From assembly GCA_944391515.1 (NCBI GenBank), contig CALXTW010000006.1, positions 4,978 through 68,977 on the forward strand: a stretch of DNA of 64,000 nucleotides, read 5' to 3'. Shown here piece by piece: positions 1 through 64,000 of this stretch. Below the pieces are notes generated by a model that saw nothing but the letters and a program-made list of their open reading frames with translations, was not told the DNA's origin and made no database searches. Made by a program: the position numbers and the translations under genes. This DNA is from an uncultured Alphaproteobacteria bacterium (GTDB lineage Bacteria; Pseudomonadota; Alphaproteobacteria; RF32; CAG-239). Within the stretch, counting starts at the first letter, position 1; each line of letters starts with the position of its first letter.

Positions 1-1
1 T

Positions 2-589
2 GATAGTGGTACTCGTTATGCAACTTGTACCTGTCCAAGTGGTGTAGCAACTCCATATGGATGTGAAACGTATTATGCATCCCCTTGCAATAACGTTTGT
101 CAAAAAGCTTATGCAGACAACTGCCGCAATCGCACATCTGTACAAACACCTTATGGATGTGAGAGTTATTTTTCAGATTGCTCTTCTAAATGTCAAAAAG
201 CATACGCAGATAACTGTCGTAATCGAACAGCGGTAATTTCTTCTTGTCCTGCTAATGCTGATTGTTCTTACTTTTCAGATTGTAAATCGAAGGTTCAATC
301 TTGGAGTTGTAAGTCAGGCTATGAAAAGTCAGGAAATTCTTGCATAAATCCATGTGATAACCGTACGGCTGTAATTAGCTCATGTCCAACGAATGCAAGT
401 TGTCCTACGTTTGCAGATTGTTCATCTAAAATCGAATCTTGGAGTTGTAATTCCGGTTATATTTATTGGTGTAAAGCCCCAGAAACAAATTGCACAACAC
501 TAGGCTATACCAAATCAGCAAGTCAATGCCCTGAAGGCTACATCAAATGTCCATACAATAGTTCAGCTGTATTTTGTAAAGATTCTTAA
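2..589 (+). CDS. 3' part of Cys-rich repeat protein (5' end outside window)
   Basis: Not in ORF track. Frame 2 is open from base 2 to TAA 587-589: DSGTRYATCTCP...QKAYADNCRNRT (x2)...NCTTLGYTKSASQCPEGYIKCPYNSSAVFCKDS; 25 Cys in 195 aa. Confidence 0.9.
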   Translation, partial: DSGTRYATCTCPSGVATPYGCETYYASPCNNVCQKAYADNCRNRTSVQTPYGCESYFSDCSSKCQKAYADNCRNRTAVISSCPANADCSYFSDCKSKVQSWSCKSGYEKSGNSCINPCDNRTAVISSCPTNASCPTFADCSSKIESWSCNSGYIYWCKAPETNCTTLGYTKSASQCPEGYIKCPYNSSAVFCKDS

Positions 590-618
590 AATTCAATTCA
601 AAAAAAAGGAGAAAGAAA

Positions 619-1284
619 ATGAGAAAGATAAATAAGAGTATTGTACAAATATCTTCCACTTTAGGCTTGATATTAACTATTGGTACTTTACACGCTGCAG
701 AATGCACTCAAGCTCCTGATTGCGCAAATTTGGGATATACAAAAACAGCAAGTGATTGCTCTGGAATGGCTTCTATTAAATGTCCTTTTGATACAAGTAA
801 AGTTTTTTGTGATGAGAAAACAGCAAAAGCATGTGATAAAATAGGAGATATTGCTTATAGTGATGGAACATGTGTTGTAAAGCTAAGTAAATTAGATCCT
901 TTACGTCAAGCAATAGGTGTTGTTGTAAATGTTTCCCCTCTTACTGTTATTAGTTTTTATGAAATCAGTTCTATAAATTGGAACGATGCTAAAAGTTATT
1001 GTGATGATTATACTCTCCATGGTTTGACAAATTGGAGGCTACCTGATAGTAGTGAGTTAAAAATTATTTATAGTAATACAACGAATTTAAATAATGTACA
1101 GGGCAGTTTGTATCAACTAGGTAAGCCAGTGTTTACAGGTAAATACTGGAATTCCACTTATACAATGGCAAAAGAGCAAACAGGAATGTATCCCCATGGA
1201 GGATATGTAGATTTTGCAAATAAGCGCTATAGTACTGAGCGTGTTGAGAAGTTAAATAAATTAAGATGTGCAATAAGTTTATAA
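619..1284 (+). CDS. Secreted protein: Cys module + DUF1566/C-type-lectin-like domain
   Basis: Signal peptide (..TLHAA); CANLGYTKTASDC..KCPFDTSKVFC module; GDIAYSDG..IGVV; WNDAKSYC..WRLP..EL..YWNST..LRC pattern; GGAG RBS. Confidence 0.75.
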   Translation: MRKINKSIVQISSTLGLILTIGTLHAAECTQAPDCANLGYTKTASDCSGMASIKCPFDTSKVFCDEKTAKACDKIGDIAYSDGTCVVKLSKLDPLRQAIGVVVNVSPLTVISFYEISSINWNDAKSYCDDYTLHGLTNWRLPDSSELKIIYSNTTNLNNVQGSLYQLGKPVFTGKYWNSTYTMAKEQTGMYPHGGYVDFANKRYSTERVEKLNKLRCAISL

Positions 1285-1324
1285 TAATATCTATAATGAA
1301 CGCATAAATCAAATATTTAATATT

Positions 1325-1358
1325 ACAAGTCCCTTTTAGTATTAAAGGGACTTGTTTT
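1325..1358. terminator. Intrinsic terminator between convergent genes
   Basis: acaagtcccttt / aaagggacttgt 12-bp stem followed by T run. Confidence 0.8.
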
Positions 1359-1373
1359 GGAAAAGGATAAAGG

Positions 1374-2810
1374 TTACTCTTTAGGTTTGTTTTTATTGCG
1401 CAAAGGAGCACGCTTTTCCTTTTTATCGGCGTATGGGTTTCCGGTTTTGCGTACGGTAATCCGAATTGGAATACCTCCCAAATTAAATGTCTCACGCAAA
1501 TTGTTGGTCAAATAACGCAAATAGGAATCAGGCAGGCCTTCAGGATTGCTTGAGAACATATAAAATGCCGGTGGTCTTGTCTTGGCTTGTGTAATATAAC
1601 GCAACTTAATTCGACGTTTGTTTTTACCCAAAGGAGGTGGGCAGTTATCTTTAATATCTTCAAACCATTTATTCAACGGCGCGGTCGGAATGCGAACATT
1701 CCAACGATCATAAACCTTAAATACTGCACTCATCAATTTATCCAACCCTTCTTTCTTTAGGGCTGAAATTGTAACCGTCGGAACACCTTCAACTTGAGTG
1801 AGAGATGTCTGTAATTTGTCATTGAGTTTTTGCAAGGCTTCTTTGCGGTTGGCAATATCCCACTTATTAACGGCAATCACCAAAGCTCTGCCTTCATCAA
1901 TAACCTCACGGGCAATTGTTAAATCTTGTTTGTCAAGCACGGCATCAGCATCCAATACCAAAACCACAACTTGCGCCATATAGGCGGCGTGTTTTGTGCT
2001 GGCAGCTGACATTTTTTCTAGAGAATCATCTACTCTTGATTGACGGCGTAATCCGGCTGTATCAACCAAAATTACCTTGCGGCCTTTCCACTCCCATTCA
2101 TTACTGATAGCATCACGCGTTACGCCGGCTTCAGGACCTGTCAACATTCTTTCATCGTTAAGAAGAGCGTTAACTAAAGTTGATTTTCCGACATTTGGTC
2201 TGCCGACAATTGCCAATTGAATAGGTTTAGCTTTTGCTTTGGCGTCCAAGTATTGAGTAATTTCTTCGTCACTCATTCCCTCAAAGTCTATTTTTTCATC
2301 TTCTTTTTTGGTCTCTTGCTTGTTGTGGGGGCGCAAAGCCTCATATAAGTCTAACAACCCCAAACCATGCTCAGCCGAAAAAGGAATAGGTTCGCCCAAA
2401 CCAAGTGAATAAGCTTCATGAATACTGTCTTCTTGGAGTTTCCCTTCACATTTATTGGCTAATAACACGACAGGCTTTCCGCTTTGTCTTACCAAGTCGG
2501 CAAAATGCTTGTCAAAAGGTTGCACACCATCTCTTGCATCAAACAAAAACAAGCAAACATCGGCATCATCAATCGCTTTTTTTGTTTGCAACCACATTCT
2601 TTTTTCCAGATTATCTTCGTTTGAGTATTCGTATCCGGCGGTATCAATCACAACCAAGTCCAAATTTTGGAGCTTAGCTTTTGCTTCTTTGCGGTCACGC
2701 GTTACGCCCGGTTGGTCGTGAACAATTGCCAACTTTCTACCAACCAAGCGATTAAACAAGGTCGATTTTCCAACATTAGGTCTGCCGACAATTGCCAGTT
2801 TAATACTCAT
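1374..2810 (-). CDS. der: Ribosome biogenesis GTPase Der (EngA)
   Basis: Two GRPNVGKS P-loops, DTAG, NKxD/NKWD, C-terminal KH-like domain. Confidence 0.98.
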   Translation of the reverse strand: MSIKLAIVGRPNVGKSTLFNRLVGRKLAIVHDQPGVTRDRKEAKAKLQNLDLVVIDTAGYEYSNEDNLEKRMWLQTKKAIDDADVCLFLFDARDGVQPFDKHFADLVRQSGKPVVLLANKCEGKLQEDSIHEAYSLGLGEPIPFSAEHGLGLLDLYEALRPHNKQETKKEDEKIDFEGMSDEEITQYLDAKAKAKPIQLAIVGRPNVGKSTLVNALLNDERMLTGPEAGVTRDAISNEWEWKGRKVILVDTAGLRRQSRVDDSLEKMSAASTKHAAYMAQVVVLVLDADAVLDKQDLTIAREVIDEGRALVIAVNKWDIANRKEALQKLNDKLQTSLTQVEGVPTVTISALKKEGLDKLMSAVFKVYDRWNVRIPTAPLNKWFEDIKDNCPPPLGKNKRRIKLRYITQAKTRPPAFYMFSSNPEGLPDSYLRYLTNNLRETFNLGGIPIRITVRKTGNPYADKKEKRAPLRNKNKPKE

Positions 2811-2824
2811 TTACCATTAATCCT

Positions 2825-4186
2825 TTACTTATATGCAATTAAATCTGCATCATTTGTGGTTAAAATTGTGATACCATCAGCCACAACCGGAGGAACTTCT
2901 ACCCCATCATCCAGAGCGACAAAACTCATAATCTTTCCGGTATAAGGAGACACTGCAAAAGCATATCCGCTAGAAGTTGCCACCAATAAACGATTGTCTG
3001 TTAAGACAGGACCACTCAGGAATACACCGGATTTATCATCATCAGATGTTCCCAAAGGAATTTTTGTACTCCAAACGATTTTACCTGTCTCAGCCTCAAT
3101 AGCTAATAAATCATTTGTGTTTGAGAGAACAAACAACATTCTGCCGGCAACCCATGGCTGATTTGTACTGCCGATGTCTTTTTCCCAAATTCGTTCACCT
3201 GTTCTGATATCAATAGCTACCAAAATATCATTGTGTCCGGCAGCATAAACCACATTGCCGCTAATCACAGGATTTGCCTTAATAGCGTTAATGTTTGCCA
3301 AAGAATTGTTACGAGCGTGAGCCGCTAACCAATCAGACCACAAAGGCGAGCCGGTCGAACCCTTAAATGCTCTTAATTCGCCATTAGAAAAAGCAGCTAC
3401 AATCAAGTCTTGATAAGGGTCATACGCAGGACTTGCTCCGCCGACCAAAACCGTTTGCTCTTGAGCTGATTTATAGCGCCACTCTTCAGTACCCGTTTGG
3501 GCATTTAAGGCAATTAAAGTATTGTCGATTGTCTGCACCAAAACACGGTCATTAGCCACGGTCGGCGCAATTCTAATCGGCATACCGGCATTATAGAACC
3601 AAACTTTTTTGCCAGTAATCATGTCTAAAGAAAACACGCCGCCAAAGCCAGTTGTAGCATAAATCTTGCGTTTATATTCTGCTAAACCGGCACCTTTTAA
3701 GGAGGTTGATTTATCATCTTTAATTAAGGGTTTAAGTTTTCTCTTCCAAATTCTTTCCCCATTATCTAAACGATATGCACTGACTGTTGCATTTGCATCA
3801 ATTGCAAAAACAACTTTATAAGCGATGATTGGAGTTGCAATCAAATAATCTCTTTTAGAATTTCCTTCTCCAAAATTACTATCCCAGAAAGGAGTTAATT
3901 TACTCCCCGTTTGCAAATGCTCCATTCTGTGCATGGCGTTTCCGCCACTTTGAGACCAACTTTTGTTAATATGAGGTCTGGGCAAAACCACCTTGTATTC
4001 GCCTTCCTGATAATCGGGGCGAACTTTTGCTTCCGTGTTAAGCACAGAGATTCTTTCTCCATCCAACACCAATCTGTCTTTAGAAAACATTCCGCAGGAT
4101 GCTAACATCATGCAAGCGACCACGGTTGTAGTTTTTGACAATTTATAAGGAAGCATTGCCTTCTCCTCAAAAATTTTACTAATCAA
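2825..4186 (-). CDS. bamB: PQQ-repeat beta-propeller lipoprotein, BamB-like
   Basis: Lipobox LASC, repeated G..W PQQ motifs, conserved yfgM-bamB-der order; true start may be ATG 4158. Confidence 0.85.
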   Translation of the reverse strand: MISKIFEEKAMLPYKLSKTTTVVACMMLASCGMFSKDRLVLDGERISVLNTEAKVRPDYQEGEYKVVLPRPHINKSWSQSGGNAMHRMEHLQTGSKLTPFWDSNFGEGNSKRDYLIATPIIAYKVVFAIDANATVSAYRLDNGERIWKRKLKPLIKDDKSTSLKGAGLAEYKRKIYATTGFGGVFSLDMITGKKVWFYNAGMPIRIAPTVANDRVLVQTIDNTLIALNAQTGTEEWRYKSAQEQTVLVGGASPAYDPYQDLIVAAFSNGELRAFKGSTGSPLWSDWLAAHARNNSLANINAIKANPVISGNVVYAAGHNDILVAIDIRTGERIWEKDIGSTNQPWVAGRMLFVLSNTNDLLAIEAETGKIVWSTKIPLGTSDDDKSGVFLSGPVLTDNRLLVATSSGYAFAVSPYTGKIMSFVALDDGVEVPPVVADGITILTTNDADLIAYK

Positions 4187-4865
4187 TTGAATTTAAAGCA
4201 GATAACATATCTTGAACTCTTAATTTTAAGCCGTCACTTAAATCGGGAGAGTTCAATATTTCGCCATAAATTTCTTTAGCTTTTTCAATATTACCTTCAC
4301 GAATTTCGAGCATAGCCAGCATTTCCTTAGCTATATTTTTCCAAGAACTCTCGGCATTCATTAAAGGAGTAAGTAGTTTTTCGATTTCTTCTCTCGGAGC
4401 CGTATCTAATTTATAAGAGACTAATTTGACGGCCGTAATATGACGCAATTTAGAGTTAAAATCCTCATCATTAACAATTTTTTCAAGCAAAGCCAAAGCT
4501 TCGGCATTTTTGCCTTGTTCAAACAAGATATTTGCTTTTTGAATTTCGGAAAGATTTTTGTAAATACCTTTATTTTTTTGCTCTATATCAGCCAAGATAT
4601 TAAGGCTCTCTTCATATTTACCTTGATTTTGGAGCTGGAGGGCATAAGCATAAGCATCTGACCAAGTTTCGTTTCTTTTAATTTTCCACGCTTTCAGAGT
4701 TTCGAAGCTGACGGCTATTGTCAAAATTGCAATAATGGCAATGATGATGTGCAAACCATATGTGTCCCAAATTTTTTTGAGTTTATCGTTTTGAACATCT
4801 TCGGAAACTTCTCTGAAAAAATTATCAATAGCTCTAGATTCCGCGTTTGTTTCTTTCTTTTTCAT
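4179..4865 (-). CDS. yfgM: YfgM-like membrane-anchored TPR protein
   Basis: IDNFFREVSEDVQNDKLKKIWD + single TM + helical repeats; upstream of bamB-der. Start taken at ATG 4865 (track gives 4886). Confidence 0.8.
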   Translation of the reverse strand: MKKKETNAESRAIDNFFREVSEDVQNDKLKKIWDTYGLHIIIAIIAILTIAVSFETLKAWKIKRNETWSDAYAYALQLQNQGKYEESLNILADIEQKNKGIYKNLSEIQKANILFEQGKNAEALALLEKIVNDEDFNSKLRHITAVKLVSYKLDTAPREEIEKLLTPLMNAESSWKNIAKEMLAMLEIREGNIEKAKEIYGEILNSPDLSDGLKLRVQDMLSALNSID

Positions 4866-4964
4866 TTTAATACTCACTTTACTCAAGGTTAAAAGTCACA
4901 AAACTATTTTTATATATACCTCAAAATCCCAACAAGGCAATCATTTAATCCGATTCGCTGACAA

Positions 4965-6146
4965 TTATTTCCGAACAATGTCATGAATAAGAAAAGCTTT
5001 TACCCATTTAAGGTCTTTAAGCGGCAATTTTTTCCCAAAAATCATTGTTTTGCAATCAGATGCAATTGAAAGAAAATACCTGTCTGTTGAAGGATCAAAG
5101 TTGACTTCAACCGATTCGATTTTATCCTTGCTGATTTCATTATCTTTTTTTGAGAAAAGCATGAATTTATGAACAATAATGATTTTATACGGCTTAATGA
5201 TGATTTTATCCTTTCGGCACAACAGCCACACGGCTAAAATAATGAGACCTAAGCCACAGCCATACAAACCATATTGCCACAAGCTATTGGTAATATTTAA
5301 TCCAAATTCATCAGAAAGGGCGGAGCAAAACAGAAAACCACCTAAAATAACCAATCCAATCCAAGAAATAATATTATAAGCATCCCAAACAAATTTTCTG
5401 GATTTTATGACTGTTTTGTCTCTTCTGCGAACAAAAGCTAAAGAGGAAGGAAGCGGTATTCTATCATTATATTTATTACTTATAACGCCACTTTTTACGA
5501 GCTCTCGTAATGTTTTATCTAAATCTTCAACATTTCTGACGACCATACCTTCATCAGTCATAAAGATAGCTGGTAAATTCAATCCTTTGGCATAATACTC
5601 CCACATGCGTCGGATTTTTTTATCCGAAGTGCTGATGTACAGAGGTACGATTTTGTTTTTATTTTTGTGGTAGAGTTCAATAATGTATTTATTTTTATTT
5701 AGAAAGCCGAATTGGAAAAATTCGATTCTAAAACGCACACCTTCATAATTTTGTAGCTTTTCCTTGAAGTGTTGTTTTTTTCCAAAGACGGGACGATGAA
5801 TAATTTCCACGCTATCTTTATTTAGCAAAATTTTCTTATATCTGATGTAGGAAAAGATAAGAGAAATGACAATCCACGCACCTAAAGCAATAATAGTCCA
5901 ATCAAACACCCAAGGTTTCATGAATGGTTCAATAACGGCTTGTTCATTTCCCAATATATCAAAAGAGCAAGTCGTACCCTTAAATCCATTCAAAAACTCA
6001 TAAAGACCTAATAGCACCAGCAATGCGCCAAAGAGCAATCCAGGATATAAAATGCTCAAAGCGATCCTGTCAGATTTTTTTGTAGGAAGGTTTTCCAGTT
6101 TTAATTCGAAACTGTGGCTAAAATGGTCAGGTGCGATAAAATTCAT
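4965..6146 (-). CDS. Hypothetical membrane protein (two TM-hairpin + soluble-domain units)
   Basis: 393-aa ORF with two pairs of TM helices, each followed by a beta-rich basic segment. Confidence 0.7.
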   Translation of the reverse strand: MNFIAPDHFSHSFELKLENLPTKKSDRIALSILYPGLLFGALLVLLGLYEFLNGFKGTTCSFDILGNEQAVIEPFMKPWVFDWTIIALGAWIVISLIFSYIRYKKILLNKDSVEIIHRPVFGKKQHFKEKLQNYEGVRFRIEFFQFGFLNKNKYIIELYHKNKNKIVPLYISTSDKKIRRMWEYYAKGLNLPAIFMTDEGMVVRNVEDLDKTLRELVKSGVISNKYNDRIPLPSSLAFVRRRDKTVIKSRKFVWDAYNIISWIGLVILGGFLFCSALSDEFGLNITNSLWQYGLYGCGLGLIILAVWLLCRKDKIIIKPYKIIIVHKFMLFSKKDNEISKDKIESVEVNFDPSTDRYFLSIASDCKTMIFGKKLPLKDLKWVKAFLIHDIVRK

Positions 6147-6309
6147 GTCATTTTTCCTTCATATAATAATTATGACACTCCTATGCTATATTATTTTATT
6201 TAAATAATCATCAATTTTTTTTTGCATAATTTAGATAAAGATTCAATCAATATTAACCACTATTCGTTTAACGTGAAATCAAATTAATAAAAAGCAGAAG
6301 GAAAGACTT

Positions 6310-8337
6310 ATGGGAAGTATTGAAATTTTTGCCAATAATGTATATACGAATATAACCATTTGGGGTATGATTTTATTATTTTTTACCTCAATTTATTGCA
6401 GTTATAATCTGAATTTAAGTCGTGCAATTTGGTTTTTATTTGCCGGATTATTGGTAGAATTAATCGGTTCGTGGTATGGCTATAACATTAGTTATAGTGC
6501 TTCTGCTGCAGAGATTAGTATATCTGTCGCGCTTGAGTTAACGTTTATTTTGATATCTGTGATTTTTTTGGCGCTGGCTGCAGCTGAAATCTTAACCGGA
6601 AAAGCGCCGGTTCTGGCTTACGCAGTAGGCGGAATTGTTTTAGGTATGTCCGCTATTATATTTTTCTGTTTTATCTATCCGGATGGAGACATGATAAACA
6701 ATATGCGTAAAATCTTCCCAATAGCCGGTTTTGCATATCTTATGGCAAGTTTTTGGTCACAGGCTTCAGCCCAGCAACAAAGCGGATATTGGATTGCAGC
6801 ACTGACAACAACAGTTACGACAGTATTTTTACTTATGCGCTTGTTTAATATCGGCTATTTTGTAGAACACACTTGGTACATTTCAATTTTTACCTATGTA
6901 TCGTTGATTATGTCATTAATGATGATAAAGAACGGCTATGCCTACAAGCAAGTTGAAAAAATGGAAGCAGAGATAGAAAAATACAATCGTCGTCTGGAAG
7001 AAATTATTAAATCATCTCCATTCCCGATTACCATATCCCGTCTCAGTGATGATAAGATTTTGATGGCGAATGACAATGCGGTAAAATTGTTTGGCATTTT
7101 GCCGGCAGAACTGGATAGATATCGCCTCAAAGATTTTTTTGCCGATGGCGATAATCGTCAACTCTTAAACGAACGTCTGGAAAAAGAGAAGGAAGTTCAT
7201 GATTTTGAGATTTTGGCCAAAGCCGTTAATGGTGAAACGCCCTTTTGGTTGCTGACTTCGGCAAACGTAATTGACTATAACTATGATGTTGCACTGTACT
7301 GTTCGTTCCAAGATATCACCAGCCGTAAAAATAGGGAGGCAGTACTAAAGAATCAAGCCACTCGAGATCCGTTAACCTCACTTTTTAATCGTCGTTATTT
7401 TGAAGATGAGGTCAATCGTCGTATAGCTTTAGCTCAAGCAAATCATCAGCAATACAGCGTCTTAATGATTGATGCTGACCACTTTAAGCGAGTTAACGAT
7501 ACCTACGGACACAAAACCGGTGATAAGGTTTTGATAGAATTATCATCTACGGCCGAAAAATCTTTACGTCAGGATGATATCGTTGCCCGTTATGGTGGTG
7601 AAGAATTTGTGGTCTTTTTGCCGGAACTCTCAGCTGAAGCTGCAAAAAATGTGGCTGACAGGTTAAGAGAAACCATTTCCAAAATAGTTGTATATTCCGA
7701 CCAAGGAGATGAAGTCAGATTTACGGTAAGTATCGGTATTTCTTCGTCGGCAATTTCTGATAATATTGATACGCTCATAAAGACCTCAGATGAAGCTTTA
7801 TATCGCGCTAAAGAAAATGGAAGAAACCGCTGTGAAATTTTTACTGTTGAGGATTTGAAAACTTTCAACGCATCATTGGATCATAAAGATGAAAGCTCAA
7901 ATCATCATCCGATTTTTGATAAAGAAAACACACAAGAAATCTCTCTTCTCGATGGGGTTGATGCTAATCATATAGTTGATAATCAAACCCAAATTGAAGA
8001 GCAAACAAAATCGCAACCTCAGCCGAGTACAGCTCCGTCAGTTCCGGTTCTACCTCAACCACAGGCGCAACCTCAGCCAAGTACAGCTCCGTCAGCTCCG
8101 GTTCTACCTCAACCGCAAGCGCAACCTCAGCCGAGTACAGCTCCGTCAGCTCCGGTTCTACCTCAACCTCAACCTACCGTAGCTCAAGCAAAGCCAATAT
8201 CTTCTCAAGAGCTACTTCAGTCAGCACAAAGTGCGGCCGTTCAATCTCAACCGCAACCAAACACAATGGCGCAGGCTCCGTCAACACCAGAGAACAGTTA
8301 TCCGATTCTCGGAGTAGATAATGATGAGCTCAAATAA
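6310..8337 (+). CDS. Membrane diguanylate cyclase (multi-TM, PAS, GGDEF, Pro/Gln tail)
   Basis: About 7 N-terminal TMs; PAS (..FQDIT); DPLTSLFNRR, DADHFKRVNDTYGH, RQDD I-site, GGEEF, ALYRAK. Confidence 0.93.
   Translation: MGSIEIFANNVYTNITIWGMILLFFTSIYCSYNLNLSRAIWFLFAGLLVELIGSWYGYNISYSASAAEISISVALELTFILISVIFLALAAAEILTGKAPVLAYAVGGIVLGMSAIIFFCFIYPDGDMINNMRKIFPIAGFAYLMASFWSQASAQQQSGYWIAALTTTVTTVFLLMRLFNIGYFVEHTWYISIFTYVSLIMSLMMIKNGYAYKQVEKMEAEIEKYNRRLEEIIKSSPFPITISRLSDDKILMANDNAVKLFGILPAELDRYRLKDFFADGDNRQLLNERLEKEKEVHDFEILAKAVNGETPFWLLTSANVIDYNYDVALYCSFQDITSRKNREAVLKNQATRDPLTSLFNRRYFEDEVNRRIALAQANHQQYSVLMIDADHFKRVNDTYGHKTGDKVLIELSSTAEKSLRQDDIVARYGGEEFVVFLPELSAEAAKNVADRLRETISKIVVYSDQGDEVRFTVSIGISSSAISDNIDTLIKTSDEALYRAKENGRNRCEIFTVEDLKTFNASLDHKDESSNHHPIFDKENTQEISLLDGVDANHIVDNQTQIEEQTKSQPQPSTAPSVPVLPQPQAQPQPSTAPSAPVLPQPQAQPQPSTAPSAPVLPQPQPTVAQAKPISSQELLQSAQSAAVQSQPQPNTMAQAPSTPENSYPILGVDNDELK
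8014..8175 (+). repeat. 3 x 54-bp tandem repeat encoding QPQPSTAPS(V/A)PVLPQPQA
   Basis: Units start at 8014, 8068, 8122; near-identical DNA. Confidence 0.95.
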
Positions 8338-9469
8338 AAAATCTTGTGGAGTGGAAAATCTTTGCGGTGGTTGTCCTCTGCGTCATTTATCAGAGGAAGA
8401 ATACCAACGTACCAAAGCCGAAAAGATTAATACCATTCTTAAAGGTATAAAGCTAGAAACTCTACCTCTTTCTCAGCCGATATTTATTGGTGATGGAACA
8501 AGAAGAAGAGCCACTTTTGCCTTTAATTTTGCTAAAGGTAAAATGGTATTGGGGTTTAATGCTTATCATAGCAACGAACTTGTTGATTGCGGTAATTGTT
8601 TGTTGTTACGCTCCGAAATTCGTCAAGCTCTGCCGGCTCTCAAAAATTTACTGGCAGATTTGTGTGCTGAGCCATTTGTCTCCAAACAAGGCAAAAAAAC
8701 AAGTTCTATAAGGCTGACCAAAGGAGATTTATCCATTACTTTGGCGGATAATGGCTTGGATGTGGTCATAGAACTTCCGCAAATGCCTGAATTAAATCAT
8801 CGGATGATTATTTCCGAACATCTTTCTTCTTTGCCTGATGTTATCCGTGTTTCTTGGCGACGTCGAGTTGATGACAAGCCCGAGGTCATTGTTGAAAAAT
8901 TAGCCCCGCAAATCAAAATTGGCTCAGTTACGGTATATATTCCGGCCGGAACATTTCTCCAACCCTCTCAGCAAGGAGAACAAGCACTCATTTCCCAAGT
9001 TTTGGAATATTTTGGGGAGGATAGGGGCAAAATTGCCGACCTCTTTTGCGGCGTTGGCACATTTTCTTATCCACTTTCGGAGTTAAAGGGCAATTCTATA
9101 ACCTCAATCGATTCTTCGGCAGATTTGCTTGAAGGGTTTCAACGCTCGGTTAATCGGAATATGATTTCCAATATCACGATTAAAGCCAAAAATTTGTTCA
9201 AATATCCGTTAGATGAACAAGAGCTGAAAGACTTTGATATTGTGGTTTTTGACCCACCCCGTGCCGGAGCTAAAGCACAAGTTGAAAAATTAGCCAATAT
9301 GGGCTTAAGAGGACCTCGCAAAATCATTGCTGTTTCGTGCAATCCCGAAACCTTTGTGAGAGATGCTAATATTTTGTTGAACGGCGGGTGGTGCTTGCAA
9401 AATTTGCGTATGGTTGACCAATTTATCTATTCTGACCACAGCGAAATAGTTGCGTTGTTTACAAAATAA
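8321..9469 (+). CDS. rlmD: RNA (uracil-5)-methyltransferase, RlmD/TrmA family
   Basis: Fe-S Cys motif C..LCGGC, FLQP, DLFCGVG, DPPRAG, VSCNP, DQF. Confidence 0.85.
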   Translation: MMSSNKKSCGVENLCGGCPLRHLSEEEYQRTKAEKINTILKGIKLETLPLSQPIFIGDGTRRRATFAFNFAKGKMVLGFNAYHSNELVDCGNCLLLRSEIRQALPALKNLLADLCAEPFVSKQGKKTSSIRLTKGDLSITLADNGLDVVIELPQMPELNHRMIISEHLSSLPDVIRVSWRRRVDDKPEVIVEKLAPQIKIGSVTVYIPAGTFLQPSQQGEQALISQVLEYFGEDRGKIADLFCGVGTFSYPLSELKGNSITSIDSSADLLEGFQRSVNRNMISNITIKAKNLFKYPLDEQELKDFDIVVFDPPRAGAKAQVEKLANMGLRGPRKIIAVSCNPETFVRDANILLNGGWCLQNLRMVDQFIYSDHSEIVALFTK

Positions 9470-9511
9470 ATAAGAACGTCTATATTAATTCTCAAAGAAG
9501 AGGAATAGACT

Positions 9512-10027
9512 ATGTTAAAAAAAATAAGCCTGATTTTATTTGTTTTTTTAACCGGTTGCGAATATAGCAATATGGATTATGAAACTTGCCCGCGTGTGCA
9601 AATTATCCGCGATAATGCTTATCTGACACAAATTGTCAACTATCGGGAAGAATTTCAAATCAACCTGATTGGCTATGACGGCTATTGCTATTATGACCGT
9701 AAAATTGAACAAAACAAGGCTTTGATAAAGCCGATTTTTCAAATCAAACGCCTCCGTCCGAGTGATGAAACGGATGTTCACTTTGCTTTTTATACAGAAA
9801 CGGTAAAAGGTCCTCCGCAATATATCGGTAAAAAAACGCACTTTGCTGCCGTTACAATTCCTTTAGATGCGACAGAAATAGAATATACCGCACCGCAGGT
9901 AATGGTTTATGTGCCCGAAGAATATAAATACAGTTATGATATCAATATGGGCTTGGTCATTTCGCCCGAAGAGCGTAAATACAATCATCGCACGTTTGAT
10001 ATTGAATATCGCTATTACAACAAATAA
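9512..10027 (+). CDS. Hypothetical lipoprotein
   Basis: Lipobox LTGC after hydrophobic stretch; GAGG RBS. Confidence 0.75.
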   Translation: MLKKISLILFVFLTGCEYSNMDYETCPRVQIIRDNAYLTQIVNYREEFQINLIGYDGYCYYDRKIEQNKALIKPIFQIKRLRPSDETDVHFAFYTETVKGPPQYIGKKTHFAAVTIPLDATEIEYTAPQVMVYVPEEYKYSYDINMGLVISPEERKYNHRTFDIEYRYYNK

Positions 10028-10039
10028 AAGGAGAAACAA

Positions 10040-12019
10040 ATGATTTTTGGCGAAAATAAAGAGCTGAAAAATATGGCTAACGCGATTCGCTTTTTGAGCG
10101 CGGATGCAATTGAAAAATCAAAATCAGGTCACCCCGGCATGCCTTTGGGAATGGCCGATGTTGCCACGGTTTTGTTCTCCAAATTCATAAAAATTGACCC
10201 TGAAAATCCCCGCTGGTTTGATAGAGACCGTTTTGTCTTATCTGCAGGTCATGGCTCAATGTTGCTTTATTCTTTACTTTATCTGTTGGGCTACAAAGAT
10301 ATCACCATTGATGATATTGCCAACTTCCGCCAATTAGGTGCCAAAACGGCAGGTCACCCCGAATATGGTCATTTAGCAGGAATTGACATGACCACCGGTC
10401 CATTGGGACAAGGTATTTCCTCTGCTGTGGGTATGGCTTTGGCCGAAAGAATGATTAACGCCCGCTTTGGTGATGATTTGTGTAATCACTATACCTATGT
10501 TATTAACGGTGACGGATGCTTAATGGAAGGTATTTCAGAGGAAGCATTGTCTTTAGCCGGACATCTGAAATTAAATAAATTAATAGTCTTGTGGGATAAT
10601 AACAATATCACGATTGACGGCACGGTTGATAAAGCCAACTCCACCGACCAAATCAAACGTTTTCAGGCTCTTGGCTGGAATACGTTGGAAATTGATGGTC
10701 ATGATTATGCTGAAATTGAAAAAGCCATAGCAAAAGCCCAAAAGTCAGACAAGCCAACCTTAATTGCCTGCAAAACCAAAATCGGTTTTGGCGCGCCGAC
10801 CAAATGCGGCACCTCCAAATGCCATGGTTCTCCTCTTGGCGCGGAAGAAGTTGCCGCTATGCGTAAGGCGCTTGATTGGCCTTATGACCCGTTTGAAGTT
10901 CCTGAAGAAATTTTGTCTTCTTGGCGTGAAGCCGGGTTAAGAAATCATCAAACTTACCAAAAATGGGAAGAAAAAGCCCATGCTGCCGGCAAAACTTTTG
11001 ATGACTTTATTAATGACCGCTTACCATCTGGTTGGGATGACCACCTCAAAGCTCTGGAAGAAAAAGCCATTGCCGAGCAAACCAAAGTAGCCACCCGCAA
11101 AGCCTCTCAAATGTGTTTGGAACAAATCGTGCCATACGTTCCGCAAATTATCGGCGGTTCGGCAGATTTGGCAGCCTCAAACCTCACTTTTGTTGATGGC
11201 ATGAAAACCGTTACCAAAGATGACTATTCCGGAAATAATATTATGTATGGCATAAGAGAACATGCCATGGCTGCTATCATGAACGGCTTATCATTGCATG
11301 GTGGAGCAATTCCTTACGGCGGAACCTTCTTTGTCTTTTCGGACTATATGCGTCCGTCAATGCGCTTGGCCGCACTTATGGGAATACGTGCGATTTATGT
11401 TTTGACACATGATTCCATCGGCGTCGGTGAAGATGGCCCAACCCATCAGCCGATAGAACATCTGGCTTCTTATCGCGCTATGCCGAATATCTATACTTTC
11501 CGCCCATGCGACGTGGTTGAAACCGCCGAATGCTGGAGAATAGCTATTGAAAGCGAAAAAACGCCAAGCATCTTGGCTCTGTCTCGCCAAAATTTGCCAA
11601 TGCTCCGCACAGATGCTAAGTTAAATTTGAGTGCGCGCGGCGGATATATTATCTATGGTGAAAAAGACAATCGCCAAGCCACACTCATTGCCACCGGTTC
11701 AGAGGTATCTCTGGCGGTAGAAGCCGCTCAAGCTCTGGCACAAGAGGACATAAAGGTTGCCGTTGTCTCCATGCCTTGTACCGAGTTGTTTGATGCTCAA
11801 GACATCAGCTATCAAGAAGACATATTGGGTCAAGCCCCACGCATAGCTATCGAAGCCGGCTCAAAATTCGGTTGGGAACGCTATGTCGGTCTTAAAGGCG
11901 ATATTATCGGAATGGATGGCTTTGGCGCCTCCGCTCCGGCGAGTGAATTGTATAATTACTTTGGTATCACCAAAGAAGAAATTATCGATTCGGTAAAGAA
12001 TTTAATTAAAGAGGCCTAA
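10040..12019 (+). CDS. tkt: Transketolase
   Basis: SGHPG, DRFVLSAGH, GHPE, GDGCLMEG, YGIREH, THDSIGVGEDGPTHQP. Confidence 0.98.
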   Translation: MIFGENKELKNMANAIRFLSADAIEKSKSGHPGMPLGMADVATVLFSKFIKIDPENPRWFDRDRFVLSAGHGSMLLYSLLYLLGYKDITIDDIANFRQLGAKTAGHPEYGHLAGIDMTTGPLGQGISSAVGMALAERMINARFGDDLCNHYTYVINGDGCLMEGISEEALSLAGHLKLNKLIVLWDNNNITIDGTVDKANSTDQIKRFQALGWNTLEIDGHDYAEIEKAIAKAQKSDKPTLIACKTKIGFGAPTKCGTSKCHGSPLGAEEVAAMRKALDWPYDPFEVPEEILSSWREAGLRNHQTYQKWEEKAHAAGKTFDDFINDRLPSGWDDHLKALEEKAIAEQTKVATRKASQMCLEQIVPYVPQIIGGSADLAASNLTFVDGMKTVTKDDYSGNNIMYGIREHAMAAIMNGLSLHGGAIPYGGTFFVFSDYMRPSMRLAALMGIRAIYVLTHDSIGVGEDGPTHQPIEHLASYRAMPNIYTFRPCDVVETAECWRIAIESEKTPSILALSRQNLPMLRTDAKLNLSARGGYIIYGEKDNRQATLIATGSEVSLAVEAAQALAQEDIKVAVVSMPCTELFDAQDISYQEDILGQAPRIAIEAGSKFGWERYVGLKGDIIGMDGFGASAPASELYNYFGITKEEIIDSVKNLIKEA

Positions 12020-12031
12020 TATCATTATTCT

Positions 12032-12066
12032 AAAAAAAACACCGCTTTAGAGGCGGTGTTTTTTTT
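12032..12066. terminator. Bidirectional intrinsic terminator
   Basis: A8-caccgc-loop-gcggtg-T8 between convergent genes. Confidence 0.9.
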
Positions 12067-12081
12067 AGGTCTCACATTCAC

Positions 12082-13215
12082 TTAGAATGAAGTTTCACAA
12101 ACATACGACAATTTCGAGTCTGTTGAGCAGTTATATCTGTTATTACAACTATAATAGCATCCGTTTGTAAATTGTCCATTTAAACAAATAGCTGCACCTG
12201 AACTTGTATGTATCCCACAAGTCAAATTCCAATCGCCTTGTGTTCCAGCATTTTTCAACAATGTACAAGTATGTGCACCGGTTGCCAGTTTCCATGCGTG
12301 TCCCGGAGTTGATTTGTTAGCACAAGCCATTGTGGCTTCAAGGTTTGTACCGGTTCCTGAAGCCAAGGCGACGATACCGTGTTGTCCGGAGCCATCTACC
12401 TCCACCACAATACCAACAACGTTTCCGTCTTCCGAAACATAAGCATCACCCACTTGGTAAACTTTTCCGGCTTCTCCGGCACCACTGCCGCTAAATTCTC
12501 TCACACAAAAGGCATGATTAACTGCATAACAGCCGCTAGCGTTTTCTTTTCTGCAACATCCTTTAGAGAAATCATCCCAGCGATCACCCGCTGTCGTTGT
12601 ACATTGATTATCAGCAAACCTGTTTTCTCCGGTAACTTGACTAACATCTGCAGCAAAGCAAGCAGATGTAGAACTCGTTTTCCAGAGTAAATCGGCATTC
12701 TGTAAAATACACCCAATTGAAGTCTTAAATTGAGTCGTTCCCGAGATTTTCCCTAAAGTAGCATTAATGATATTCAGATTAGGTTTAATCAATGAGGCTT
12801 CTTCCAAAGTTGGCAGTCTCCATCCGCTGATACCATCAACCGAGTGGCTTCCGCAAGGATCTGTTGTTGAGGTAAATTGTTGAATCGACATCATCTTACC
12901 GCTAACGTCAAACACAATTCCCACCGGAATACGCCCCGGCAACACTTCTGCCGAAATAGCGTCTGTATAGACAATATCACCGACTTCGGCTTTTTTATTA
13001 CCATTTTGGTCGGTATAAGCGGTGCAGAAATATTTCGAGTCATCAAACGGGCAACGTAGTTTTGCCAAACCGCCGCAATCTGAGGCAGTCTTGTCATAGC
13101 CCAAACCTTCGCAAGTCGGTGGCACAACGCAAGTTTGTGCCCGAACTTCCGCCACGGAGAAAGCCGTTGTCAATAACAGCATCGCTCCTATTGTCAGTTT
13201 ACAGTTCTTGTTCAT
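12082..13215 (-). CDS. Secreted protein: Cys module + two DUF1566/C-type-lectin-like domains
   Basis: Signal peptide (..VRA); CEGLGYDKTASDC..RCPFDDSKYFC; VGDIVY..PVGIV..GWRLPTLEE..FCVREF; second unit YQVGDAY..DG.VVGIVVEVDGSGQHG..WKL..YVCETSF. Confidence 0.75.
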   Translation of the reverse strand: MNKNCKLTIGAMLLLTTAFSVAEVRAQTCVVPPTCEGLGYDKTASDCGGLAKLRCPFDDSKYFCTAYTDQNGNKKAEVGDIVYTDAISAEVLPGRIPVGIVFDVSGKMMSIQQFTSTTDPCGSHSVDGISGWRLPTLEEASLIKPNLNIINATLGKISGTTQFKTSIGCILQNADLLWKTSSTSACFAADVSQVTGENRFADNQCTTTAGDRWDDFSKGCCRKENASGCYAVNHAFCVREFSGSGAGEAGKVYQVGDAYVSEDGNVVGIVVEVDGSGQHGIVALASGTGTNLEATMACANKSTPGHAWKLATGAHTCTLLKNAGTQGDWNLTCGIHTSSGAAICLNGQFTNGCYYSCNNRYNCSTDSKLSYVCETSF

Positions 13216-13240
13216 GGTCTTTCTCCTTTATTTGATTTAC

Positions 13241-14164
13241 TTAATTCATTGCCGGCATCCAGCACCTTAAGGCGCCGTCACACCAATAATTATCCAAGTC
13301 AACCTTGCCGATGGCACAGCCGGTTGCACAATATTTCTGTGAACATTCTTCTAAATTGCACACCAAACCGGCCGGACAACTGTCCAGCGTGCATTTGTAT
13401 TCGCAAACTTTACAATTATTGTAATATTTAATGCCGTCTTTGAGGCAGTAGTCGGTTGGTGTAACCGGCCCCATATCGGAACAAGTCATGTTATATCCGG
13501 CTTTACATTCGCATGAGGTATATTTGGTTACGCCGTCTTGGGTGCAACCTTCGCCCACACCTTGGAGATTTTCTCCGTCACAAGTCTTGTCAAAATATGC
13601 TGGGCAAACACATTTACTGTAATAAGGAACACCATCTTCAACACAAGTATCACCCTCGGGCTCCATCGGAGCAACACATTTGGTCTCAGGGTATAAACTT
13701 CTGTCACAATAACACATATATTTACCACCACAGCTGTCGCCACTGACGGTGTTAGGGTAAGTACAATCTTTTTTATTGTATTTGTATCGAGCGTCACAAC
13801 ATTCTTTGAAATAAGCCGAATTATAAGGGCAAATCCCGCTGGGATTGCCACTCGGACAAGAGGTTAAGGTAAACCCAAAATTTTTACATTGTTCAGGAGA
13901 AATATCCGGAAATTCAGGGAAAGATAATTCTCCCCCTCCGGTAATAAAAGATACGCTCGCCGCCTGAAAAGAATTGCGCATAGGCAAGCCTATTCCTAGG
14001 CTTGCCCTTGACAAAGGTTCAAACTGATTTAGACTGGTTCTTACGAAGTGCGTGTATTGCTGAGAAACACCTTGCTCAGTCATAGAAACAAAAACATTTT
14101 CACTCGTGCCTCCCATAGCGGTTAGCACAAGCAACGATAATCCTATCGCAAGCTGCTTTCTCAT
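13241..14164 (-). CDS. Secreted Cys-rich repeat protein
   Basis: Start at ATG 14164 (GAGG RBS); hydrophobic N-terminus; 29 Cys in the last ~215 aa; three C..DG(V/I).(Y/K)Y..C repeats. Confidence 0.85.
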   Translation of the reverse strand: MRKQLAIGLSLLVLTAMGGTSENVFVSMTEQGVSQQYTHFVRTSLNQFEPLSRASLGIGLPMRNSFQAASVSFITGGGELSFPEFPDISPEQCKNFGFTLTSCPSGNPSGICPYNSAYFKECCDARYKYNKKDCTYPNTVSGDSCGGKYMCYCDRSLYPETKCVAPMEPEGDTCVEDGVPYYSKCVCPAYFDKTCDGENLQGVGEGCTQDGVTKYTSCECKAGYNMTCSDMGPVTPTDYCLKDGIKYYNNCKVCEYKCTLDSCPAGLVCNLEECSQKYCATGCAIGKVDLDNYWCDGALRCWMPAMN

Positions 14165-14200
14165 AATACACCTCATTATAACTGAACTTTGTCACTTTAT

Positions 14201-14229
14201 AATTTAGCATACGTGAGAGTATTTGTCAA
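14201..14229 (-). promoter_or_regulatory. Sigma70 promoter for the Cys-rich gene pair
   Basis: Minus strand TTGACA-N17-TAAATT with extended TG. Confidence 0.7.
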
Positions 14230-14309
14230 ACACATTTGCAGCTATTTTTTTATTTTGGCTACCAGATGATACTTGACAAATTTAAAGAAAAGTTGCAGTA
14301 TAAGACAAA

Positions 14310-14463
14310 ATTTAAAAGCAGAGAATCGCAGAATTGTAATTAAAACATTTCGAAACCAAAGCAAATCATAGTTAACTCCAAATAATAGAAGGTTTGCAGT
14401 GTTTCGGTAACTCGGCTTCTGCGGAAGTCGGAAAAAGGTCTGATATCAAATCAGACCTTTTTT
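14310..14463 (+). ncRNA. Candidate structured small RNA
   Basis: TTGACA at 14273; stems cgaaac/gtttcg + gcaaatc/ggtttgc; hairpin cggcttc-tgcg-gaagtcg; terminal hairpin with T6; no ORF. Confidence 0.4.
14432..14463. terminator. Bidirectional terminator
   Basis: aaaaaggtctga-tatcaaa-tcagacctttttt. Confidence 0.85.
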
Positions 14464-14473
14464 ATTGCCGAAC

Positions 14474-14926
14474 TTAAAGTTTTATTATAGGGAATTCTTC
14501 TGGAGTATCCAAAGGGTCATCAATGGTTGATTTTTTTGGTATGATAGAAAGAGGACTTTCAGAATAAACGGGAACGAGCCTTGCTTTGTGTCCGTCCTTA
14601 AATTTAAAAGTTGTTTGTAAATTTCTATCCCATCGACCGGATTTTCCAAAAATTACGATTTTCCTGTGCGCAAAATTTGCAACTTCGTTGTATTTTGGCA
14701 CAATGTAACCGACTAAGAGCTCACAGGTGTTGTCATTAGCGATAAAAGACGCAAAGACGCGTTCATTTTTATCCAAATAAACAGGAATGACTTTTCCCTG
14801 CAAACAATCAATATTCACCTTTGTTATAACACTATTAGCATAAGTGCTATTTTCAACTTGTGCCGAAGTACTATTGTGACAAGCCAACAGACAAGCACCA
14901 AACAAAATAATAATTAAATTTTTCAT
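14474..14926 (-). CDS. Hypothetical lipoprotein
   Basis: MKNLIIILFGACLLAC lipobox. Confidence 0.75.
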   Translation of the reverse strand: MKNLIIILFGACLLACHNSTSAQVENSTYANSVITKVNIDCLQGKVIPVYLDKNERVFASFIANDNTCELLVGYIVPKYNEVANFAHRKIVIFGKSGRWDRNLQTTFKFKDGHKARLVPVYSESPLSIIPKKSTIDDPLDTPEEFPIIKL

Positions 14927-14991
14927 CTCAAATTGATTTAGAGTTAAACATAAAAAATTGATTTATATTTTCCAATATTGAAATTAAATCG

Positions 14992-15030
14992 AAAAAGACC
15001 GTCGGCTGAAATTCAGCCGAGGCAGGTCTT
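14992..15030 (-). terminator. Long bulged hairpin/terminator
   Basis: aagacc..tcggctgaa-a-ttcagccga..ggtctt; T5 follows on the minus strand. Confidence 0.7.
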
Positions 15031-15044
15031 CTGGCTTAAAGTAA

Positions 15045-15419
15045 TTAACGCGCTATATCAAAGCGCAATCTTGTGGTCTCAGTCAAAACTTCGTCGGGAT
15101 GTTGATACATCAACTGTACCCGAAAAGTCATTTTCAGACTGTCTGCGGCAGCATCAATTTGACGTTTAATCAAGTCCATATCTTCAGCGACAATGCCATA
15201 CGCACACAAAGTGTTGGTATTAGAGATTGGCACTTTTCTGACTTCCAAGGCAATTGAATCTTGAGAATAAGTTTTCTCAAAATAAATAACCAAGCTATCA
15301 GATTTAAACTGCAGCAGTTTGACACACACATTGTTTGGTTTTTCAGAATTTTTCTGAACGGATGAGCAGCCACACAAAAGGCTGGTCAAAACCAAAACTT
15401 TTAACATTACTTTTTTCAT
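15045..15419 (-). CDS. Hypothetical lipoprotein
   Basis: MKKVMLKVLVLTSLLCGC lipobox. Confidence 0.75.
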   Translation of the reverse strand: MKKVMLKVLVLTSLLCGCSSVQKNSEKPNNVCVKLLQFKSDSLVIYFEKTYSQDSIALEVRKVPISNTNTLCAYGIVAEDMDLIKRQIDAAADSLKMTFRVQLMYQHPDEVLTETTRLRFDIAR

Positions 15420-15496
15420 CTCAAATTACATTTAATTAAACATAAAAATAGCCTTTAGGGGAGACTGTATAACTCTAAATAAAATAAATTGCAAAT

Positions 15497-15525
15497 AAAA
15501 AAACTCTTCCCTAAAGAAGAGTTTT
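15497..15525 (-). terminator. Terminator downstream of phoB
   Basis: A7-ctcttc-loop-gaagag-T4. Confidence 0.7.
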
Positions 15526-15547
15526 CTAAATTAATCAAAAAAGCAGA

Positions 15548-16249
15548 TTATTCGCTTTCACTGATAGGGGTAATGTCAATTGAATATCCTGTTGCACGAA
15601 CGGTTCTGATATAATCGGGACCAAAATCGTTCAGTGATTTTCTAAGGCGTCTGATGTGAACATCCACCGTGCGAGATTCCACATAAATATTGTCGCCCCA
15701 AACGGTTTTGAGCAACACTTCGCGAGAGAAAACTTTTCCAGGTGTTTCCATCAACATTTTGAGTAAACGAAATTCGGTAGGACCGAGATGAATATAGTTT
15801 TCTCCTCTGAAAACTTTTTTCTCCACCAAGTCCATACGAATATCTTCAAATACTAATTCTTTTGTGGTGCTGATTTCGGGGGCGCGCCGCAAGTTAGCTT
15901 TAACTCTGGCCATGAGTTCGGGAATAGAGAAAGGTTTAGTCACATAGTCATCGGCACCGGCGCTCAAACCTTTAATTTTATCTTCTTCTTCGCCTTTGGC
16001 GGTCAGCATAATGATTGGAATATTTTTAATATCTGGTTTGCTGCGAATGAGTTTGCAAATTTCTACACCCGAAATTTCTGGTAACATCCAGTCCAGTAAA
16101 ATAACCGAAGGAGCATATTTTTCCACGTCAGCCAGAGCTTTATTTCCTCTGGTTTCAATTACAACTTCGTATCCTTCTTTTTCAAGATTGTATTTTAAGA
16201 GTAAACCTAATGCTTCTTCATCTTCAACAACCATAACAACCGGCGCCAT
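15548..16249 (-). CDS. phoB: Phosphate regulon response regulator PhoB
   Basis: VEDE, LLDWMLP, GADDYVTKPFS, HLGPTEFRLL, SRTVDVHIRRLRK. Confidence 0.88.
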   Translation of the reverse strand: MAPVVMVVEDEEALGLLLKYNLEKEGYEVVIETRGNKALADVEKYAPSVILLDWMLPEISGVEICKLIRSKPDIKNIPIIMLTAKGEEEDKIKGLSAGADDYVTKPFSIPELMARVKANLRRAPEISTTKELVFEDIRMDLVEKKVFRGENYIHLGPTEFRLLKMLMETPGKVFSREVLLKTVWGDNIYVESRTVDVHIRRLRKSLNDFGPDYIRTVRATGYSIDITPISESE

Positions 16250-16303
16250 AGCCCATCTCCTTACTATAAATTTGAGAAAATTATAAGGCTTTTAGGGTTA
16301 AAA

Positions 16304-16939
16304 TTACCTTAAAGCGTCAATGTTTTTGCGGTAATCTTTGCTGGCAAACACGGAAGTTCCCGCCACCAAAATATCCGCCCCCGCAGCCACACATTCAGCC
16401 GCGGTCAAAGGATTAATCCCTCCGTCAACTTCTATTTGGATATTTCTGTTTCCGATTAAAGATTTTATGCGAGCTATTTTTTGCAATTGTTCAGGAATAA
16501 AAACTTGTCCGCCAAAACCGGGATTAACACTCATCACCAAAACTTGGTCAACTTTATCCAAAACATAGGTTAAAACATTCTCGCTAGTCGCCGGATTAAG
16601 CGAAACACCTGCTTTACAGCCTCGTTCTTTAATTGAGTTAAGTGTTGCATCCAAGTGTTTACAAGCCTCTGCATGAATGGTTAAAATATCTGCGCCGGCC
16701 TGAACAAACCAATTCACCATAGTTTCAGGTTTTTCTACCATCAAGTGAACATCTAACGGCAAATTTGTTAAGTCACGAATAACTCTGACAATAGCTGGTC
16801 CAAAAGTCAAATTCGGCACATAATGTCCATCCATCACGTCAATATGAATCATATCCGCCCCAGCTTTTTCTAAGGCAATGATTTCATTTTTGAGGTTTGC
16901 AAAATCAGCGGAAAGAATGCTCGGCGCAATTTTAACCAT
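16304..16939 (-). CDS. rpe: Ribulose-phosphate 3-epimerase
   Basis: IAPSILSADF, HIDVMDGHYVPNLTFG, DVHLM, MSVNPGFGGQ, EVDGG. Confidence 0.98.
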   Translation of the reverse strand: MVKIAPSILSADFANLKNEIIALEKAGADMIHIDVMDGHYVPNLTFGPAIVRVIRDLTNLPLDVHLMVEKPETMVNWFVQAGADILTIHAEACKHLDATLNSIKERGCKAGVSLNPATSENVLTYVLDKVDQVLVMSVNPGFGGQVFIPEQLQKIARIKSLIGNRNIQIEVDGGINPLTAAECVAAGADILVAGTSVFASKDYRKNIDALR

Positions 16940-17122
16940 AATTTTTCTCCTGAATGTTTTTTATTAGGATACCTCAGAGCAAACTAAAAATCCACATATT
17001 TTATTTGATTTCAAGCAAAAGACTTAAATAAAATCTTGACAAAATTTTGTAAAAGAAGTTTACTCACAAACCTATTGTGATTTTTATTAAATTATTGTTG
17101 AACCCAAAAAAACAAGTAAGTT

Positions 17123-17500
17123 ATGGACAAATTAAAGCTTAAGTCGGCGCAGGAAGCTCTAAAAGTGGCAAAAGAGTATTTGAGTGGCATGCATCTTAAT
17201 GCAGAGCTGGTAAGCAAAAAGAACAAAGAGATACATTATCTTGCTAATGTTTATCGAACTCCGGATTACCGCAATAAAGTCGGTGGTGTTTGCTTTGTAT
17301 TTGAATACAAAAACATCATTGGAGCCGAGCCGGAAATGTTTTACATTTACGTAAAATGCAGTGGCAAAACGGAAAAATTCCGTGTCCGCAGCATCAAAAA
17401 AGCAGAGAGTTCGCTGGAAGAGGTACTTCCCGGTGACAATTTCTCCTCTTTAGGACATCGCTATCACTACGATGGTAATACTATCTCGTTGATAGAATAA
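17123..17500 (+). CDS. Hypothetical protein
   Basis: 125-aa ORF with upstream TTGACA and its own terminator. Confidence 0.7.
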   Translation: MDKLKLKSAQEALKVAKEYLSGMHLNAELVSKKNKEIHYLANVYRTPDYRNKVGGVCFVFEYKNIIGAEPEMFYIYVKCSGKTEKFRVRSIKKAESSLEEVLPGDNFSSLGHRYHYDGNTISLIE

Positions 17501-17520
17501 ATCCATAAGCTAAGTTTTCA

Positions 17521-17547
17521 AAAGCCTCCGCCGTGGAGGCTTTTTTT
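17521..17547 (+). terminator. Intrinsic terminator
   Basis: aaagcctcc-gccgt-ggaggc-T7. Confidence 0.85.
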
Positions 17548-17641
17548 ATGCAAGATATTGCAAAAATGCTAAAAAAACTTGCAAAACTTGGTTAAAAGTA
17601 TATATTCTCCTCCAGATATAACTACAAATAAGGAGAAACTA

Positions 17642-18691
17642 ATGCCTTTAGTTACTATGCGTCAAATTCTTGACCATGCTGCCGAAAACAACTACGGTGT
17701 TCCGGCTTTTAACATTAATGATATGGAGCAAATTATCGCTGTTTTGCAAGCTGCAAAAAAAGTAAACGCTCCGGTTATTTTGCAAACTTCAACCGGTGCT
17801 CGTAAATTTGCCGGCGATCCGATGATTCGTCACATGGTTGCTGCCGGAATCGAAATGTTCCCCGAACTTCCGATTTGTTTGCACCAAGACCATGGTTCAT
17901 CTGTAAACATTTGCCAATCAGCCATTGTTAACGGCTATTCTTCAGTTATGATGGACGGCTCTCTTGAAGCTGACGGCAAAACACCTTCTTCTTTCGAATA
18001 TAACGTAAATGTTACGAAAGAAGTTGTTGCCAGAGCACATGCTGTCGGCGCTTCTGTTGAAGGTGAATTAGGCGTTATCGGCTCATTGGAAACAGGTAAA
18101 GGCGATAAAGAAGATGGTCACGGAGCTGAAGGCGTTATTGATAAAAAACGCCTCGTTACCGATCCTGATGAAGCCGCTCGCTTTGTTGAAGAAACCAAGT
18201 TGGATGCTTTGGCAGTTGCCGTTGGTACATCTCATGGTGCTTATAAATTTACTCGTAAACCCGATGGTGAAATTTTGGCAATCGACGTTATTGAAAAGAT
18301 TCACAAAAAATTGCCGAACACTCACATGGTTATGCATGGTTCTTCTTCCGTTCCGCAAGAATTGCAAGATTTAATCAATGCTTATGGCGGTGCAATTCCT
18401 CAAACTTACGGTGTTCCGGTAGAAGAAATCGTTCGTGGTATTAAATCCGGTGTTCGTAAAGTAAACGTTGATACCGACTGCCGTATGGCTATCACCGGTG
18501 CGATTCGCAAACTCTTTGCCGAAAATCCGAAAGAGTTTGATCCTCGTAAATATCTCAAACCGGCTATTGAAGAAATGCAAAAAGTATGTGAAGCTCGCTA
18601 TATTGCATTTGGTGCAGCAGGTCATGCTGATAAGATTAAAGCCATCCCGATGTCTGTAATGGCAAAACGTTACGCTGACGGAGAAATTTAA
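17642..18691 (+). CDS. fba: Class II fructose-bisphosphate aldolase
   Basis: YGVPAFN, LHQDHG, SVMMDGS, VEGELG, GTSHGAYKF, VMHGSS, KVNVDTD; start at ATG 17642 (AAGGAG RBS). Confidence 0.97.
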   Translation: MPLVTMRQILDHAAENNYGVPAFNINDMEQIIAVLQAAKKVNAPVILQTSTGARKFAGDPMIRHMVAAGIEMFPELPICLHQDHGSSVNICQSAIVNGYSSVMMDGSLEADGKTPSSFEYNVNVTKEVVARAHAVGASVEGELGVIGSLETGKGDKEDGHGAEGVIDKKRLVTDPDEAARFVEETKLDALAVAVGTSHGAYKFTRKPDGEILAIDVIEKIHKKLPNTHMVMHGSSSVPQELQDLINAYGGAIPQTYGVPVEEIVRGIKSGVRKVNVDTDCRMAITGAIRKLFAENPKEFDPRKYLKPAIEEMQKVCEARYIAFGAAGHADKIKAIPMSVMAKRYADGEI

Positions 18692-18709
18692 TCTCTCAAT
18701 GATAAAGTC

Positions 18710-18744
18710 AAAAAAAATGGTCTGAATTTCAGACCATTTTTTTT
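18710..18744. terminator. Bidirectional terminator
   Basis: A8-tggtctgaa-t-ttcagacca-T8. Confidence 0.9.
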
Positions 18745-18749
18745 GATAA

Positions 18750-19988
18750 CTATCGACTTCTTTTTTTTCTTTTTAGCACCAAGAGGGGATTGGTGCTGGT
18801 TTGTTGAAAATCTTGTTCGATACGATGAATATATTCTTTGTCTTTTGTGATTTTCGGTAAAAATTCAATATATTTTTGCCCCAGAATATATTTACTCTCG
18901 TCAGAAATTTTAGCTTTTTTCAAAGACGACCAAATTCCTTCGATATCTTTTGGTGTAAACTTATCGGGCATTTCCGCGGCTAAATCAATTGAAGCATTAA
19001 TTTTGTCTTGTGCCGGCAAGTAATTTAACCTTTCTTTTTTGACATTGAAAATCATTTGTGGATTATTCAAAAAGCGATAAATTTTGAGCATATCGTTTAA
19101 GGTGGAGATGCAGTTATTTTTAGGCGCATTTTCATAGGCTTGCTTCAAATAATAAGCACTCCATCTCAAATTAGCTTTGTCCTTAGGGTCTAAATTTTTG
19201 GAGAGTTGTTTAGGCTCAGTCTTATCCCAATAAAGAGAGGCCAATTTTTTATTTGCTCTGTATTTTTCATCAGGTGCTTTTGTTTTTGCCAAAACGCGTT
19301 TATATGCTGCAATAATATTATTTGTGTTATTGCTGAAGGTTTGACTATTTACATTTTTAGATTGGCTTTTTAATCTATCATGGCAACAAGTAACAATTTT
19401 CAAGTCATCACTATTGACCAATGCTTTGAGCAAGCATTGCAACTCGCTTTCGCAAGCAGGACCTTCTCCGTAAGAGTTAGGCATAACATTAGATTTACGA
19501 AAAACTTCGGATTGTAAATAATACATCTTAGCTTGTTGAGAGGGTTTTAGAATACTTTCATAAGCTTGAGATTCCTGATAGAGTTGTTGCGCTTCCATCA
19601 TTGGCAAACCGATAGTTCCTCTTTCTCTACCCTGATGAATTTTGTCAGCATGGTTAATAAAACCGACTAAATGTGTTAAATAAGGCAAGTTTGCAAAACG
19701 CAATTCCATAAATTCGGGTAAAGATTCTTGAATTTGCTCAGCTGTTTTGTTCAAAGCAATATATTGTTGCTCTTCAGGAGTGAAATCACAGATTTGGAAT
19801 AAAAGACTGTAACTAATCTCTTTTTTGCCATCCAAAGCATAGTTAATGACTTCTTGCATTGTATTATCTAAAGATTTGTTGGCAAATTTTACAAATACAT
19901 CGTTATTAACGGCATCAGGAACGATTTTTTCTAAATCAATACCATCTTTTTGTTGGCTAAAGATTTTTAGAAATTGTTCATCAGTCAT
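18750..19988 (-). CDS. Hypothetical helical protein with basic C-terminus
   Basis: 412-aa ORF, no signal peptide, ends VLKRKKRSR. Confidence 0.8.
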   Translation of the reverse strand: MTDEQFLKIFSQQKDGIDLEKIVPDAVNNDVFVKFANKSLDNTMQEVINYALDGKKEISYSLLFQICDFTPEEQQYIALNKTAEQIQESLPEFMELRFANLPYLTHLVGFINHADKIHQGRERGTIGLPMMEAQQLYQESQAYESILKPSQQAKMYYLQSEVFRKSNVMPNSYGEGPACESELQCLLKALVNSDDLKIVTCCHDRLKSQSKNVNSQTFSNNTNNIIAAYKRVLAKTKAPDEKYRANKKLASLYWDKTEPKQLSKNLDPKDKANLRWSAYYLKQAYENAPKNNCISTLNDMLKIYRFLNNPQMIFNVKKERLNYLPAQDKINASIDLAAEMPDKFTPKDIEGIWSSLKKAKISDESKYILGQKYIEFLPKITKDKEYIHRIEQDFQQTSTNPLLVLKRKKRSR

Positions 19989-19993
19989 ATTTT

Positions 19994-20146
19994 CTAAAGT
20001 TTTTTGGCAATAACTTCTTCAAAGCGCTCATCGGTAAAAGCCTCGGGTGGATAAAGAATAATGGTTTGAGGCTGTTCATTTTCTGCAGGATTTGAGGCAA
20101 AAGAAATACTCTCGTCACCTAATGTATTATTTGAAAAAAATTTCAT
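19994..20146 (-). CDS. 50-aa ORF, possibly the frameshifted N-terminus of 18750..19988
   Basis: MKFFSNNTLGDESISFASNPAENEQPQTIILYPPEAFTDERFEEVIAKKL*; GAGAG upstream; stop 5 nt before next ATG. Confidence 0.55.
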   Translation of the reverse strand: MKFFSNNTLGDESISFASNPAENEQPQTIILYPPEAFTDERFEEVIAKKL

Positions 20147-20231
20147 TGGACTCTCTCATAAGATTAGTTGTTTTGTCTAGTTTTGTAGAAAAACGCATAA
20201 GAGTCAATAAATTTTTATATAAAAGCGATAA

Positions 20232-21440
<1,209 letters not shown>

Positions 21441-21452
21441 CCCAAATGAAAG

Positions 21453-22412
21453 ATGAAGACGATGACCGAAAATGGAAAAATAGATGAAGTTGTCAGCTCC
21501 TTTGCCGAAGAAAACCGGCAAGAAGGCTTAAGAGTATTTGTTGCCGGAGGAAATCGCCCCGGAAATGACCCTATATATGTAGAAGAAGCCTATAATTTGG
21601 GACGCCAAATCATAAAGCTGGATTTCAAATTAGACTTCGGCCTGTCTAATTCTGGTATTATGGGAGCAGTTGCCAGAGGTGTTTTGGATGGATGGAACAA
21701 AAAGAAGAGCAAAGCCAGTCCGATTCAAGGCATTACCACACAAGAATATTATGCTCTTTATCCGCATGATGACGCCATTATCGGTCAAATTGAAGATGTT
21801 ATTTTAGCCAAGACACTAGAAGAGCGCAAACAAAAACTCCTCAATGCCGACTTTGTTGTTTTTGCTCCCGGAGGTGTTGGCACGTTGGATGAATTAGCAT
21901 ATGACTGTGTTGCCATGCAAGATGGATTTTTACCGGTAAAACCCTTTATTTTGTTTAATATTGATGGCTATTTCCACCATTTGGTAGAATATCTTAAAGC
22001 CATCTCTCTGAAAGGCTTTGCCGATCCGATGCCGTTCATTATTGTTGATAATAGTGAAGAACTGAGTGTTGTCTTCCGTCTTTTGAAGTTGCGTTATCAA
22101 AAAGGCAAAACCACGGCAGAGGTATATTCTTCAACCCGTCAGTTGATTTATGAATTGCCATATTTCTTAAAAAAGAAAACCGATAGCTCAGTTCACGTTG
22201 AAGATATCATCGCCAATATGAATCAAATAATTCATCACGGCACCAATGATGAAAGACAAGAGCTTGCCAATGAGATAGAAACCGCTTATCTGGAAAAAGA
22301 AATTGAGCGTATGTATGACCGTTTAGCTAAAACCGGACGTGATACCTCCATTGTTAGTGATAAGCTGACCAATTTGAAAAAGCGTAAAAAAGCCAACAAG
22401 CAATCCAAATAA
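21453..22412 (+). CDS. LOG-family nucleotide phosphoribohydrolase-like protein with C-terminal extension
   Basis: GIMGAVA, ERK, PGGVGTLDE, FNIDGYF. Confidence 0.8.
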   Translation: MKTMTENGKIDEVVSSFAEENRQEGLRVFVAGGNRPGNDPIYVEEAYNLGRQIIKLDFKLDFGLSNSGIMGAVARGVLDGWNKKKSKASPIQGITTQEYYALYPHDDAIIGQIEDVILAKTLEERKQKLLNADFVVFAPGGVGTLDELAYDCVAMQDGFLPVKPFILFNIDGYFHHLVEYLKAISLKGFADPMPFIIVDNSEELSVVFRLLKLRYQKGKTTAEVYSSTRQLIYELPYFLKKKTDSSVHVEDIIANMNQIIHHGTNDERQELANEIETAYLEKEIERMYDRLAKTGRDTSIVSDKLTNLKKRKKANKQSK

Positions 22413-22440
22413 AAGAAAGCCCCGATTGGGGCTTTCTTTT
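22411..22440. terminator. Bidirectional terminator
   Basis: aaaagaaagcccc-gatt-ggggctttctttt. Confidence 0.9.
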
Positions 22441-22443
22441 ATG

Positions 22444-23391
22444 TTATTTATTTTTCAAAATTTGTTTAGCTTCTTGATTGGCTTTATCCATAATTTCAGC
22501 CGAAAGTCGGAGTTTTTCTTTCTCTTTATCGCTTAAATTCGGAACAACGGCACCATATACACCTCTGCGGCTGACAACACTAGGCAAAGATAAGCAAACA
22601 TCTTTCACTCCTTCAATATTTTTATGCAAAGAAGAGACGGTTAGCGTTCGTTTTTCATCTTTAATAATAGCCTCACAAATTTTTACCAAAGAGCTTGCAA
22701 TACCATAATATGTGGCACGTTTCCCGTGATAAATTTTGAAACCGGCCTCTATCACGTCTTGAGACATTTTTTGTTTAAGCTCATCAGTTAGCTTAACACC
22801 TGTTTCTTTAGCATAATTGTCAATGCTGGAACCTCCGATAGCCGCTGTTGACCAAGAAACCAAAGAAGAGCTTCCATGTTCCCCCATAACATAAGCATGA
22901 ATAGAGTGCGGAGAAATATTGAAATAATCACTCAGCATGGCTCTGAACCGAGCGGTATCCAATACGGTACCGGAGCCGATAACGCGCGTTGATGGGAATT
23001 TAGAAATATCCAAAACCATTTTGGTAATCACATCAACCGGATTGGTAGCAATAACAATTATGCAATTAGGTGTGTTACGAACAATTTTCGGGACAATATC
23101 GCACATAATTTTGGTGTTGCTTTCCAACAACTCCAAACGATTGTCCGAGAGAGCTTTCTGGCAATCGACAGTAATAATCACAATATTTGCGCCATCCAAA
23201 TCTTCATAATCGCCACAATAAACATTGCTATCCGAGGTCATTGCCGCGGCATGAATCACGTCTAAGGCTTCGGCATTCGCCTTGTCGGTATTAATATCTA
23301 CCAACACGATTTCTCTTGCCAAACCTTTAATTGCCAAAGTATAGGCGGTAGTGCTGCCGACAAATCCGGCGCCGATAATTCCGACTTTCAT
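22444..23391 (-). CDS. ldh: LDH/MDH-family 2-hydroxyacid dehydrogenase
   Basis: GAGFVG, NPVD, GTVLDTARFR, GEHG; start at ATG 23391 (GAGGAG RBS); substrate loop atypical. Confidence 0.75.
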   Translation of the reverse strand: MKVGIIGAGFVGSTTAYTLAIKGLAREIVLVDINTDKANAEALDVIHAAAMTSDSNVYCGDYEDLDGANIVIITVDCQKALSDNRLELLESNTKIMCDIVPKIVRNTPNCIIVIATNPVDVITKMVLDISKFPSTRVIGSGTVLDTARFRAMLSDYFNISPHSIHAYVMGEHGSSSLVSWSTAAIGGSSIDNYAKETGVKLTDELKQKMSQDVIEAGFKIYHGKRATYYGIASSLVKICEAIIKDEKRTLTVSSLHKNIEGVKDVCLSLPSVVSRRGVYGAVVPNLSDKEKEKLRLSAEIMDKANQEAKQILKNK

Positions 23392-23514
23392 AAACCCTCT
23401 CCTCAATCGTTAAAGATGCCATTATTTAATACTATTTTTATAAAATTTGCAATTTTTTATCATATTTTAATTTTTTAGGCGCAAACTATCTGCAATTGAT
23501 AATCAAACACCGAG

Positions 23515-24693
23515 ATGAAAATGCCGCAAAACACATTGCATCGTCAGCTAAACCGAAACCTTAATTTATATTTATCACAGGGTTTTTTAAGTTGGTTTAT
23601 TATCTCTTGGCCGATAGAGATACTCTATTTTGCGCAAATTTTAGAAAGCTATACTTTAGCAATGAGCTTGTTTGCTCTGCAAAATTTATGCTTGGTCTTT
23701 TTTGAATTGCCGCTGAATTGGTTGGCCGATAAATACGGACGCAAAAATCTCTGCATCTTAGGGGCCTTGTCGCTTTTTGTGGGTTATTTGTGTTATAGCT
23801 TTGCAGATGGATATTTTCTGTTGTTTTTTGGGGCAATTTTTTGTGGAATAAGCCGCTCTCTCCATGTTAATACTGACGCACTTATTCATAGTAGCTTGCA
23901 ATATATGAACCGCCTGCCGGAATATGAATATATCCGAGCCAAATGCCAAAAGATTATGCAAATAGGGTTGGGAATAGCCGCGCTTGTAAGCATCTTTGCG
24001 GTTATGTATTCTTTGCGGTTGGCAGTACAAATTACGCTTATTCCTTTAGCTTTATCTTTTGTTTTATCACTGTTTTTAATCGAAGCCCCGTTTCCTCAAC
24101 CGCGGAACGATAATTTCTTCATTCACCTCAAAATGGTGCTCAAATACATACAAGGCAACCGTCGCTTAAGCGGCTTGGCCTTAGGGGAATCTTTGCGCTA
24201 TGGGTTAAATGAAGCAGCTTTTGATTTTAATGCAGCTTTTTTCAAACAATTTGTTCCAGTCTGGAGCTTGGGCATCTTCAGAGCTTTAGGCTTGGCGCTT
24301 AAACATTTAGGAAGTAGATTATCATCTATGTTTTCTGCACAATGGGGAATTTCCAAAACCACGATACGAGGAGCCTTTGCCGATAGTATTATTAATATCG
24401 TTGCGGTTTTGATGTCTAGTTTCTGGAGCTTATTCGTGCGTTTAGGCGCCCCATTTTGTAACGGTGTGCGAGAACCTTTGCAAAATGCACTCATCAAAGA
24501 AGAAAGCCCGGACAGAACCCATGAGATTATCATTTCATTAATGTCATTGGGTAAAAGCTTAATTTATGCCTTATGCGCTCTCTTTATCGGTATCGTAGCC
24601 GATTTAAGCAATCCTTATTGGGCATTGTTGAGTGCCTATGTTTTGTGCTTGTTGTCAAATTGGTTATACCAAGAAAGCCTCAAGGAAGAATAA
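23515..24693 (+). CDS. MFS transporter
   Basis: About 12 TMs, motif A-like WLADKYGRK. Confidence 0.85.
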   Translation: MKMPQNTLHRQLNRNLNLYLSQGFLSWFIISWPIEILYFAQILESYTLAMSLFALQNLCLVFFELPLNWLADKYGRKNLCILGALSLFVGYLCYSFADGYFLLFFGAIFCGISRSLHVNTDALIHSSLQYMNRLPEYEYIRAKCQKIMQIGLGIAALVSIFAVMYSLRLAVQITLIPLALSFVLSLFLIEAPFPQPRNDNFFIHLKMVLKYIQGNRRLSGLALGESLRYGLNEAAFDFNAAFFKQFVPVWSLGIFRALGLALKHLGSRLSSMFSAQWGISKTTIRGAFADSIINIVAVLMSSFWSLFVRLGAPFCNGVREPLQNALIKEESPDRTHEIIISLMSLGKSLIYALCALFIGIVADLSNPYWALLSAYVLCLLSNWLYQESLKEE

Positions 24694-24738
24694 TTTAGCT
24701 TAAATAAATTTTTTATTTGTGTTATACTCTGAGAGTTT

Positions 24739-26538
24739 TTGATAACCTCAGCAGGAAAATTTTTTATGCAAACCTCAGTAGCTCGTTTTCTTTGGCACTA
24801 TGCTCGCCGCCTCAAAGGTCTATGTATCTTAATGGTTTTAGTGATGTTTGGAGCGCAGTTTTTCAGCCGCAGCACCAACTGGGCTAGTGCGCAAATGATA
24901 GAGCTTATCTCTCAAGGTTCTGCCGATAATGAGACTTTGCAAAAAATTATTCACTATTTGATTTTGATTTTGCTGTGTTTGCTAATGCAAAGTTTGCTGA
25001 TTATATCCACCCGCATGCTGGATATGAAATTTCTGCCTTATTACATAGGTAAAATGTCCAAAGACTTATTTACTTGGGCGCACAAGCATTCAACCGCCTT
25101 TTTTGCCGAAGAAATGGCCGGAAATGTCTCAGGCAAAATCAAAACCATACTCAATAACAGTGAAACACTTTACTATCATATTATGCAGGGCTTTTTGTTT
25201 CCGGTAGGCAGTTTTCTGACAGCCTTTTTCTTTATCGGACAAATTAGACTGTCTTTAGCCCTTTGGTTTAGCTTGCTCTGTGTTATTTTAGCCGTTGTAC
25301 AAATCAGAATTCGCAAAGGCATCGGTTCTCTTTCATCCCGCAAAGCAAAACTCATGTCTGAATCTAATGGTATTTTGGTTGATAGTATTACCAATTCGGA
25401 TTTGGTTAAAAACTGCGCCAATTTTAATTATGAACGTCGCACCTACTATGATTCGGTAAGAAAAGCCCTCAAAGTCGTCCGCAAAGAGGTCAAACGCAGT
25501 GCTTGGGTTGATACTTTCTCCCGAATGATTAATGATACCATGACCATCAGCTTTTATCTCCTGACGTTTTATTATTGGTATTATCAGAATTTGAGTGTCG
25601 GAGATGTTGTTTTAATCTTGTCTCTTATTTCTTCTATGACGCAATCCATGATGCACATGGGCTTTTTCTGCACGAATTATGTAATGTTTACAGGCGGTAT
25701 TCAAGACGGGCTAGATTTGCTCAATAAACCTTGTGATATTGAAGACGCCAAAAACGCCGCGCCTTTGACCGTTACCGAGGGGAAAATTACTTTTGATAAA
25801 GTTGACTACCACTATAAAAATGCCTCAGCCTTGTTTAACGACTTTAACTTGACCATTGAACCAAAAGAAAAAATAGGCCTTGTTGGGCGTTCAGGTTCAG
25901 GTAAATCCACATTGATAAAATTAATTTCGCGTTACTATGATGTCCAAGGCGGCTCAATCGCGATTGATTCCCAAGATATCAGAAATGTAACGCAAAACTC
26001 TCTGCGGCAAAACATAGCTCTCATACCGCAAGACCCGAGCTTGTTTAATCGCACGATTATGGAAAATATTCGCTACGGCAATATTCATGCCTCAGATGAA
26101 GAAGTGATTGAAGCCGCCAAAAAAGCCTATATTCATGACTATATCATGACCTTGCCTGATGGCTATAACAGCAAAGTCGGTGAAAGAGGGGTTATGCTCT
26201 CAGGTGGTGAACGCCAACGCATTGCTATTGCAAGAGCTATTCTAAAAAATGCGCCGATTCTCATTTTAGATGAAGCCACATCGGCCTTAGACAGCGAGAG
26301 TGAAAACTATATCCAAACCGCCCTCAAAGAGCTCATGAAGGACAAAACGGTAATCGCCATTGCCCATCGCCTTTCCACGCTCAAAGAGATGAACAAATTG
26401 GTTGTGATGGAAAAAGGCTCAATCAAAGAAATCGGCACTCATGCTGCCCTGATGCGTAAAAAAGGTGCCTATTACCAATTTTATCAAATGCAGTCTTCAG
26501 GCTTTTTGCAAATTGAAGAAGATGAAACTAACGCTTAA
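24739..26538 (+). CDS. ABC transporter, fused permease/ATPase
   Basis: TM domain + GRSGSGKST, LSGGERQR, ILDEATS, AHRL; start may be ATG 24766. Confidence 0.92.
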   Translation: MITSAGKFFMQTSVARFLWHYARRLKGLCILMVLVMFGAQFFSRSTNWASAQMIELISQGSADNETLQKIIHYLILILLCLLMQSLLIISTRMLDMKFLPYYIGKMSKDLFTWAHKHSTAFFAEEMAGNVSGKIKTILNNSETLYYHIMQGFLFPVGSFLTAFFFIGQIRLSLALWFSLLCVILAVVQIRIRKGIGSLSSRKAKLMSESNGILVDSITNSDLVKNCANFNYERRTYYDSVRKALKVVRKEVKRSAWVDTFSRMINDTMTISFYLLTFYYWYYQNLSVGDVVLILSLISSMTQSMMHMGFFCTNYVMFTGGIQDGLDLLNKPCDIEDAKNAAPLTVTEGKITFDKVDYHYKNASALFNDFNLTIEPKEKIGLVGRSGSGKSTLIKLISRYYDVQGGSIAIDSQDIRNVTQNSLRQNIALIPQDPSLFNRTIMENIRYGNIHASDEEVIEAAKKAYIHDYIMTLPDGYNSKVGERGVMLSGGERQRIAIARAILKNAPILILDEATSALDSESENYIQTALKELMKDKTVIAIAHRLSTLKEMNKLVVMEKGSIKEIGTHAALMRKKGAYYQFYQMQSSGFLQIEEDETNA

Positions 26539-27490
26539 ATTGAATATATTTGTTGAGCTGTAAGGTATCAATAATTTCCATTACGGCAGCAAATTGTTCA
26601 AAAGAGCGGTCAATCATTTGGCGATTGGTAGTCCTTTGAAAGATTGATGAAATCTCAAACATATTTTGCTTGGTTTCAATGCTTATGAGCAATTTGTTAT
26701 CAAAAAAGCCAAATTGAATAGTTTTTCCCAGAAATGCCTTTTGGGCTTGTAAAATTCTCTCCATAAAGGCGGTGGTAAGCAAATATCTGGCCTCCACTTG
26801 ATTGTCGCCAAATACCTCAAATTGTTTTTCAAACACCGGGTCTTCGAGTTTAATACGTTCGCCGCGTCCGACTTTTTTGAAGACATTAAAGATTCCGCTG
26901 TCTTTTACCACTACGGTTTGCCCCTCAAAATTTTTCTTCAGTTCGAGCAAAATCACCACGCCTTTAAACACGGTAACATTGGTTGTGCCGTTTTTGGTGC
27001 GCACTTTTTTATAAAGTGTTTCTTCGGCAATAGTGGTCTTAGTGTTGTTATAAACCCCGCAAAAGAAATCATCGCCCATTGAGGAATCATATTGAGGGAA
27101 AACCTTTGATTTTAGCAAAACATCGGAAGGAATTTCCAAACAGTTAGCATAAGTAAAATCCCCCCAAAAGCTTGCAAATTCTTCCATTACGTCATTTTTA
27201 ATATCAACAATAAAATTGGTAATCGGAGAACTGCAGTAAAAATAAGTAAAAGCAACATAAATAAACAAACCATAAGTAGTGAATTTTAGGCAAGTTTCAC
27301 TCTCGCTGACCATATCGCCCCAAAAGGCCATCCAGCATCCCAGCATCAAAAGTGGAATAAAAAATGCCGTCAAGAGCATACGATTAATAAAAATATTGAG
27401 TTGCTTTTGGCGTTCAACTTCCATTTCCGCAAATTTTCCCAGCAATTTGCAGTTATAAAATTCATCAAATTCGACTTTAGTCTTGAGCAT
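26528..27490 (-). CDS. DUF3137-like membrane protein
   Basis: Two TMs, FKG, KLEDPVFEKQFEV...ARYLLT..FMERI; follows lemA. Confidence 0.75.
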   Translation of the reverse strand: MLKTKVEFDEFYNCKLLGKFAEMEVERQKQLNIFINRMLLTAFFIPLLMLGCWMAFWGDMVSESETCLKFTTYGLFIYVAFTYFYCSSPITNFIVDIKNDVMEEFASFWGDFTYANCLEIPSDVLLKSKVFPQYDSSMGDDFFCGVYNNTKTTIAEETLYKKVRTKNGTTNVTVFKGVVILLELKKNFEGQTVVVKDSGIFNVFKKVGRGERIKLEDPVFEKQFEVFGDNQVEARYLLTTAFMERILQAQKAFLGKTIQFGFFDNKLLISIETKQNMFEISSIFQRTTNRQMIDRSFEQFAAVMEIIDTLQLNKYIQFKR

Positions 27491-28056
27491 TATTTAAAGT
27501 AATCCGCGCTGTTAATAGATTTTTTCTCTTCTTCACTTGCTTCAAAATAGGGCATGTCAGCTTTAATTCCGAGCATTTTAGCCATGACACTGCTGGGGAA
27601 AATTTCAGTAGCATTGACAAGGTCGTTAACGGCTGAGTTGTAAAAGCGTCTGGCGGCAGCAATATGCTCTTCCACGCTTTGCAAAGCTTGCATAGTCTCA
27701 AGCATTGCTTGGTTAGACTTCATGTCCGGATAATTTTCTAAAGAGATGTTAAATTCTTTGAGCTTAGCTTCCAATAAAGACTCATTTTCAATTTTTGCTT
27801 TTGGATTATTTCTAAAAGATGAACTCATGGCATTTGTTCTTAATTTGGTGATTTCTGCCATAAGATTTTTTTCATGTTCCATATATTTTGCAGCCATATT
27901 CATCATATTGGGAATAAGGTCGTAACGTTTTTTGAGTTGAACATCAATGCCCGACATTGCCTCATTTACTTTATTTTTTTTCAAGATTACGCCGGCATAT
28001 AAGATATAAAGAACCACAGCTACAACGCCTAACACCACCCAACCGAAAACAGACAT
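27490..28056 (-). CDS. lemA: LemA family protein
   Basis: IDVQLKKRYDLIPN, ENYPDMKSN, RRFYN.AV, FPS. Confidence 0.93.
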   Translation of the reverse strand: MSVFGWVVLGVVAVVLYILYAGVILKKNKVNEAMSGIDVQLKKRYDLIPNMMNMAAKYMEHEKNLMAEITKLRTNAMSSSFRNNPKAKIENESLLEAKLKEFNISLENYPDMKSNQAMLETMQALQSVEEHIAAARRFYNSAVNDLVNATEIFPSSVMAKMLGIKADMPYFEASEEEKKSINSADYFK

Positions 28057-28175
28057 AATTTTACTCCTATAGAAATTTACGAATAATCTTATGTTGGCGT
28101 AAAAACATTAAATTTTATTAAAGAGTTAGCAATATATTCATTTTTTTTAGCTAATTTGGCATTAAGGAGAACAAA

Positions 28176-29402
28176 ATGTTAAATTGGATATGGTGTGGCT
28201 TTTTCATTGCGGCATTTTTAGCTGCCATTGCGCAAAGTTTGTTTTTGGGCAATAGTGAAATTTGGAGCGAGCTGATAGGCTCAACCTTTTCTTCCGCCAA
28301 AACGGCTTTTCAAATTTGCCTAAATTTAACCGGTATGCTGTGCTTGTGGTTAGGTCTCTTAAAAATTGCCGAAAAATCAGGAATAACAAACCTTTTAGCG
28401 GCTTTTCTCAAGCCTCTATTTCAAAAAATTATGCCGGATGTTCCTGCAAACCATCCGGCTCTTGGCTCAATCGTTATGAATATTGCCGCCAATGTTTTAG
28501 GGCTGGATAACGCCGCTACCCCGATGGGGCTAAAAGCCATGGAGCAACTTCAAACACTCAATCCTAATAAAGACCAAGCCTCTCCGGCTCAAGTACTGTT
28601 TATGGTAATAAATGCTTCCGCCGTTACCCTTATTCCGATAACGATTTTAATGTATCGTGCAGAGCTTGGCTCTCTTAATCCTTCAGCGGTTTTTGTTCCT
28701 ATCCTTTTGGCAACTTCGGTCTCCAGTTTGGTTGGCTTTTTAGCAGTTGCGTGGGTGCAAAAATTGCCGATTTTCAATCATGTTGTCTTGAGCTATTTAG
28801 TCGGATTTTTAGCCCTCATCGGCGTCCTTGCCTGGTATTTCTTGTCGCTTTCTCCTGAAGATAGGCTGACTGCCTCCGCCCAAGGTGGTAATTTTATTCT
28901 GTTTCTTGTCATAATTATTTTTATTGCAGCCGGCTTGGTCAAAAAATTAAATGTTTATGAGGAATTCATTCTTGGTGCCAAAGAAGGATTTGATATAGCC
29001 ATCCGCATTATTCCTTACTTGGTAGCTATGTTGGTTGCCATTGCCATCTTTCGCACATCAGGCTGTTTAGATTATATTGTTCAAGCCTTTGCTTGGCTGT
29101 TTTCATCTCTTGGTTTTAATACGGATTTTGTTGCCGCCTTACCAACCGCCGTGATGAAGCCATTATCAGGTAGCGGTGCCAGGGCCATGATGATAGAAAC
29201 GATGCAAACTTATGGCGCAGATAGTTTTCCTGCATTTGTATCTTGCGTCATCCAAGGCTCCACCGAAACCACGTTTTATGTCTTAGCGGTTTATTTTGGA
29301 GTGGTCAAAATCACCAAAGTCGGAGCCGCACTTCCTTGTGCTCTTTTGGCTGATTTTGCAGGAATTATTGCCGCCATTTGTTTGGCTTATGTATTTTATT
29401 AA
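28176..29402 (+). CDS. SpmA/SpmB fused nucleoside-recognition (gate) membrane protein
   Basis: ANVLGLDNAATPMGLKAM, KPLSGSGA, GSTETTFYVLAVYFG. Confidence 0.9.
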   Translation: MLNWIWCGFFIAAFLAAIAQSLFLGNSEIWSELIGSTFSSAKTAFQICLNLTGMLCLWLGLLKIAEKSGITNLLAAFLKPLFQKIMPDVPANHPALGSIVMNIAANVLGLDNAATPMGLKAMEQLQTLNPNKDQASPAQVLFMVINASAVTLIPITILMYRAELGSLNPSAVFVPILLATSVSSLVGFLAVAWVQKLPIFNHVVLSYLVGFLALIGVLAWYFLSLSPEDRLTASAQGGNFILFLVIIIFIAAGLVKKLNVYEEFILGAKEGFDIAIRIIPYLVAMLVAIAIFRTSGCLDYIVQAFAWLFSSLGFNTDFVAALPTAVMKPLSGSGARAMMIETMQTYGADSFPAFVSCVIQGSTETTFYVLAVYFGVVKITKVGAALPCALLADFAGIIAAICLAYVFY

Positions 29403-29433
29403 AAAAAAGCTCCCTTGAGGGAGCTTTTCTTTT
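29401..29433. terminator. Bidirectional terminator
   Basis: A8-gctccct-tg-agggagc-ttttcttt. Confidence 0.8.
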
Positions 29434-29434
29434 G

Positions 29435-31222
29435 CTAAGCGGCTTTCTTTGACTTAAATTGTGCGTTGTACAAAGACTTATAAGCGCCATTTTCAATTTG
29501 CAATAATTGTTCATGCGTTCCTTGTTCAACAATTTCTCCGTCATTGATAACCACAATTGTATCTGCATTTTGTACGGTTGACAAACGGTGAGCAATCACA
29601 AACACGGTTCTGTCCTTCATTAAATTATCAATAGCTTTTTGTACGACAGCTTCAGCTTTATTATCTAAAGCCGAAGTAGCCTCATCCAAAATCACAACCG
29701 GAGCGTTTTTAATAAAAGCACGGGCAATAGCTAAGCGTTGGCGTTGTCCCCCTGAAAGCAAAGAACCTCTTTCACCGATTTTGGTATCAAGACCATCTTT
29801 GAGTTCGGTAATAAATTCATCTAAACAAGCCATTTTAACAGCTTTTTGAATTTCTTCTTCCGTAGCATCTTGTTTACCTAACAAAATATTGTCGCGGATA
29901 GTTCCTGAGAACAAGAAATTATCTTGGAACACAACGGCAATATTATTACGCAGACTTTCTAAAGAGATATCTCTGATATCTGTACCGTCAATAGTAATTG
30001 AACCATCTTTAACGTCATAAAACCGAGGAATAAGGTTAACGATAGTTGTTTTACCGCCGCCTGAATTTCCGACCAAGGCGATAGTAGAGCCGGCCTTAAC
30101 GTTAAGATTAATATCTTTCAAGACGGGAACACCTTCATTATATTCAAAATCAACATGACTAAATTGAATATTTTTGTGAATACCATCTAATTTTTTAGCT
30201 TTTGATTTATCGACAATAGTCGGTTCTGTTTCCAAAATTTCGACCACACGCTCGATTGCTAAAAAAGATACTTGCATTGCATTATAATTTTTCCCAATAC
30301 TTTTAATCGGGGTATAAAGCATAATCAAAGCAGTAATAAAGGAAACAAAGTTACCACTGGTAATAGTACCATTAACAATCAAATAGCTACCATATCCGAT
30401 AACTGCACCGATACCGATAGAAACAATGATATGCAGAGCAGGAGTCATCCAAGCGGTTTTTTGCACCATTTTAATTGTTAATTTAAAGAGGTTGCGCAAA
30501 GTATCATCAAAACGATGATAAATTTTTCGTTGCAGATTGTAAGAAGCAATTGTTTTGTTTCCGGAATAAGTTTCGGTATAGTTTGAAAGAATTTTGGCAC
30601 TTTCCACAACGCTTCCCAAAACCACACGTTTAATTCTTCTTCTAACCGAAGCCAGAGGCATCAAAGCGCATCCTAAAATCAAAACAGCAATAATTGCCAA
30701 TTGCCAAGAATTATAAATCAACACGCACACCAAAGAGACCGAAGAAAAGAAACGGGATACAAAAACTTTTAAATTTTCCAATAATCCGGAGCAAGCTACG
30801 TCACAGTCAGCACTAAAACGCTGAACAATAAATCCCGAGTCATGCTGGTCGAAGTAAGATGTCTGCAGATGTAGAAGTTTTTTGTAAAGAGAGCGTTTTA
30901 AATCTTGATTGATTTTTACACCCACCCAAGTATTAAGATAAGTTGCAGCATAGTTAAGACCGCCTTGTAAAGAGGTAAATGCTACAATTAATAAAGGGAT
31001 ATAAGCTGGAGAAGAAGTCGATTTATCCACCAACACCATATCCATATAAGGTTTTAAAGACAAAGCCACCACGGAGTCCAACGCCCCGATAGGAATACAA
31101 ATTAAAATGGCCAACAGCGCGCGAAACCAATAAGGTTTCACAAAAGGCCACATTTTTTTGTAGTGTTCTGTAAATTCGAGCTTTTTAGCTTCTTCATCTA
31201 TTTGAATTTTATCTTCAATCAT
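29435..31222 (-). CDS. msbA: MsbA-like lipid exporter ABC transporter
   Basis: 6-TM domain with LY.PIK.I; GNSGGGKT, LSGGQRQR, DEATSALD. Confidence 0.75.
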   Translation of the reverse strand: MIEDKIQIDEEAKKLEFTEHYKKMWPFVKPYWFRALLAILICIPIGALDSVVALSLKPYMDMVLVDKSTSSPAYIPLLIVAFTSLQGGLNYAATYLNTWVGVKINQDLKRSLYKKLLHLQTSYFDQHDSGFIVQRFSADCDVACSGLLENLKVFVSRFFSSVSLVCVLIYNSWQLAIIAVLILGCALMPLASVRRRIKRVVLGSVVESAKILSNYTETYSGNKTIASYNLQRKIYHRFDDTLRNLFKLTIKMVQKTAWMTPALHIIVSIGIGAVIGYGSYLIVNGTITSGNFVSFITALIMLYTPIKSIGKNYNAMQVSFLAIERVVEILETEPTIVDKSKAKKLDGIHKNIQFSHVDFEYNEGVPVLKDINLNVKAGSTIALVGNSGGGKTTIVNLIPRFYDVKDGSITIDGTDIRDISLESLRNNIAVVFQDNFLFSGTIRDNILLGKQDATEEEIQKAVKMACLDEFITELKDGLDTKIGERGSLLSGGQRQRLAIARAFIKNAPVVILDEATSALDNKAEAVVQKAIDNLMKDRTVFVIAHRLSTVQNADTIVVINDGEIVEQGTHEQLLQIENGAYKSLYNAQFKSKKAA

Positions 31223-31282
31223 CGTTTTTCCTTAAAAATACAAAAGATAAGGTATAATAAAAAATTTTAAGTATAATGCAAG

Positions 31283-31792
31283 TTATAAGTGGATAATCCC
31301 TAAAAACTGCAAAGCTGCCACAACAAAACCAATTTGCATAATTAAAACAAAAGCAAATTCAGCCTGATAGCTTTTCTTTTTATTTTTGTGGCGTAAGGTT
31401 TTTTGAGCGAGTAAAGCTCCACTCCATCCGCCAAGCATTTCCAACGCATGCAAGTTTTTTTCAGGAATTCGCCATTCCCCGCGAACGGCTGCACGTTTAT
31501 CCACAAAATATGCCAAATAGGTAACGGGATTAATAACCACAAATTGATACACCAAAAACAGTAAAAGAGTTTTGGGTGCAAACGGCGTTACTCTAAAATA
31601 GTGTGTTTCAATATAATAAGCGGCTAAAATCACGAGTCCGGCATGGAGGAGATAAAAACTGTTTTTTTGTAAAGGACGGATAAGGAGTAACAATCCGACT
31701 AAAATAGCACTTGCGGTAATAACCATAAATTTTCTCTGATAAATTAACAATACGTCAGGCATAATAACGAAATTATAAAAAAAAGCAACCAC
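31283..31792 (-). CDS. DUF1294-like membrane protein
   Basis: YFVDKRAA..EWRIPEKNLH..LGGWSGALLAQ..LRHK. Confidence 0.85.
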   Translation of the reverse strand: MVAFFYNFVIMPDVLLIYQRKFMVITASAILVGLLLLIRPLQKNSFYLLHAGLVILAAYYIETHYFRVTPFAPKTLLLFLVYQFVVINPVTYLAYFVDKRAAVRGEWRIPEKNLHALEMLGGWSGALLAQKTLRHKNKKKSYQAEFAFVLIMQIGFVVAALQFLGIIHL

Positions 31793-31887
31793 CTATCAAA
31801 TAGTGAATAACTAAAAAAAGATAATGAGATTTAAAAAAATGCCTTTATATTAAGGTTAACAAAATGTAAAAATTTAAGGGATAAGAG

Positions 31888-32412
31888 ATGAAAAAACTTC
31901 TGACTGCATCTGCTTATATATTATTGGCAGCCTGTACTGTTGTTAGTCATCAGGCAATGGAAGAAAACGAGCAATTTGTTGTTGATACGCCTTATGTACA
32001 ACCTCAGCCGCTTGAGGAAGAAGAAACTTCAGCAGAGGCTTATGTTTTAGTTGCTAATCGCATGGTTAATAAGCTGTTGGATGAAACTTCGGAATATTAT
32101 GACAAATTGCCACGTCCCAAGATTTATGTTATGTCTCCCGAAAAGCAAGATGAAAACACCCCTGACGGCATTTATCAAGCACGATTTGAGACGATAAAGA
32201 TTCTGGAAGGCTCTAAAACTTATACCGTTGTAAACAATTTAAATGATGCGGATTATTATTTGAAAATTTCCGCAAAGCCGATAGTCTTACCTGAAAAGAA
32301 CATCCAAGCAATTTCTTATCACTTGGCACTTTATTCTGCAGATAATACGCCGCTTAAAGATTGGTCTCAGGTAATCAAACAAGTTCAAAATGATGATAAA
32401 AGCTGGTGGTAA
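31888..32412 (+). CDS. Hypothetical lipoprotein
   Basis: LLAAC lipobox; loosely LpoB-like, unverified. Confidence 0.7.
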   Translation: MKKLLTASAYILLAACTVVSHQAMEENEQFVVDTPYVQPQPLEEEETSAEAYVLVANRMVNKLLDETSEYYDKLPRPKIYVMSPEKQDENTPDGIYQARFETIKILEGSKTYTVVNNLNDADYYLKISAKPIVLPEKNIQAISYHLALYSADNTPLKDWSQVIKQVQNDDKSWW

Positions 32413-33521
32413 AGTTGCGATTCTTAACAGCTTTAGTGGTTGCCATATTGGGCGTGTCTTCAGCCCAAGCAGCAGATAGTGATGTTTCCCTAGATACATC
32501 GTCTTTGGATAGTGATGTTATCTCTGTTTATGGCACGGATTGCGAAAAAATAAAAGCAGGCGAGGCCAGATCGACTGTGCGTGTCCGTGTAACGGATAAA
32601 GCCAGTTATTTGGCTGTTAGTTCTTTGCCAGATTTGAAGAATGCCCATGTTGAATTGAATGACCATGATTTTAACGTTATGGTCTATAATTTGGTCGATA
32701 ACAGTATTGAGGATATGGCAATCCGCACCACCAAGCAAACGCCTGATGAAATTTGTGTTGAAGTTACGGGCTACATTTCGGGCAAAAACATTTTTGGCGC
32801 TATTGATGAGGCCTTAAATCGCCAAAAAAATGCATCTGAGCCCGAAGATGAAATAAATGAAACTCAGCAAAATGTTGAGCAAGTAGAGGCTCTCAAGCCT
32901 GTTGCCCAAGAAAAACAATCCTCAGAAGTAGATGTGTCGCAAAAACAAGCTCTCTATGAGCCTGAAGCGCCATCGGCTGAAGTTCAGCAAGAAATTCCGC
33001 AAACGATTGAAGAACCTGCACCAACGCAAGAGGATGACTATTTAGCGGCCAAAGCCGCCAGCAAGGGGCTTATTTTTATTTCTCCGACAGAGTTTTTTAA
33101 CAATACTTCCTCCTCCAAATATTCGGAAATTCTGCGTGAGATGTTCGTCAAAAGCGAGTATTTTTATATTACCGATAAAAAAGAGCTGGCAGATTTTGTG
33201 ATAACGCCGAAAGTATTGCGCGCTAAGGTTGATCCAATAAATTCTGAAACCAACCGCTTGCAAATGGTCATCTCTCTGGAAAGTTATAATTCAGCAACGG
33301 AAGAAACCGACACCGAACATCAAAATCGTTTTGTCTTGTTTAATTCGACCGAGGACGAACAAGCCGTAGCCTCTAAATTAATGAAACAACTTTTTGCCAA
33401 AGCGACAGATAAAATCATTACCGAGTTGGAGATTAAACAGCGCAAAAAGAATAATGACGCCGGATTACCGCCGATTATAACGCCGGTGTCGAACTCTCCA
33501 GCAAAGACGGGTGCTCTTTAA
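32406..33521 (+). CDS. Hypothetical secreted protein
   Basis: GTG start, signal peptide ..SSAQA, acidic central linker. Confidence 0.75.
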   Translation: MVKLRFLTALVVAILGVSSAQAADSDVSLDTSSLDSDVISVYGTDCEKIKAGEARSTVRVRVTDKASYLAVSSLPDLKNAHVELNDHDFNVMVYNLVDNSIEDMAIRTTKQTPDEICVEVTGYISGKNIFGAIDEALNRQKNASEPEDEINETQQNVEQVEALKPVAQEKQSSEVDVSQKQALYEPEAPSAEVQQEIPQTIEEPAPTQEDDYLAAKAASKGLIFISPTEFFNNTSSSKYSEILREMFVKSEYFYITDKKELADFVITPKVLRAKVDPINSETNRLQMVISLESYNSATEETDTEHQNRFVLFNSTEDEQAVASKLMKQLFAKATDKIITELEIKQRKKNNDAGLPPIITPVSNSPAKTGAL

Positions 33522-34293
33522 TTGAGCGAACGACAAAGCATAAATTGTTAAATCTTGGAAGAGATTTTGCCACGCAATAAGCAGTAATTTGCATTTCAAG
33601 CTTGTTGCGTAAAACTTCTCTGTCGCCGGCTTCGTCCCCCACATAGACGACGATTTCCAAATCTGTAAAGCCGCGGTCGGTATATAGATTAAAATCAAGG
33701 CTCAAAACCACATCTTTAACCATATTGATTAAAGTTTTTTGTAAAGTTTTGAAATGCTCAAGCGCATTAAGATATTTGAAGATATTAATAAATTCCTGCA
33801 AAGCTTTTTTTCTATCAAAATCAGCATCACAAACGGCGATTCTTTCCAAATAATCCAAATTGCCGACGATGACGGCATATTTAATCATTTGCGCAAAAAA
33901 GATATTAATAAAACTTTTCGTTGCGTCAAATTTAGGTTTGAGCAAAACGCCGGCCATATCGGTAAGCCCGAGATTAACAAGGTTGGAGATAAATAAAGCC
34001 TCCATTGCCGGAGACATCTCCCCGCCCAAGTCCCAAATTTTATAGGCAAGAGCTTTAGCTTTTTGTTGTTCTCCTCGCATAATCTGCTCTTGCATGAGTA
34101 AAATCAAGCCGTTTATGTCATTAGGATTTTCTTTAATCAAGTGATAAAGTTGCTTTTCTATGTGCAAAATTTCATCTTGTTGCGCATAGTTTAATTTTAC
34201 CAATAACTTATAAATAGTCGGAAAACTCGTAATTGGCAGTTCTCCTACTTGAGCTTGAATTGGTTGTGTTAATTGGTTTGGTTCATCACTCAT
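33475..34293 (-). CDS. Hypothetical protein (TPR-like N-terminus)
   Basis: 272-aa ORF; 3' end overlaps the convergent gene by 47 nt. Confidence 0.7.
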   Translation of the reverse strand: MSDEPNQLTQPIQAQVGELPITSFPTIYKLLVKLNYAQQDEILHIEKQLYHLIKENPNDINGLILLMQEQIMRGEQQKAKALAYKIWDLGGEMSPAMEALFISNLVNLGLTDMAGVLLKPKFDATKSFINIFFAQMIKYAVIVGNLDYLERIAVCDADFDRKKALQEFINIFKYLNALEHFKTLQKTLINMVKDVVLSLDFNLYTDRGFTDLEIVVYVGDEAGDREVLRNKLEMQITAYCVAKSLPRFNNLCFVVRSIKEHPSLLESSTPAL

Positions 34294-34348
34294 CTTAAAA
34301 ATCCTTTTAGCTTGAATAAGAATAAGTCAAAAAGGTTAAAATTTATTT

Positions 34349-34786
34349 TTATTTTTCCAAAATAAAGGTGCACGGTCCGTCGTTGACCAAAGACACCAAC
34401 ATCTCTGCCTGAAAAATTCCGGTTTCGACTTTAAGGTTATGGCTGTTCAACTGTTGCACAAAATATTCGTATAAGTGTTTGGCTTCTTCCGGGCATGCAG
34501 CAGTTTCAAATCCGGGGCGATTCCCGCGAGATGTGTCTCCTGCTAATGTGAATTGCGAAATAGCCAAGATTTCACCGCCGACATCTTGGATAGAGAGGTT
34601 CATTTTCCCGTCACTATCTTCAAAAATACGTAAATTAGCAACTTTTTTAGCTAAATAAGCGGCTTGTTGCTGGGTATCTCCTTTTTGCACACCGATAAAC
34701 AGCAAAAATCCTTTAGCAATTTTGCCGACAATTTGTTGCTTTACCTCGACTGCCGCCGAAGTGACTCTTTGTACTAGAACTTTCAT
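34349..34786 (-). CDS. dtd: D-aminoacyl-tRNA deacylase
   Basis: MKVLVQRV, SQFTL, NDGP; start at ATG 34786. Confidence 0.96.
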   Translation of the reverse strand: MKVLVQRVTSAAVEVKQQIVGKIAKGFLLFIGVQKGDTQQQAAYLAKKVANLRIFEDSDGKMNLSIQDVGGEILAISQFTLAGDTSRGNRPGFETAACPEEAKHLYEYFVQQLNSHNLKVETGIFQAEMLVSLVNDGPCTFILEK

Positions 34787-34885
34787 TGTTTTACATACCA
34801 AGTTATTATTTAGTATCTACATGATATTGCAATAATCTTTAAGATAAATTAAAATTCACGCAATTAATAAAATTTATGGACTAAG

Positions 34886-36139
34886 TTGATGCAAAAAATA
34901 CTACTGATTTTAATCATGATGAGTTTGAGTGGTTGCGCTTCTTTTGGCAGAGGGGTCGCAGAAGCATTTTTAAATGACCAAAAGGAAGACACGCGCCAGT
35001 GTGAAATTCAAGGTACGTCCTTACCCGGAATTAACGATATGTTTAAGCAAAACAAAGTTGTTAAAGTGATGATGGTTCACGGGGTCGGCACGCATACTCC
35101 GGGTTATGCTACCCGTATTAGAGAGAATTTGGCTAAGAGTATGGGGCTAAATGTTTTCTCACGTCGTGATAAAAATATCGTCTTAATTGATCCTGATGAT
35201 AAAAAGACCGAGATTGGTAATTTGCGAGTTACGCGTATGCAAAATGAAACCGGCTCAAAAGATTTGATTTTTTATGAATTGAGTTGGTCAATTAACACAT
35301 CGCCTCAAAAACGTATTTTGGATTATGATACCTCAGGACTGTATGAACATAAGAGAGCCGCATTTAACCATACTATGAAAAAGTTTTTGGATGATGTTAT
35401 TCCTGACCCCGAGATTTATGTCACCGATAAAAATAACCATATCTTAAATGCAACCAAGCAATCCACCTGTTGGATGTTAAGTCGTTCTTGGGAACAGCTT
35501 GAACCAAACAAAAAGCAGATTTGTACCGTTTCTTCCTATAACCAAATCAAAGATTTAACGCGAGATAATATCATTTTCATTACCCATAGTTTGGGCAGTA
35601 AAATCTTAATGGATAGCTTAACTGACATTGTTAACACTGTTGCCGCCCTTGATGAGCAAGAACAAATCAAGCAACGTGCCGATGTCCGGTTGATTTTGGA
35701 AGAGCTTCAAAACAAAGAGATGACGGTATTTATGCTGGCAAACCAATTACCTCTGTTACAAATTGCCGGTCCGCAACCCAAAGTAACCGGGCAAATTCCG
35801 TCTTATTGCAGCAAAAAGGGAAAAAACTATAAAAGCCGTGTCTTTAAGCGCATAAATATTGTGGCGTTTTCTGACCCGAATGATTTGTTGAGCTATGGTC
35901 TGCCGCAAGAATTTGTTGATAATTACATAGATTCCAGAATGTGTCCTGAGGTCACCAATGTTAATATCAACATTGCTGAAGAAATATCGGTCTTTGGAGC
36001 CGGTGTGGTCAATCCGGTTACGGCTCATACCGAATATGACAATGACGACCGAGTGATAGAAATGATTGCCAACGGCACGCAAAACCTCAAAGATAATGAA
36101 ATCTTATCGCAAAGGTGCCGCTTTACCTATTTTAAGTAG
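34886..36139 (+). CDS. Lipoprotein with alpha/beta-hydrolase-like motifs
   Basis: LSGC lipobox, MVHGVG, THSLGS elbow, FSDPND, late His (TAHTEY). Confidence 0.65.
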   Translation: MMQKILLILIMMSLSGCASFGRGVAEAFLNDQKEDTRQCEIQGTSLPGINDMFKQNKVVKVMMVHGVGTHTPGYATRIRENLAKSMGLNVFSRRDKNIVLIDPDDKKTEIGNLRVTRMQNETGSKDLIFYELSWSINTSPQKRILDYDTSGLYEHKRAAFNHTMKKFLDDVIPDPEIYVTDKNNHILNATKQSTCWMLSRSWEQLEPNKKQICTVSSYNQIKDLTRDNIIFITHSLGSKILMDSLTDIVNTVAALDEQEQIKQRADVRLILEELQNKEMTVFMLANQLPLLQIAGPQPKVTGQIPSYCSKKGKNYKSRVFKRINIVAFSDPNDLLSYGLPQEFVDNYIDSRMCPEVTNVNINIAEEISVFGAGVVNPVTAHTEYDNDDRVIEMIANGTQNLKDNEILSQRCRFTYFK

Positions 36140-36143
36140 CAAG

Positions 36144-36169
36144 TTAAGGGCAATAAAAGTTGCCCTTAA
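36144..36169. terminator. Hairpin between hydrolase-like gene and Bat operon
   Basis: ttaagggcaa-taaaag-ttgcccttaa 10-bp stem. Confidence 0.6.
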
Positions 36170-36252
36170 TCATTTTGTGATTCTTTATTTGTTCGGGTTG
36201 ATTTTTAAGGATGAAACGCTTAAATTTATAAAAGCGAAGAAAGGAAGAAGCA

Positions 36253-36714
36253 ATGCCCCAACTGCAAGATAATTTACCCGAATTAAGAGATATTCATTTG
36301 CCCGATGGCGTTTCGGCTTTTCCTCTGGCTTATGGCTGGTGGGTAATTGGGCTCAGTATCATTGGGGCGATTGTGCTCATTAAAGTTATCTTGTATTTGC
36401 GCCGCAAAAGCAAAAAACGCTACGCTCGAAAATTAATTGAAGCCATAGCCGAGGCTAACCCCGTCTTGGCCGCCAAACAAGCATCCGAAATTCTGCGCCG
36501 AATTTGTGTTCTGAAATATCCTAAAGCGGCTACGCTTTATGGGCAAGATTGGCTTGATTTTTTGCACCTCCATTGCCGCCAAAAATTAAATGAATCAGAA
36601 GCAGGCTTGTTGTTAAATGCCCCTTATATGAATGAGAATGCTAAGGGCTATGGCACAAAAGAGATAAAAGAAATCAAGCAGTTTTGCATTTCATGGATAG
36701 GAGAAAATCTATGA
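36253..36714 (+). CDS. DUF4381-like membrane protein
   Basis: LRDIHLP..S.FPLAYGWW, A.L.G..WL.FL; first gene of vWA/Bat operon. Confidence 0.85.
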   Translation: MPQLQDNLPELRDIHLPDGVSAFPLAYGWWVIGLSIIGAIVLIKVILYLRRKSKKRYARKLIEAIAEANPVLAAKQASEILRRICVLKYPKAATLYGQDWLDFLHLHCRQKLNESEAGLLLNAPYMNENAKGYGTKEIKEIKQFCISWIGENL

Positions 36715-37715
36715 TACATATTGCCTATCCCTTAATGTTTTTGTTGCTCTTGTTGCCCTTTGCCGTGCACTATTTATTTTCTCCGCTCAAAGGGATGCAC
36801 GGTGATGCATTGCACGTTCCTTTTTTGAAAGATTTAGCCAATATTAATCTAAAGTCGGGAAGCGTTTGGGGGCAAGTCAATGTAAGCGATTCTTCAAAAC
36901 TCTCGCTCCATTTTTGGGAGTTGTTTGCCATATTTGCTTTATTGGTTTGTGCCATGTCTCGCCCGCAATGGGTCGGAGAGCCGATTCGTATCCATAGCCA
37001 AAGCCGAGATGTCTTGCTGGTGATGGATATTTCAAATTCTATGGAAGAACCTGATTTTGTGATAAATCGTCGTCCGGTAAGTAGGCTGAATGCCGTTAAA
37101 AAAGTTGCCGGCGAATTTATCGACCGCCGCGCTGATGACAGAATAGGACTGATATTGTTTGGCACAAGGGCTTATCTGCAATCCCCGATTACTTATGATA
37201 AAGCCGCCGTTAAACAAATTCTCTATTCCATGCAGGCAGGAATGGCCGGAAATTCCACGGCTATAGGTGATGCTCTGGGCTTGGCACTCAAAAGCCTGAA
37301 AGATAGTCCCCATGCGCAAGATAAAGTCATCATTCTTTTGACCGATGGCGAGAATAATGATGGAACAATAACTTTGCCTCAAGCTATCAAATTAGCCAAA
37401 GAAGCCGGAGTAAAAATTTACACAATCGGCGTTGGGGGAGATAGAAGAGACTTTTCCTCTTTCTTTGGGCTAAGATTGGGTGGCGAGGTAGATGAAGCCG
37501 GCCTCAAACAAATTGCCGATGACACTTCAGGCACTTATTTCCGTGCCCGCGATACTGAGAGTTTGCAGCAAGTTTATGCCGCTATTGATGAGCTTGAACC
37601 CACCCAAAATGAAGATAACTTTGTTCAAGAGACCAAAGAATATTACTATATTCCACTATTAGCGGCGTTAGTTTTGGGAATGCTTTTGGTATGGCAAATC
37701 AGAAAGGGAAGATAA
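36711..37715 (+). CDS. batA: BatA-like vWA protein
   Basis: SRPQW, DISNSM MIDAS, DRIGLILFG..AYLQSPIT, TAIGDALG, LTDGENN. Confidence 0.88.
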   Translation: MIHIAYPLMFLLLLLPFAVHYLFSPLKGMHGDALHVPFLKDLANINLKSGSVWGQVNVSDSSKLSLHFWELFAIFALLVCAMSRPQWVGEPIRIHSQSRDVLLVMDISNSMEEPDFVINRRPVSRLNAVKKVAGEFIDRRADDRIGLILFGTRAYLQSPITYDKAAVKQILYSMQAGMAGNSTAIGDALGLALKSLKDSPHAQDKVIILLTDGENNDGTITLPQAIKLAKEAGVKIYTIGVGGDRRDFSSFFGLRLGGEVDEAGLKQIADDTSGTYFRARDTESLQQVYAAIDELEPTQNEDNFVQETKEYYYIPLLAALVLGMLLVWQIRKGR

Positions 37716-37718
37716 AAA

Positions 37719-39500
37719 ATGTCAGAATTTATAACCGAATTTCATTTTATTCGCCCTTTGGTTTTGGTGTTATTGGTTATCCCGTTACTCTTTTCGTGGA
37801 AGCAGTTTCAAGGCTTAGCAAGAGTTTCCTCCTGGGCCAATGTCTGCGATAAAAATTTGCTTGATTTTTTGTTGGTAAAAGGCAGTTCCACACAAAGAAA
37901 ATTTATCTTGTGGTTGGGAATGTTGGGATTTGTTTTAGGAATTATTGCCGCGGCCGGCCCGACCTGGAAAAAGCGTGAAATCCCTAATATGACGCCTGAA
38001 AATCCGGTAATGATTGCGCTCAACCTCTCAACCGATATGGCCGAAAAAGACTTAACTCCAAGCCGCCTCACACGTGCCAAGTTTGAGATTTCAGACTTTT
38101 TGAAGATGATACCCGCCACGCAAAGCGGTTTGATAGTTTATAGTGATGAGCCGTACTTAATCAGCCCTCTGACCGAAGACACCCGTTTGTTAAACAACCT
38201 TTTGCCAAGGCTTGATTTTAGCCTTATGCCTTCAAACGGCGATCGCCCCGACCGCGCCATAGATTTAGCGGTGGAGAAATTTAAAAATGCCGGATACGCC
38301 AAAGGCAATATCGTCATTTTTAGTTCGGATATCGGCGAGAGATTAGACTTTGCACTAAAAGCAGCTGAAAAGGCTAAAACATCAGGTTTTAGGGTCAATG
38401 TTGTAGCCATGCAAAAAGGAGATTCCGAAAGACTAAAAATGTTGGCTAAAAGCGGCGGTGGTGAGTATATTCGCACTTCCTCAAACGATGCCGATATTCA
38501 AACTCTGGCCAATGTGATAAATGCCGAAGCCTCCGAGCAGTTAAAGCAAAGCGAAAATATGCGCCTCTCTTGGCTTGATTATGGCTATTATTTAACACTG
38601 TTGCCTCTATTGTTCTGTTTGTATTTTTTCCGTCGCGGAATTTTAATCATTACCCTAATGGTTATGATGATGCCAACCGCGCAAGCCGGATTTTTGACCA
38701 ACAATAATCAAGATGCTCTAAAAGCCTTCAATGCCGGACAATATGAAAAAGCGGCCCAAACTTTTGAGGATAAGAATTGGCAAGCCTCCAGCTATTATAA
38801 ACAAGGAGATTATAAAAAAGCTTTTGAGTTGTTTTCATCTTCGCAAGATGCTGAAGCGCTTTATAATCAGGGCAATGCCTTAGCTAAAAGCGGTAAGTTA
38901 GATGAAGCCATTAAAAAATATGAGGAAGTTCTAAAGACCATTCCCAATCATGAAGACGCCAAATTTAATTTGGAGTATTTGAAGCAACAAAAACAGCAAC
39001 AACAGCAACAGTCTTCATCTTCACAAAATCAGCAAGATAATAAAGACCAGCAAGAAAACCAAGATTCTTCATCTTCAAATCAACAAAACAAACAGCAATC
39101 AGAGAGCAATGAACAGCAGACCTCTCAGAGCTCTCAGGATTCTCAGCAAAATCCCGAGGATGAAGACCAAGCACAAAATTCCTCTAAGCAAGAAAATACA
39201 CAACAAAAAGAACAATCCTCTCAAAGCGAGCAAGAAGAAAAAGAGGATAAATCCACACCTTCTCAATCTATTGGCGAGCAAGAGCAAAAAGCTCCTCTGG
39301 ATAAAGAGAATAAAGAAGCTCAAAAAGACGCTTCACCAATTCCTCAAGCATTGCAAGAAGGGGACGAAAATACTAAATATAATGAAGAAGTTCAGGCACG
39401 CGAGCAACAATATCGTGAAATTCCCGAGGATCCGGGAGGGTTGTTGCGGGCGTTTATTTATCAAGAATATCGTAAAAATCGTTATAATCGAGGTCGCTGA
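37719..39500 (+). CDS. BatB-like vWA + TPR protein with Gln/Ser-rich linker
   Basis: AAAGPTW, degenerate MIDAS NLSTDM, YNQGNALA..DAKFNLE TPR, IPEDPGGLLR. Confidence 0.85.
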   Translation: MSEFITEFHFIRPLVLVLLVIPLLFSWKQFQGLARVSSWANVCDKNLLDFLLVKGSSTQRKFILWLGMLGFVLGIIAAAGPTWKKREIPNMTPENPVMIALNLSTDMAEKDLTPSRLTRAKFEISDFLKMIPATQSGLIVYSDEPYLISPLTEDTRLLNNLLPRLDFSLMPSNGDRPDRAIDLAVEKFKNAGYAKGNIVIFSSDIGERLDFALKAAEKAKTSGFRVNVVAMQKGDSERLKMLAKSGGGEYIRTSSNDADIQTLANVINAEASEQLKQSENMRLSWLDYGYYLTLLPLLFCLYFFRRGILIITLMVMMMPTAQAGFLTNNNQDALKAFNAGQYEKAAQTFEDKNWQASSYYKQGDYKKAFELFSSSQDAEALYNQGNALAKSGKLDEAIKKYEEVLKTIPNHEDAKFNLEYLKQQKQQQQQQSSSSQNQQDNKDQQENQDSSSSNQQNKQQSESNEQQTSQSSQDSQQNPEDEDQAQNSSKQENTQQKEQSSQSEQEEKEDKSTPSQSIGEQEQKAPLDKENKEAQKDASPIPQALQEGDENTKYNEEVQAREQQYREIPEDPGGLLRAFIYQEYRKNRYNRGR

Positions 39501-41275
39501 TGAAAAAGTTAGGTAATTATTTGTTTTTAAGTCTTGTTGCCTCTGTGATTTTAGCAGGGACGGCTTGGGCGCAAACTTTTAATGCTACCGTCAATCGCAC
39601 CGATGTCCCGCAAGGCGAAACTTTTGTCTTGACGTTGGAACTCATTGATGGAAACGATAAAGGCAATCCTGATTTAAGTGTTTTGGATAAGGATTTTATT
39701 GTTTATTCGGTCGGCACGGCGTTTAACTATAAGTACATTAATGGTGTTTCTTCTAAGTCGCGCCAATGGCAGATTGCTCTTATGCCTAAAAACTCAGGCT
39801 CAATAGAAATTCCGTCAATTCAGATGGATAACCTCGCCACGCAACCGATAACCTTAAATGTTATTCCGGCCAATCAAGCCTTGTCTGCTGGGCAAAACAA
39901 CCCCAATCAACCAGCTCAAAACGCCAATCGTCCAAAGTTTGATATGGTTGCCAAAGTTGAAAACACCAATCCTTATGTTCAGCAAGAAATTGACTACACC
40001 ATCACCATTTATGACACCGGCGGTCTTCAAGGAGATGCTCCACAGTTTATTGACGATGGAAACAATGATTGGATAATCAAGAGCTTGGGCTCACCTACAA
40101 TAGGCTCAAAAATTGTCAATGGTCGCAGCCTAAGAGAAATCACTTTCCGCTATGCTTTGTTTCCGCAAAAAAGCGGTACATTAAAAACACCGGAAGTCCG
40201 TTTTCAGGGATATTATCTGACGCGTTCGCGAGGGTTTAATGACCCGTTTGATGACTTGTTTGGCGGAAATTTGGGCGGTATTGGATTTGCCGATATGTTT
40301 GCTACCCGCAACCCGGTTTTGTTAACCGTCACTCCGCAAAGCATTAAAGTTCGCCCAATCCCGAGTGAAAATGGAACAAATTGGTGGTTGCCTGCCAAAC
40401 AAGTAGCCCTAATGGCCGAATGGGAGCCACGCCAACCCCAATTTAAAGTAGGGGAGGCGGTCAGCCGTACCATATATCTAAAGGCCGTAGGCGTTGCCGA
40501 AAATCAATTGCCCGATATCCGCTTTGAACAAACCCCGGATTTGAAACAATATCCAGATAAAGCCATTTCCTCAAGCGGGCTTGAAAATGGTCAGGTTGTA
40601 GCCGTTAAAAAAATCACCAATGTTTATATTCCGACCACATCTGGAGCCCAAACCATTCCGGAGATTGCGCTTGATTGGTTTAATGTCCAAACCAACCAAA
40701 TGGAAAGAGCGGTTTTGCCGGCAGTAAATATTGAAGTTATGCCCTCAGCCGGTTTACCAACCACGCAACCTCAAGCCGCACAACCATCTCTTCCGCAAGC
40801 AGACGAAGCTCTAGCCCCACAACAGAGCCCAATGGAAGACCTCTCCGATATGTCAATCCCCGGAGGTAACACCAATATGGCATATATAATTGCGGTTGCA
40901 GCCTTCTTGGTTGGTATAGTTTTCAGCTGGCTGATTTTTGGTCGCCGCCGCCCCAATGCCGATGAAATTAAAGATTATGATAAATACATCATCAAGTCCT
41001 TAAAACACAAAGACTACCGTGCTCTTCGCGATGGCTTGGTTACTTGGGGAAGAGAGCGTTGGCACAATGATAAAATCACCAACTTAAAAGAAGTTGCTAA
41101 AGCCGCCCAAGATAAAGAGTTTGGAGCATACTTGGATGAGCTGGGCGCATTGCTCTATGCGCAAACACCCCAATCTTTTAACGAGAAGGGCTTCCTCAAG
41201 AGTTTTGAAAAAGTGCGTAAAGCTAAAATCAAGAGCACCAAAGAGGAGCAACCTCTCCCCAAACTCTATAAATAG
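39500..41275 (+). CDS. batD: BatD family protein
   Basis: Signal peptide, ATVNRT.V..GETF.L, PYVQQEI.YT, KVGEAVSRTI, C-terminal TM, LP.LY end. Confidence 0.85.
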   Translation: MKKLGNYLFLSLVASVILAGTAWAQTFNATVNRTDVPQGETFVLTLELIDGNDKGNPDLSVLDKDFIVYSVGTAFNYKYINGVSSKSRQWQIALMPKNSGSIEIPSIQMDNLATQPITLNVIPANQALSAGQNNPNQPAQNANRPKFDMVAKVENTNPYVQQEIDYTITIYDTGGLQGDAPQFIDDGNNDWIIKSLGSPTIGSKIVNGRSLREITFRYALFPQKSGTLKTPEVRFQGYYLTRSRGFNDPFDDLFGGNLGGIGFADMFATRNPVLLTVTPQSIKVRPIPSENGTNWWLPAKQVALMAEWEPRQPQFKVGEAVSRTIYLKAVGVAENQLPDIRFEQTPDLKQYPDKAISSSGLENGQVVAVKKITNVYIPTTSGAQTIPEIALDWFNVQTNQMERAVLPAVNIEVMPSAGLPTTQPQAAQPSLPQADEALAPQQSPMEDLSDMSIPGGNTNMAYIIAVAAFLVGIVFSWLIFGRRRPNADEIKDYDKYIIKSLKHKDYRALRDGLVTWGRERWHNDKITNLKEVAKAAQDKEFGAYLDELGALLYAQTPQSFNEKGFLKSFEKVRKAKIKSTKEEQPLPKLYK

Positions 41276-41280
41276 CCACA

Positions 41281-41312
41281 AAAAAAGTCCGTTTAGAAAA
41301 ACGGACTTTTTT
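41281..41312. terminator. Bidirectional terminator
   Basis: A6-gtccgtt-loop-aacggac-T6. Confidence 0.85.
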
Positions 41313-41314
41313 AA

Positions 41315-41662
41315 TTATTCTTTGCTTTCCATACGCATTTTTGTAAGCATAATGAGTTTTGCTTGCTCTTTTGTGTATGGTGCAATAACATTTCTGTGTT
41401 TCAACACTAATACGCTGCTATCTTTGAGTAGCATATAAGTAACCGATATTCTCCCGACAGCGTTGCGAGGTGTATCAAAAATCCCAGGTTCAGTCATCAT
41501 ATAGATAACATCTGTTGGTGAAATCCCTGCAATATTTTCATTTGTCGAAAAAATTTGTGTGTTTTGCTGTTGTTTGGTAATTGTTTTGGGCTTTTCTCTC
41601 GGAGAAGACGAACAAGCGCACATCAACAATGCGAAACTAATGAAAAATATCAATTTTCTCAT
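41315..41662 (-). CDS. Hypothetical lipoprotein
   Basis: LMCAC lipobox. Confidence 0.7.
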   Translation of the reverse strand: MRKLIFFISFALLMCACSSSPREKPKTITKQQQNTQIFSTNENIAGISPTDVIYMMTEPGIFDTPRNAVGRISVTYMLLKDSSVLVLKHRNVIAPYTKEQAKLIMLTKMRMESKE

Positions 41663-41674
41663 AAGGCAAAAGTG

Positions 41675-41917
41675 TTAGATTAATCCTTTTTCCTTGAGGA
41701 AATATTCCGGCACGTTGAGCACCATGCGACCGACCGCAAGTTTTGCAGGTCCGCCATCATCAGATGTTTCAACCACGATTGTATCACCATCTGGCATTGG
41801 AACACCAACGAACTGAGCCATTTCATTGAAGAAAAGCGTGAACTTTCCTTCTTCAGTTTCAAACTCCATTCCTTCTCGGGTACCTGTAATTTTTTTGATT
41901 TTAATTGACTTTTTCAT
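41675..41917 (-). CDS. Small hypothetical protein
   Basis: 80-aa ORF in the same direction as neighbours. Confidence 0.65.
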   Translation of the reverse strand: MKKSIKIKKITGTREGMEFETEEGKFTLFFNEMAQFVGVPMPDGDTIVVETSDDGGPAKLAVGRMVLNVPEYFLKEKGLI

Positions 41918-41962
41918 GATTAAAAATTTTTAATGATTAAACAATTTTTTTTAAGTCTCTGA

Positions 41963-42109
41963 TTACCCTCGGCGATGAACCTTGAACTTGTTGGGCGTGA
42001 ATTTTGCTTTTGCAGCACAAGGATTTCCTTGTTTTTTGACCAAACGTTCAGCTTCATACATCTGATTAGGCATAGCCTCAAATCCCAATTTGTTTTTTCT
42101 TTTTCCCAT
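41963..42109 (-). CDS. Small basic protein, 48 aa
   Basis: Not in track: MGKRKNKLGFEAMPNQMYEAERLVKKQGNPCAAKAKFTPNKFKVHRRG*; no clear SD. Confidence 0.5.
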   Translation of the reverse strand: MGKRKNKLGFEAMPNQMYEAERLVKKQGNPCAAKAKFTPNKFKVHRRG

Positions 42110-42187
42110 AATTGTAATTTTTTTTTAAGTTAGACATAAAAATACAAAATTAAGGAGTTTTTAAATCAAAAAGCATTTTTTGTCAAT

Positions 42188-42215
42188 AAAAAAGAGGCCC
42201 TCAATCGAGAGCCTC
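42188..42215 (-). terminator. tyrS terminator
   Basis: Minus strand GAGGC..GCCTC followed by T6. Confidence 0.7.
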
Positions 42216-42235
42216 GTTAACATAAACTCTTTTAA

Positions 42236-43492
42236 CTAAGCAATTTTAATCAAACCGTGTTTTTTCTTTCCTTGAGAGAGCTTAATCTGCCCGTCAATCA
42301 CGTCCGCAGAAGAGAACTTATAGTTCTCGTCGCTCACAACTTGGTCATTGATTTTGAGACCTGCTTGTTTGACCAAACGGCGACCTTCACCTTTGCTGGC
42401 GATAAAGCCGAGTTCAACAAAGGCATCAAGCATAGACAATCCTTCAACGCTTGCTTTTTCAAGACAAGGCAAATCTCCTCCGGCCAAGCCTTTTTCAAAA
42501 GTGGCAATGGCGGTTTCTTGAGCCGCTTTGGCTTCTTCTTCGCCACGACAAATTTTGGTAGCTTCAAAGGCCAAAATTTTCTTAGCTTCGTTAATTTCTT
42601 GGTCTTTAAGGGCTTCCAAGCGTCTGATTTCATTCATCGGTAAATCGGTATAAATACGCAAGCATTTGCCAACTTCGGCATCACCGATGTTACGAAAATA
42701 TTGATAGTAGTTATAGCTGGGGAGTTTTTCTTCATTAATCCAAACCGCATTTCCTTCGGATTTACCCATTTTTTTACCATTTGAATCCGTAATAATCGGG
42801 CTGGTAAATCCAAAGAGCTCAACGTCATATTTTCTGCGTCCGAGTTCGGTACCTGAGGTAATATTACCCCATTGGTCAGAGCCAGCTATTTGCGCACGGC
42901 AACCATATTTTTGGAAGAGTTCGCAAAAGTCATATCCTTGTAAGAGCATATAGTTAAATTCCAAGAAAGACATAGGTTGCTCTCTGTCCAAACGAGATTT
43001 CACGCTGTCCATGGTCAACATACGGTTAACCGAATAATAGGTTCCGATATCGCGTAAAAAGGCGAGGTAATTAATATCCTTAAACCAATCCCAGTTATCA
43101 ACCATCACGGCGTCATTTGCGCTGTTTCCGAATTTCAAGAATTTAGAAAAAGATTTTTTCAAACCTTCAATATTGTGTTTGAGTGTTTCTTCATCCAAAA
43201 ACGGGCGGAGTTTATCTTTACCCGACGGGTCGCCGATTCGAGCGGTTGCACCACCGACCAAAGTTAAAGGTTTATGACCGCATTTTTGGAACCAACGCAT
43301 CATCATCAAAGGGACGATATGTCCGACATGCAAGCTGTCTCCGGTAGGATCAGAGCCCAGGTAGCCGACAGCTGGTTTTCCAGATTTTTCGCACTCATAC
43401 AAGTAAGCATCAAAGGCGCTTTCATTCGTGCATTGATTGTAAAAACCGCGTTCCACCATAATATTTAAAAATTCAGATTTAAATTGGCTCAT
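42236..43492 (-). CDS. tyrS: Tyrosine--tRNA ligase
   Basis: DPTGDSLHVGH, QGYDF, GSDQWGNI, KMGKS, C-terminal S4 domain. Confidence 0.98.
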   Translation of the reverse strand: MSQFKSEFLNIMVERGFYNQCTNESAFDAYLYECEKSGKPAVGYLGSDPTGDSLHVGHIVPLMMMRWFQKCGHKPLTLVGGATARIGDPSGKDKLRPFLDEETLKHNIEGLKKSFSKFLKFGNSANDAVMVDNWDWFKDINYLAFLRDIGTYYSVNRMLTMDSVKSRLDREQPMSFLEFNYMLLQGYDFCELFQKYGCRAQIAGSDQWGNITSGTELGRRKYDVELFGFTSPIITDSNGKKMGKSEGNAVWINEEKLPSYNYYQYFRNIGDAEVGKCLRIYTDLPMNEIRRLEALKDQEINEAKKILAFEATKICRGEEEAKAAQETAIATFEKGLAGGDLPCLEKASVEGLSMLDAFVELGFIASKGEGRRLVKQAGLKINDQVVSDENYKFSSADVIDGQIKLSQGKKKHGLIKIA

Positions 43493-43607
43493 TTTCCTTA
43501 TCCTAAAACAAAAATAAAACAGCTAAAAATAGCTGAAGTTTCATAAATTCTTAACCGATAATATCATATAATTCCAACAATGCAACAACAGAGGTCAATT
43601 TTTTATC

Positions 43608-44726
43608 ATGCCTGTAATAAAACCCTTAAACGCAATCGGCTTATTGAGTACATCCTCACTTGAAGGAGTATATATAGCTTTGCTGAATACGGACGGGGTA
43701 GATGTTTATGATTTTGGGCCTCTGCAACATATTCCATACGATGAAAGTCTAAGAGAAAAAATAAGACCCTTGTTTGGTACTTGCCCTTATACGGATGAGG
43801 CAATTCAAGAGTATAATGAAATCAATGAAGAGCTAACACGTTTCCATGCCGAAGTTGTAAAAGACTATATTTCCACCCATGGCTTAGAAGTAGATATCAT
43901 CGGCTATGAGGGGATTACTTTATATTGCAATCCCGCAGAACATCAAATTATTCAGTTGGGCAACGGCGAATTATTGTCTCGCCTCACGGGAATTAAGGTT
44001 GTTCATGATTTTCACAAAGCAGACCTTCGCTCCGGCGGGCAAGGTTTTCCCCTAGAGCCGGTTTACTATAATGCTTTGTGCGGGGATATTGGCAAGCCGA
44101 TGGCTATCGTAAATATTACCGGCATTTCGCGCGTCACATGGATTGGTACTTACGGCGAAATGGCTGCATTTGACTGTGGTCCGGGCAATGCTGCGATAGA
44201 TGAATGGGTCAGAAAACATGGCGGAATGCATATGGACTATAACGGCAAGCTAGCCATTACCGGAAAGGTTAATGAGCAAATTGTAGCCACTATGATGAAA
44301 CATAAATACTTTGCCAAATACCCGCCCAAGTCGGTTGCTCGCCATGAGTTTGTAGAAAAGTTGGAACACCTTGAGGGGTTAAGTCTAGAGGACGGAGCGG
44401 CCACGGCGACAGCCTTTGTTGCCGAGGCAATAGCTTATTCATTATTACTTTATTTGCCGGAAATCCCCAAAGTAGTGATAGTTTGTGGTGGGGGAGCCAA
44501 AAACCCGACCATTTTAAGATTTTTGCGTCAACGCTTGCCAGAAATGTCAATTCACACAGCTGCCGAAGAGGGGTTAAATACCAACTCTTTGCCTGCACAA
44601 GCCTATGCATTTTTGAGCGCCAGACGTCTATACAATTTACCGATAAGTTTTCCTTCCACCACAGGGGTAGTTGAGCCAATGTCAGGCGGAGAAATAAGCA
44701 CACCGCACCAACAGGAAAACGAATAA
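43608..44726 (+). CDS. anmK: AnmK homologue with degenerate active-site motifs
   Basis: GGQG.PL, FD.GPGN, PPKS, CGGG.KN, PSTTG; divergent from tyrS; many conserved residues substituted. Confidence 0.8.
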   Translation: MPVIKPLNAIGLLSTSSLEGVYIALLNTDGVDVYDFGPLQHIPYDESLREKIRPLFGTCPYTDEAIQEYNEINEELTRFHAEVVKDYISTHGLEVDIIGYEGITLYCNPAEHQIIQLGNGELLSRLTGIKVVHDFHKADLRSGGQGFPLEPVYYNALCGDIGKPMAIVNITGISRVTWIGTYGEMAAFDCGPGNAAIDEWVRKHGGMHMDYNGKLAITGKVNEQIVATMMKHKYFAKYPPKSVARHEFVEKLEHLEGLSLEDGAATATAFVAEAIAYSLLLYLPEIPKVVIVCGGGAKNPTILRFLRQRLPEMSIHTAAEEGLNTNSLPAQAYAFLSARRLYNLPISFPSTTGVVEPMSGGEISTPHQQENE

Positions 44727-44768
44727 ACAGAATTAAAAATATTATGATAAAACTAAAAAATAAGGATT

Positions 44769-44912
44769 ATGAATAGAATTAATATTAGCGGGCAAGATTT
44801 ATCGCAAGATAAAAATCCGCAAAAGGATGTCTGGTATAAAGACCTAGTAATTATTGTATTTCTGGTAATGGTTTTTTACTACATGATATTCGGAGAAGCT
44901 CCGGTTGTGTAA
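44769..44912 (+). CDS. Small single-TM protein, 47 aa
   Basis: Not in track: MNRINISGQDLSQDKNPQKDVWYKDLVIIVFLVMVFYYMIFGEAPVV*; TAAGGA RBS; hairpin + T8 downstream. Confidence 0.65.
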   Translation: MNRINISGQDLSQDKNPQKDVWYKDLVIIVFLVMVFYYMIFGEAPVV

Positions 44913-45003
44913 AATCTTTACCCGTAACGCTCACTCAAAAACCATACAAGCTCCCACAAAGCCTTTATGGTTTTTTTTGTTTTCTAAAACCGATAGATTC
45001 TGT

Positions 45004-45032
45004 TTGACTCGATGGAAAAGTTGTATTAAATT
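45004..45032 (+). promoter_or_regulatory. Putative sigma70 promoter of the ileS leader
   Basis: TTGACT-N17-TAAATT. Confidence 0.55.
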
Positions 45033-45063
45033 TCTGAAAGATTTTCAAAAGAAAGATACCAAG

Positions 45064-45111
45064 ATGCAAATAAATATCATAAATCACATTCCGTTCATTA
45101 TTATCCCTTAG
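45064..45111 (+). CDS. Ile-rich leader peptide MQINIINHIPFIIIP (candidate ileS attenuator)
   Basis: 7 Ile codons in 15, including a 3-Ile run; stop 89 nt upstream of ileS. Confidence 0.7.
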   Translation: MQINIINHIPFIIIP

Positions 45112-45200
45112 GGGATTGCATCATATTTCATACATATCAAATTCATCAATTTCAAAAATTTTAAGTTTTAATAATCAATACAGATACAAGGTGTTTAAGG

Positions 45201-48200
45201 ATGACTAAACATTATGCTGAAGTAAAGGCAAAGGCTGACTTTGTCGAACTGGAAAAAGAAGTTCTCAAGTTTTGGGAAGAAGATAAAACCTTTGAAAAAT
45301 CAGTCCACAACCGTGACGGTGCGGCTGAATTTGTGTTCTATGACGGACCTCCGTTTGCCAATGGTACGCCGCACTATGGACACATTATGGTCTCTTATGT
45401 CAAAGACGTTGTTGCTCGTTTCCAAACCATGAACGGCAAAAAAGTTGAACGCCGCCTCGGATGGGACTGCCACGGTCTTCCGGCTGAAATGTCTGCCGAA
45501 AAGCAGTTAGGTGTTTCAGGGCGTAAACAAATTGAAGAATTCGGCGTTGAAAAATTTAATGACTTCTGCCGTTCTGACGTTTTGAAATATTCAGGTATCT
45601 GGGTTGATATGTTCAAACGCATCGGTCGTTGGGTTGACTTTAACCATGACTATAAGACCATGGATTTGCCTTTTATGGAAAGTGTTATCCATAATTTCAA
45701 AGAGTTGTATGATAAAGGCTTGGTCTATGAAGATTACCGCGTTTTGCCATATTCTTGGGCTGCCGAAACTCCTTTGTCAAACTTTGAGGTCAATCAAGGC
45801 TACCAAGACAAAACCGATAATGCCATTACCGTAATGTTCAAACTTGAAAACGGCATGAATATTTTGGTATGGACCACCACTCCTTGGACCTTACCTTCCA
45901 ACCTGATGTTGGCTGTTGGCTTAGATATTGACTATGCCATTATGGAAGAGGACGCTCAAAAATATGTTTTGGCACAAGCCTTACTTGGCAGATACAAAAA
46001 ACAACTCGAACACGCTACCCAAGTCGGAAGCATCAAAGGTAAAGATTTGGTAGGCTTGAGCTATGAGCCGATGTTCCCGTATTTTAAGGATTTGAAAGCC
46101 AAAGGTGCCTTTAAGGTTTTGAGCGGTGAATTCGTTTCGACCGAAGACGGTACCGGTATTGTTCATATTGCCCCGGGCTTTGGTCAAGATGACTTTGATG
46201 CTTGCCGTGCTTATGATGAAAACTTCCCCGTCGTTTGCCCGGTAGATGAAGCCGGTAAGTTCACTTCCGAAGTTCCCGATTATGAGGGCAAGCAGGTGTT
46301 TGAAACCAATGAGCCGATTATGCAACTCTTAAAAGAGCGTGGCATCTTGGTTAAAAAAGAGCAATACACTCACTCATACCCGTTCTGCTGGAGAACAGAT
46401 ACGCCGTTGATTTATAAGGCTATGTCCAGCTGGTTTGTTAAGGTAACGGATTTCCGTGATGAAATGGTGAAGAATAACCAACAAATCAATTGGGTTCCTG
46501 AGCATATTAAAGACGGCCGTTTCGGTAAATGGCTGGAAGGCGCGCGTGATTGGTCAATTTCCAGAAATCGTTTCTGGGGTACACCGATTCCGGTTTGGAA
46601 ATCTGATAACCCGAAATTCCCGCGGATTGATGTCTTTGGCTCAATTCAAGAGATTAAAGAAAAGACCGGATTTGAGGTTACCAATCTGCATAAGCCTTAT
46701 ATTGATGATGTGGTTTATCCCAATCCGGATGACCCGTCGGGGCAAACCATGATGCGCCGCGTAGGTGATGTGTTTGACTGCTGGTTTGAATCCGGCTCAA
46801 TGCCCTATGCGCAAATTCACTATCCGTTTGAAAACAAAGAGTGGTTTGAAAGCCACTTCCCGGCCGACTTTATTGTTGAGGCTATGGACCAAACCCGTGG
46901 TTGGTTCTACACCTTAACGGTATTATCCACGGCTCTGCACAATCGTCCGGCATTCAAAAATTGTATCTGTACCGGTTTGCTGATGGCCGAAGGCGGACAA
47001 AAGCTCTCCAAACGCCTCAAGAACTATCCAGACCCGAATGAGGTTTTGGATTCAATTGGTTCTGATGCTCTGCGTTGGTTCTTGGTTTCTTCTCCGGTCT
47101 TAAAAGGCGGAAATCTGGCGGTCGATAAAGAAGGTAAAGAAATTGCCAAAGCCTCTCGCGTGGCACAAATTCCGCTGTGGAATGCTTTTTACTTCTTCAC
47201 ACTCTATGCTAATGCCGAAGAATATCAAGCCAAAGAAATCAGCTCTTCATCTGAGGCAATTGATAACTATATTCTCTCTAAGTTGAAACACTTGGCCGAA
47301 GTTGTTAAATCAGGCATTGAAAGCTACGATGTTGCTTTAGCCACCAATGAGTTAGCCTCATTTATGGAAGTTCTGAACAACTGGTACATTCGCCGCACTC
47401 GTGACCGTTTCTGGGAAGGCGAGGCTCAAGCCTTTGACACACTCTATACGGTTTTGGTCAATACTTGTAAAATTGCCGCACCTCTGATGCCGTTCTTGAG
47501 TGAATATATCTTCAAAGCCTTAACCGGTGAAGAATCCGTCCACTTGGCAGATTATCCAAGCTTGAGTGCGATTAAGTACGATGCCGAATTGGTCAGCACC
47601 ATGGACTTTGTCCAAGATTTGTGCTCAACCGGTAAGTTCATCCGTGAGGAAAAGAACTTAAGAAACCGTCTGCCGTTAAACAGCTTAACGGTCATCGGAG
47701 CTGAGTTAAGTCCGGCTTATCAAGAGATTGTTAAAGATGAGCTCAATGTAAAACAAGTTAAATTTGACAATCATCTTGAAAATTATGCCACGAAGAAAAT
47801 CTACCTCTATACGCCATTGTTGGGTAAAGCCTTAGGCAAGGCAATGGGCGCGGTTATGGCTGCTTATAAGCAAGGCCAATGGAGCCTAAACGAAGACGGA
47901 ACGCTCTTCATCGGCGGTCAAACTTTGACCAAAGACTTGTTTGAAGTCCGCCTAGAGATGAAAGACGGCGTTGCCGGTAAGTCTTTTGCCGATAACAAGG
48001 CTGTTGTAACCTTGGATACCACAGTAACGGATGCCCTCAAACGTGAAGGCATGGCTAGAGACTTTGTGCGCCTGGTTCAAACTTTGCGTAAAGACAAAGA
48101 CTTTAATATTTCCGATAGAATAGAATTGAGCTATAAAACACCTGACGCCGAATTGGCTCAAGCTCTGGAAGAAAATAAAGACTATGTCGCAGAGCAGGTT

Positions 48201-48290
48201 TTAGCAGTCAAATTCAACAATGATTGCAGTGAGGGCACTCAGGCAGACATTGAAGGCAAGTCAATTTGCTTTGATGCCAAAGTTGCCTAA
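45201..48290 (+). CDS. ileS: Isoleucine--tRNA ligase, type 2 (IleRS2)
   Basis: FYDGPPFANG.PHYGH, GWDCHGLP, WTTTPWTLPSN, DWSISRNRFWGTPIP, KLSKRLKNY; 1029 aa, no C-terminal Zn finger. Confidence 0.96.
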   Translation: MTKHYAEVKAKADFVELEKEVLKFWEEDKTFEKSVHNRDGAAEFVFYDGPPFANGTPHYGHIMVSYVKDVVARFQTMNGKKVERRLGWDCHGLPAEMSAEKQLGVSGRKQIEEFGVEKFNDFCRSDVLKYSGIWVDMFKRIGRWVDFNHDYKTMDLPFMESVIHNFKELYDKGLVYEDYRVLPYSWAAETPLSNFEVNQGYQDKTDNAITVMFKLENGMNILVWTTTPWTLPSNLMLAVGLDIDYAIMEEDAQKYVLAQALLGRYKKQLEHATQVGSIKGKDLVGLSYEPMFPYFKDLKAKGAFKVLSGEFVSTEDGTGIVHIAPGFGQDDFDACRAYDENFPVVCPVDEAGKFTSEVPDYEGKQVFETNEPIMQLLKERGILVKKEQYTHSYPFCWRTDTPLIYKAMSSWFVKVTDFRDEMVKNNQQINWVPEHIKDGRFGKWLEGARDWSISRNRFWGTPIPVWKSDNPKFPRIDVFGSIQEIKEKTGFEVTNLHKPYIDDVVYPNPDDPSGQTMMRRVGDVFDCWFESGSMPYAQIHYPFENKEWFESHFPADFIVEAMDQTRGWFYTLTVLSTALHNRPAFKNCICTGLLMAEGGQKLSKRLKNYPDPNEVLDSIGSDALRWFLVSSPVLKGGNLAVDKEGKEIAKASRVAQIPLWNAFYFFTLYANAEEYQAKEISSSSEAIDNYILSKLKHLAEVVKSGIESYDVALATNELASFMEVLNNWYIRRTRDRFWEGEAQAFDTLYTVLVNTCKIAAPLMPFLSEYIFKALTGEESVHLADYPSLSAIKYDAELVSTMDFVQDLCSTGKFIREEKNLRNRLPLNSLTVIGAELSPAYQEIVKDELNVKQVKFDNHLENYATKKIYLYTPLLGKALGKAMGAVMAAYKQGQWSLNEDGTLFIGGQTLTKDLFEVRLEMKDGVAGKSFADNKAVVTLDTTVTDALKREGMARDFVRLVQTLRKDKDFNISDRIELSYKTPDAELAQALEENKDYVAEQVLAVKFNNDCSEGTQADIEGKSICFDAKVA

Positions 48291-48310
48291 AAACAAAGCA
48301 AAAAAACATC

Positions 48311-48338
48311 AAAAAGAGGTCGCAAGACCTCTTTTTTT
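48311..48338 (+). terminator. ileS terminator
   Basis: A5-gaggtc-gcaa-gacctc-T7. Confidence 0.9.
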
Positions 48339-48462
48339 GTATGAATTTTTTGTAACGTCTTTTTAAAGTAATAGACAAAATGTCCAAATTATGCTATTTT
48401 GAAACTAAGATAATCTTAACCAATTTTGTTTAATATAAAGGCAAAATTTTGCAAAAAGGATT

Positions 48463-58467: not shown

Positions 58468-58500
58468 AAAAAAATCCCCGAGCAATCGGGGATTTTTTTT
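58468..58500. terminator. Bidirectional terminator
   Basis: A7-tccccga-gcaa-tcgggga-T8. Confidence 0.9.
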
Positions 58501-59601
58501 CTATTCTTCTTCGCCGCCTTTATATTTGCGGATAAATCTTTGATTTTTGCCCAAGCGCGAGAGAATTTCATAACTGATTGTGCCGGAGTCTCGTCCCATA
58601 TCATCAAGTGTATAGAAATCAGCAACAATATGCGCCATATCTCCGACTTGCAGGTTTTGAATGTCGGTTACATCGCAAATAATATTATCCATCGAGATAC
58701 GCCCTAAAATGCGAGCCTCATGGAGCTTATCACACAAGTTAAAAAAGATTTTGCCGACATTGGAAAGCGCTCGAGGCACCCCATCACCATAGCCGATTGA
58801 AACAATGGCGATTTTGCGGTTTGATGTCGCACGATAAGTTGCCGAATAACCGACAAACTCTCCCTTGGGCAAATCAGCAATTTGCAAAACCGGCGCTTTA
58901 ACGGTAACCACGTTTTTCATCTGATTTTCACGATAAGGTGCGGTGTTAATACCATACATGGCAGCACCCAAACGCACCATATCAAACAAATAATCCTCGC
59001 CCAAAAAAGTTCCGTCCGAGGCCGATAAGCTGGCCGGCAGTTTGGGAAAATAGGTATCACATAAGAAGTTAAACATATCGAGCTGATGCTGGTTCATAAA
59101 GTGCTCCTTAGCATCACCGCATGCCAAATGTGACATCACATAAGAAAATTCTTTTCTATCGCTCTCTTCTAGTTCCGAGAGTTCATATTCTCTAAACCCC
59201 AAACGGTTTAGCCCTGTTTCAACATTTACAATCGGTTTAATTCCGGCAATTTTATGCTCTTTCCAAAAAGTAAGTTGTTCTTTGGAGCTGATAACCGGAA
59301 CAAGTTGCGCCTCGTTAAATTCGGCTAAAGAATCTTCACCGATTCCTTGTAATACATAAATAAAGGCATCAGGTGCCACTTCACGTACTTCTTTGCCCTC
59401 AACCCCGTGTGCCACAAAAAAATGCCGACATTTTGCTTTGTTATAGAGAAGCTTTGCAATCTTTTTTGCCCCCAAGCCATAGGCATCGTCTTTCACCACT
59501 GCAGCGGCAATAGCTTTGCCGGAAATTTTTTTCAAAGTGAGGTAGTTGTCCAATAAATTATCAAGATTTATTTCTAAAATTGGTCTTGTCAAAATACTCA
59601 T
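58501..59601 (-). CDS. alr: Alanine racemase
   Basis: VVK.DAYGLG (PLP Lys), TGLNRLG, MSHLAC, VGYSATY, GYGDG, GRISMD, SYEIL. Confidence 0.92.
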   Translation of the reverse strand: MSILTRPILEINLDNLLDNYLTLKKISGKAIAAAVVKDDAYGLGAKKIAKLLYNKAKCRHFFVAHGVEGKEVREVAPDAFIYVLQGIGEDSLAEFNEAQLVPVISSKEQLTFWKEHKIAGIKPIVNVETGLNRLGFREYELSELEESDRKEFSYVMSHLACGDAKEHFMNQHQLDMFNFLCDTYFPKLPASLSASDGTFLGEDYLFDMVRLGAAMYGINTAPYRENQMKNVVTVKAPVLQIADLPKGEFVGYSATYRATSNRKIAIVSIGYGDGVPRALSNVGKIFFNLCDKLHEARILGRISMDNIICDVTDIQNLQVGDMAHIVADFYTLDDMGRDSGTISYEILSRLGKNQRFIRKYKGGEEE

Positions 59602-59640
59602 ATCTTCTTATTATCCTATATAATTTTTAAGGAAATTTAT

Positions 59641-60384
59641 ATGCAGTTTATCGACACTCATCTTCATTTGCAAGACTATAAGACCGGATTTGCAACGGAT
59701 ATTCTCAATTCTGCCTCCAGCCAAGGGGTAGAGAAGGTTGTCTGTGTCTCAAGCCTTATGGAAGATTGGGATAAAGTTGCCCATTTTGCCAGAACTTATG
59801 CCTCAAGCGTTGTTCCGGCATTTGGTCTGCACCCGTGGTATGTGAGACAAGCCAAGCCCGATTGGCAACAAAGGTTGCGTGAGTTTTTAATCCGTTTTCC
59901 GCAAGCCCTAATTGGTGAGTGTGGGCTAGATAGAATAAAAAATCCCGATGATGAACCGCAAAATTCAGTGTTTTACGGGCAGATTATGTTGGCCAACGAG
60001 CTTAACCGCCCACTGATTATTCATGCTGTCAAAGCCCAAGATTGGCTGGAAAATTATTGGGATATGTTACCACCAAAATTTGTGTTTCATTCTTATAACG
60101 GCAAACGTGAGGTCTTGAAAAAAATTATTTCCCACGGGGGCTATGTTTCTTTTTGTGCCTCAATCTTGCGCAATGCCGATAAGGAAGAATTGGTCAATAT
60201 GGTGCCTTTAGATAAAATTTTGCTTGAAACCGACGGCCCTTACCAAGGACCTGATAAAAATTCCGAAGTCACACCTGCCTATCTTCCTACGTTGGCTGCC
60301 GAAATTGCTGCCCTGCGCCATGAAAATTTAGAAGATTTTGCCATGCGCGTTTATCACAATGCAAAGGAGTTTATCCATGTCTAA
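59641..60384 (+). CDS. tatD: TatD-family hydrolase
   Basis: IDTHLHL, GLHPW, IGECGLD, IIH, FHSY, LLETDGPY. Confidence 0.92.
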   Translation: MQFIDTHLHLQDYKTGFATDILNSASSQGVEKVVCVSSLMEDWDKVAHFARTYASSVVPAFGLHPWYVRQAKPDWQQRLREFLIRFPQALIGECGLDRIKNPDDEPQNSVFYGQIMLANELNRPLIIHAVKAQDWLENYWDMLPPKFVFHSYNGKREVLKKIISHGGYVSFCASILRNADKEELVNMVPLDKILLETDGPYQGPDKNSEVTPAYLPTLAAEIAALRHENLEDFAMRVYHNAKEFIHV

Positions 60385-61105
60385 TCCACGCCTGATGCGT
60401 ACTGAACTCTTACTTGGAAGCAAAGGAATCTCAGCTCTCCAAAATTCAACCGTAATGATAATTGGTTTAGGAGCTGTCGGCGGCTATGCCTTAGAGGCGA
60501 TTGCCCGTTCGGGTGTAGGCAAACTCATCTTGGTTGATTTTGACAGTTTTGATGAAACCAATGTCAATCGCCAAATTTTAGCCTTAAGTTCCACCATTGG
60601 GCAAAAAAAGACTTCCGCTGCCGCCGCACGGGTTCAAGAGATAAATCCTGATTGTAAAGTCATCATCAAGGATATGTATGTCGATGAGCAGAATTTGCCG
60701 GAACTTATGGCCTTAAAACCTGATTTTGTGGTCGATGCCATAGATTCGCTTTCCTCAAAAGCCAGTTTGATTGCCTATTTGACCACGCATCATATTGAGT
60801 TTATCTCTTCCATGGGTGCAGCGCTTAAAACTGACCCGTCTTGCATCAAGACCGCACACTTAAATCAAACCAAAAATTGTTCTCTTGCACGGGCTTTACG
60901 CCAAAAGTTAAAGCAGCAAGGGGTAGATTTAAAAGAGGTTCACTGCGTTTATTCGGATGAAAACGTGGATTTGCCGCCTTCGGCAATCATAATGCCTCAA
61001 GAAAGAGGACAAAACAAAATTTTGGGCTCTCTTCCAACCATTACAGCCATCTTTGGTTTAACGATAGCTAATTATGTCATTAAGCACTTAAGTAAAACCG
61101 CATAA
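60377..61105 (+). CDS. tcdA: tRNA threonylcarbamoyladenosine dehydratase (TcdA/CsdL)
   Basis: GLGAVG, DFD....TNVNRQ, VVDAIDS, SSMGAA...DP, VYSDE; start at ATG 60377. Confidence 0.88.
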   Translation: MSNPRLMRTELLLGSKGISALQNSTVMIIGLGAVGGYALEAIARSGVGKLILVDFDSFDETNVNRQILALSSTIGQKKTSAAAARVQEINPDCKVIIKDMYVDEQNLPELMALKPDFVVDAIDSLSSKASLIAYLTTHHIEFISSMGAALKTDPSCIKTAHLNQTKNCSLARALRQKLKQQGVDLKEVHCVYSDENVDLPPSAIIMPQERGQNKILGSLPTITAIFGLTIANYVIKHLSKTA

Positions 61106-61130
61106 TTTAATTTCAAATAGATATTGACTC

Positions 61131-61183
61131 TTTTATTAGTAGTTATAAGTTATCACGCAGATTTTTATTAGTATAACTTATAA
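61131..61183. promoter_or_regulatory. Inverted + direct repeat operator-like region upstream of hydG
   Basis: TTATAAGTTAT (61143) N19 ATAACTTATAA (61173); TTTTATTAGTA at 61131 and 61163. Confidence 0.6.
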
Positions 61184-61195
61184 TTATTTAACATT

Positions 61196-62617
61196 ATGAA
61201 ATTACCGAAAATTGATGTTTCAGGATTAAAAAGTTTTATTCCTGAGCAAGAGATTAACGCTCTTTTAGAGCAAACATCGGAAGACAAGTCCCAAATTCGT
61301 GAGATTATTGCCAAATCGTTATCCAAACAGCGCCTCGAGCCTAAAGAAATGGCTCTGTTGCTCAATGTCCGCACGCCCGAACTGCGAGCCGAAATCAAAG
61401 CCGGTGCCAAGGAGTTGAAAAAACTCATCTACGGCAATCGCATAGTACTTTTTGCCCCATTGTATGTCGGCAATTTATGTATCAACGATTGTTCTTATTG
61501 CGGTTTCAGACGGTCAAACACTGCACAGGTGCGTAAAACCCTGTCTTTGCAGGAGCTTGAGCAAGAGGTCCGAATTTTGGAAAACCACGGCCACAAAAGG
61601 TTGATAATGGTTTACGGTGAACACCCGCTTTATACGCCGGAATTCATAGCCGAAACGGTCAAAAAAGTCTATGCCACCAAAGAGGGCAAAGGCGAAATTC
61701 GTCGGGTAAATATCAATGCTGCCCCCTTGGATGTTGAAGGATTTAGAACGGTGAAAGCCGCAGGTATCGGAACCTACCAAATTTTTCAGGAAACCTACCA
61801 TGAGCCCACTTACAAATCCGTTCATCCCTCAGGCTTGAAAGCCAATTATCTTTGGCGTTTGTATGCTTTTGACAGAGCATTCGAAGCAGGTATTGATGAT
61901 GTCGGTATGGGTGCGCTCATCGGACTTTATGACTACCGTTATGAGGCTCTGTCCATGCTCTATCACACCATCCATCTGGAAGAAAAGTTTGGTGTTGGAC
62001 CACACACCATTTCGTTTCCGCGAATTGAGCCGGCAATCGGTACGGACTATGCCAATCACCCGCCTTATGCGCCGAGTGATGAGGACTTTATGCACATGAT
62101 TGCCTGCATTCGGTTGAGTATTCCTTACACGGGAATGATACTAACCGCACGTGAACCGGTTGCTTTGCGCAACGAAGCTATCAGCTACGGTGTGAGCCAA
62201 ATAGATGCCGGTTCAGATATCGGTGTTGGAGCTTATGCCTTGCATAATGCGGCAGATTCGGCCGCAAAAAGCCAATTTGTGTTAAGCGACAACCGCAGTC
62301 TTGATAGCGTTATCGGAGAATTGTGTGCGGCCGGATTTTTGCCTTCTTTCTGCACGGGGTGCTATCGTTTGGGACGAACTGGAGAACATTTTATGGAATT
62401 TGCCATCCCGGGTTTTGTAAAGCGTTTTTGCACACCTAACGCCATTTTGACCTTGAGTGAATATGTGCAAGATTATGCCTCGGTCGATACCAAGCAAAAA
62501 GCCCTTCAGGCAATCAAGCGTGAACTTGAGCAAATGCCTGAAAGCAATCCCTTAAAAGAGAAATTATTGCAAAAGCTTTCATCGGTTCAAAAAGGCGAGC
62601 GTGACTTGTTCTTCTAA
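61196..62617 (+). CDS. hydG: [FeFe]-hydrogenase H-cluster maturase HydG
   Basis: Radical SAM CINDCSYC, YQIFQETYH, HTISFPR, and C-terminal CX2CX22C (CTGC...RFC), which separates HydG from ThiH. Confidence 0.93.
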   Translation: MKLPKIDVSGLKSFIPEQEINALLEQTSEDKSQIREIIAKSLSKQRLEPKEMALLLNVRTPELRAEIKAGAKELKKLIYGNRIVLFAPLYVGNLCINDCSYCGFRRSNTAQVRKTLSLQELEQEVRILENHGHKRLIMVYGEHPLYTPEFIAETVKKVYATKEGKGEIRRVNINAAPLDVEGFRTVKAAGIGTYQIFQETYHEPTYKSVHPSGLKANYLWRLYAFDRAFEAGIDDVGMGALIGLYDYRYEALSMLYHTIHLEEKFGVGPHTISFPRIEPAIGTDYANHPPYAPSDEDFMHMIACIRLSIPYTGMILTAREPVALRNEAISYGVSQIDAGSDIGVGAYALHNAADSAAKSQFVLSDNRSLDSVIGELCAAGFLPSFCTGCYRLGRTGEHFMEFAIPGFVKRFCTPNAILTLSEYVQDYASVDTKQKALQAIKRELEQMPESNPLKEKLLQKLSSVQKGERDLFF

Positions 62618-62632
62618 AAACATCATTCAAAG

Positions 62633-62668
62633 AAAAGGCGAAAGTAATAAACTTTCGTCTTTTTTTTT
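62633..62668 (+). terminator. hydG terminator
   Basis: aaaaggcgaaag-loop-ctttcgtc followed by a T run. Confidence 0.85.
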
Positions 62669-62762
62669 GAAAAAAGCATTGTTTTGCTAGCAAATTTTTA
62701 ATAACTTAAGGCTAAAATAACTTCAAATAAAATCGCCAGATGAATAAAAGGCAGAAGCAACT

Positions 62763-63632
62763 ATGATAAAAATGATAAAACCGATAGTAAATGTTTCTAA
62801 AGTAATAGACCCTTATAATGCCGTCATAGTAGGGTTTAATGGTGTTTTGAGTGATGGTGCCGGTGTCAAGAAAGAAGCCATTGATGCTCTTATCGGAATG
62901 AAAAGAGCCGGAAAACACATTGTATTGCTTTCCAATACATCTTTAAGAGTTTCTTCCTTGGTTAAGTATTTGCATGCCAATAAAGTTCCGGTTGCAGTAT
63001 TTGATGCGATTGTGACAGCCGGAGAAATTTTGCACTATAAATTCAAATCCCGTCAAGGCGAATTTGCCGCTCTCGGAACAACTTATTACCTTTTGGGCGA
63101 CCAATCCGATAAAGGTGTTTTTTCGGGACTTGATTATTTTCAAACCGACAATATTGCCAAGGCAGAGTTTTTGTATATGAATTCGGTTGCCAAAAATACG
63201 GATACGATTGACAGCTATCTCCCTTCTTTGGAGCATGCTGCAAGCTTAGGCATTCCGTTTGTTTGCGCCGGTAATGATACTTCAAGTTACAAGGATGGAG
63301 AGATAAGCCTTGCCCCCGGTGCCATAGCCGAACAATATGCTGTTTTGGGCGGAAAAATCATTACCTTGGGCAAGCCTGACGCCAAAATTTTAGCTTATGG
63401 TTTAGATGGTATCCCTGATGTCAAAAAAGAAACGGTTATAGTCATCGGTGATAATATTACCACCGACATCAAAGGAGCTAATTTGCTAGGTGTCGCTTCA
63501 GTCTTGGTATCTAAGGGGGTACACGTAAATTTCTTAGGCGAGGGCTATATTCCCGATGTTGCCAAAACGCGTGAACTCGCCACCAATTTTGATGCCTATC
63601 CTGATTTTGTAATCTCCAATTTGCGGTGGTAA
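62763..63632 (+). CDS. HAD-IIA (TIGR01459-like) homologue lacking the nucleophile Asp
   Basis: Motif I reads VGFNGV..DG; LSNT, GKP and IGDNITTDIKGA retained. Confidence 0.8.
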   Translation: MIKMIKPIVNVSKVIDPYNAVIVGFNGVLSDGAGVKKEAIDALIGMKRAGKHIVLLSNTSLRVSSLVKYLHANKVPVAVFDAIVTAGEILHYKFKSRQGEFAALGTTYYLLGDQSDKGVFSGLDYFQTDNIAKAEFLYMNSVAKNTDTIDSYLPSLEHAASLGIPFVCAGNDTSSYKDGEISLAPGAIAEQYAVLGGKIITLGKPDAKILAYGLDGIPDVKKETVIVIGDNITTDIKGANLLGVASVLVSKGVHVNFLGEGYIPDVAKTRELATNFDAYPDFVISNLRW

Positions 63633-63633
63633 A

Positions 63634-64000
63634 ATGCCAAAGACCAAAAAACGGATAAGCTTTACAAAAATAATCATTGTATTTTTGCTCTTATGGGGTG
63701 GTGTAAAGGTATATAATTATTATGAAGCCCAAAATGCCATAAATTATGCGCTTATCCCCAATCCCACGTCAAAAGAAATCAGTGAGCAAGAGCTAATGGC
63801 TTTTTTGCCGGTTTGGTCAGATTATATGCAACAAAATATCAGCGAACTGGGAAAACGTCCGGTTTCTTTAGCCTCGGGTGCCCCCGAAGATAATCTATCT
63901 GATGAGGCCAAAGAGTGGTTACTGCGCCGCCTCTGGTATCCTAAGCGCTTCTTTTATGTTGAGCAACGCTTGCGCTCAATTCTAAAAACGATTGACCAAC
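63634..64000 (+). CDS. Hypothetical membrane-anchored protein (3' end outside window)
   Basis: Not in track: MPKTKKRISFTKIIIVFLLLWGGVKVY..., open to the window end. Confidence 0.75.
   Translation, partial: MPKTKKRISFTKIIIVFLLLWGGVKVYNYYEAQNAINYALIPNPTSKEISEQELMAFLPVWSDYMQQNISELGKRPVSLASGAPEDNLSDEAKEWLLRRLWYPKRFFYVEQRLRSILKTIDQ

What the first reader, a model, noticed from the sequence alone, without database searches (positions are those of the whole stretch)
2..14164. Repeated two-gene module: Cys-rich repeat protein + lectin-like partner linked by a shared Cys motif
Seen: the same layout occurs twice (2..589 then 619..1284; 13241..14164 then 12082..13215): a Cys-rich repeat protein followed by a secreted DUF1566/C-type-lectin-like protein. 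A ~30-aa motif C-x2-LG[YF]-x-K-[ST]AS-x-C-x5-7-[KR]CP[YF][DN]-x-S-x2-FC is the extreme C-terminus of the first protein (CTTLGYTKSASQCPEGYIKCPYNSSAVFC). It also sits right after the signal peptide of both lectin-like proteins (CANLGYTKTASDC..KCPFDTSKVFC; CEGLGYDKTASDC..RCPFDDSKYFC), with a diverged copy in 13241 (CKNFGFTLTSC..ICPYNSAYFKEC). Known: such Cys density is rare in bacterial proteins and recalls disulfide-stapled surface proteins such as Giardia VSPs. Inference: a modular surface fibre or adhesin system (stalk + binding tip) in which the shared motif is a docking, polymerisation or export tag. I recognise no described family.
Basis: partly seen in the sequence, partly recalled or inferred. 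Interest (0 to 1): 0.8.

Follow-up and report, generated by a model that had tools for sequence, protein, structure and literature searches.

The report
Cysteine-rich stalk proteins with swappable tips
An uncultured gut alphaproteobacterium carries two small operons for secreted, disulfide-rich "stalk" and lectin-like "tip" proteins that share an undescribed 40-residue cysteine motif, and relatives shuffle stalks and tips at that motif, as expected of a rapidly diversifying adhesin system.

Summary
The motif occurs exactly four times in the six-frame translation of the window, once in each of the four named ORFs, and never in 50 shuffles.

It is a new small domain: C1-x5-6-C2-xxLGY-TKTAS-x-C3-x7-8-C4-PFD-x-SKVF-C5. 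It has no Pfam, NCBIfam, PHROG or PDB match. An exhaustive profile search found 1062 protein clusters carrying it. All 49 genome loci recovered lie in gut Alphaproteobacteria/proteobacterium MAGs.

The motif sits in one of four places:
- right after the signal peptide, in front of very different C-terminal domains (Lcl_C/DUF1566 in about half);
- at the end of a Cys-rich stalk;
- between stalk and tip in single-chain fusions;
- in tandem arrays.

Stalk-then-tip gene order held at every relative's locus examined. Fusions with different tips are alleles of one locus. Recombination breakpoints fall at or within about 55 nt of the motif, including at the orthologues of both window modules.

The best reading is a modular "lollipop" adhesin family, analogous to Legionella Lcl, in which the motif is the neck and the recombination junction.

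A striking extra is cysteine parity. Stand-alone tips and motif-less stalks (such as D) almost always have an odd cysteine count, whereas fusions have an even count. This suggests, but does not prove, a disulfide link between stalk and tip.

Function and export across the outer membrane are untested.

The parts
2..589 (+). A: 3' part of a Cys-rich stalk gene (A-type, ending in the motif). The 5' end lies outside the window. The stalk body holds two pairs of ~40-aa Cys repeats.
   Evidence: Translation. The closest full-length relative, L009 4932-5921 (329 aa), has a signal peptide, an N-domain, an internal motif-like copy, Cys repeats and a C-terminal motif.
467..586 (+). C-terminal copy of the motif in A (WCKAPETNCTTLGYTKSASQCPEGYIKCPYNSSAVFCKDS).
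   Evidence: HMM hit of 32 bits, E 1e-8, with a model that did not include A. DNA similarity to the orthologous locus L001 (92.5%) begins at nt 457, 10 nt before this motif. The stalk body upstream is unrelated.
619..1284 (+). B: tip protein. Signal peptide (619-699), motif (700-819), Lcl_C/DUF1566 C-type-lectin-like head (about 970-1251). The mature protein has 9 Cys (odd).
   Evidence: Pfam PF07603 E 3e-9, above the cutoff. AlphaFold2 mean pLDDT 78, with 84-90 over the motif. Foldseek best hit 8q4e, Legionella Lcl C-terminal domain, E 2e-4, TM 0.66 normalised to the target. Cys count.
13241..14176 (-). D: complete stalk protein of the D-type. It has a signal peptide, a non-Cys N-domain, an internal diverged motif copy (13787-13903), Cys-rich hairpin repeats, and the conserved tail ..NYWCDGALRCWMPAMN (13244-13288) in place of the motif. 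The mature protein has 29 Cys (odd). The likely true start is 14164.
   Evidence: 291 homologues were found. All 17 proteins matching the D-type tail pattern have 29 Cys, as do 12 further ~305-309-aa stalks listed as 'other' (those whose sequences were read end in the same tail plus a few residues).
12082..13215 (-). C: tip protein. Signal peptide (13138-13215), motif (13015-13134), a weak Lcl_C-like region, then a second un-named Cys-containing domain. The mature protein has 21 Cys (odd).
   Evidence: HMM 56 bits. Lcl_C only 15.8 bits. The relative L070 has an almost identical signal peptide plus motif (two substitutions), and its DNA similarity to the window ends about 55 nt after the motif; the two tip proteins stay ~60% identical to about residue 158 and are unrelated beyond.

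Best explanation
The two modules belong to a large, undescribed family of Sec-exported, disulfide-rich modular proteins of uncultured gut Alphaproteobacteria. The family is most likely made of 'lollipop' adhesins.

**Building blocks**
- A stalk: signal peptide, a roughly 70-residue flexible N-terminal region, then Cys-rich beta-hairpin repeats.
- A neck of about 36-40 residues, which is the motif. Its core is four cysteines (C2-C5) plus the invariant G of LGY and the P of CPFD.
- A variable binding head. Heads seen are Lcl_C/DUF1566 C-type-lectin-like, a phage-tail-collar-like domain, EGF-like Cys domains, and several un-named domains.

**Ways the blocks are encoded**
- As one chain: stalk-neck-head.
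- Split in two: a stalk, with or without the neck, followed in the same operon by signal peptide-neck-head. Both window modules are of this split kind.
- As free-standing signal peptide-neck-head genes elsewhere in the genome.

**Role of the motif**
The motif is the constant boundary at which stalk bodies and heads are exchanged by recombination. The lineage can therefore diversify what it binds while keeping export and scaffold parts.

**Shown:** the motif and its distribution, the architectures, the fusions, allelic head and stalk swapping with breakpoints at the motif, and the fold of B's head.

**Inferred:** adhesin function, surface exposure, and how split halves associate.
For: **The motif is real and new.** It hits 4 times in the window against 0 in shuffles. 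No known family covers it.

**Family size and habitat.** 1062 clusters at 50% identity reach E<=1e-3, and 201 reach E<=1e-10. All 49 genome loci are in gut-derived Alphaproteobacteria/'proteobacterium' MAGs, with 4-7 copies in several of them.

**Position.** In 151 of 155 top proteins the first copy starts at or before residue 45, right after the signal peptide. Tandem copies occur in 44 of them. The consensus from 250 unique copies is given.

**Heads.** 25 of 51 tips hit Lcl_C and the rest have no Pfam match. The Collar domain is seen in P0135 and P0155.

**Stalk classes.** The stalk family has 291 homologues in three length classes. One class is made of fusions of 461-541 aa.

**Allelic swapping.**
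- P0102 (Lcl_C head) and P0127 (EGF-like head) sit at the same locus with about 98.5% identical flanks. Their similarity ends at residue 339, inside the motif.
- L058 and L059 share an identical signal peptide plus motif and then have largely different heads (49% identical overall).
- Six paralogues in one MAG share the signal peptide (98-100% DNA identity among the three copies with enough upstream sequence) and the motif (86-98%). By about 60 nt past the motif, similarity is at random level in every pair.

**Window-specific breakpoints.** The orthologous locus L001 matches the window from nt 457 onward, and the stalk body before that is unrelated. The orthologue of D-C (L070) loses DNA similarity about 55 nt after C's motif; the tip proteins stay ~60% identical to about residue 158 and are unrelated beyond.

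**Gene order.** Among loci found through the stalk, 4 have downstream tip genes with signal peptide and motif, and one has a tip ORF lacking them after an A-type stalk, probably a broken fusion; L070 also has a downstream tip.

**Structure.** In the fusion model the stalk has pLDDT about 90 and is made of beta-hairpins, and the head about 90. Heads match a Bacteroides fimbrial protein (4eps) and Legionella Lcl-CTD (8q4e).

**Analogy.** Lcl is a lollipop adhesin made of an N-terminal surface-binding helix, a collagen stalk and a DUF1566 head, and it is a type II secretion substrate (PMC11162425).
Against: - No experiment exists on any member.
- No secretion or anchoring machinery is linked to the genes. 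They could be periplasmic.
- Most head types have no known function, and Lcl_C itself has only one characterised ligand class.
- The neck is modelled with only moderate confidence in the fusion (pLDDT 51-72), although well in B (84-90).
- The tools return no coordinates, so the disulfide map is unknown.
- Within the window, the A and B motif copies are only about 65-70% identical in DNA. Exchange is therefore an evolutionary pattern between strains, not a demonstrated switching mechanism within a cell.
- MAG bins may merge strains, so 'paralogue' counts are uncertain.
Confidence: 0.55

Rival explanations
1. Covalent docking. The split halves are re-joined after export by an intermolecular disulfide. 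The orphan cysteine C1 lies 0-3 residues from the mature N-terminus of every tip. It would pair with the orphan last cysteine of D-type stalks (..YWCxGALR-C-W..). One stalk could then display any of the genome's tips.
For: **Cysteine parity.**
- All 17 proteins matching the D-type tail pattern have 29 Cys, an odd count, as do 12 further ~305-309-aa stalks listed as 'other'.
- A-type stalks have an even count in 16 of 17, most often 32.
- Fusions are even in 48 of 57.
- Stand-alone tips are odd in 110 of 144, and in 90 of 111 single-copy proteins.
- Internal and tandem motif copies lack C1 and have 4 Cys.

**In the window.** D has 29 Cys and C has 21, so their sum is even. The two orphan cysteines lie exactly where the chain is continuous in fusions, in the C1-C2 loop.
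Against: - The window's A-B pair does not fit. A-type stalks have an even count and offer no orphan partner.
- Parity is indirect. Some counts come from possibly truncated metagenomic proteins.
- No structure of a complex was available and the models came without coordinates.
- An odd cysteine could equally drive tip homodimers or have a redox or metal role.
Confidence: 0.25
2. Anchoring or sorting module. The motif is a cell-envelope-binding or outer-membrane export/retention domain. It would be comparable to SLH, LysM or choline-binding repeats, or to sorting tags, and would tether variable passenger domains to the cell surface.
For: The architecture of signal peptide, then 1-5 motif copies, then a variable domain is typical of anchoring repeats. 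The position immediately after the signal peptide is extremely conserved (C1 at residues 22-33 in almost all).
Against: - In fusions the motif lies between stalk and head, about 300 residues from the N-terminus.
- In P0130 it recurs after each of about 7 stalk units. That fits a structural connector better than an anchor or tag.
- No dedicated transporter gene is linked to any locus examined.
Confidence: 0.15
3. Phage-derived receptor-binding proteins or prophage cargo. The stalk and tip genes would be tail-fibre-like or lysogenic-conversion genes spread by podophages.
For: - In L004/L024 and in the IMG/VR contig L061, a T7/BPP-1-like structural block (portal, scaffold, capsid, nozzle) is directly followed by a short D-type stalk plus tip, or by a tip alone.
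- Some tips carry the phage tail Collar domain.
Against: - All members have Sec signal peptides, which does not fit cytoplasmic virion assembly.
- Only 1 of 2.9 million viral contigs carried the motif.
- No PHROG covers the stalk or the motif.
- Both window modules and most other loci sit among housekeeping genes such as der, bamB, tkt, ftsK and glgB.
Confidence: 0.05

Closest known systems
Legionella pneumophila collagen-like adhesin Lcl (PF07603 Lcl_C / DUF1566 head; PDB 8q4e)
   Same: The overall logic matches: an N-terminal region, an elongated repetitive stalk and a DUF1566 head, all exported. B's head matches Lcl-CTD by sequence (PF07603 above cutoff) and by fold.
   Different: - The stalk is Cys-rich hairpin repeats, not a collagen triple helix.
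- A Cys neck motif lies between stalk and head.
- The heads contain disulfide-capable cysteines, whereas Lcl-CTD has none (PMC11162425).
- The heads are interchangeable and are often encoded as separate genes.
- Trimerisation is unknown.
Bacteroidales fimbrial tip proteins with a C-terminal DUF1566-like lectin domain (PDB 4eps; NCBIfam FimD tip adhesin)
   Same: A lectin-like DUF1566 head sits at the distal end of a fibre, in a gut bacterium. The Foldseek hit has E 1e-4. There is a weak NCBIfam FimD_tip_adhes hit.
   Different: No pilin or donor-strand domains are present, no lipoprotein signal, and no usher or sortase-like assembly genes. The phylum and stalk chemistry are different.
Polymorphic C-terminal cassette systems (CdiA-CT after VENN, Rhs after PxxxxDPxGL, with downstream orphan cassettes); phage tail-fibre tip swapping
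   Same: A conserved short motif marks the border between a constant N-terminal part and a hypervariable C-terminal domain. Extra cassettes that repeat the border motif lie downstream. Alleles of one locus differ exactly after the motif.
   Different: - The variable domains are binding domains, not toxins.
- No immunity genes are present.
- The downstream cassettes are complete genes with their own start codon and signal peptide.
- This statement rests on my knowledge of those systems, not on a test made here.
Giardia variant-specific surface proteins
   Same: High cysteine content, extracellular location, and variable families.
   Different: D has only one CXXC, no C-terminal transmembrane helix and no CRGKA tail (read directly from the sequence). 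No sequence or fold match was found.

Membership tests
Pfam PF07603 Lcl_C (DUF1566) | Score at or above the gathering threshold (34.9 bits) | tested here: met
   B scores 37.5 bits, E 3e-9, over residues 118-211. The fold matches 8q4e.
Pfam PF07603 Lcl_C (DUF1566) | The same threshold, applied to protein C | tested here: not met
   C scores 15.8 bits, E 0.017. Only a partial, weak match to the first half of the domain.
EGF-like domains (Pfam EGF families) | Score above the family thresholds; six-Cys EGF pattern | tested here: not met
   A gives EGF_MSP1_1 at 17.6 bits against a cutoff of 27, and cEGF at 15.1 against 26.6. D has no hit. Foldseek hits to Notch-ligand and NEL EGF arrays have E>0.02.
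Giardia VSP-like proteins | Many CXXC motifs, a C-terminal transmembrane helix and a CRGKA tail | tested here: not met
   Read from the sequence of D and A. There is one CXXC in D, no hydrophobic C-terminus and no CRGKA.
Bacterial lipoproteins | Lipobox [LVI][ASTVI][GAS]C at the end of the signal peptide | tested here: not met
   B has ..LHAAEC, C has ..VRAQTC, and D has no Cys near the cleavage region. The commonest contexts are QAQTC, LAQTC and VQAQC. A minority, such as the L038 group (..IAAC or ..LAAC), do resemble a lipobox.
Polymorphic toxin / contact-dependent inhibition cassettes | A C-terminal toxin domain followed by a cognate immunity gene | tested here: not met
   The tips are Lcl_C, Collar or un-named Cys domains, and none of those scanned hit a Pfam toxin family. 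The genes after the tips are housekeeping genes or further tips.
Phage tail fibres / receptor-binding proteins | Membership of a phage structural family; no export signal; location within a tail module | tested here: not met
   No PHROG matches A, C, D or P0009, and B has only a weak hit to a family of unknown function. All members have signal peptides. Adjacency to a podophage block was seen in 2 loci only.
Diversity-generating retroelement targets (C-type-lectin-fold variable proteins) | A nearby reverse transcriptase and a template/variable repeat pair | not tested
   No systematic search was run. I recognised no reverse transcriptase-like ORF when reading the window's ORF lists.

The most novel reading that the evidence does not exclude
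This would be a split adhesin whose two gene products are stapled together after export by a dedicated disulfide. D-type stalks end in an orphan cysteine. Every free tip starts with an orphan cysteine (C1), placed at the exact point where fused relatives have a continuous chain. One stalk scaffold could then be armed with any of the many tips encoded around the genome. The motif would serve as a universal plug, and recombination at the plug would create new heads. That would be a covalent, combinatorial surface-display system not known in bacteria.
Probability: 0.22. Interest if true: 0.85.

Novelty: new variant of a known kind. Interest (0 to 1): 0.62.

Why it matters
Gut Alphaproteobacteria of this kind are uncultured and almost unstudied. 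These genes are all labelled hypothetical, yet they form one of the lineage's largest and most variable secreted families. They are likely to determine what the bacteria attach to: mucus, host glycans, food particles or other microbes.

The work defines three things that could be curated or tested directly:
- a new small domain (about 1000 clusters);
- a new stalk family (about 300 homologues);
- a clear modular grammar with natural fusions.

The sharp recombination boundary at a 40-residue disulfide domain is a clean natural example of domain shuffling.

The cysteine-parity pattern gives a simple, falsifiable prediction of covalent stalk-tip assembly. If confirmed, it could also be a useful protein-engineering handle.

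Tried and rejected
- **Word-index homologue search with the motif-only alignment.** It found nothing, because the index needs several shared words. The exhaustive profile search replaced it.
- **Recombination substrate within the window.** A's and B's motif copies are only about 65-70% identical in DNA, with no long identical run. Ongoing A/B recombination in this genome is therefore not supported.
- **D as a truncated or frameshifted A-type stalk.** Rejected. Its tail ..DLDNYWCxGALRCW.. is conserved in large clusters (P0059 with 1032 members, P0073 with 354). No motif remnant lies in the other frames.
- **Lipoprotein, VSP and EGF membership.** Rejected; see the membership tests.
- **Phage tail fibre.** Rejected as the general explanation.
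- **Promoter and terminator scans.** They gave nothing above chance.
- **Literature searches.** No description of the motif or of this family was found. The 'CysRRep' repeats of a 2026 preprint have a different Cys spacing, Cx6-9Cx5-7Cx8-11Cx7-8CC.
- **Cluster look-up.** The only name it returned was 'hypothetical protein [Alphaproteobacteria bacterium]'.
- **One contig look-up.** P0011 returned nothing.


Full report
**1. The observation**

- A (2..589, +) is the 3' part of a gene cut by the window edge. It has 195 visible residues, 25 of them Cys. Its last 40 residues are WCKAPETNCTTLGYTKSASQCPEGYIKCPYNSSAVFCKDS.
- B (619..1284, +; 221 aa) starts 27 nt after A's stop and has its own ribosome-binding site. 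It has a signal peptide, the motif at residues 28-67, and an Lcl_C/DUF1566 domain (PF07603, 37.5 bits against a cutoff of 34.9).
- D (13241..14176, -) lies on the other strand. Its real start is probably 14164, because homologues begin MRKQLAIG.
- C (12082..13215, -; 377 aa) follows D after 25 nt. It has a signal peptide and the motif at residues 28-66.

A strict regex for the motif hits the six-frame translation of all 64 kb four times, only in these ORFs. It hit none of 50 codon shuffles. An HMM built from other sequences scores C at 56 bits and A at 32 bits. D's internal copy is weak by HMM (5 bits), but it is a conserved feature of the stalk family.

**2. What the motif is**

No Pfam, NCBIfam or PHROG model and no PDB sequence covers it.

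A scan of one genome per species found 49 loci. All are in uncultured gut Alphaproteobacteria/'proteobacterium' MAGs (human gut, Hadza, roe-deer caecum), several of which carry 4-7 copies, often at contig ends.

An exhaustive profile search of 1.84 billion cluster representatives found 1062 clusters at E<=1e-3 and 201 at E<=1e-10.

The consensus from 250 unique copies is as follows:
- C1, present in 77%;
- x3-P-x, then C2 (100%);
- xx-L-G(100%)-Y, then TKTASD, then C3 (96%);
- x-G-x3-LK, then C4 (99%), then P (98%), then FD;
- x-SKVF, then C5 (97%).

In 151 of 155 top proteins the first copy begins at or before residue 45, directly after the signal peptide. 44 of them have two to six copies.

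Examples of repeated copies:
- P0132 has five copies in 245 aa.
- P0130 (1067 aa) has about seven stalk units, each ending in the motif.

AlphaFold2 models the motif in B with pLDDT 84-90, as a mostly irregular mini-domain with one short hairpin.

**3. What surrounds it**

Of 51 'tip' proteins, 25 hit Lcl_C and the others have no Pfam domain. Further tips carry the phage tail Collar domain or EGF-like Cys domains. B's head matches the Legionella Lcl C-terminal domain (8q4e, E 2e-4, TM 0.66).

The stalk (D) has 291 homologues in three length classes:
- About 305-313 aa, ending ..DLDNYWCxGALRCW.. ('D-type', no terminal motif).
- About 330-337 aa, ending in the motif ('A-type', like A).
- 461-541 aa single-chain fusions of stalk, motif and tip.

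In the model of fusion P0027, residues 1-71 are disordered. The stalk is a run of beta-hairpins at pLDDT about 90 and the head is at about 90. The neck is less certain, at 51-72. The stalk has only insignificant resemblance to EGF arrays and no PDB sequence relative.

**4. Stalk and tip belong together**

Every A-type stalk seen in the motif-derived loci is followed within 12-55 nt by a tip gene with signal peptide and motif (L001/3/6, L008, L009, L010, L014, L017, L018).

I also sampled from the stalk side. All five loci had downstream same-strand genes:
- Four carried tips with signal peptide and motif (L063, L064 with two tips, L065, L068).
- One (L062) looked like a broken fusion.

D-type stalks are also followed by tips (window D-C, L065, L068, L070, L004). 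The natural fusions are the strongest argument, on the Rosetta-stone principle.

**5. The motif is the recombination boundary**

- P0102 (Lcl_C head) and P0127 (EGF-like head) lie at the same chromosomal locus in different metagenomes. Both sit between glgB-glgX-malQ and flgK-flgI, with flanks about 98.5% identical. Collinearity ends at residue 339, inside the motif. Each is followed by two further tip genes.
- L058 and L059 share an identical 66-residue signal peptide plus motif, after which their heads largely differ (49% identical overall). Patches of head DNA are shared between fused and free tips.
- In one MAG, six tips share the signal peptide (98-100% DNA identity among the three copies with enough upstream sequence) and the motif (86-98%). 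By about 60 nt past the motif, identity is at random level in every pair.
- For the window's own A-B module, the orthologous locus L001 is 92.5% identical from nt 457 onward, which is 10 nt before A's motif. It has an unrelated stalk body upstream.
- For the window's D-C module, the orthologue L070 has an almost identical signal peptide plus motif (two substitutions). DNA similarity ends about 55 nt after the motif; the two tip proteins stay ~60% identical to about residue 158 and are unrelated beyond.
- Within the window, the A and B motif copies are only about 65-70% identical in DNA. This is an evolutionary pattern, not evidence of active switching.

**6. Cysteine parity**

| Class | Cys count |
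|---|---|
| D-type stalks | 29 in all 17 tail-pattern matches, and in 12 further ~305-309-aa stalks listed as 'other' (odd) |
| A-type stalks | even in 16 of 17 (most often 32) |
| Fusions | even in 48 of 57 |
| Stand-alone tips, counted from C1 | odd in 110 of 144 (90 of 111 single-copy) |

Internal and tandem copies lack C1 and have four Cys. The extra cysteine in tips is therefore C1, which lies 0-3 residues from the predicted mature N-terminus.

In the window, mature B has 9 Cys, C has 21 and D has 29.

The two orphan cysteines are the last Cys of D-type stalks and C1 of tips. They flank the exact point where fusions are continuous. An intermolecular disulfide between them would explain the pattern. 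The A-type/B pair does not fit, however, and no structural test was possible.

**7. Interpretation**

The best-supported reading is a modular adhesin-like family, built like Legionella Lcl. Lcl has an N-terminal anchor, a stalk and a DUF1566 head, is lollipop-shaped, and is a type II secretion substrate (PMC11162425). Here the stalk is Cys-rich instead, and the new motif serves as both neck and module boundary.

Rival readings are covalent docking, an anchoring or sorting module, and phage cargo. The phage idea rests on two loci that place a stalk/tip pair right after a podophage structural block. The signal peptides, the single hit among viral contigs, and the housekeeping contexts argue against a virion role.

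**8. Novelty**

Stalk-plus-lectin-head adhesins and cassette swapping at a conserved junction are known kinds. The following appear undescribed:
- the motif domain;
- the stalk family;
- the split, fused and free grammar;
- the parity pattern.

I rate the finding a new variant of a known kind, of moderate to high interest. The covalent-plug reading has higher upside.

Noticed in passing
L004 1-10942 (= L024) and IMG/VR locus L061 270-7927: A T7/BPP-1-like podophage structural block (portal, Bbp19, scaffold, capsid, nozzle) is directly followed by a short D-type stalk (L004 9303-9965) plus a tip with signal peptide and motif (10001-10942). In L061 a tip gene follows at the contig end. This may be prophage cargo that spreads stalk/tip modules.
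   Followed up: partly
window 48463-58458 (+): Four consecutive ORFs (768, 220, 1382 and 798 aa) have no Pfam hit. The region has strong AT skew. The proteins carry acidic or Pro-rich tandem repeats (5x QTPPTKPEEKVEE; PEPTPTPTP) and central hydrophobic stretches. They look like large secreted or effector-like proteins of unknown kind.
   Followed up: partly
window 6310-8337 (+): A membrane PAS-GGDEF protein has a C-terminal tail of tandem PQPQAQPQPSTAPSAPVL repeats, which is unusual for a diguanylate cyclase.
   Followed up: no
loci L011, L016-L019, L021-L023, L028 and others: Many motif-bearing genes sit within about 10-500 nt of a contig end. Assemblies therefore break at the conserved signal peptide/motif 5' module. 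Copy numbers per MAG are probably underestimated, or strain variants have been merged.
   Followed up: partly
L055/L058 11395-17620; L004 11935-13707: Two stalk/tip arrays lie next to flagellar genes (flgK, flgI, a rod-binding protein; fliI, fliJ). This is probably coincidence. The window's own modules are not near flagellar genes.
   Followed up: no
window 36253-41275 (+): A BatA/BatB/BatD-like operon (VWA and TPR proteins) is present. The BatB-like protein has a long Gln/Ser/Glu-rich low-complexity tail.
   Followed up: no
L064 1878-4037: One tip protein (719 aa) carries the N-terminal motif followed by three consecutive Lcl_C-like heads. Heads can therefore be multimerised in one chain.
   Followed up: no

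What the first reader, a model, noticed from the sequence alone, without database searches (positions are those of the whole stretch)
45004..45201. Ile-rich leader peptide attenuator candidate controlling ileS
Seen: promoter-like TTGACT-N17-TAAATT, then ATG CAA ATA AAT ATC ATA AAT CAC ATT CCG TTC ATT ATT ATC CCT TAG (7 Ile using all three codons; rough binomial chance about 2e-4 assuming 70% AT). The stop sits in hairpin atccc-ttag-gggat; gatgcaa (45063-69) can pair with ttgcatc (45116-22), masking the leader start. Then 45119-45164 is G-free with 8 spaced C, and no intrinsic terminator precedes ileS. Known: codon-rich leaders sense tRNA charging (his, ilv, thr, and pheM for pheST); ileS is known to be T-box-regulated in Firmicutes and Actinobacteria; C>G unstructured tracts are Rho loading sites. 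Inference: ribosome-stalling, probably Rho-dependent autoregulation of IleRS. I do not recall this being described for ileS in alphaproteobacteria.
Basis: partly seen in the sequence, partly recalled or inferred. Interest (0 to 1): 0.8.

Follow-up and report, generated by a model that had tools for sequence, protein, structure and literature searches.

The report
Isoleucine-sensing leader peptide before ileS
A 15-codon, isoleucine-rich mini-gene in front of the isoleucyl-tRNA synthetase gene is conserved with its RNA hairpins in about 70 related gut and rumen bacteria, so it is very probably a switch that adjusts synthetase production to the supply of charged isoleucine tRNA.

Summary
The uORF (45064-45111, MQINIINHIPFIIIP*) is the only one of 611 short ATG ORFs in the window with 7 or more Ile.

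- 69 distinct orthologous ileS leaders from uncultured gut and rumen Alphaproteobacteria carry a 13-17-codon uORF.
- Their N-terminal halves vary. Ile makes up 30% of codons in frame, against 9-12% out of frame.
- The rare ATA codon is about 3-fold over-used.
- The end is invariant: ATT ATC CCY TAR, with the stop codon in the loop of a GC hairpin (P2).
- A second, covarying long-range helix (P1) pairs the uORF start region with the segment just after P2.
- The promoter is conserved, and the G-poor spacer leaves no room for a canonical -35 box.

No antiterminator, T-box or Rfam family is present. In 47 of 69 relatives P2 is followed by a T-run and looks like an intrinsic terminator. In the window the T-run has decayed.

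The best reading is a co-transcriptional Ile-tRNA-sensing attenuator of unusual architecture. Whether termination is intrinsic or Rho-dependent remains open. This is a new variant of a known kind. The only precedent found is an unstudied "ileS leader CDS" in Caulobacter.

The parts
44937..44975 (+). Terminator-like hairpin (AAAAACCAUA...UAUGGUUUUU, then U-run) that closes the preceding anmK/small-ORF unit. It shows that ileS has its own transcription unit.
   Evidence: -10.7 kcal/mol, z = -3.05, 0 of 200 shuffles fold as well.
45004..45032 (+). Sigma-70-type promoter: -35 TTGACT, 17-nt spacer, -10 TAAATT. The inferred TSS is near 45039.
   Evidence: Scan. TTGAC-N17-TAnnnT lines up in nearly all of the 69 relatives' leaders (alignment). 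The TSS is inferred, not measured.
45047..45056 (+). Weak purine-rich Shine-Dalgarno-like stretch for the uORF (AAAGAAAGA).
   Evidence: -0.9 kcal/mol in the window. Across the family the uORF SD averages -2.9, against +0.5 kcal/mol for background positions.
45064..45111 (+). Leader ORF (proposed name ileL): MQINIINHIPFIIIP*. Ile codons lie at 45070, 45076, 45079, 45088, 45097, 45100 and 45103. The end is ATT ATC CCT TAG.
45063..45068 (+). P1, 5' arm (GAUGCA). It contains the uORF start codon.
45103..45116 (+). P2 hairpin AUCCC-UUAG-GGGAU. The 5' arm is the last Ile and Pro codons, and the stop codon lies in the loop.
   Evidence: Invariant in 69 leaders. CCU changes to CCC in 28 of 66 uORFs, in most cases with an added G on the 3' arm.
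45117..45122 (+). P1, 3' arm (UGCAUC), directly abutting P2. It is followed by a decayed U-rich stretch, AUAUUUCAU (45123-45131).
45119..45164 (+). G-free, A/U-rich tract with 8 C. It is part of the 89-nt spacer between the uORF stop and the ileS ATG.
   Evidence: Across the family G is 1-5% from +18 to +60 after the stop.
45173..45178 (+). AAUCAA motif in the spacer, of unknown role.
   Evidence: AATCA is present in 56 of 69 spacers, mostly 22-50 nt before the ileS ATG.
45188..45193 (+). ileS Shine-Dalgarno sequence (AAGGUG).
   Evidence: -6.4 kcal/mol. GG is conserved at -11/-10.
45201..48290 (+). ileS, isoleucine--tRNA ligase, 1029 aa, the long type-2 (MupA/MupB-like) form.
   Evidence: TIGR00392 scores 880.9 bits (cut-off 621.4). 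MupA and MupB models align over the full length but score below their cut-offs.
48311..48336 (.). Bidirectional intrinsic terminator that ends the monocistronic ileS unit.
   Evidence: 11-bp stem flanked by A and T runs.

Best explanation
The ileS mRNA starts at the conserved promoter (45004-45032) and carries a translated 15-codon leader ORF. Its Ile codons act as a sensor of charged tRNA-Ile, covering both the major isoacceptor (AUU/AUC) and the minor one that reads AUA.

The decision is made while the leader is being transcribed.

- If no ribosome is on the leader, either because it has finished or never started, hairpin P2 folds. Its 5' arm is the last Ile and Pro codons and its loop holds the stop codon. 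P2 is stacked on, or followed by, the long-range helix P1.
- In most family members a U-run follows this structure, and together they stop or release RNA polymerase before ileS.
- If Ile-tRNA is scarce, the ribosome stalls on the Ile codons. The invariant AUU AUC directly abuts P2. The stalled ribosome keeps the 5' arm of P2 inside itself and keeps P1 from closing, so polymerase runs on into ileS.
- After the decision, P1 locks away the uORF start region, so mature mRNAs are not translated again in the leader.

There is no antiterminator. The ribosome itself competes with the terminator.

Shown: the ORF, its Ile and ATA bias, P1, P2, the promoter, the U-run in relatives, and the absence of a promoter-competent spacer.

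Inferred: that stalling occurs, the direction of the response, and the timing, including the polymerase pausing this model needs. Also inferred: that termination is intrinsic rather than Rho-mediated in this particular species, whose U-run has decayed.

I put about 0.85 on the general statement that this is an Ile-tRNA-sensing leader peptide controlling ileS in cis. The confidence field is for the specific occlusion-of-terminator mechanism.
For: Conservation of the uORF:
- An in-frame ATG lies 36-57 nt before an invariant ATT ATC CCY TAR in 69 distinct leaders (66 unique uORFs) from species-level genomes whose IleRS is 79-99% identical.
- In the variable codons Ile is 29.6% in frame, against 12.5% and 8.5% in the other two frames.
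- Ile positions -8 and -7 use ATT, ATC and ATA interchangeably, so the codon meaning is selected, not the bases.
- ATA is 89 of 200 leader Ile codons, but 15% of Ile codons in the window's genes and 1 of 46 in ileS.

P1 and P2:
- Cognate P1 arms pair at -10.6 kcal/mol, non-cognate arms at -7.3, and a control region at -4.0. None of 10,000 permutations reached the cognate mean. Many different complementary solutions exist.
- P2 plus T-run is terminator-like in 47 of 69 relatives, and the scan tool calls it in L020 and L061.
- P2 stem length correlates with T-richness just after the stem (Spearman 0.73).
- Where P2 is only 5 bp, the T-run is displaced by a G/C linker that in several leaders (not all) pairs with the start-codon region.

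Transcription unit:
- The spacer is almost G-free, so it cannot hold a TTGAC-type -35 box (the kind conserved upstream of the uORF). ileS must therefore be transcribed through the hairpin.
- The organism uses ordinary intrinsic terminators.

Specificity:
- In a metagenome scan, 42 of the 125 motif matches had ileS just downstream, each with an Ile-rich uORF. One more Ile-rich uORF was cut by a contig end. No other match had one.
Against: - In the window itself the tract after P2/P1 has only 3-5 U in 9 nt, and no terminator is called.
- P2 is short (5-8 bp) compared with genuine terminators in this genome (9-14 bp).
- The T-run often pairs with the A-rich stretch before the AUG, so part of its conservation may serve P1 rather than termination.
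- Geometry and timing are a problem. A ribosome stalled at the early Ile codons (the conserved AUA at -10) would not cover P2. An unstarved ribosome at the stop codon also covers P2. The right sign of regulation therefore needs polymerase pausing, for which I have no evidence.
- In one large class (AUGUGCA/UGCACAU) the P1 3' arm lies after the U-run, so it cannot be part of a terminator stem.
- There are no expression data of any kind.
Confidence: 0.45

Rival explanations
1. Same Ile-sensing leader, but the stop signal is Rho. After the ribosome leaves the UAG, Rho loads on the naked G-poor leader and spacer RNA and releases polymerase before ileS is translated. A ribosome stalled on the Ile codons masks the loading region next to the stop codon, as in tnaC and speFL.
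For: - The window copy has no usable U-run.
- The spacer is strongly G-depleted across the family: 1-5% G from +18 to +60, with C about 15%.
- Spacer length is constrained to mostly 73-89 nt.
- The G-free tract contains no AUG, GUG or UUG and no SD, so it stays untranslated.
- The leader ends in Pro-stop, like TnaC (my own knowledge).
- Leader peptides without terminators have been proposed to work through Rho in Actinobacteria (PMC1262725).
Against: - C is not enriched in absolute terms. YC dinucleotides have a median of 4 per roughly 50-nt tract, which is few for a rut site.
- G-free runs of 30-40 nt also occur in other intergenic regions of the window.
- A stalled ribosome shields only about 15 nt downstream and would free the P1 3' arm, exposing more RNA, not less.
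- Most relatives have a terminator-like P2/U-run that this model does not need.
Confidence: 0.25
2. Post-transcriptional control. On full-length mRNA a ribosome stalled in the uORF keeps P1/P2 open or blocks 5'-end-dependent RNase attack on the A/U-rich spacer. This raises ileS translation or mRNA half-life, as in ermC-type translational attenuation or mRNA stabilisation.
For: - No timing problem arises.
- The A/U-rich, unstructured spacer would be a good RNase E substrate (inference).
- The leader peptide resembles short Ile/Phe-rich arrest leaders such as ErmCL (my own knowledge).
Against: - The modelled accessibility of the ileS SD/AUG is the same with and without a stalled ribosome (0.50 and 0.50).
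- No conserved pairing with the ileS SD was found. The window's AGAUACC/GGUGUUU pairing is absent even in L003.
- P1 hides the uORF start on mature mRNA, which is the opposite of what a repeatedly read sensor needs.
Confidence: 0.12
3. A coupling or growth-rate attenuator of the ampC/pyrBI kind. Any ribosome translating close behind the polymerase prevents P2 from forming, so read-through reports translational capacity. The Ile codons would be secondary.
For: - The stop codon lies inside the terminator-like hairpin.
- By my estimate of ribosome and RNA polymerase footprints (not computed with a tool), a tightly coupled ribosome would be on the last Ile codons when the polymerase reaches the U-run.
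- aaRS levels are known to follow growth rate (my own knowledge).
Against: - This does not explain the 3-fold Ile enrichment, the synonymous turnover at Ile positions or the ATA bias.
- With Ile codons present it would lower ileS expression when Ile-tRNA is scarce. That is a destabilising feedback.
Confidence: 0.06
4. The conserved palindrome or hairpin is a binding site for a protein: a DNA operator, or an RNA operator bound by IleRS itself as in E. coli thrS. The ORF would be incidental.
For: - ATCCC-N3/4-GGGAT is a perfect inverted repeat, invariant at the nucleotide level. This includes ATT at -4, which is often unpaired.
- The 3' arm contains GAU, the tRNA-Ile anticodon.
Against: - An in-frame ATG, the absence of stops, length changes in whole codons, Ile and ATA enrichment and an SD-like stretch are all conserved outside the palindrome.
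- P1 covariation points to RNA, not DNA.
Confidence: 0.04

Closest known systems
pheM leader of pheST (E. coli) and the classical amino-acid attenuators (trpL, hisL, ilvL, ivbL, thrL, leuL)
   Same: A short translated leader ORF enriched in codons for the cognate amino acid sits between the promoter and the regulated gene. The regulatory codons lie at the end of the ORF, next to a hairpin whose loop region holds the stop codon, as in the trp 1:2 hairpin. pheM shows the principle applied to an aminoacyl-tRNA synthetase operon.
   Different: - No antiterminator (2:3) alternative exists. The only stable helices, P1 and P2, are compatible with each other.
- The terminator-like hairpin's own 5' arm is coding sequence.
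- A long-range helix encloses the whole ORF and hides its start.
- The U-run is absent in the window's species.
- No Rfam leader family matches.
tnaC / speFL / mgtL: leader peptides controlling Rho-dependent termination
   Same: There is a leader ORF and an untranslated G-poor spacer before the gene. The last sense codon is Pro followed by a stop, as in TnaC. No canonical terminator is present in the window copy.
   Different: Those systems sense a free ligand or Pro/Mg2+ through arrest peptides or alternative structures, and have longer, C-richer loading regions. Here the signal is plainly Ile codons, the candidate rut is weak, and most relatives carry a terminator-like U-run.
ampC and pyrBI/pyrE attenuators (terminator occluded directly by a ribosome)
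   Same: The terminator hairpin overlaps or abuts a translated leader ORF, and no antiterminator is present. The ribosome itself prevents folding.
   Different: Those systems report ribosome availability or UTP-dependent coupling, not the charging of one tRNA. They have no run of cognate codons and no start-masking helix.
ileS T-box leaders (Firmicutes; translational T-boxes in Actinobacteria, PMC1262725)
   Same: The regulated gene is the same, and so is the physiological signal (uncharged versus charged tRNA-Ile).
   Different: The sensor is entirely different. No T-box sequence or structure is present. Sensing here goes through the ribosome.
"ileS leader CDS" CCNA_03934 of Caulobacter crescentus (PMC4117421)
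   Same: A small translated ORF was annotated in front of ileS in an alphaproteobacterium.
   Different: It was detected only by ribosome profiling and used as a negative control. No sequence features, conservation or mechanism were reported. It precedes a 969-aa ileS (length from the paper's coordinates), shorter than the 1029-aa form here. I could not retrieve its sequence, so homology is untested.

Membership tests
Classical ribosome-mediated transcription attenuator (trp/his/pheM type) | Short leader ORF with a start codon and ribosome-binding site between the promoter and the gene | tested here: met
   uORF 45064-45111. An in-frame ATG is conserved in 69 leaders. SD-like energy averages -2.9 against +0.5 kcal/mol for background, but is weak in the window at -0.9.
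Classical ribosome-mediated transcription attenuator (trp/his/pheM type) | Enrichment of codons for the amino acid relevant to the regulated gene | tested here: met
   7 of 15 codons in the window are Ile. Across the family Ile is 29.6% in frame, against 12.5% and 8.5% out of frame, plus two invariant Ile codons. In the window 1 of 611 short ORFs reaches this level.
Classical ribosome-mediated transcription attenuator (trp/his/pheM type) | Intrinsic terminator (GC hairpin plus U-run) between the leader ORF and the gene | tested here: inconclusive
   Not found in the window (3-5 U in 9 nt). Present by simple criteria in 47 of 69 relatives, with short 5-8-bp stems.
Classical ribosome-mediated transcription attenuator (trp/his/pheM type) | Mutually exclusive antiterminator that forms when the ribosome stalls | tested here: not met
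   Single-sequence folds of 69 leaders and RNAalifold show only P1 and P2, which coexist. The uORF body and spacer are too G-poor to offer a partner for either P2 arm.
Rho-dependent leader-peptide attenuator (tnaC/speFL type) | C-rich, G-poor unstructured Rho loading region of about 60-80 nt at or after the ORF end | tested here: inconclusive
   G is 4% but C only 15%. The tract is about 50 nt with a median of 4 YC. Comparable G-free runs occur in other intergenic regions.
Rho-dependent leader-peptide attenuator (tnaC/speFL type) | Termination depends on Rho (bicyclomycin, rho mutants, in vitro) | not testable with these tools
   This needs experiments. The organism is uncultured.
T-box riboswitch | Specifier loop, conserved T-box sequence and Stem I architecture | tested here: not met
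   No Rfam match at the gathering threshold in the window. Nothing relevant appears up to E = 10 in 44900-45300.
Translational attenuation (ermC/cat type) | The downstream gene's SD is sequestered in a hairpin that a stalled leader ribosome opens | tested here: not met
   The probability that the ileS SD/AUG is unpaired is 0.50 both with and without a modelled stalled ribosome, averaged over 69 leaders. The distance from the uORF stop to the ileS ATG is 67-110 nt, and the sequence between is G-poor.
Ribosome-occlusion attenuator (ampC/pyrBI type) | A translated ORF overlaps or abuts the terminator hairpin and no antiterminator is present | tested here: met
   The last two sense codons form the 5' arm of P2 and the stop codon lies in its loop, in all 69 leaders.

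The most novel reading that the evidence does not exclude
This is a previously undescribed attenuator architecture and the first worked-out case for ileS in Proteobacteria. The leader ORF lies entirely inside a long-range helix that hides its own start. There is no antiterminator. An invariant Ile-Ile-Pro-stop is built into the stop hairpin. The minor, lysidine-dependent AUA-reading tRNA-Ile is deliberately sampled alongside the major one. The Pro-stop ending may add a slow-termination (arrest-like) step, and the lineage may be switching between intrinsic and Rho-dependent release, as in the window's species.
Probability: 0.35. Interest if true: 0.75.

Novelty: new variant of a known kind. Interest (0 to 1): 0.6.

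Why it matters
Control of aminoacyl-tRNA synthetase genes by tRNA charging is well understood for T-boxes in Gram-positive bacteria and for pheST in E. coli. For ileS in Proteobacteria no cis-acting sensor has been characterised.

This element would give one, in an abundant but uncultured gut and rumen lineage. About 70 natural sequence variants already define which features are essential: two invariant Ile codons, Pro-stop in a hairpin loop, a start-masking helix and AUA codons.

Its lack of an antiterminator makes it a compact test case for how a ribosome alone can gate termination. Its AUA bias suggests that the minor tRNA-Ile is monitored. The family also offers a natural comparison between copies with and without a U-run.

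It is still a member of the broad, long-known class of leader-peptide attenuators, so it refines known biology rather than overturning it.

Tried and rejected
- **Rfam.** There were no matches at the gathering threshold for the whole window. At E up to 10 on 44900-45300, only chance hits far below threshold appeared. So this is not a T-box or a known leader family.
- **RNAalifold on a MAFFT alignment of 52 leaders** recovered only the P2 core. P1 uses different registers in different clades, so I tested it by comparing cognate with non-cognate duplex energies.
- **SD unmasking by a stalled ribosome** showed no effect in partition-function models.
- **Pairing of the P2 5' arm with the ileS SD.** By eye there is only a weak association between CCUUAG/UAAGG and CCCUAG/UAGGG. 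I did not pursue it.
- **Read-through of the UAG into an extended ORF.** No frame is preferentially open.
- **Hungry-codon +1 frameshift that would carry the ribosome to a UAA overlapping the ileS start.** The frame is open in the window (ORF 45116-45208). Only 24 of 69 relatives share this, against roughly 16% expected, so it is not a family feature.
- **The same motif controlling other genes.** A metagenome scan gave 125 matches. 42 of them precede ileS and carry Ile-rich uORFs. The rest are unrelated chance or foreign sequences. The window has a single copy.
- **A similar leader at the neighbouring tyrS.** A 13-codon ORF over a weak hairpin exists, but it has no Tyr codons and is absent from 19 of 22 relatives.
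- **An internal promoter in the spacer.** This is unlikely because the spacer lacks G.
- **Caulobacter leader sequence.** I could not retrieve it. It is not in the held supplements.
Full report
**What is in the window.**
- TTGACT-N17-TAAATT lies at 45004-45032. The promoter scan also lists it.
- An ORF runs from ATG 45064 to TAG 45109-45111 and encodes MQINIINHIPFIIIP. It has seven Ile codons: ATA x2, ATC x2, ATT x3.
- The hairpin ATCCC/TTAG/GGGAT lies at 45103-45116, with the stop codon in its loop.
- GATGCA (45063-68) is complementary to TGCATC (45117-22).
- A 46-nt G-free stretch (45119-45164) contains eight C.
- No terminator-like site lies before ileS.

ileS (45201-48290) is confirmed as isoleucine--tRNA ligase (TIGR00392, 880.9 bits). 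It is of the long type-2 form.

The unit is monocistronic. A strong hairpin plus U-run at 44937-44975 closes the preceding anmK unit. A bidirectional terminator follows ileS at 48311-48336.

The Ile richness is not a composition effect. Of 611 short ATG ORFs in six frames of the window, only this one has 7 or more Ile. The local P1+P2 fold is modestly better than shuffles (z = -2.0).

**Comparative test.** A scan of one genome per species returned 80 loci. Nearly all are labelled as uncultured Alphaproteobacteria (some as "Azospirillum sp.", Azospirillaceae or Rhodospirillales). They are MAGs from human gut, rumen and other animal guts, with IleRS 73-99% identical to the window's.

In 69 distinct leaders a 13-17-codon ORF lies 67-110 nt (mostly 73-89 nt) upstream of the ileS ATG.
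- The N-terminal halves differ freely.
- The last twelve bases are invariant: ATT ATC CCY TAR, followed by GGGAT.
- In the variable codons Ile makes up 29.6% in the reading frame, against 12.5% and 8.5% in the other two frames.
- At positions -8 and -7 all three Ile codons are used interchangeably.
- Position -10 is ATA in 45 of 66 uORFs.
- ATA is 44% of leader Ile codons. It is 15% of Ile codons in the window's 49 genes and 1 of 46 in ileS.

The promoter (TTGAC-N17-TAnnnT) aligns across nearly all of these leaders. The uORF has an SD-like stretch well above background.

Members whose IleRS is 78% identical or less (L068, L069, L073-L078) lack the element, so it is specific to one clade.

An exact-pattern scan of metagenome contigs gave 125 matches. 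In 42 of them ileS lay just downstream, each with a new variant of the Ile-rich peptide. No other match combined the motif with an Ile-rich uORF, apart from one cut by a contig end. The uORF is real and tied to ileS.

**RNA anatomy.** Two helices are conserved.
- **P2** is (U)AUCCC(C)/(G)GGGAU(A). Its 5' arm is the last Ile and Pro codons. CCU changes to CCC in 28 of 66 uORFs, in most cases with an added G on the other arm.
- **P1** pairs the uORF start codon, or in a few clades its SD, with the segment that follows P2. Sequences differ between clades: AAAAAGAUGC/GCAUCUUUUU, AUGUGCA/UGCACAU, AUGCCC/GGGCAU, AUGAGCCG/GCGGCAU, ACGCAAA/UUUGCGU, and GAUGCA/UGCAUC in the window. Cognate arms pair at -10.6 kcal/mol on average, non-cognate arms at -7.3, and a control segment at -4.0. 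None of 10,000 permutations reached the cognate mean. That test is not corrected for phylogeny, but the number of distinct solutions makes chance unlikely.

P1 and P2 are compatible, and nothing resembling an antiterminator exists.

The uORF body and the spacer are very poor in G. From +18 to +60 after the stop, G is 1-5% and C about 15% across the 69 leaders. An AAUCA(A) motif recurs in 56 of 69 spacers.

**Expression platform.** In 47 of 69 relatives, P2 is followed within 0-2 nt by at least 5 T in 8. The scan tool calls it a terminator in L020 and L061.

P2 stem length and T-richness after the stem go together (Spearman 0.73). Where P2 is minimal (5 bp), the T-run is displaced by a G/C linker. 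In several of these leaders (for example L050, L009, L057), though not all, that linker pairs with the start-codon region. P2 stacked on P1 would then form the stem.

The spacer has almost no G, so it cannot contain a TTGAC-type -35 box, the kind conserved upstream of the uORF. ileS must therefore be transcribed through this hairpin. That makes a regulated stop signal the natural reading.

The window's species (with L001-L003) is the outlier. Its tract after P1 is AUAUUUCAU.

P1 hides the uORF start on the finished RNA. This argues that sensing happens during transcription rather than repeatedly on mature mRNA. Consistently, modelling shows no change in ileS SD accessibility when a stalled ribosome is imposed.

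**Most likely mechanism and its weak points.** I propose an attenuator without an antiterminator. A ribosome held on the Ile codons, above all the invariant AUU AUC that abut P2, keeps P2 and P1 from folding and lets the polymerase continue. Once the leader is cleared, P2 (with or without P1) plus the U-run stops transcription. P1 then shuts the leader.

The weak points are these.
- P2 stems are short.
- The U-run is lost in the window.
- Part of the T-run's conservation may be explained by P1.
- A ribosome stalled at the early AUA would not cover P2.
- The correct sign requires polymerase pausing, which I cannot show.

Its support is limited to G-depletion. C is not enriched, YC dinucleotides are few, and similar G-free runs occur elsewhere in the window.

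Post-transcriptional control, a pure coupling attenuator and a protein operator are less likely, for the reasons given under the rival explanations.

**Comparison with what is known.** The element works like the pheM-pheST and trp/his/ilv leaders in its sensor. It fails one of their defining features, the antiterminator, and only partly meets another, the terminator. Its output stage resembles the ampC/pyrBI occlusion attenuators, or alternatively tnaC/speFL. It is unrelated to the T-boxes that control ileS in Firmicutes and Actinobacteria (PMC1262725).

Full-text searches found no description of an Ile-codon leader for ileS. The one exception is an "ileS leader CDS (CCNA_03934)" seen by ribosome profiling in Caulobacter and used as a negative control (PMC4117421). 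A 150-nt ileS 5' UTR was mapped in Methylorubrum (PMC9320726). I could not obtain the Caulobacter sequence, so its relation to this family is unknown.

**Verdict.**
- Novelty: a new variant of a known kind.
- Probability that this is an Ile-tRNA-sensing cis-regulatory leader of ileS: about 0.85.
- Probability of the specific occlusion-of-intrinsic-terminator mechanism: about 0.45.
- Probability of Rho-dependent release: about 0.25.

Noticed in passing
window 43502-43543 (minus strand), upstream of tyrS (42236-43492): A 13-codon ORF (MKLQLFLAVLFLF*) runs through a weak terminator-like hairpin CAGCTATTTTTAGCTG plus T-run (43535-43520) between a promoter-like site and tyrS. It has no Tyr codons. 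It is present only in the window and L001-L003 and absent from 19 other relatives, so it is probably not a conserved regulator.
   Followed up: yes
window 45173-45178; spacers of L001-L080: The motif AAUCA(A), sometimes tandem (AAUCAAUCAAU), occurs in 56 of 69 ileS leader spacers, 22-50 nt before the ileS ATG. Its role is unknown; it could be a protein or ribosome contact, or part of a Rho site.
   Followed up: partly
window 45116-45208 (+): The +1 frame relative to the uORF stays open from the final Ile codons to a TAA that overlaps the ileS start (ATGACTAAA). The same holds in 24 of 69 relatives, against roughly 16% expected. This could allow frameshift-coupled translation in some species, but it is not conserved.
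   Followed up: yes
relatives, e.g. L050 2847-3009, L018 2850-3009: A direct repeat, UUUUUACAUA, occurs once inside the uORF (Phe-Tyr-Ile codons, with the conserved AUA) and again 10-20 nt after P2. In one clade the second copy is the P1 3' arm. In others it is conserved without an obvious partner.
   Followed up: partly
window 45109-45111 and relatives: The leader stop codon is TAG in 57 of 66 uORFs and never TGA. TAG ends only 8 of 49 genes in the window. The cause could be a structural constraint of the P2 loop or a requirement for RF1.
   Followed up: no
window 48463-50769, 50889-51551, 51759-55907, 56062-58458 (+): Four consecutive ORFs downstream of ileS, up to 1382 aa long, have no Pfam match. 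The first also has no NCBIfam match.
   Followed up: no
window 44769-44912 (+): A 47-aa ORF with a hydrophobic C-terminal half lies between anmK and the terminator that precedes the ileS promoter. It has no Pfam match.
   Followed up: no
window 45054-45060 with 45190-45196: In the window's full-leader MFE, AGAUACC just before the uORF pairs with GGUGUUU of the ileS SD region. This pairing is absent even in the near-identical L003 leader, so it is probably fortuitous.
   Followed up: partly
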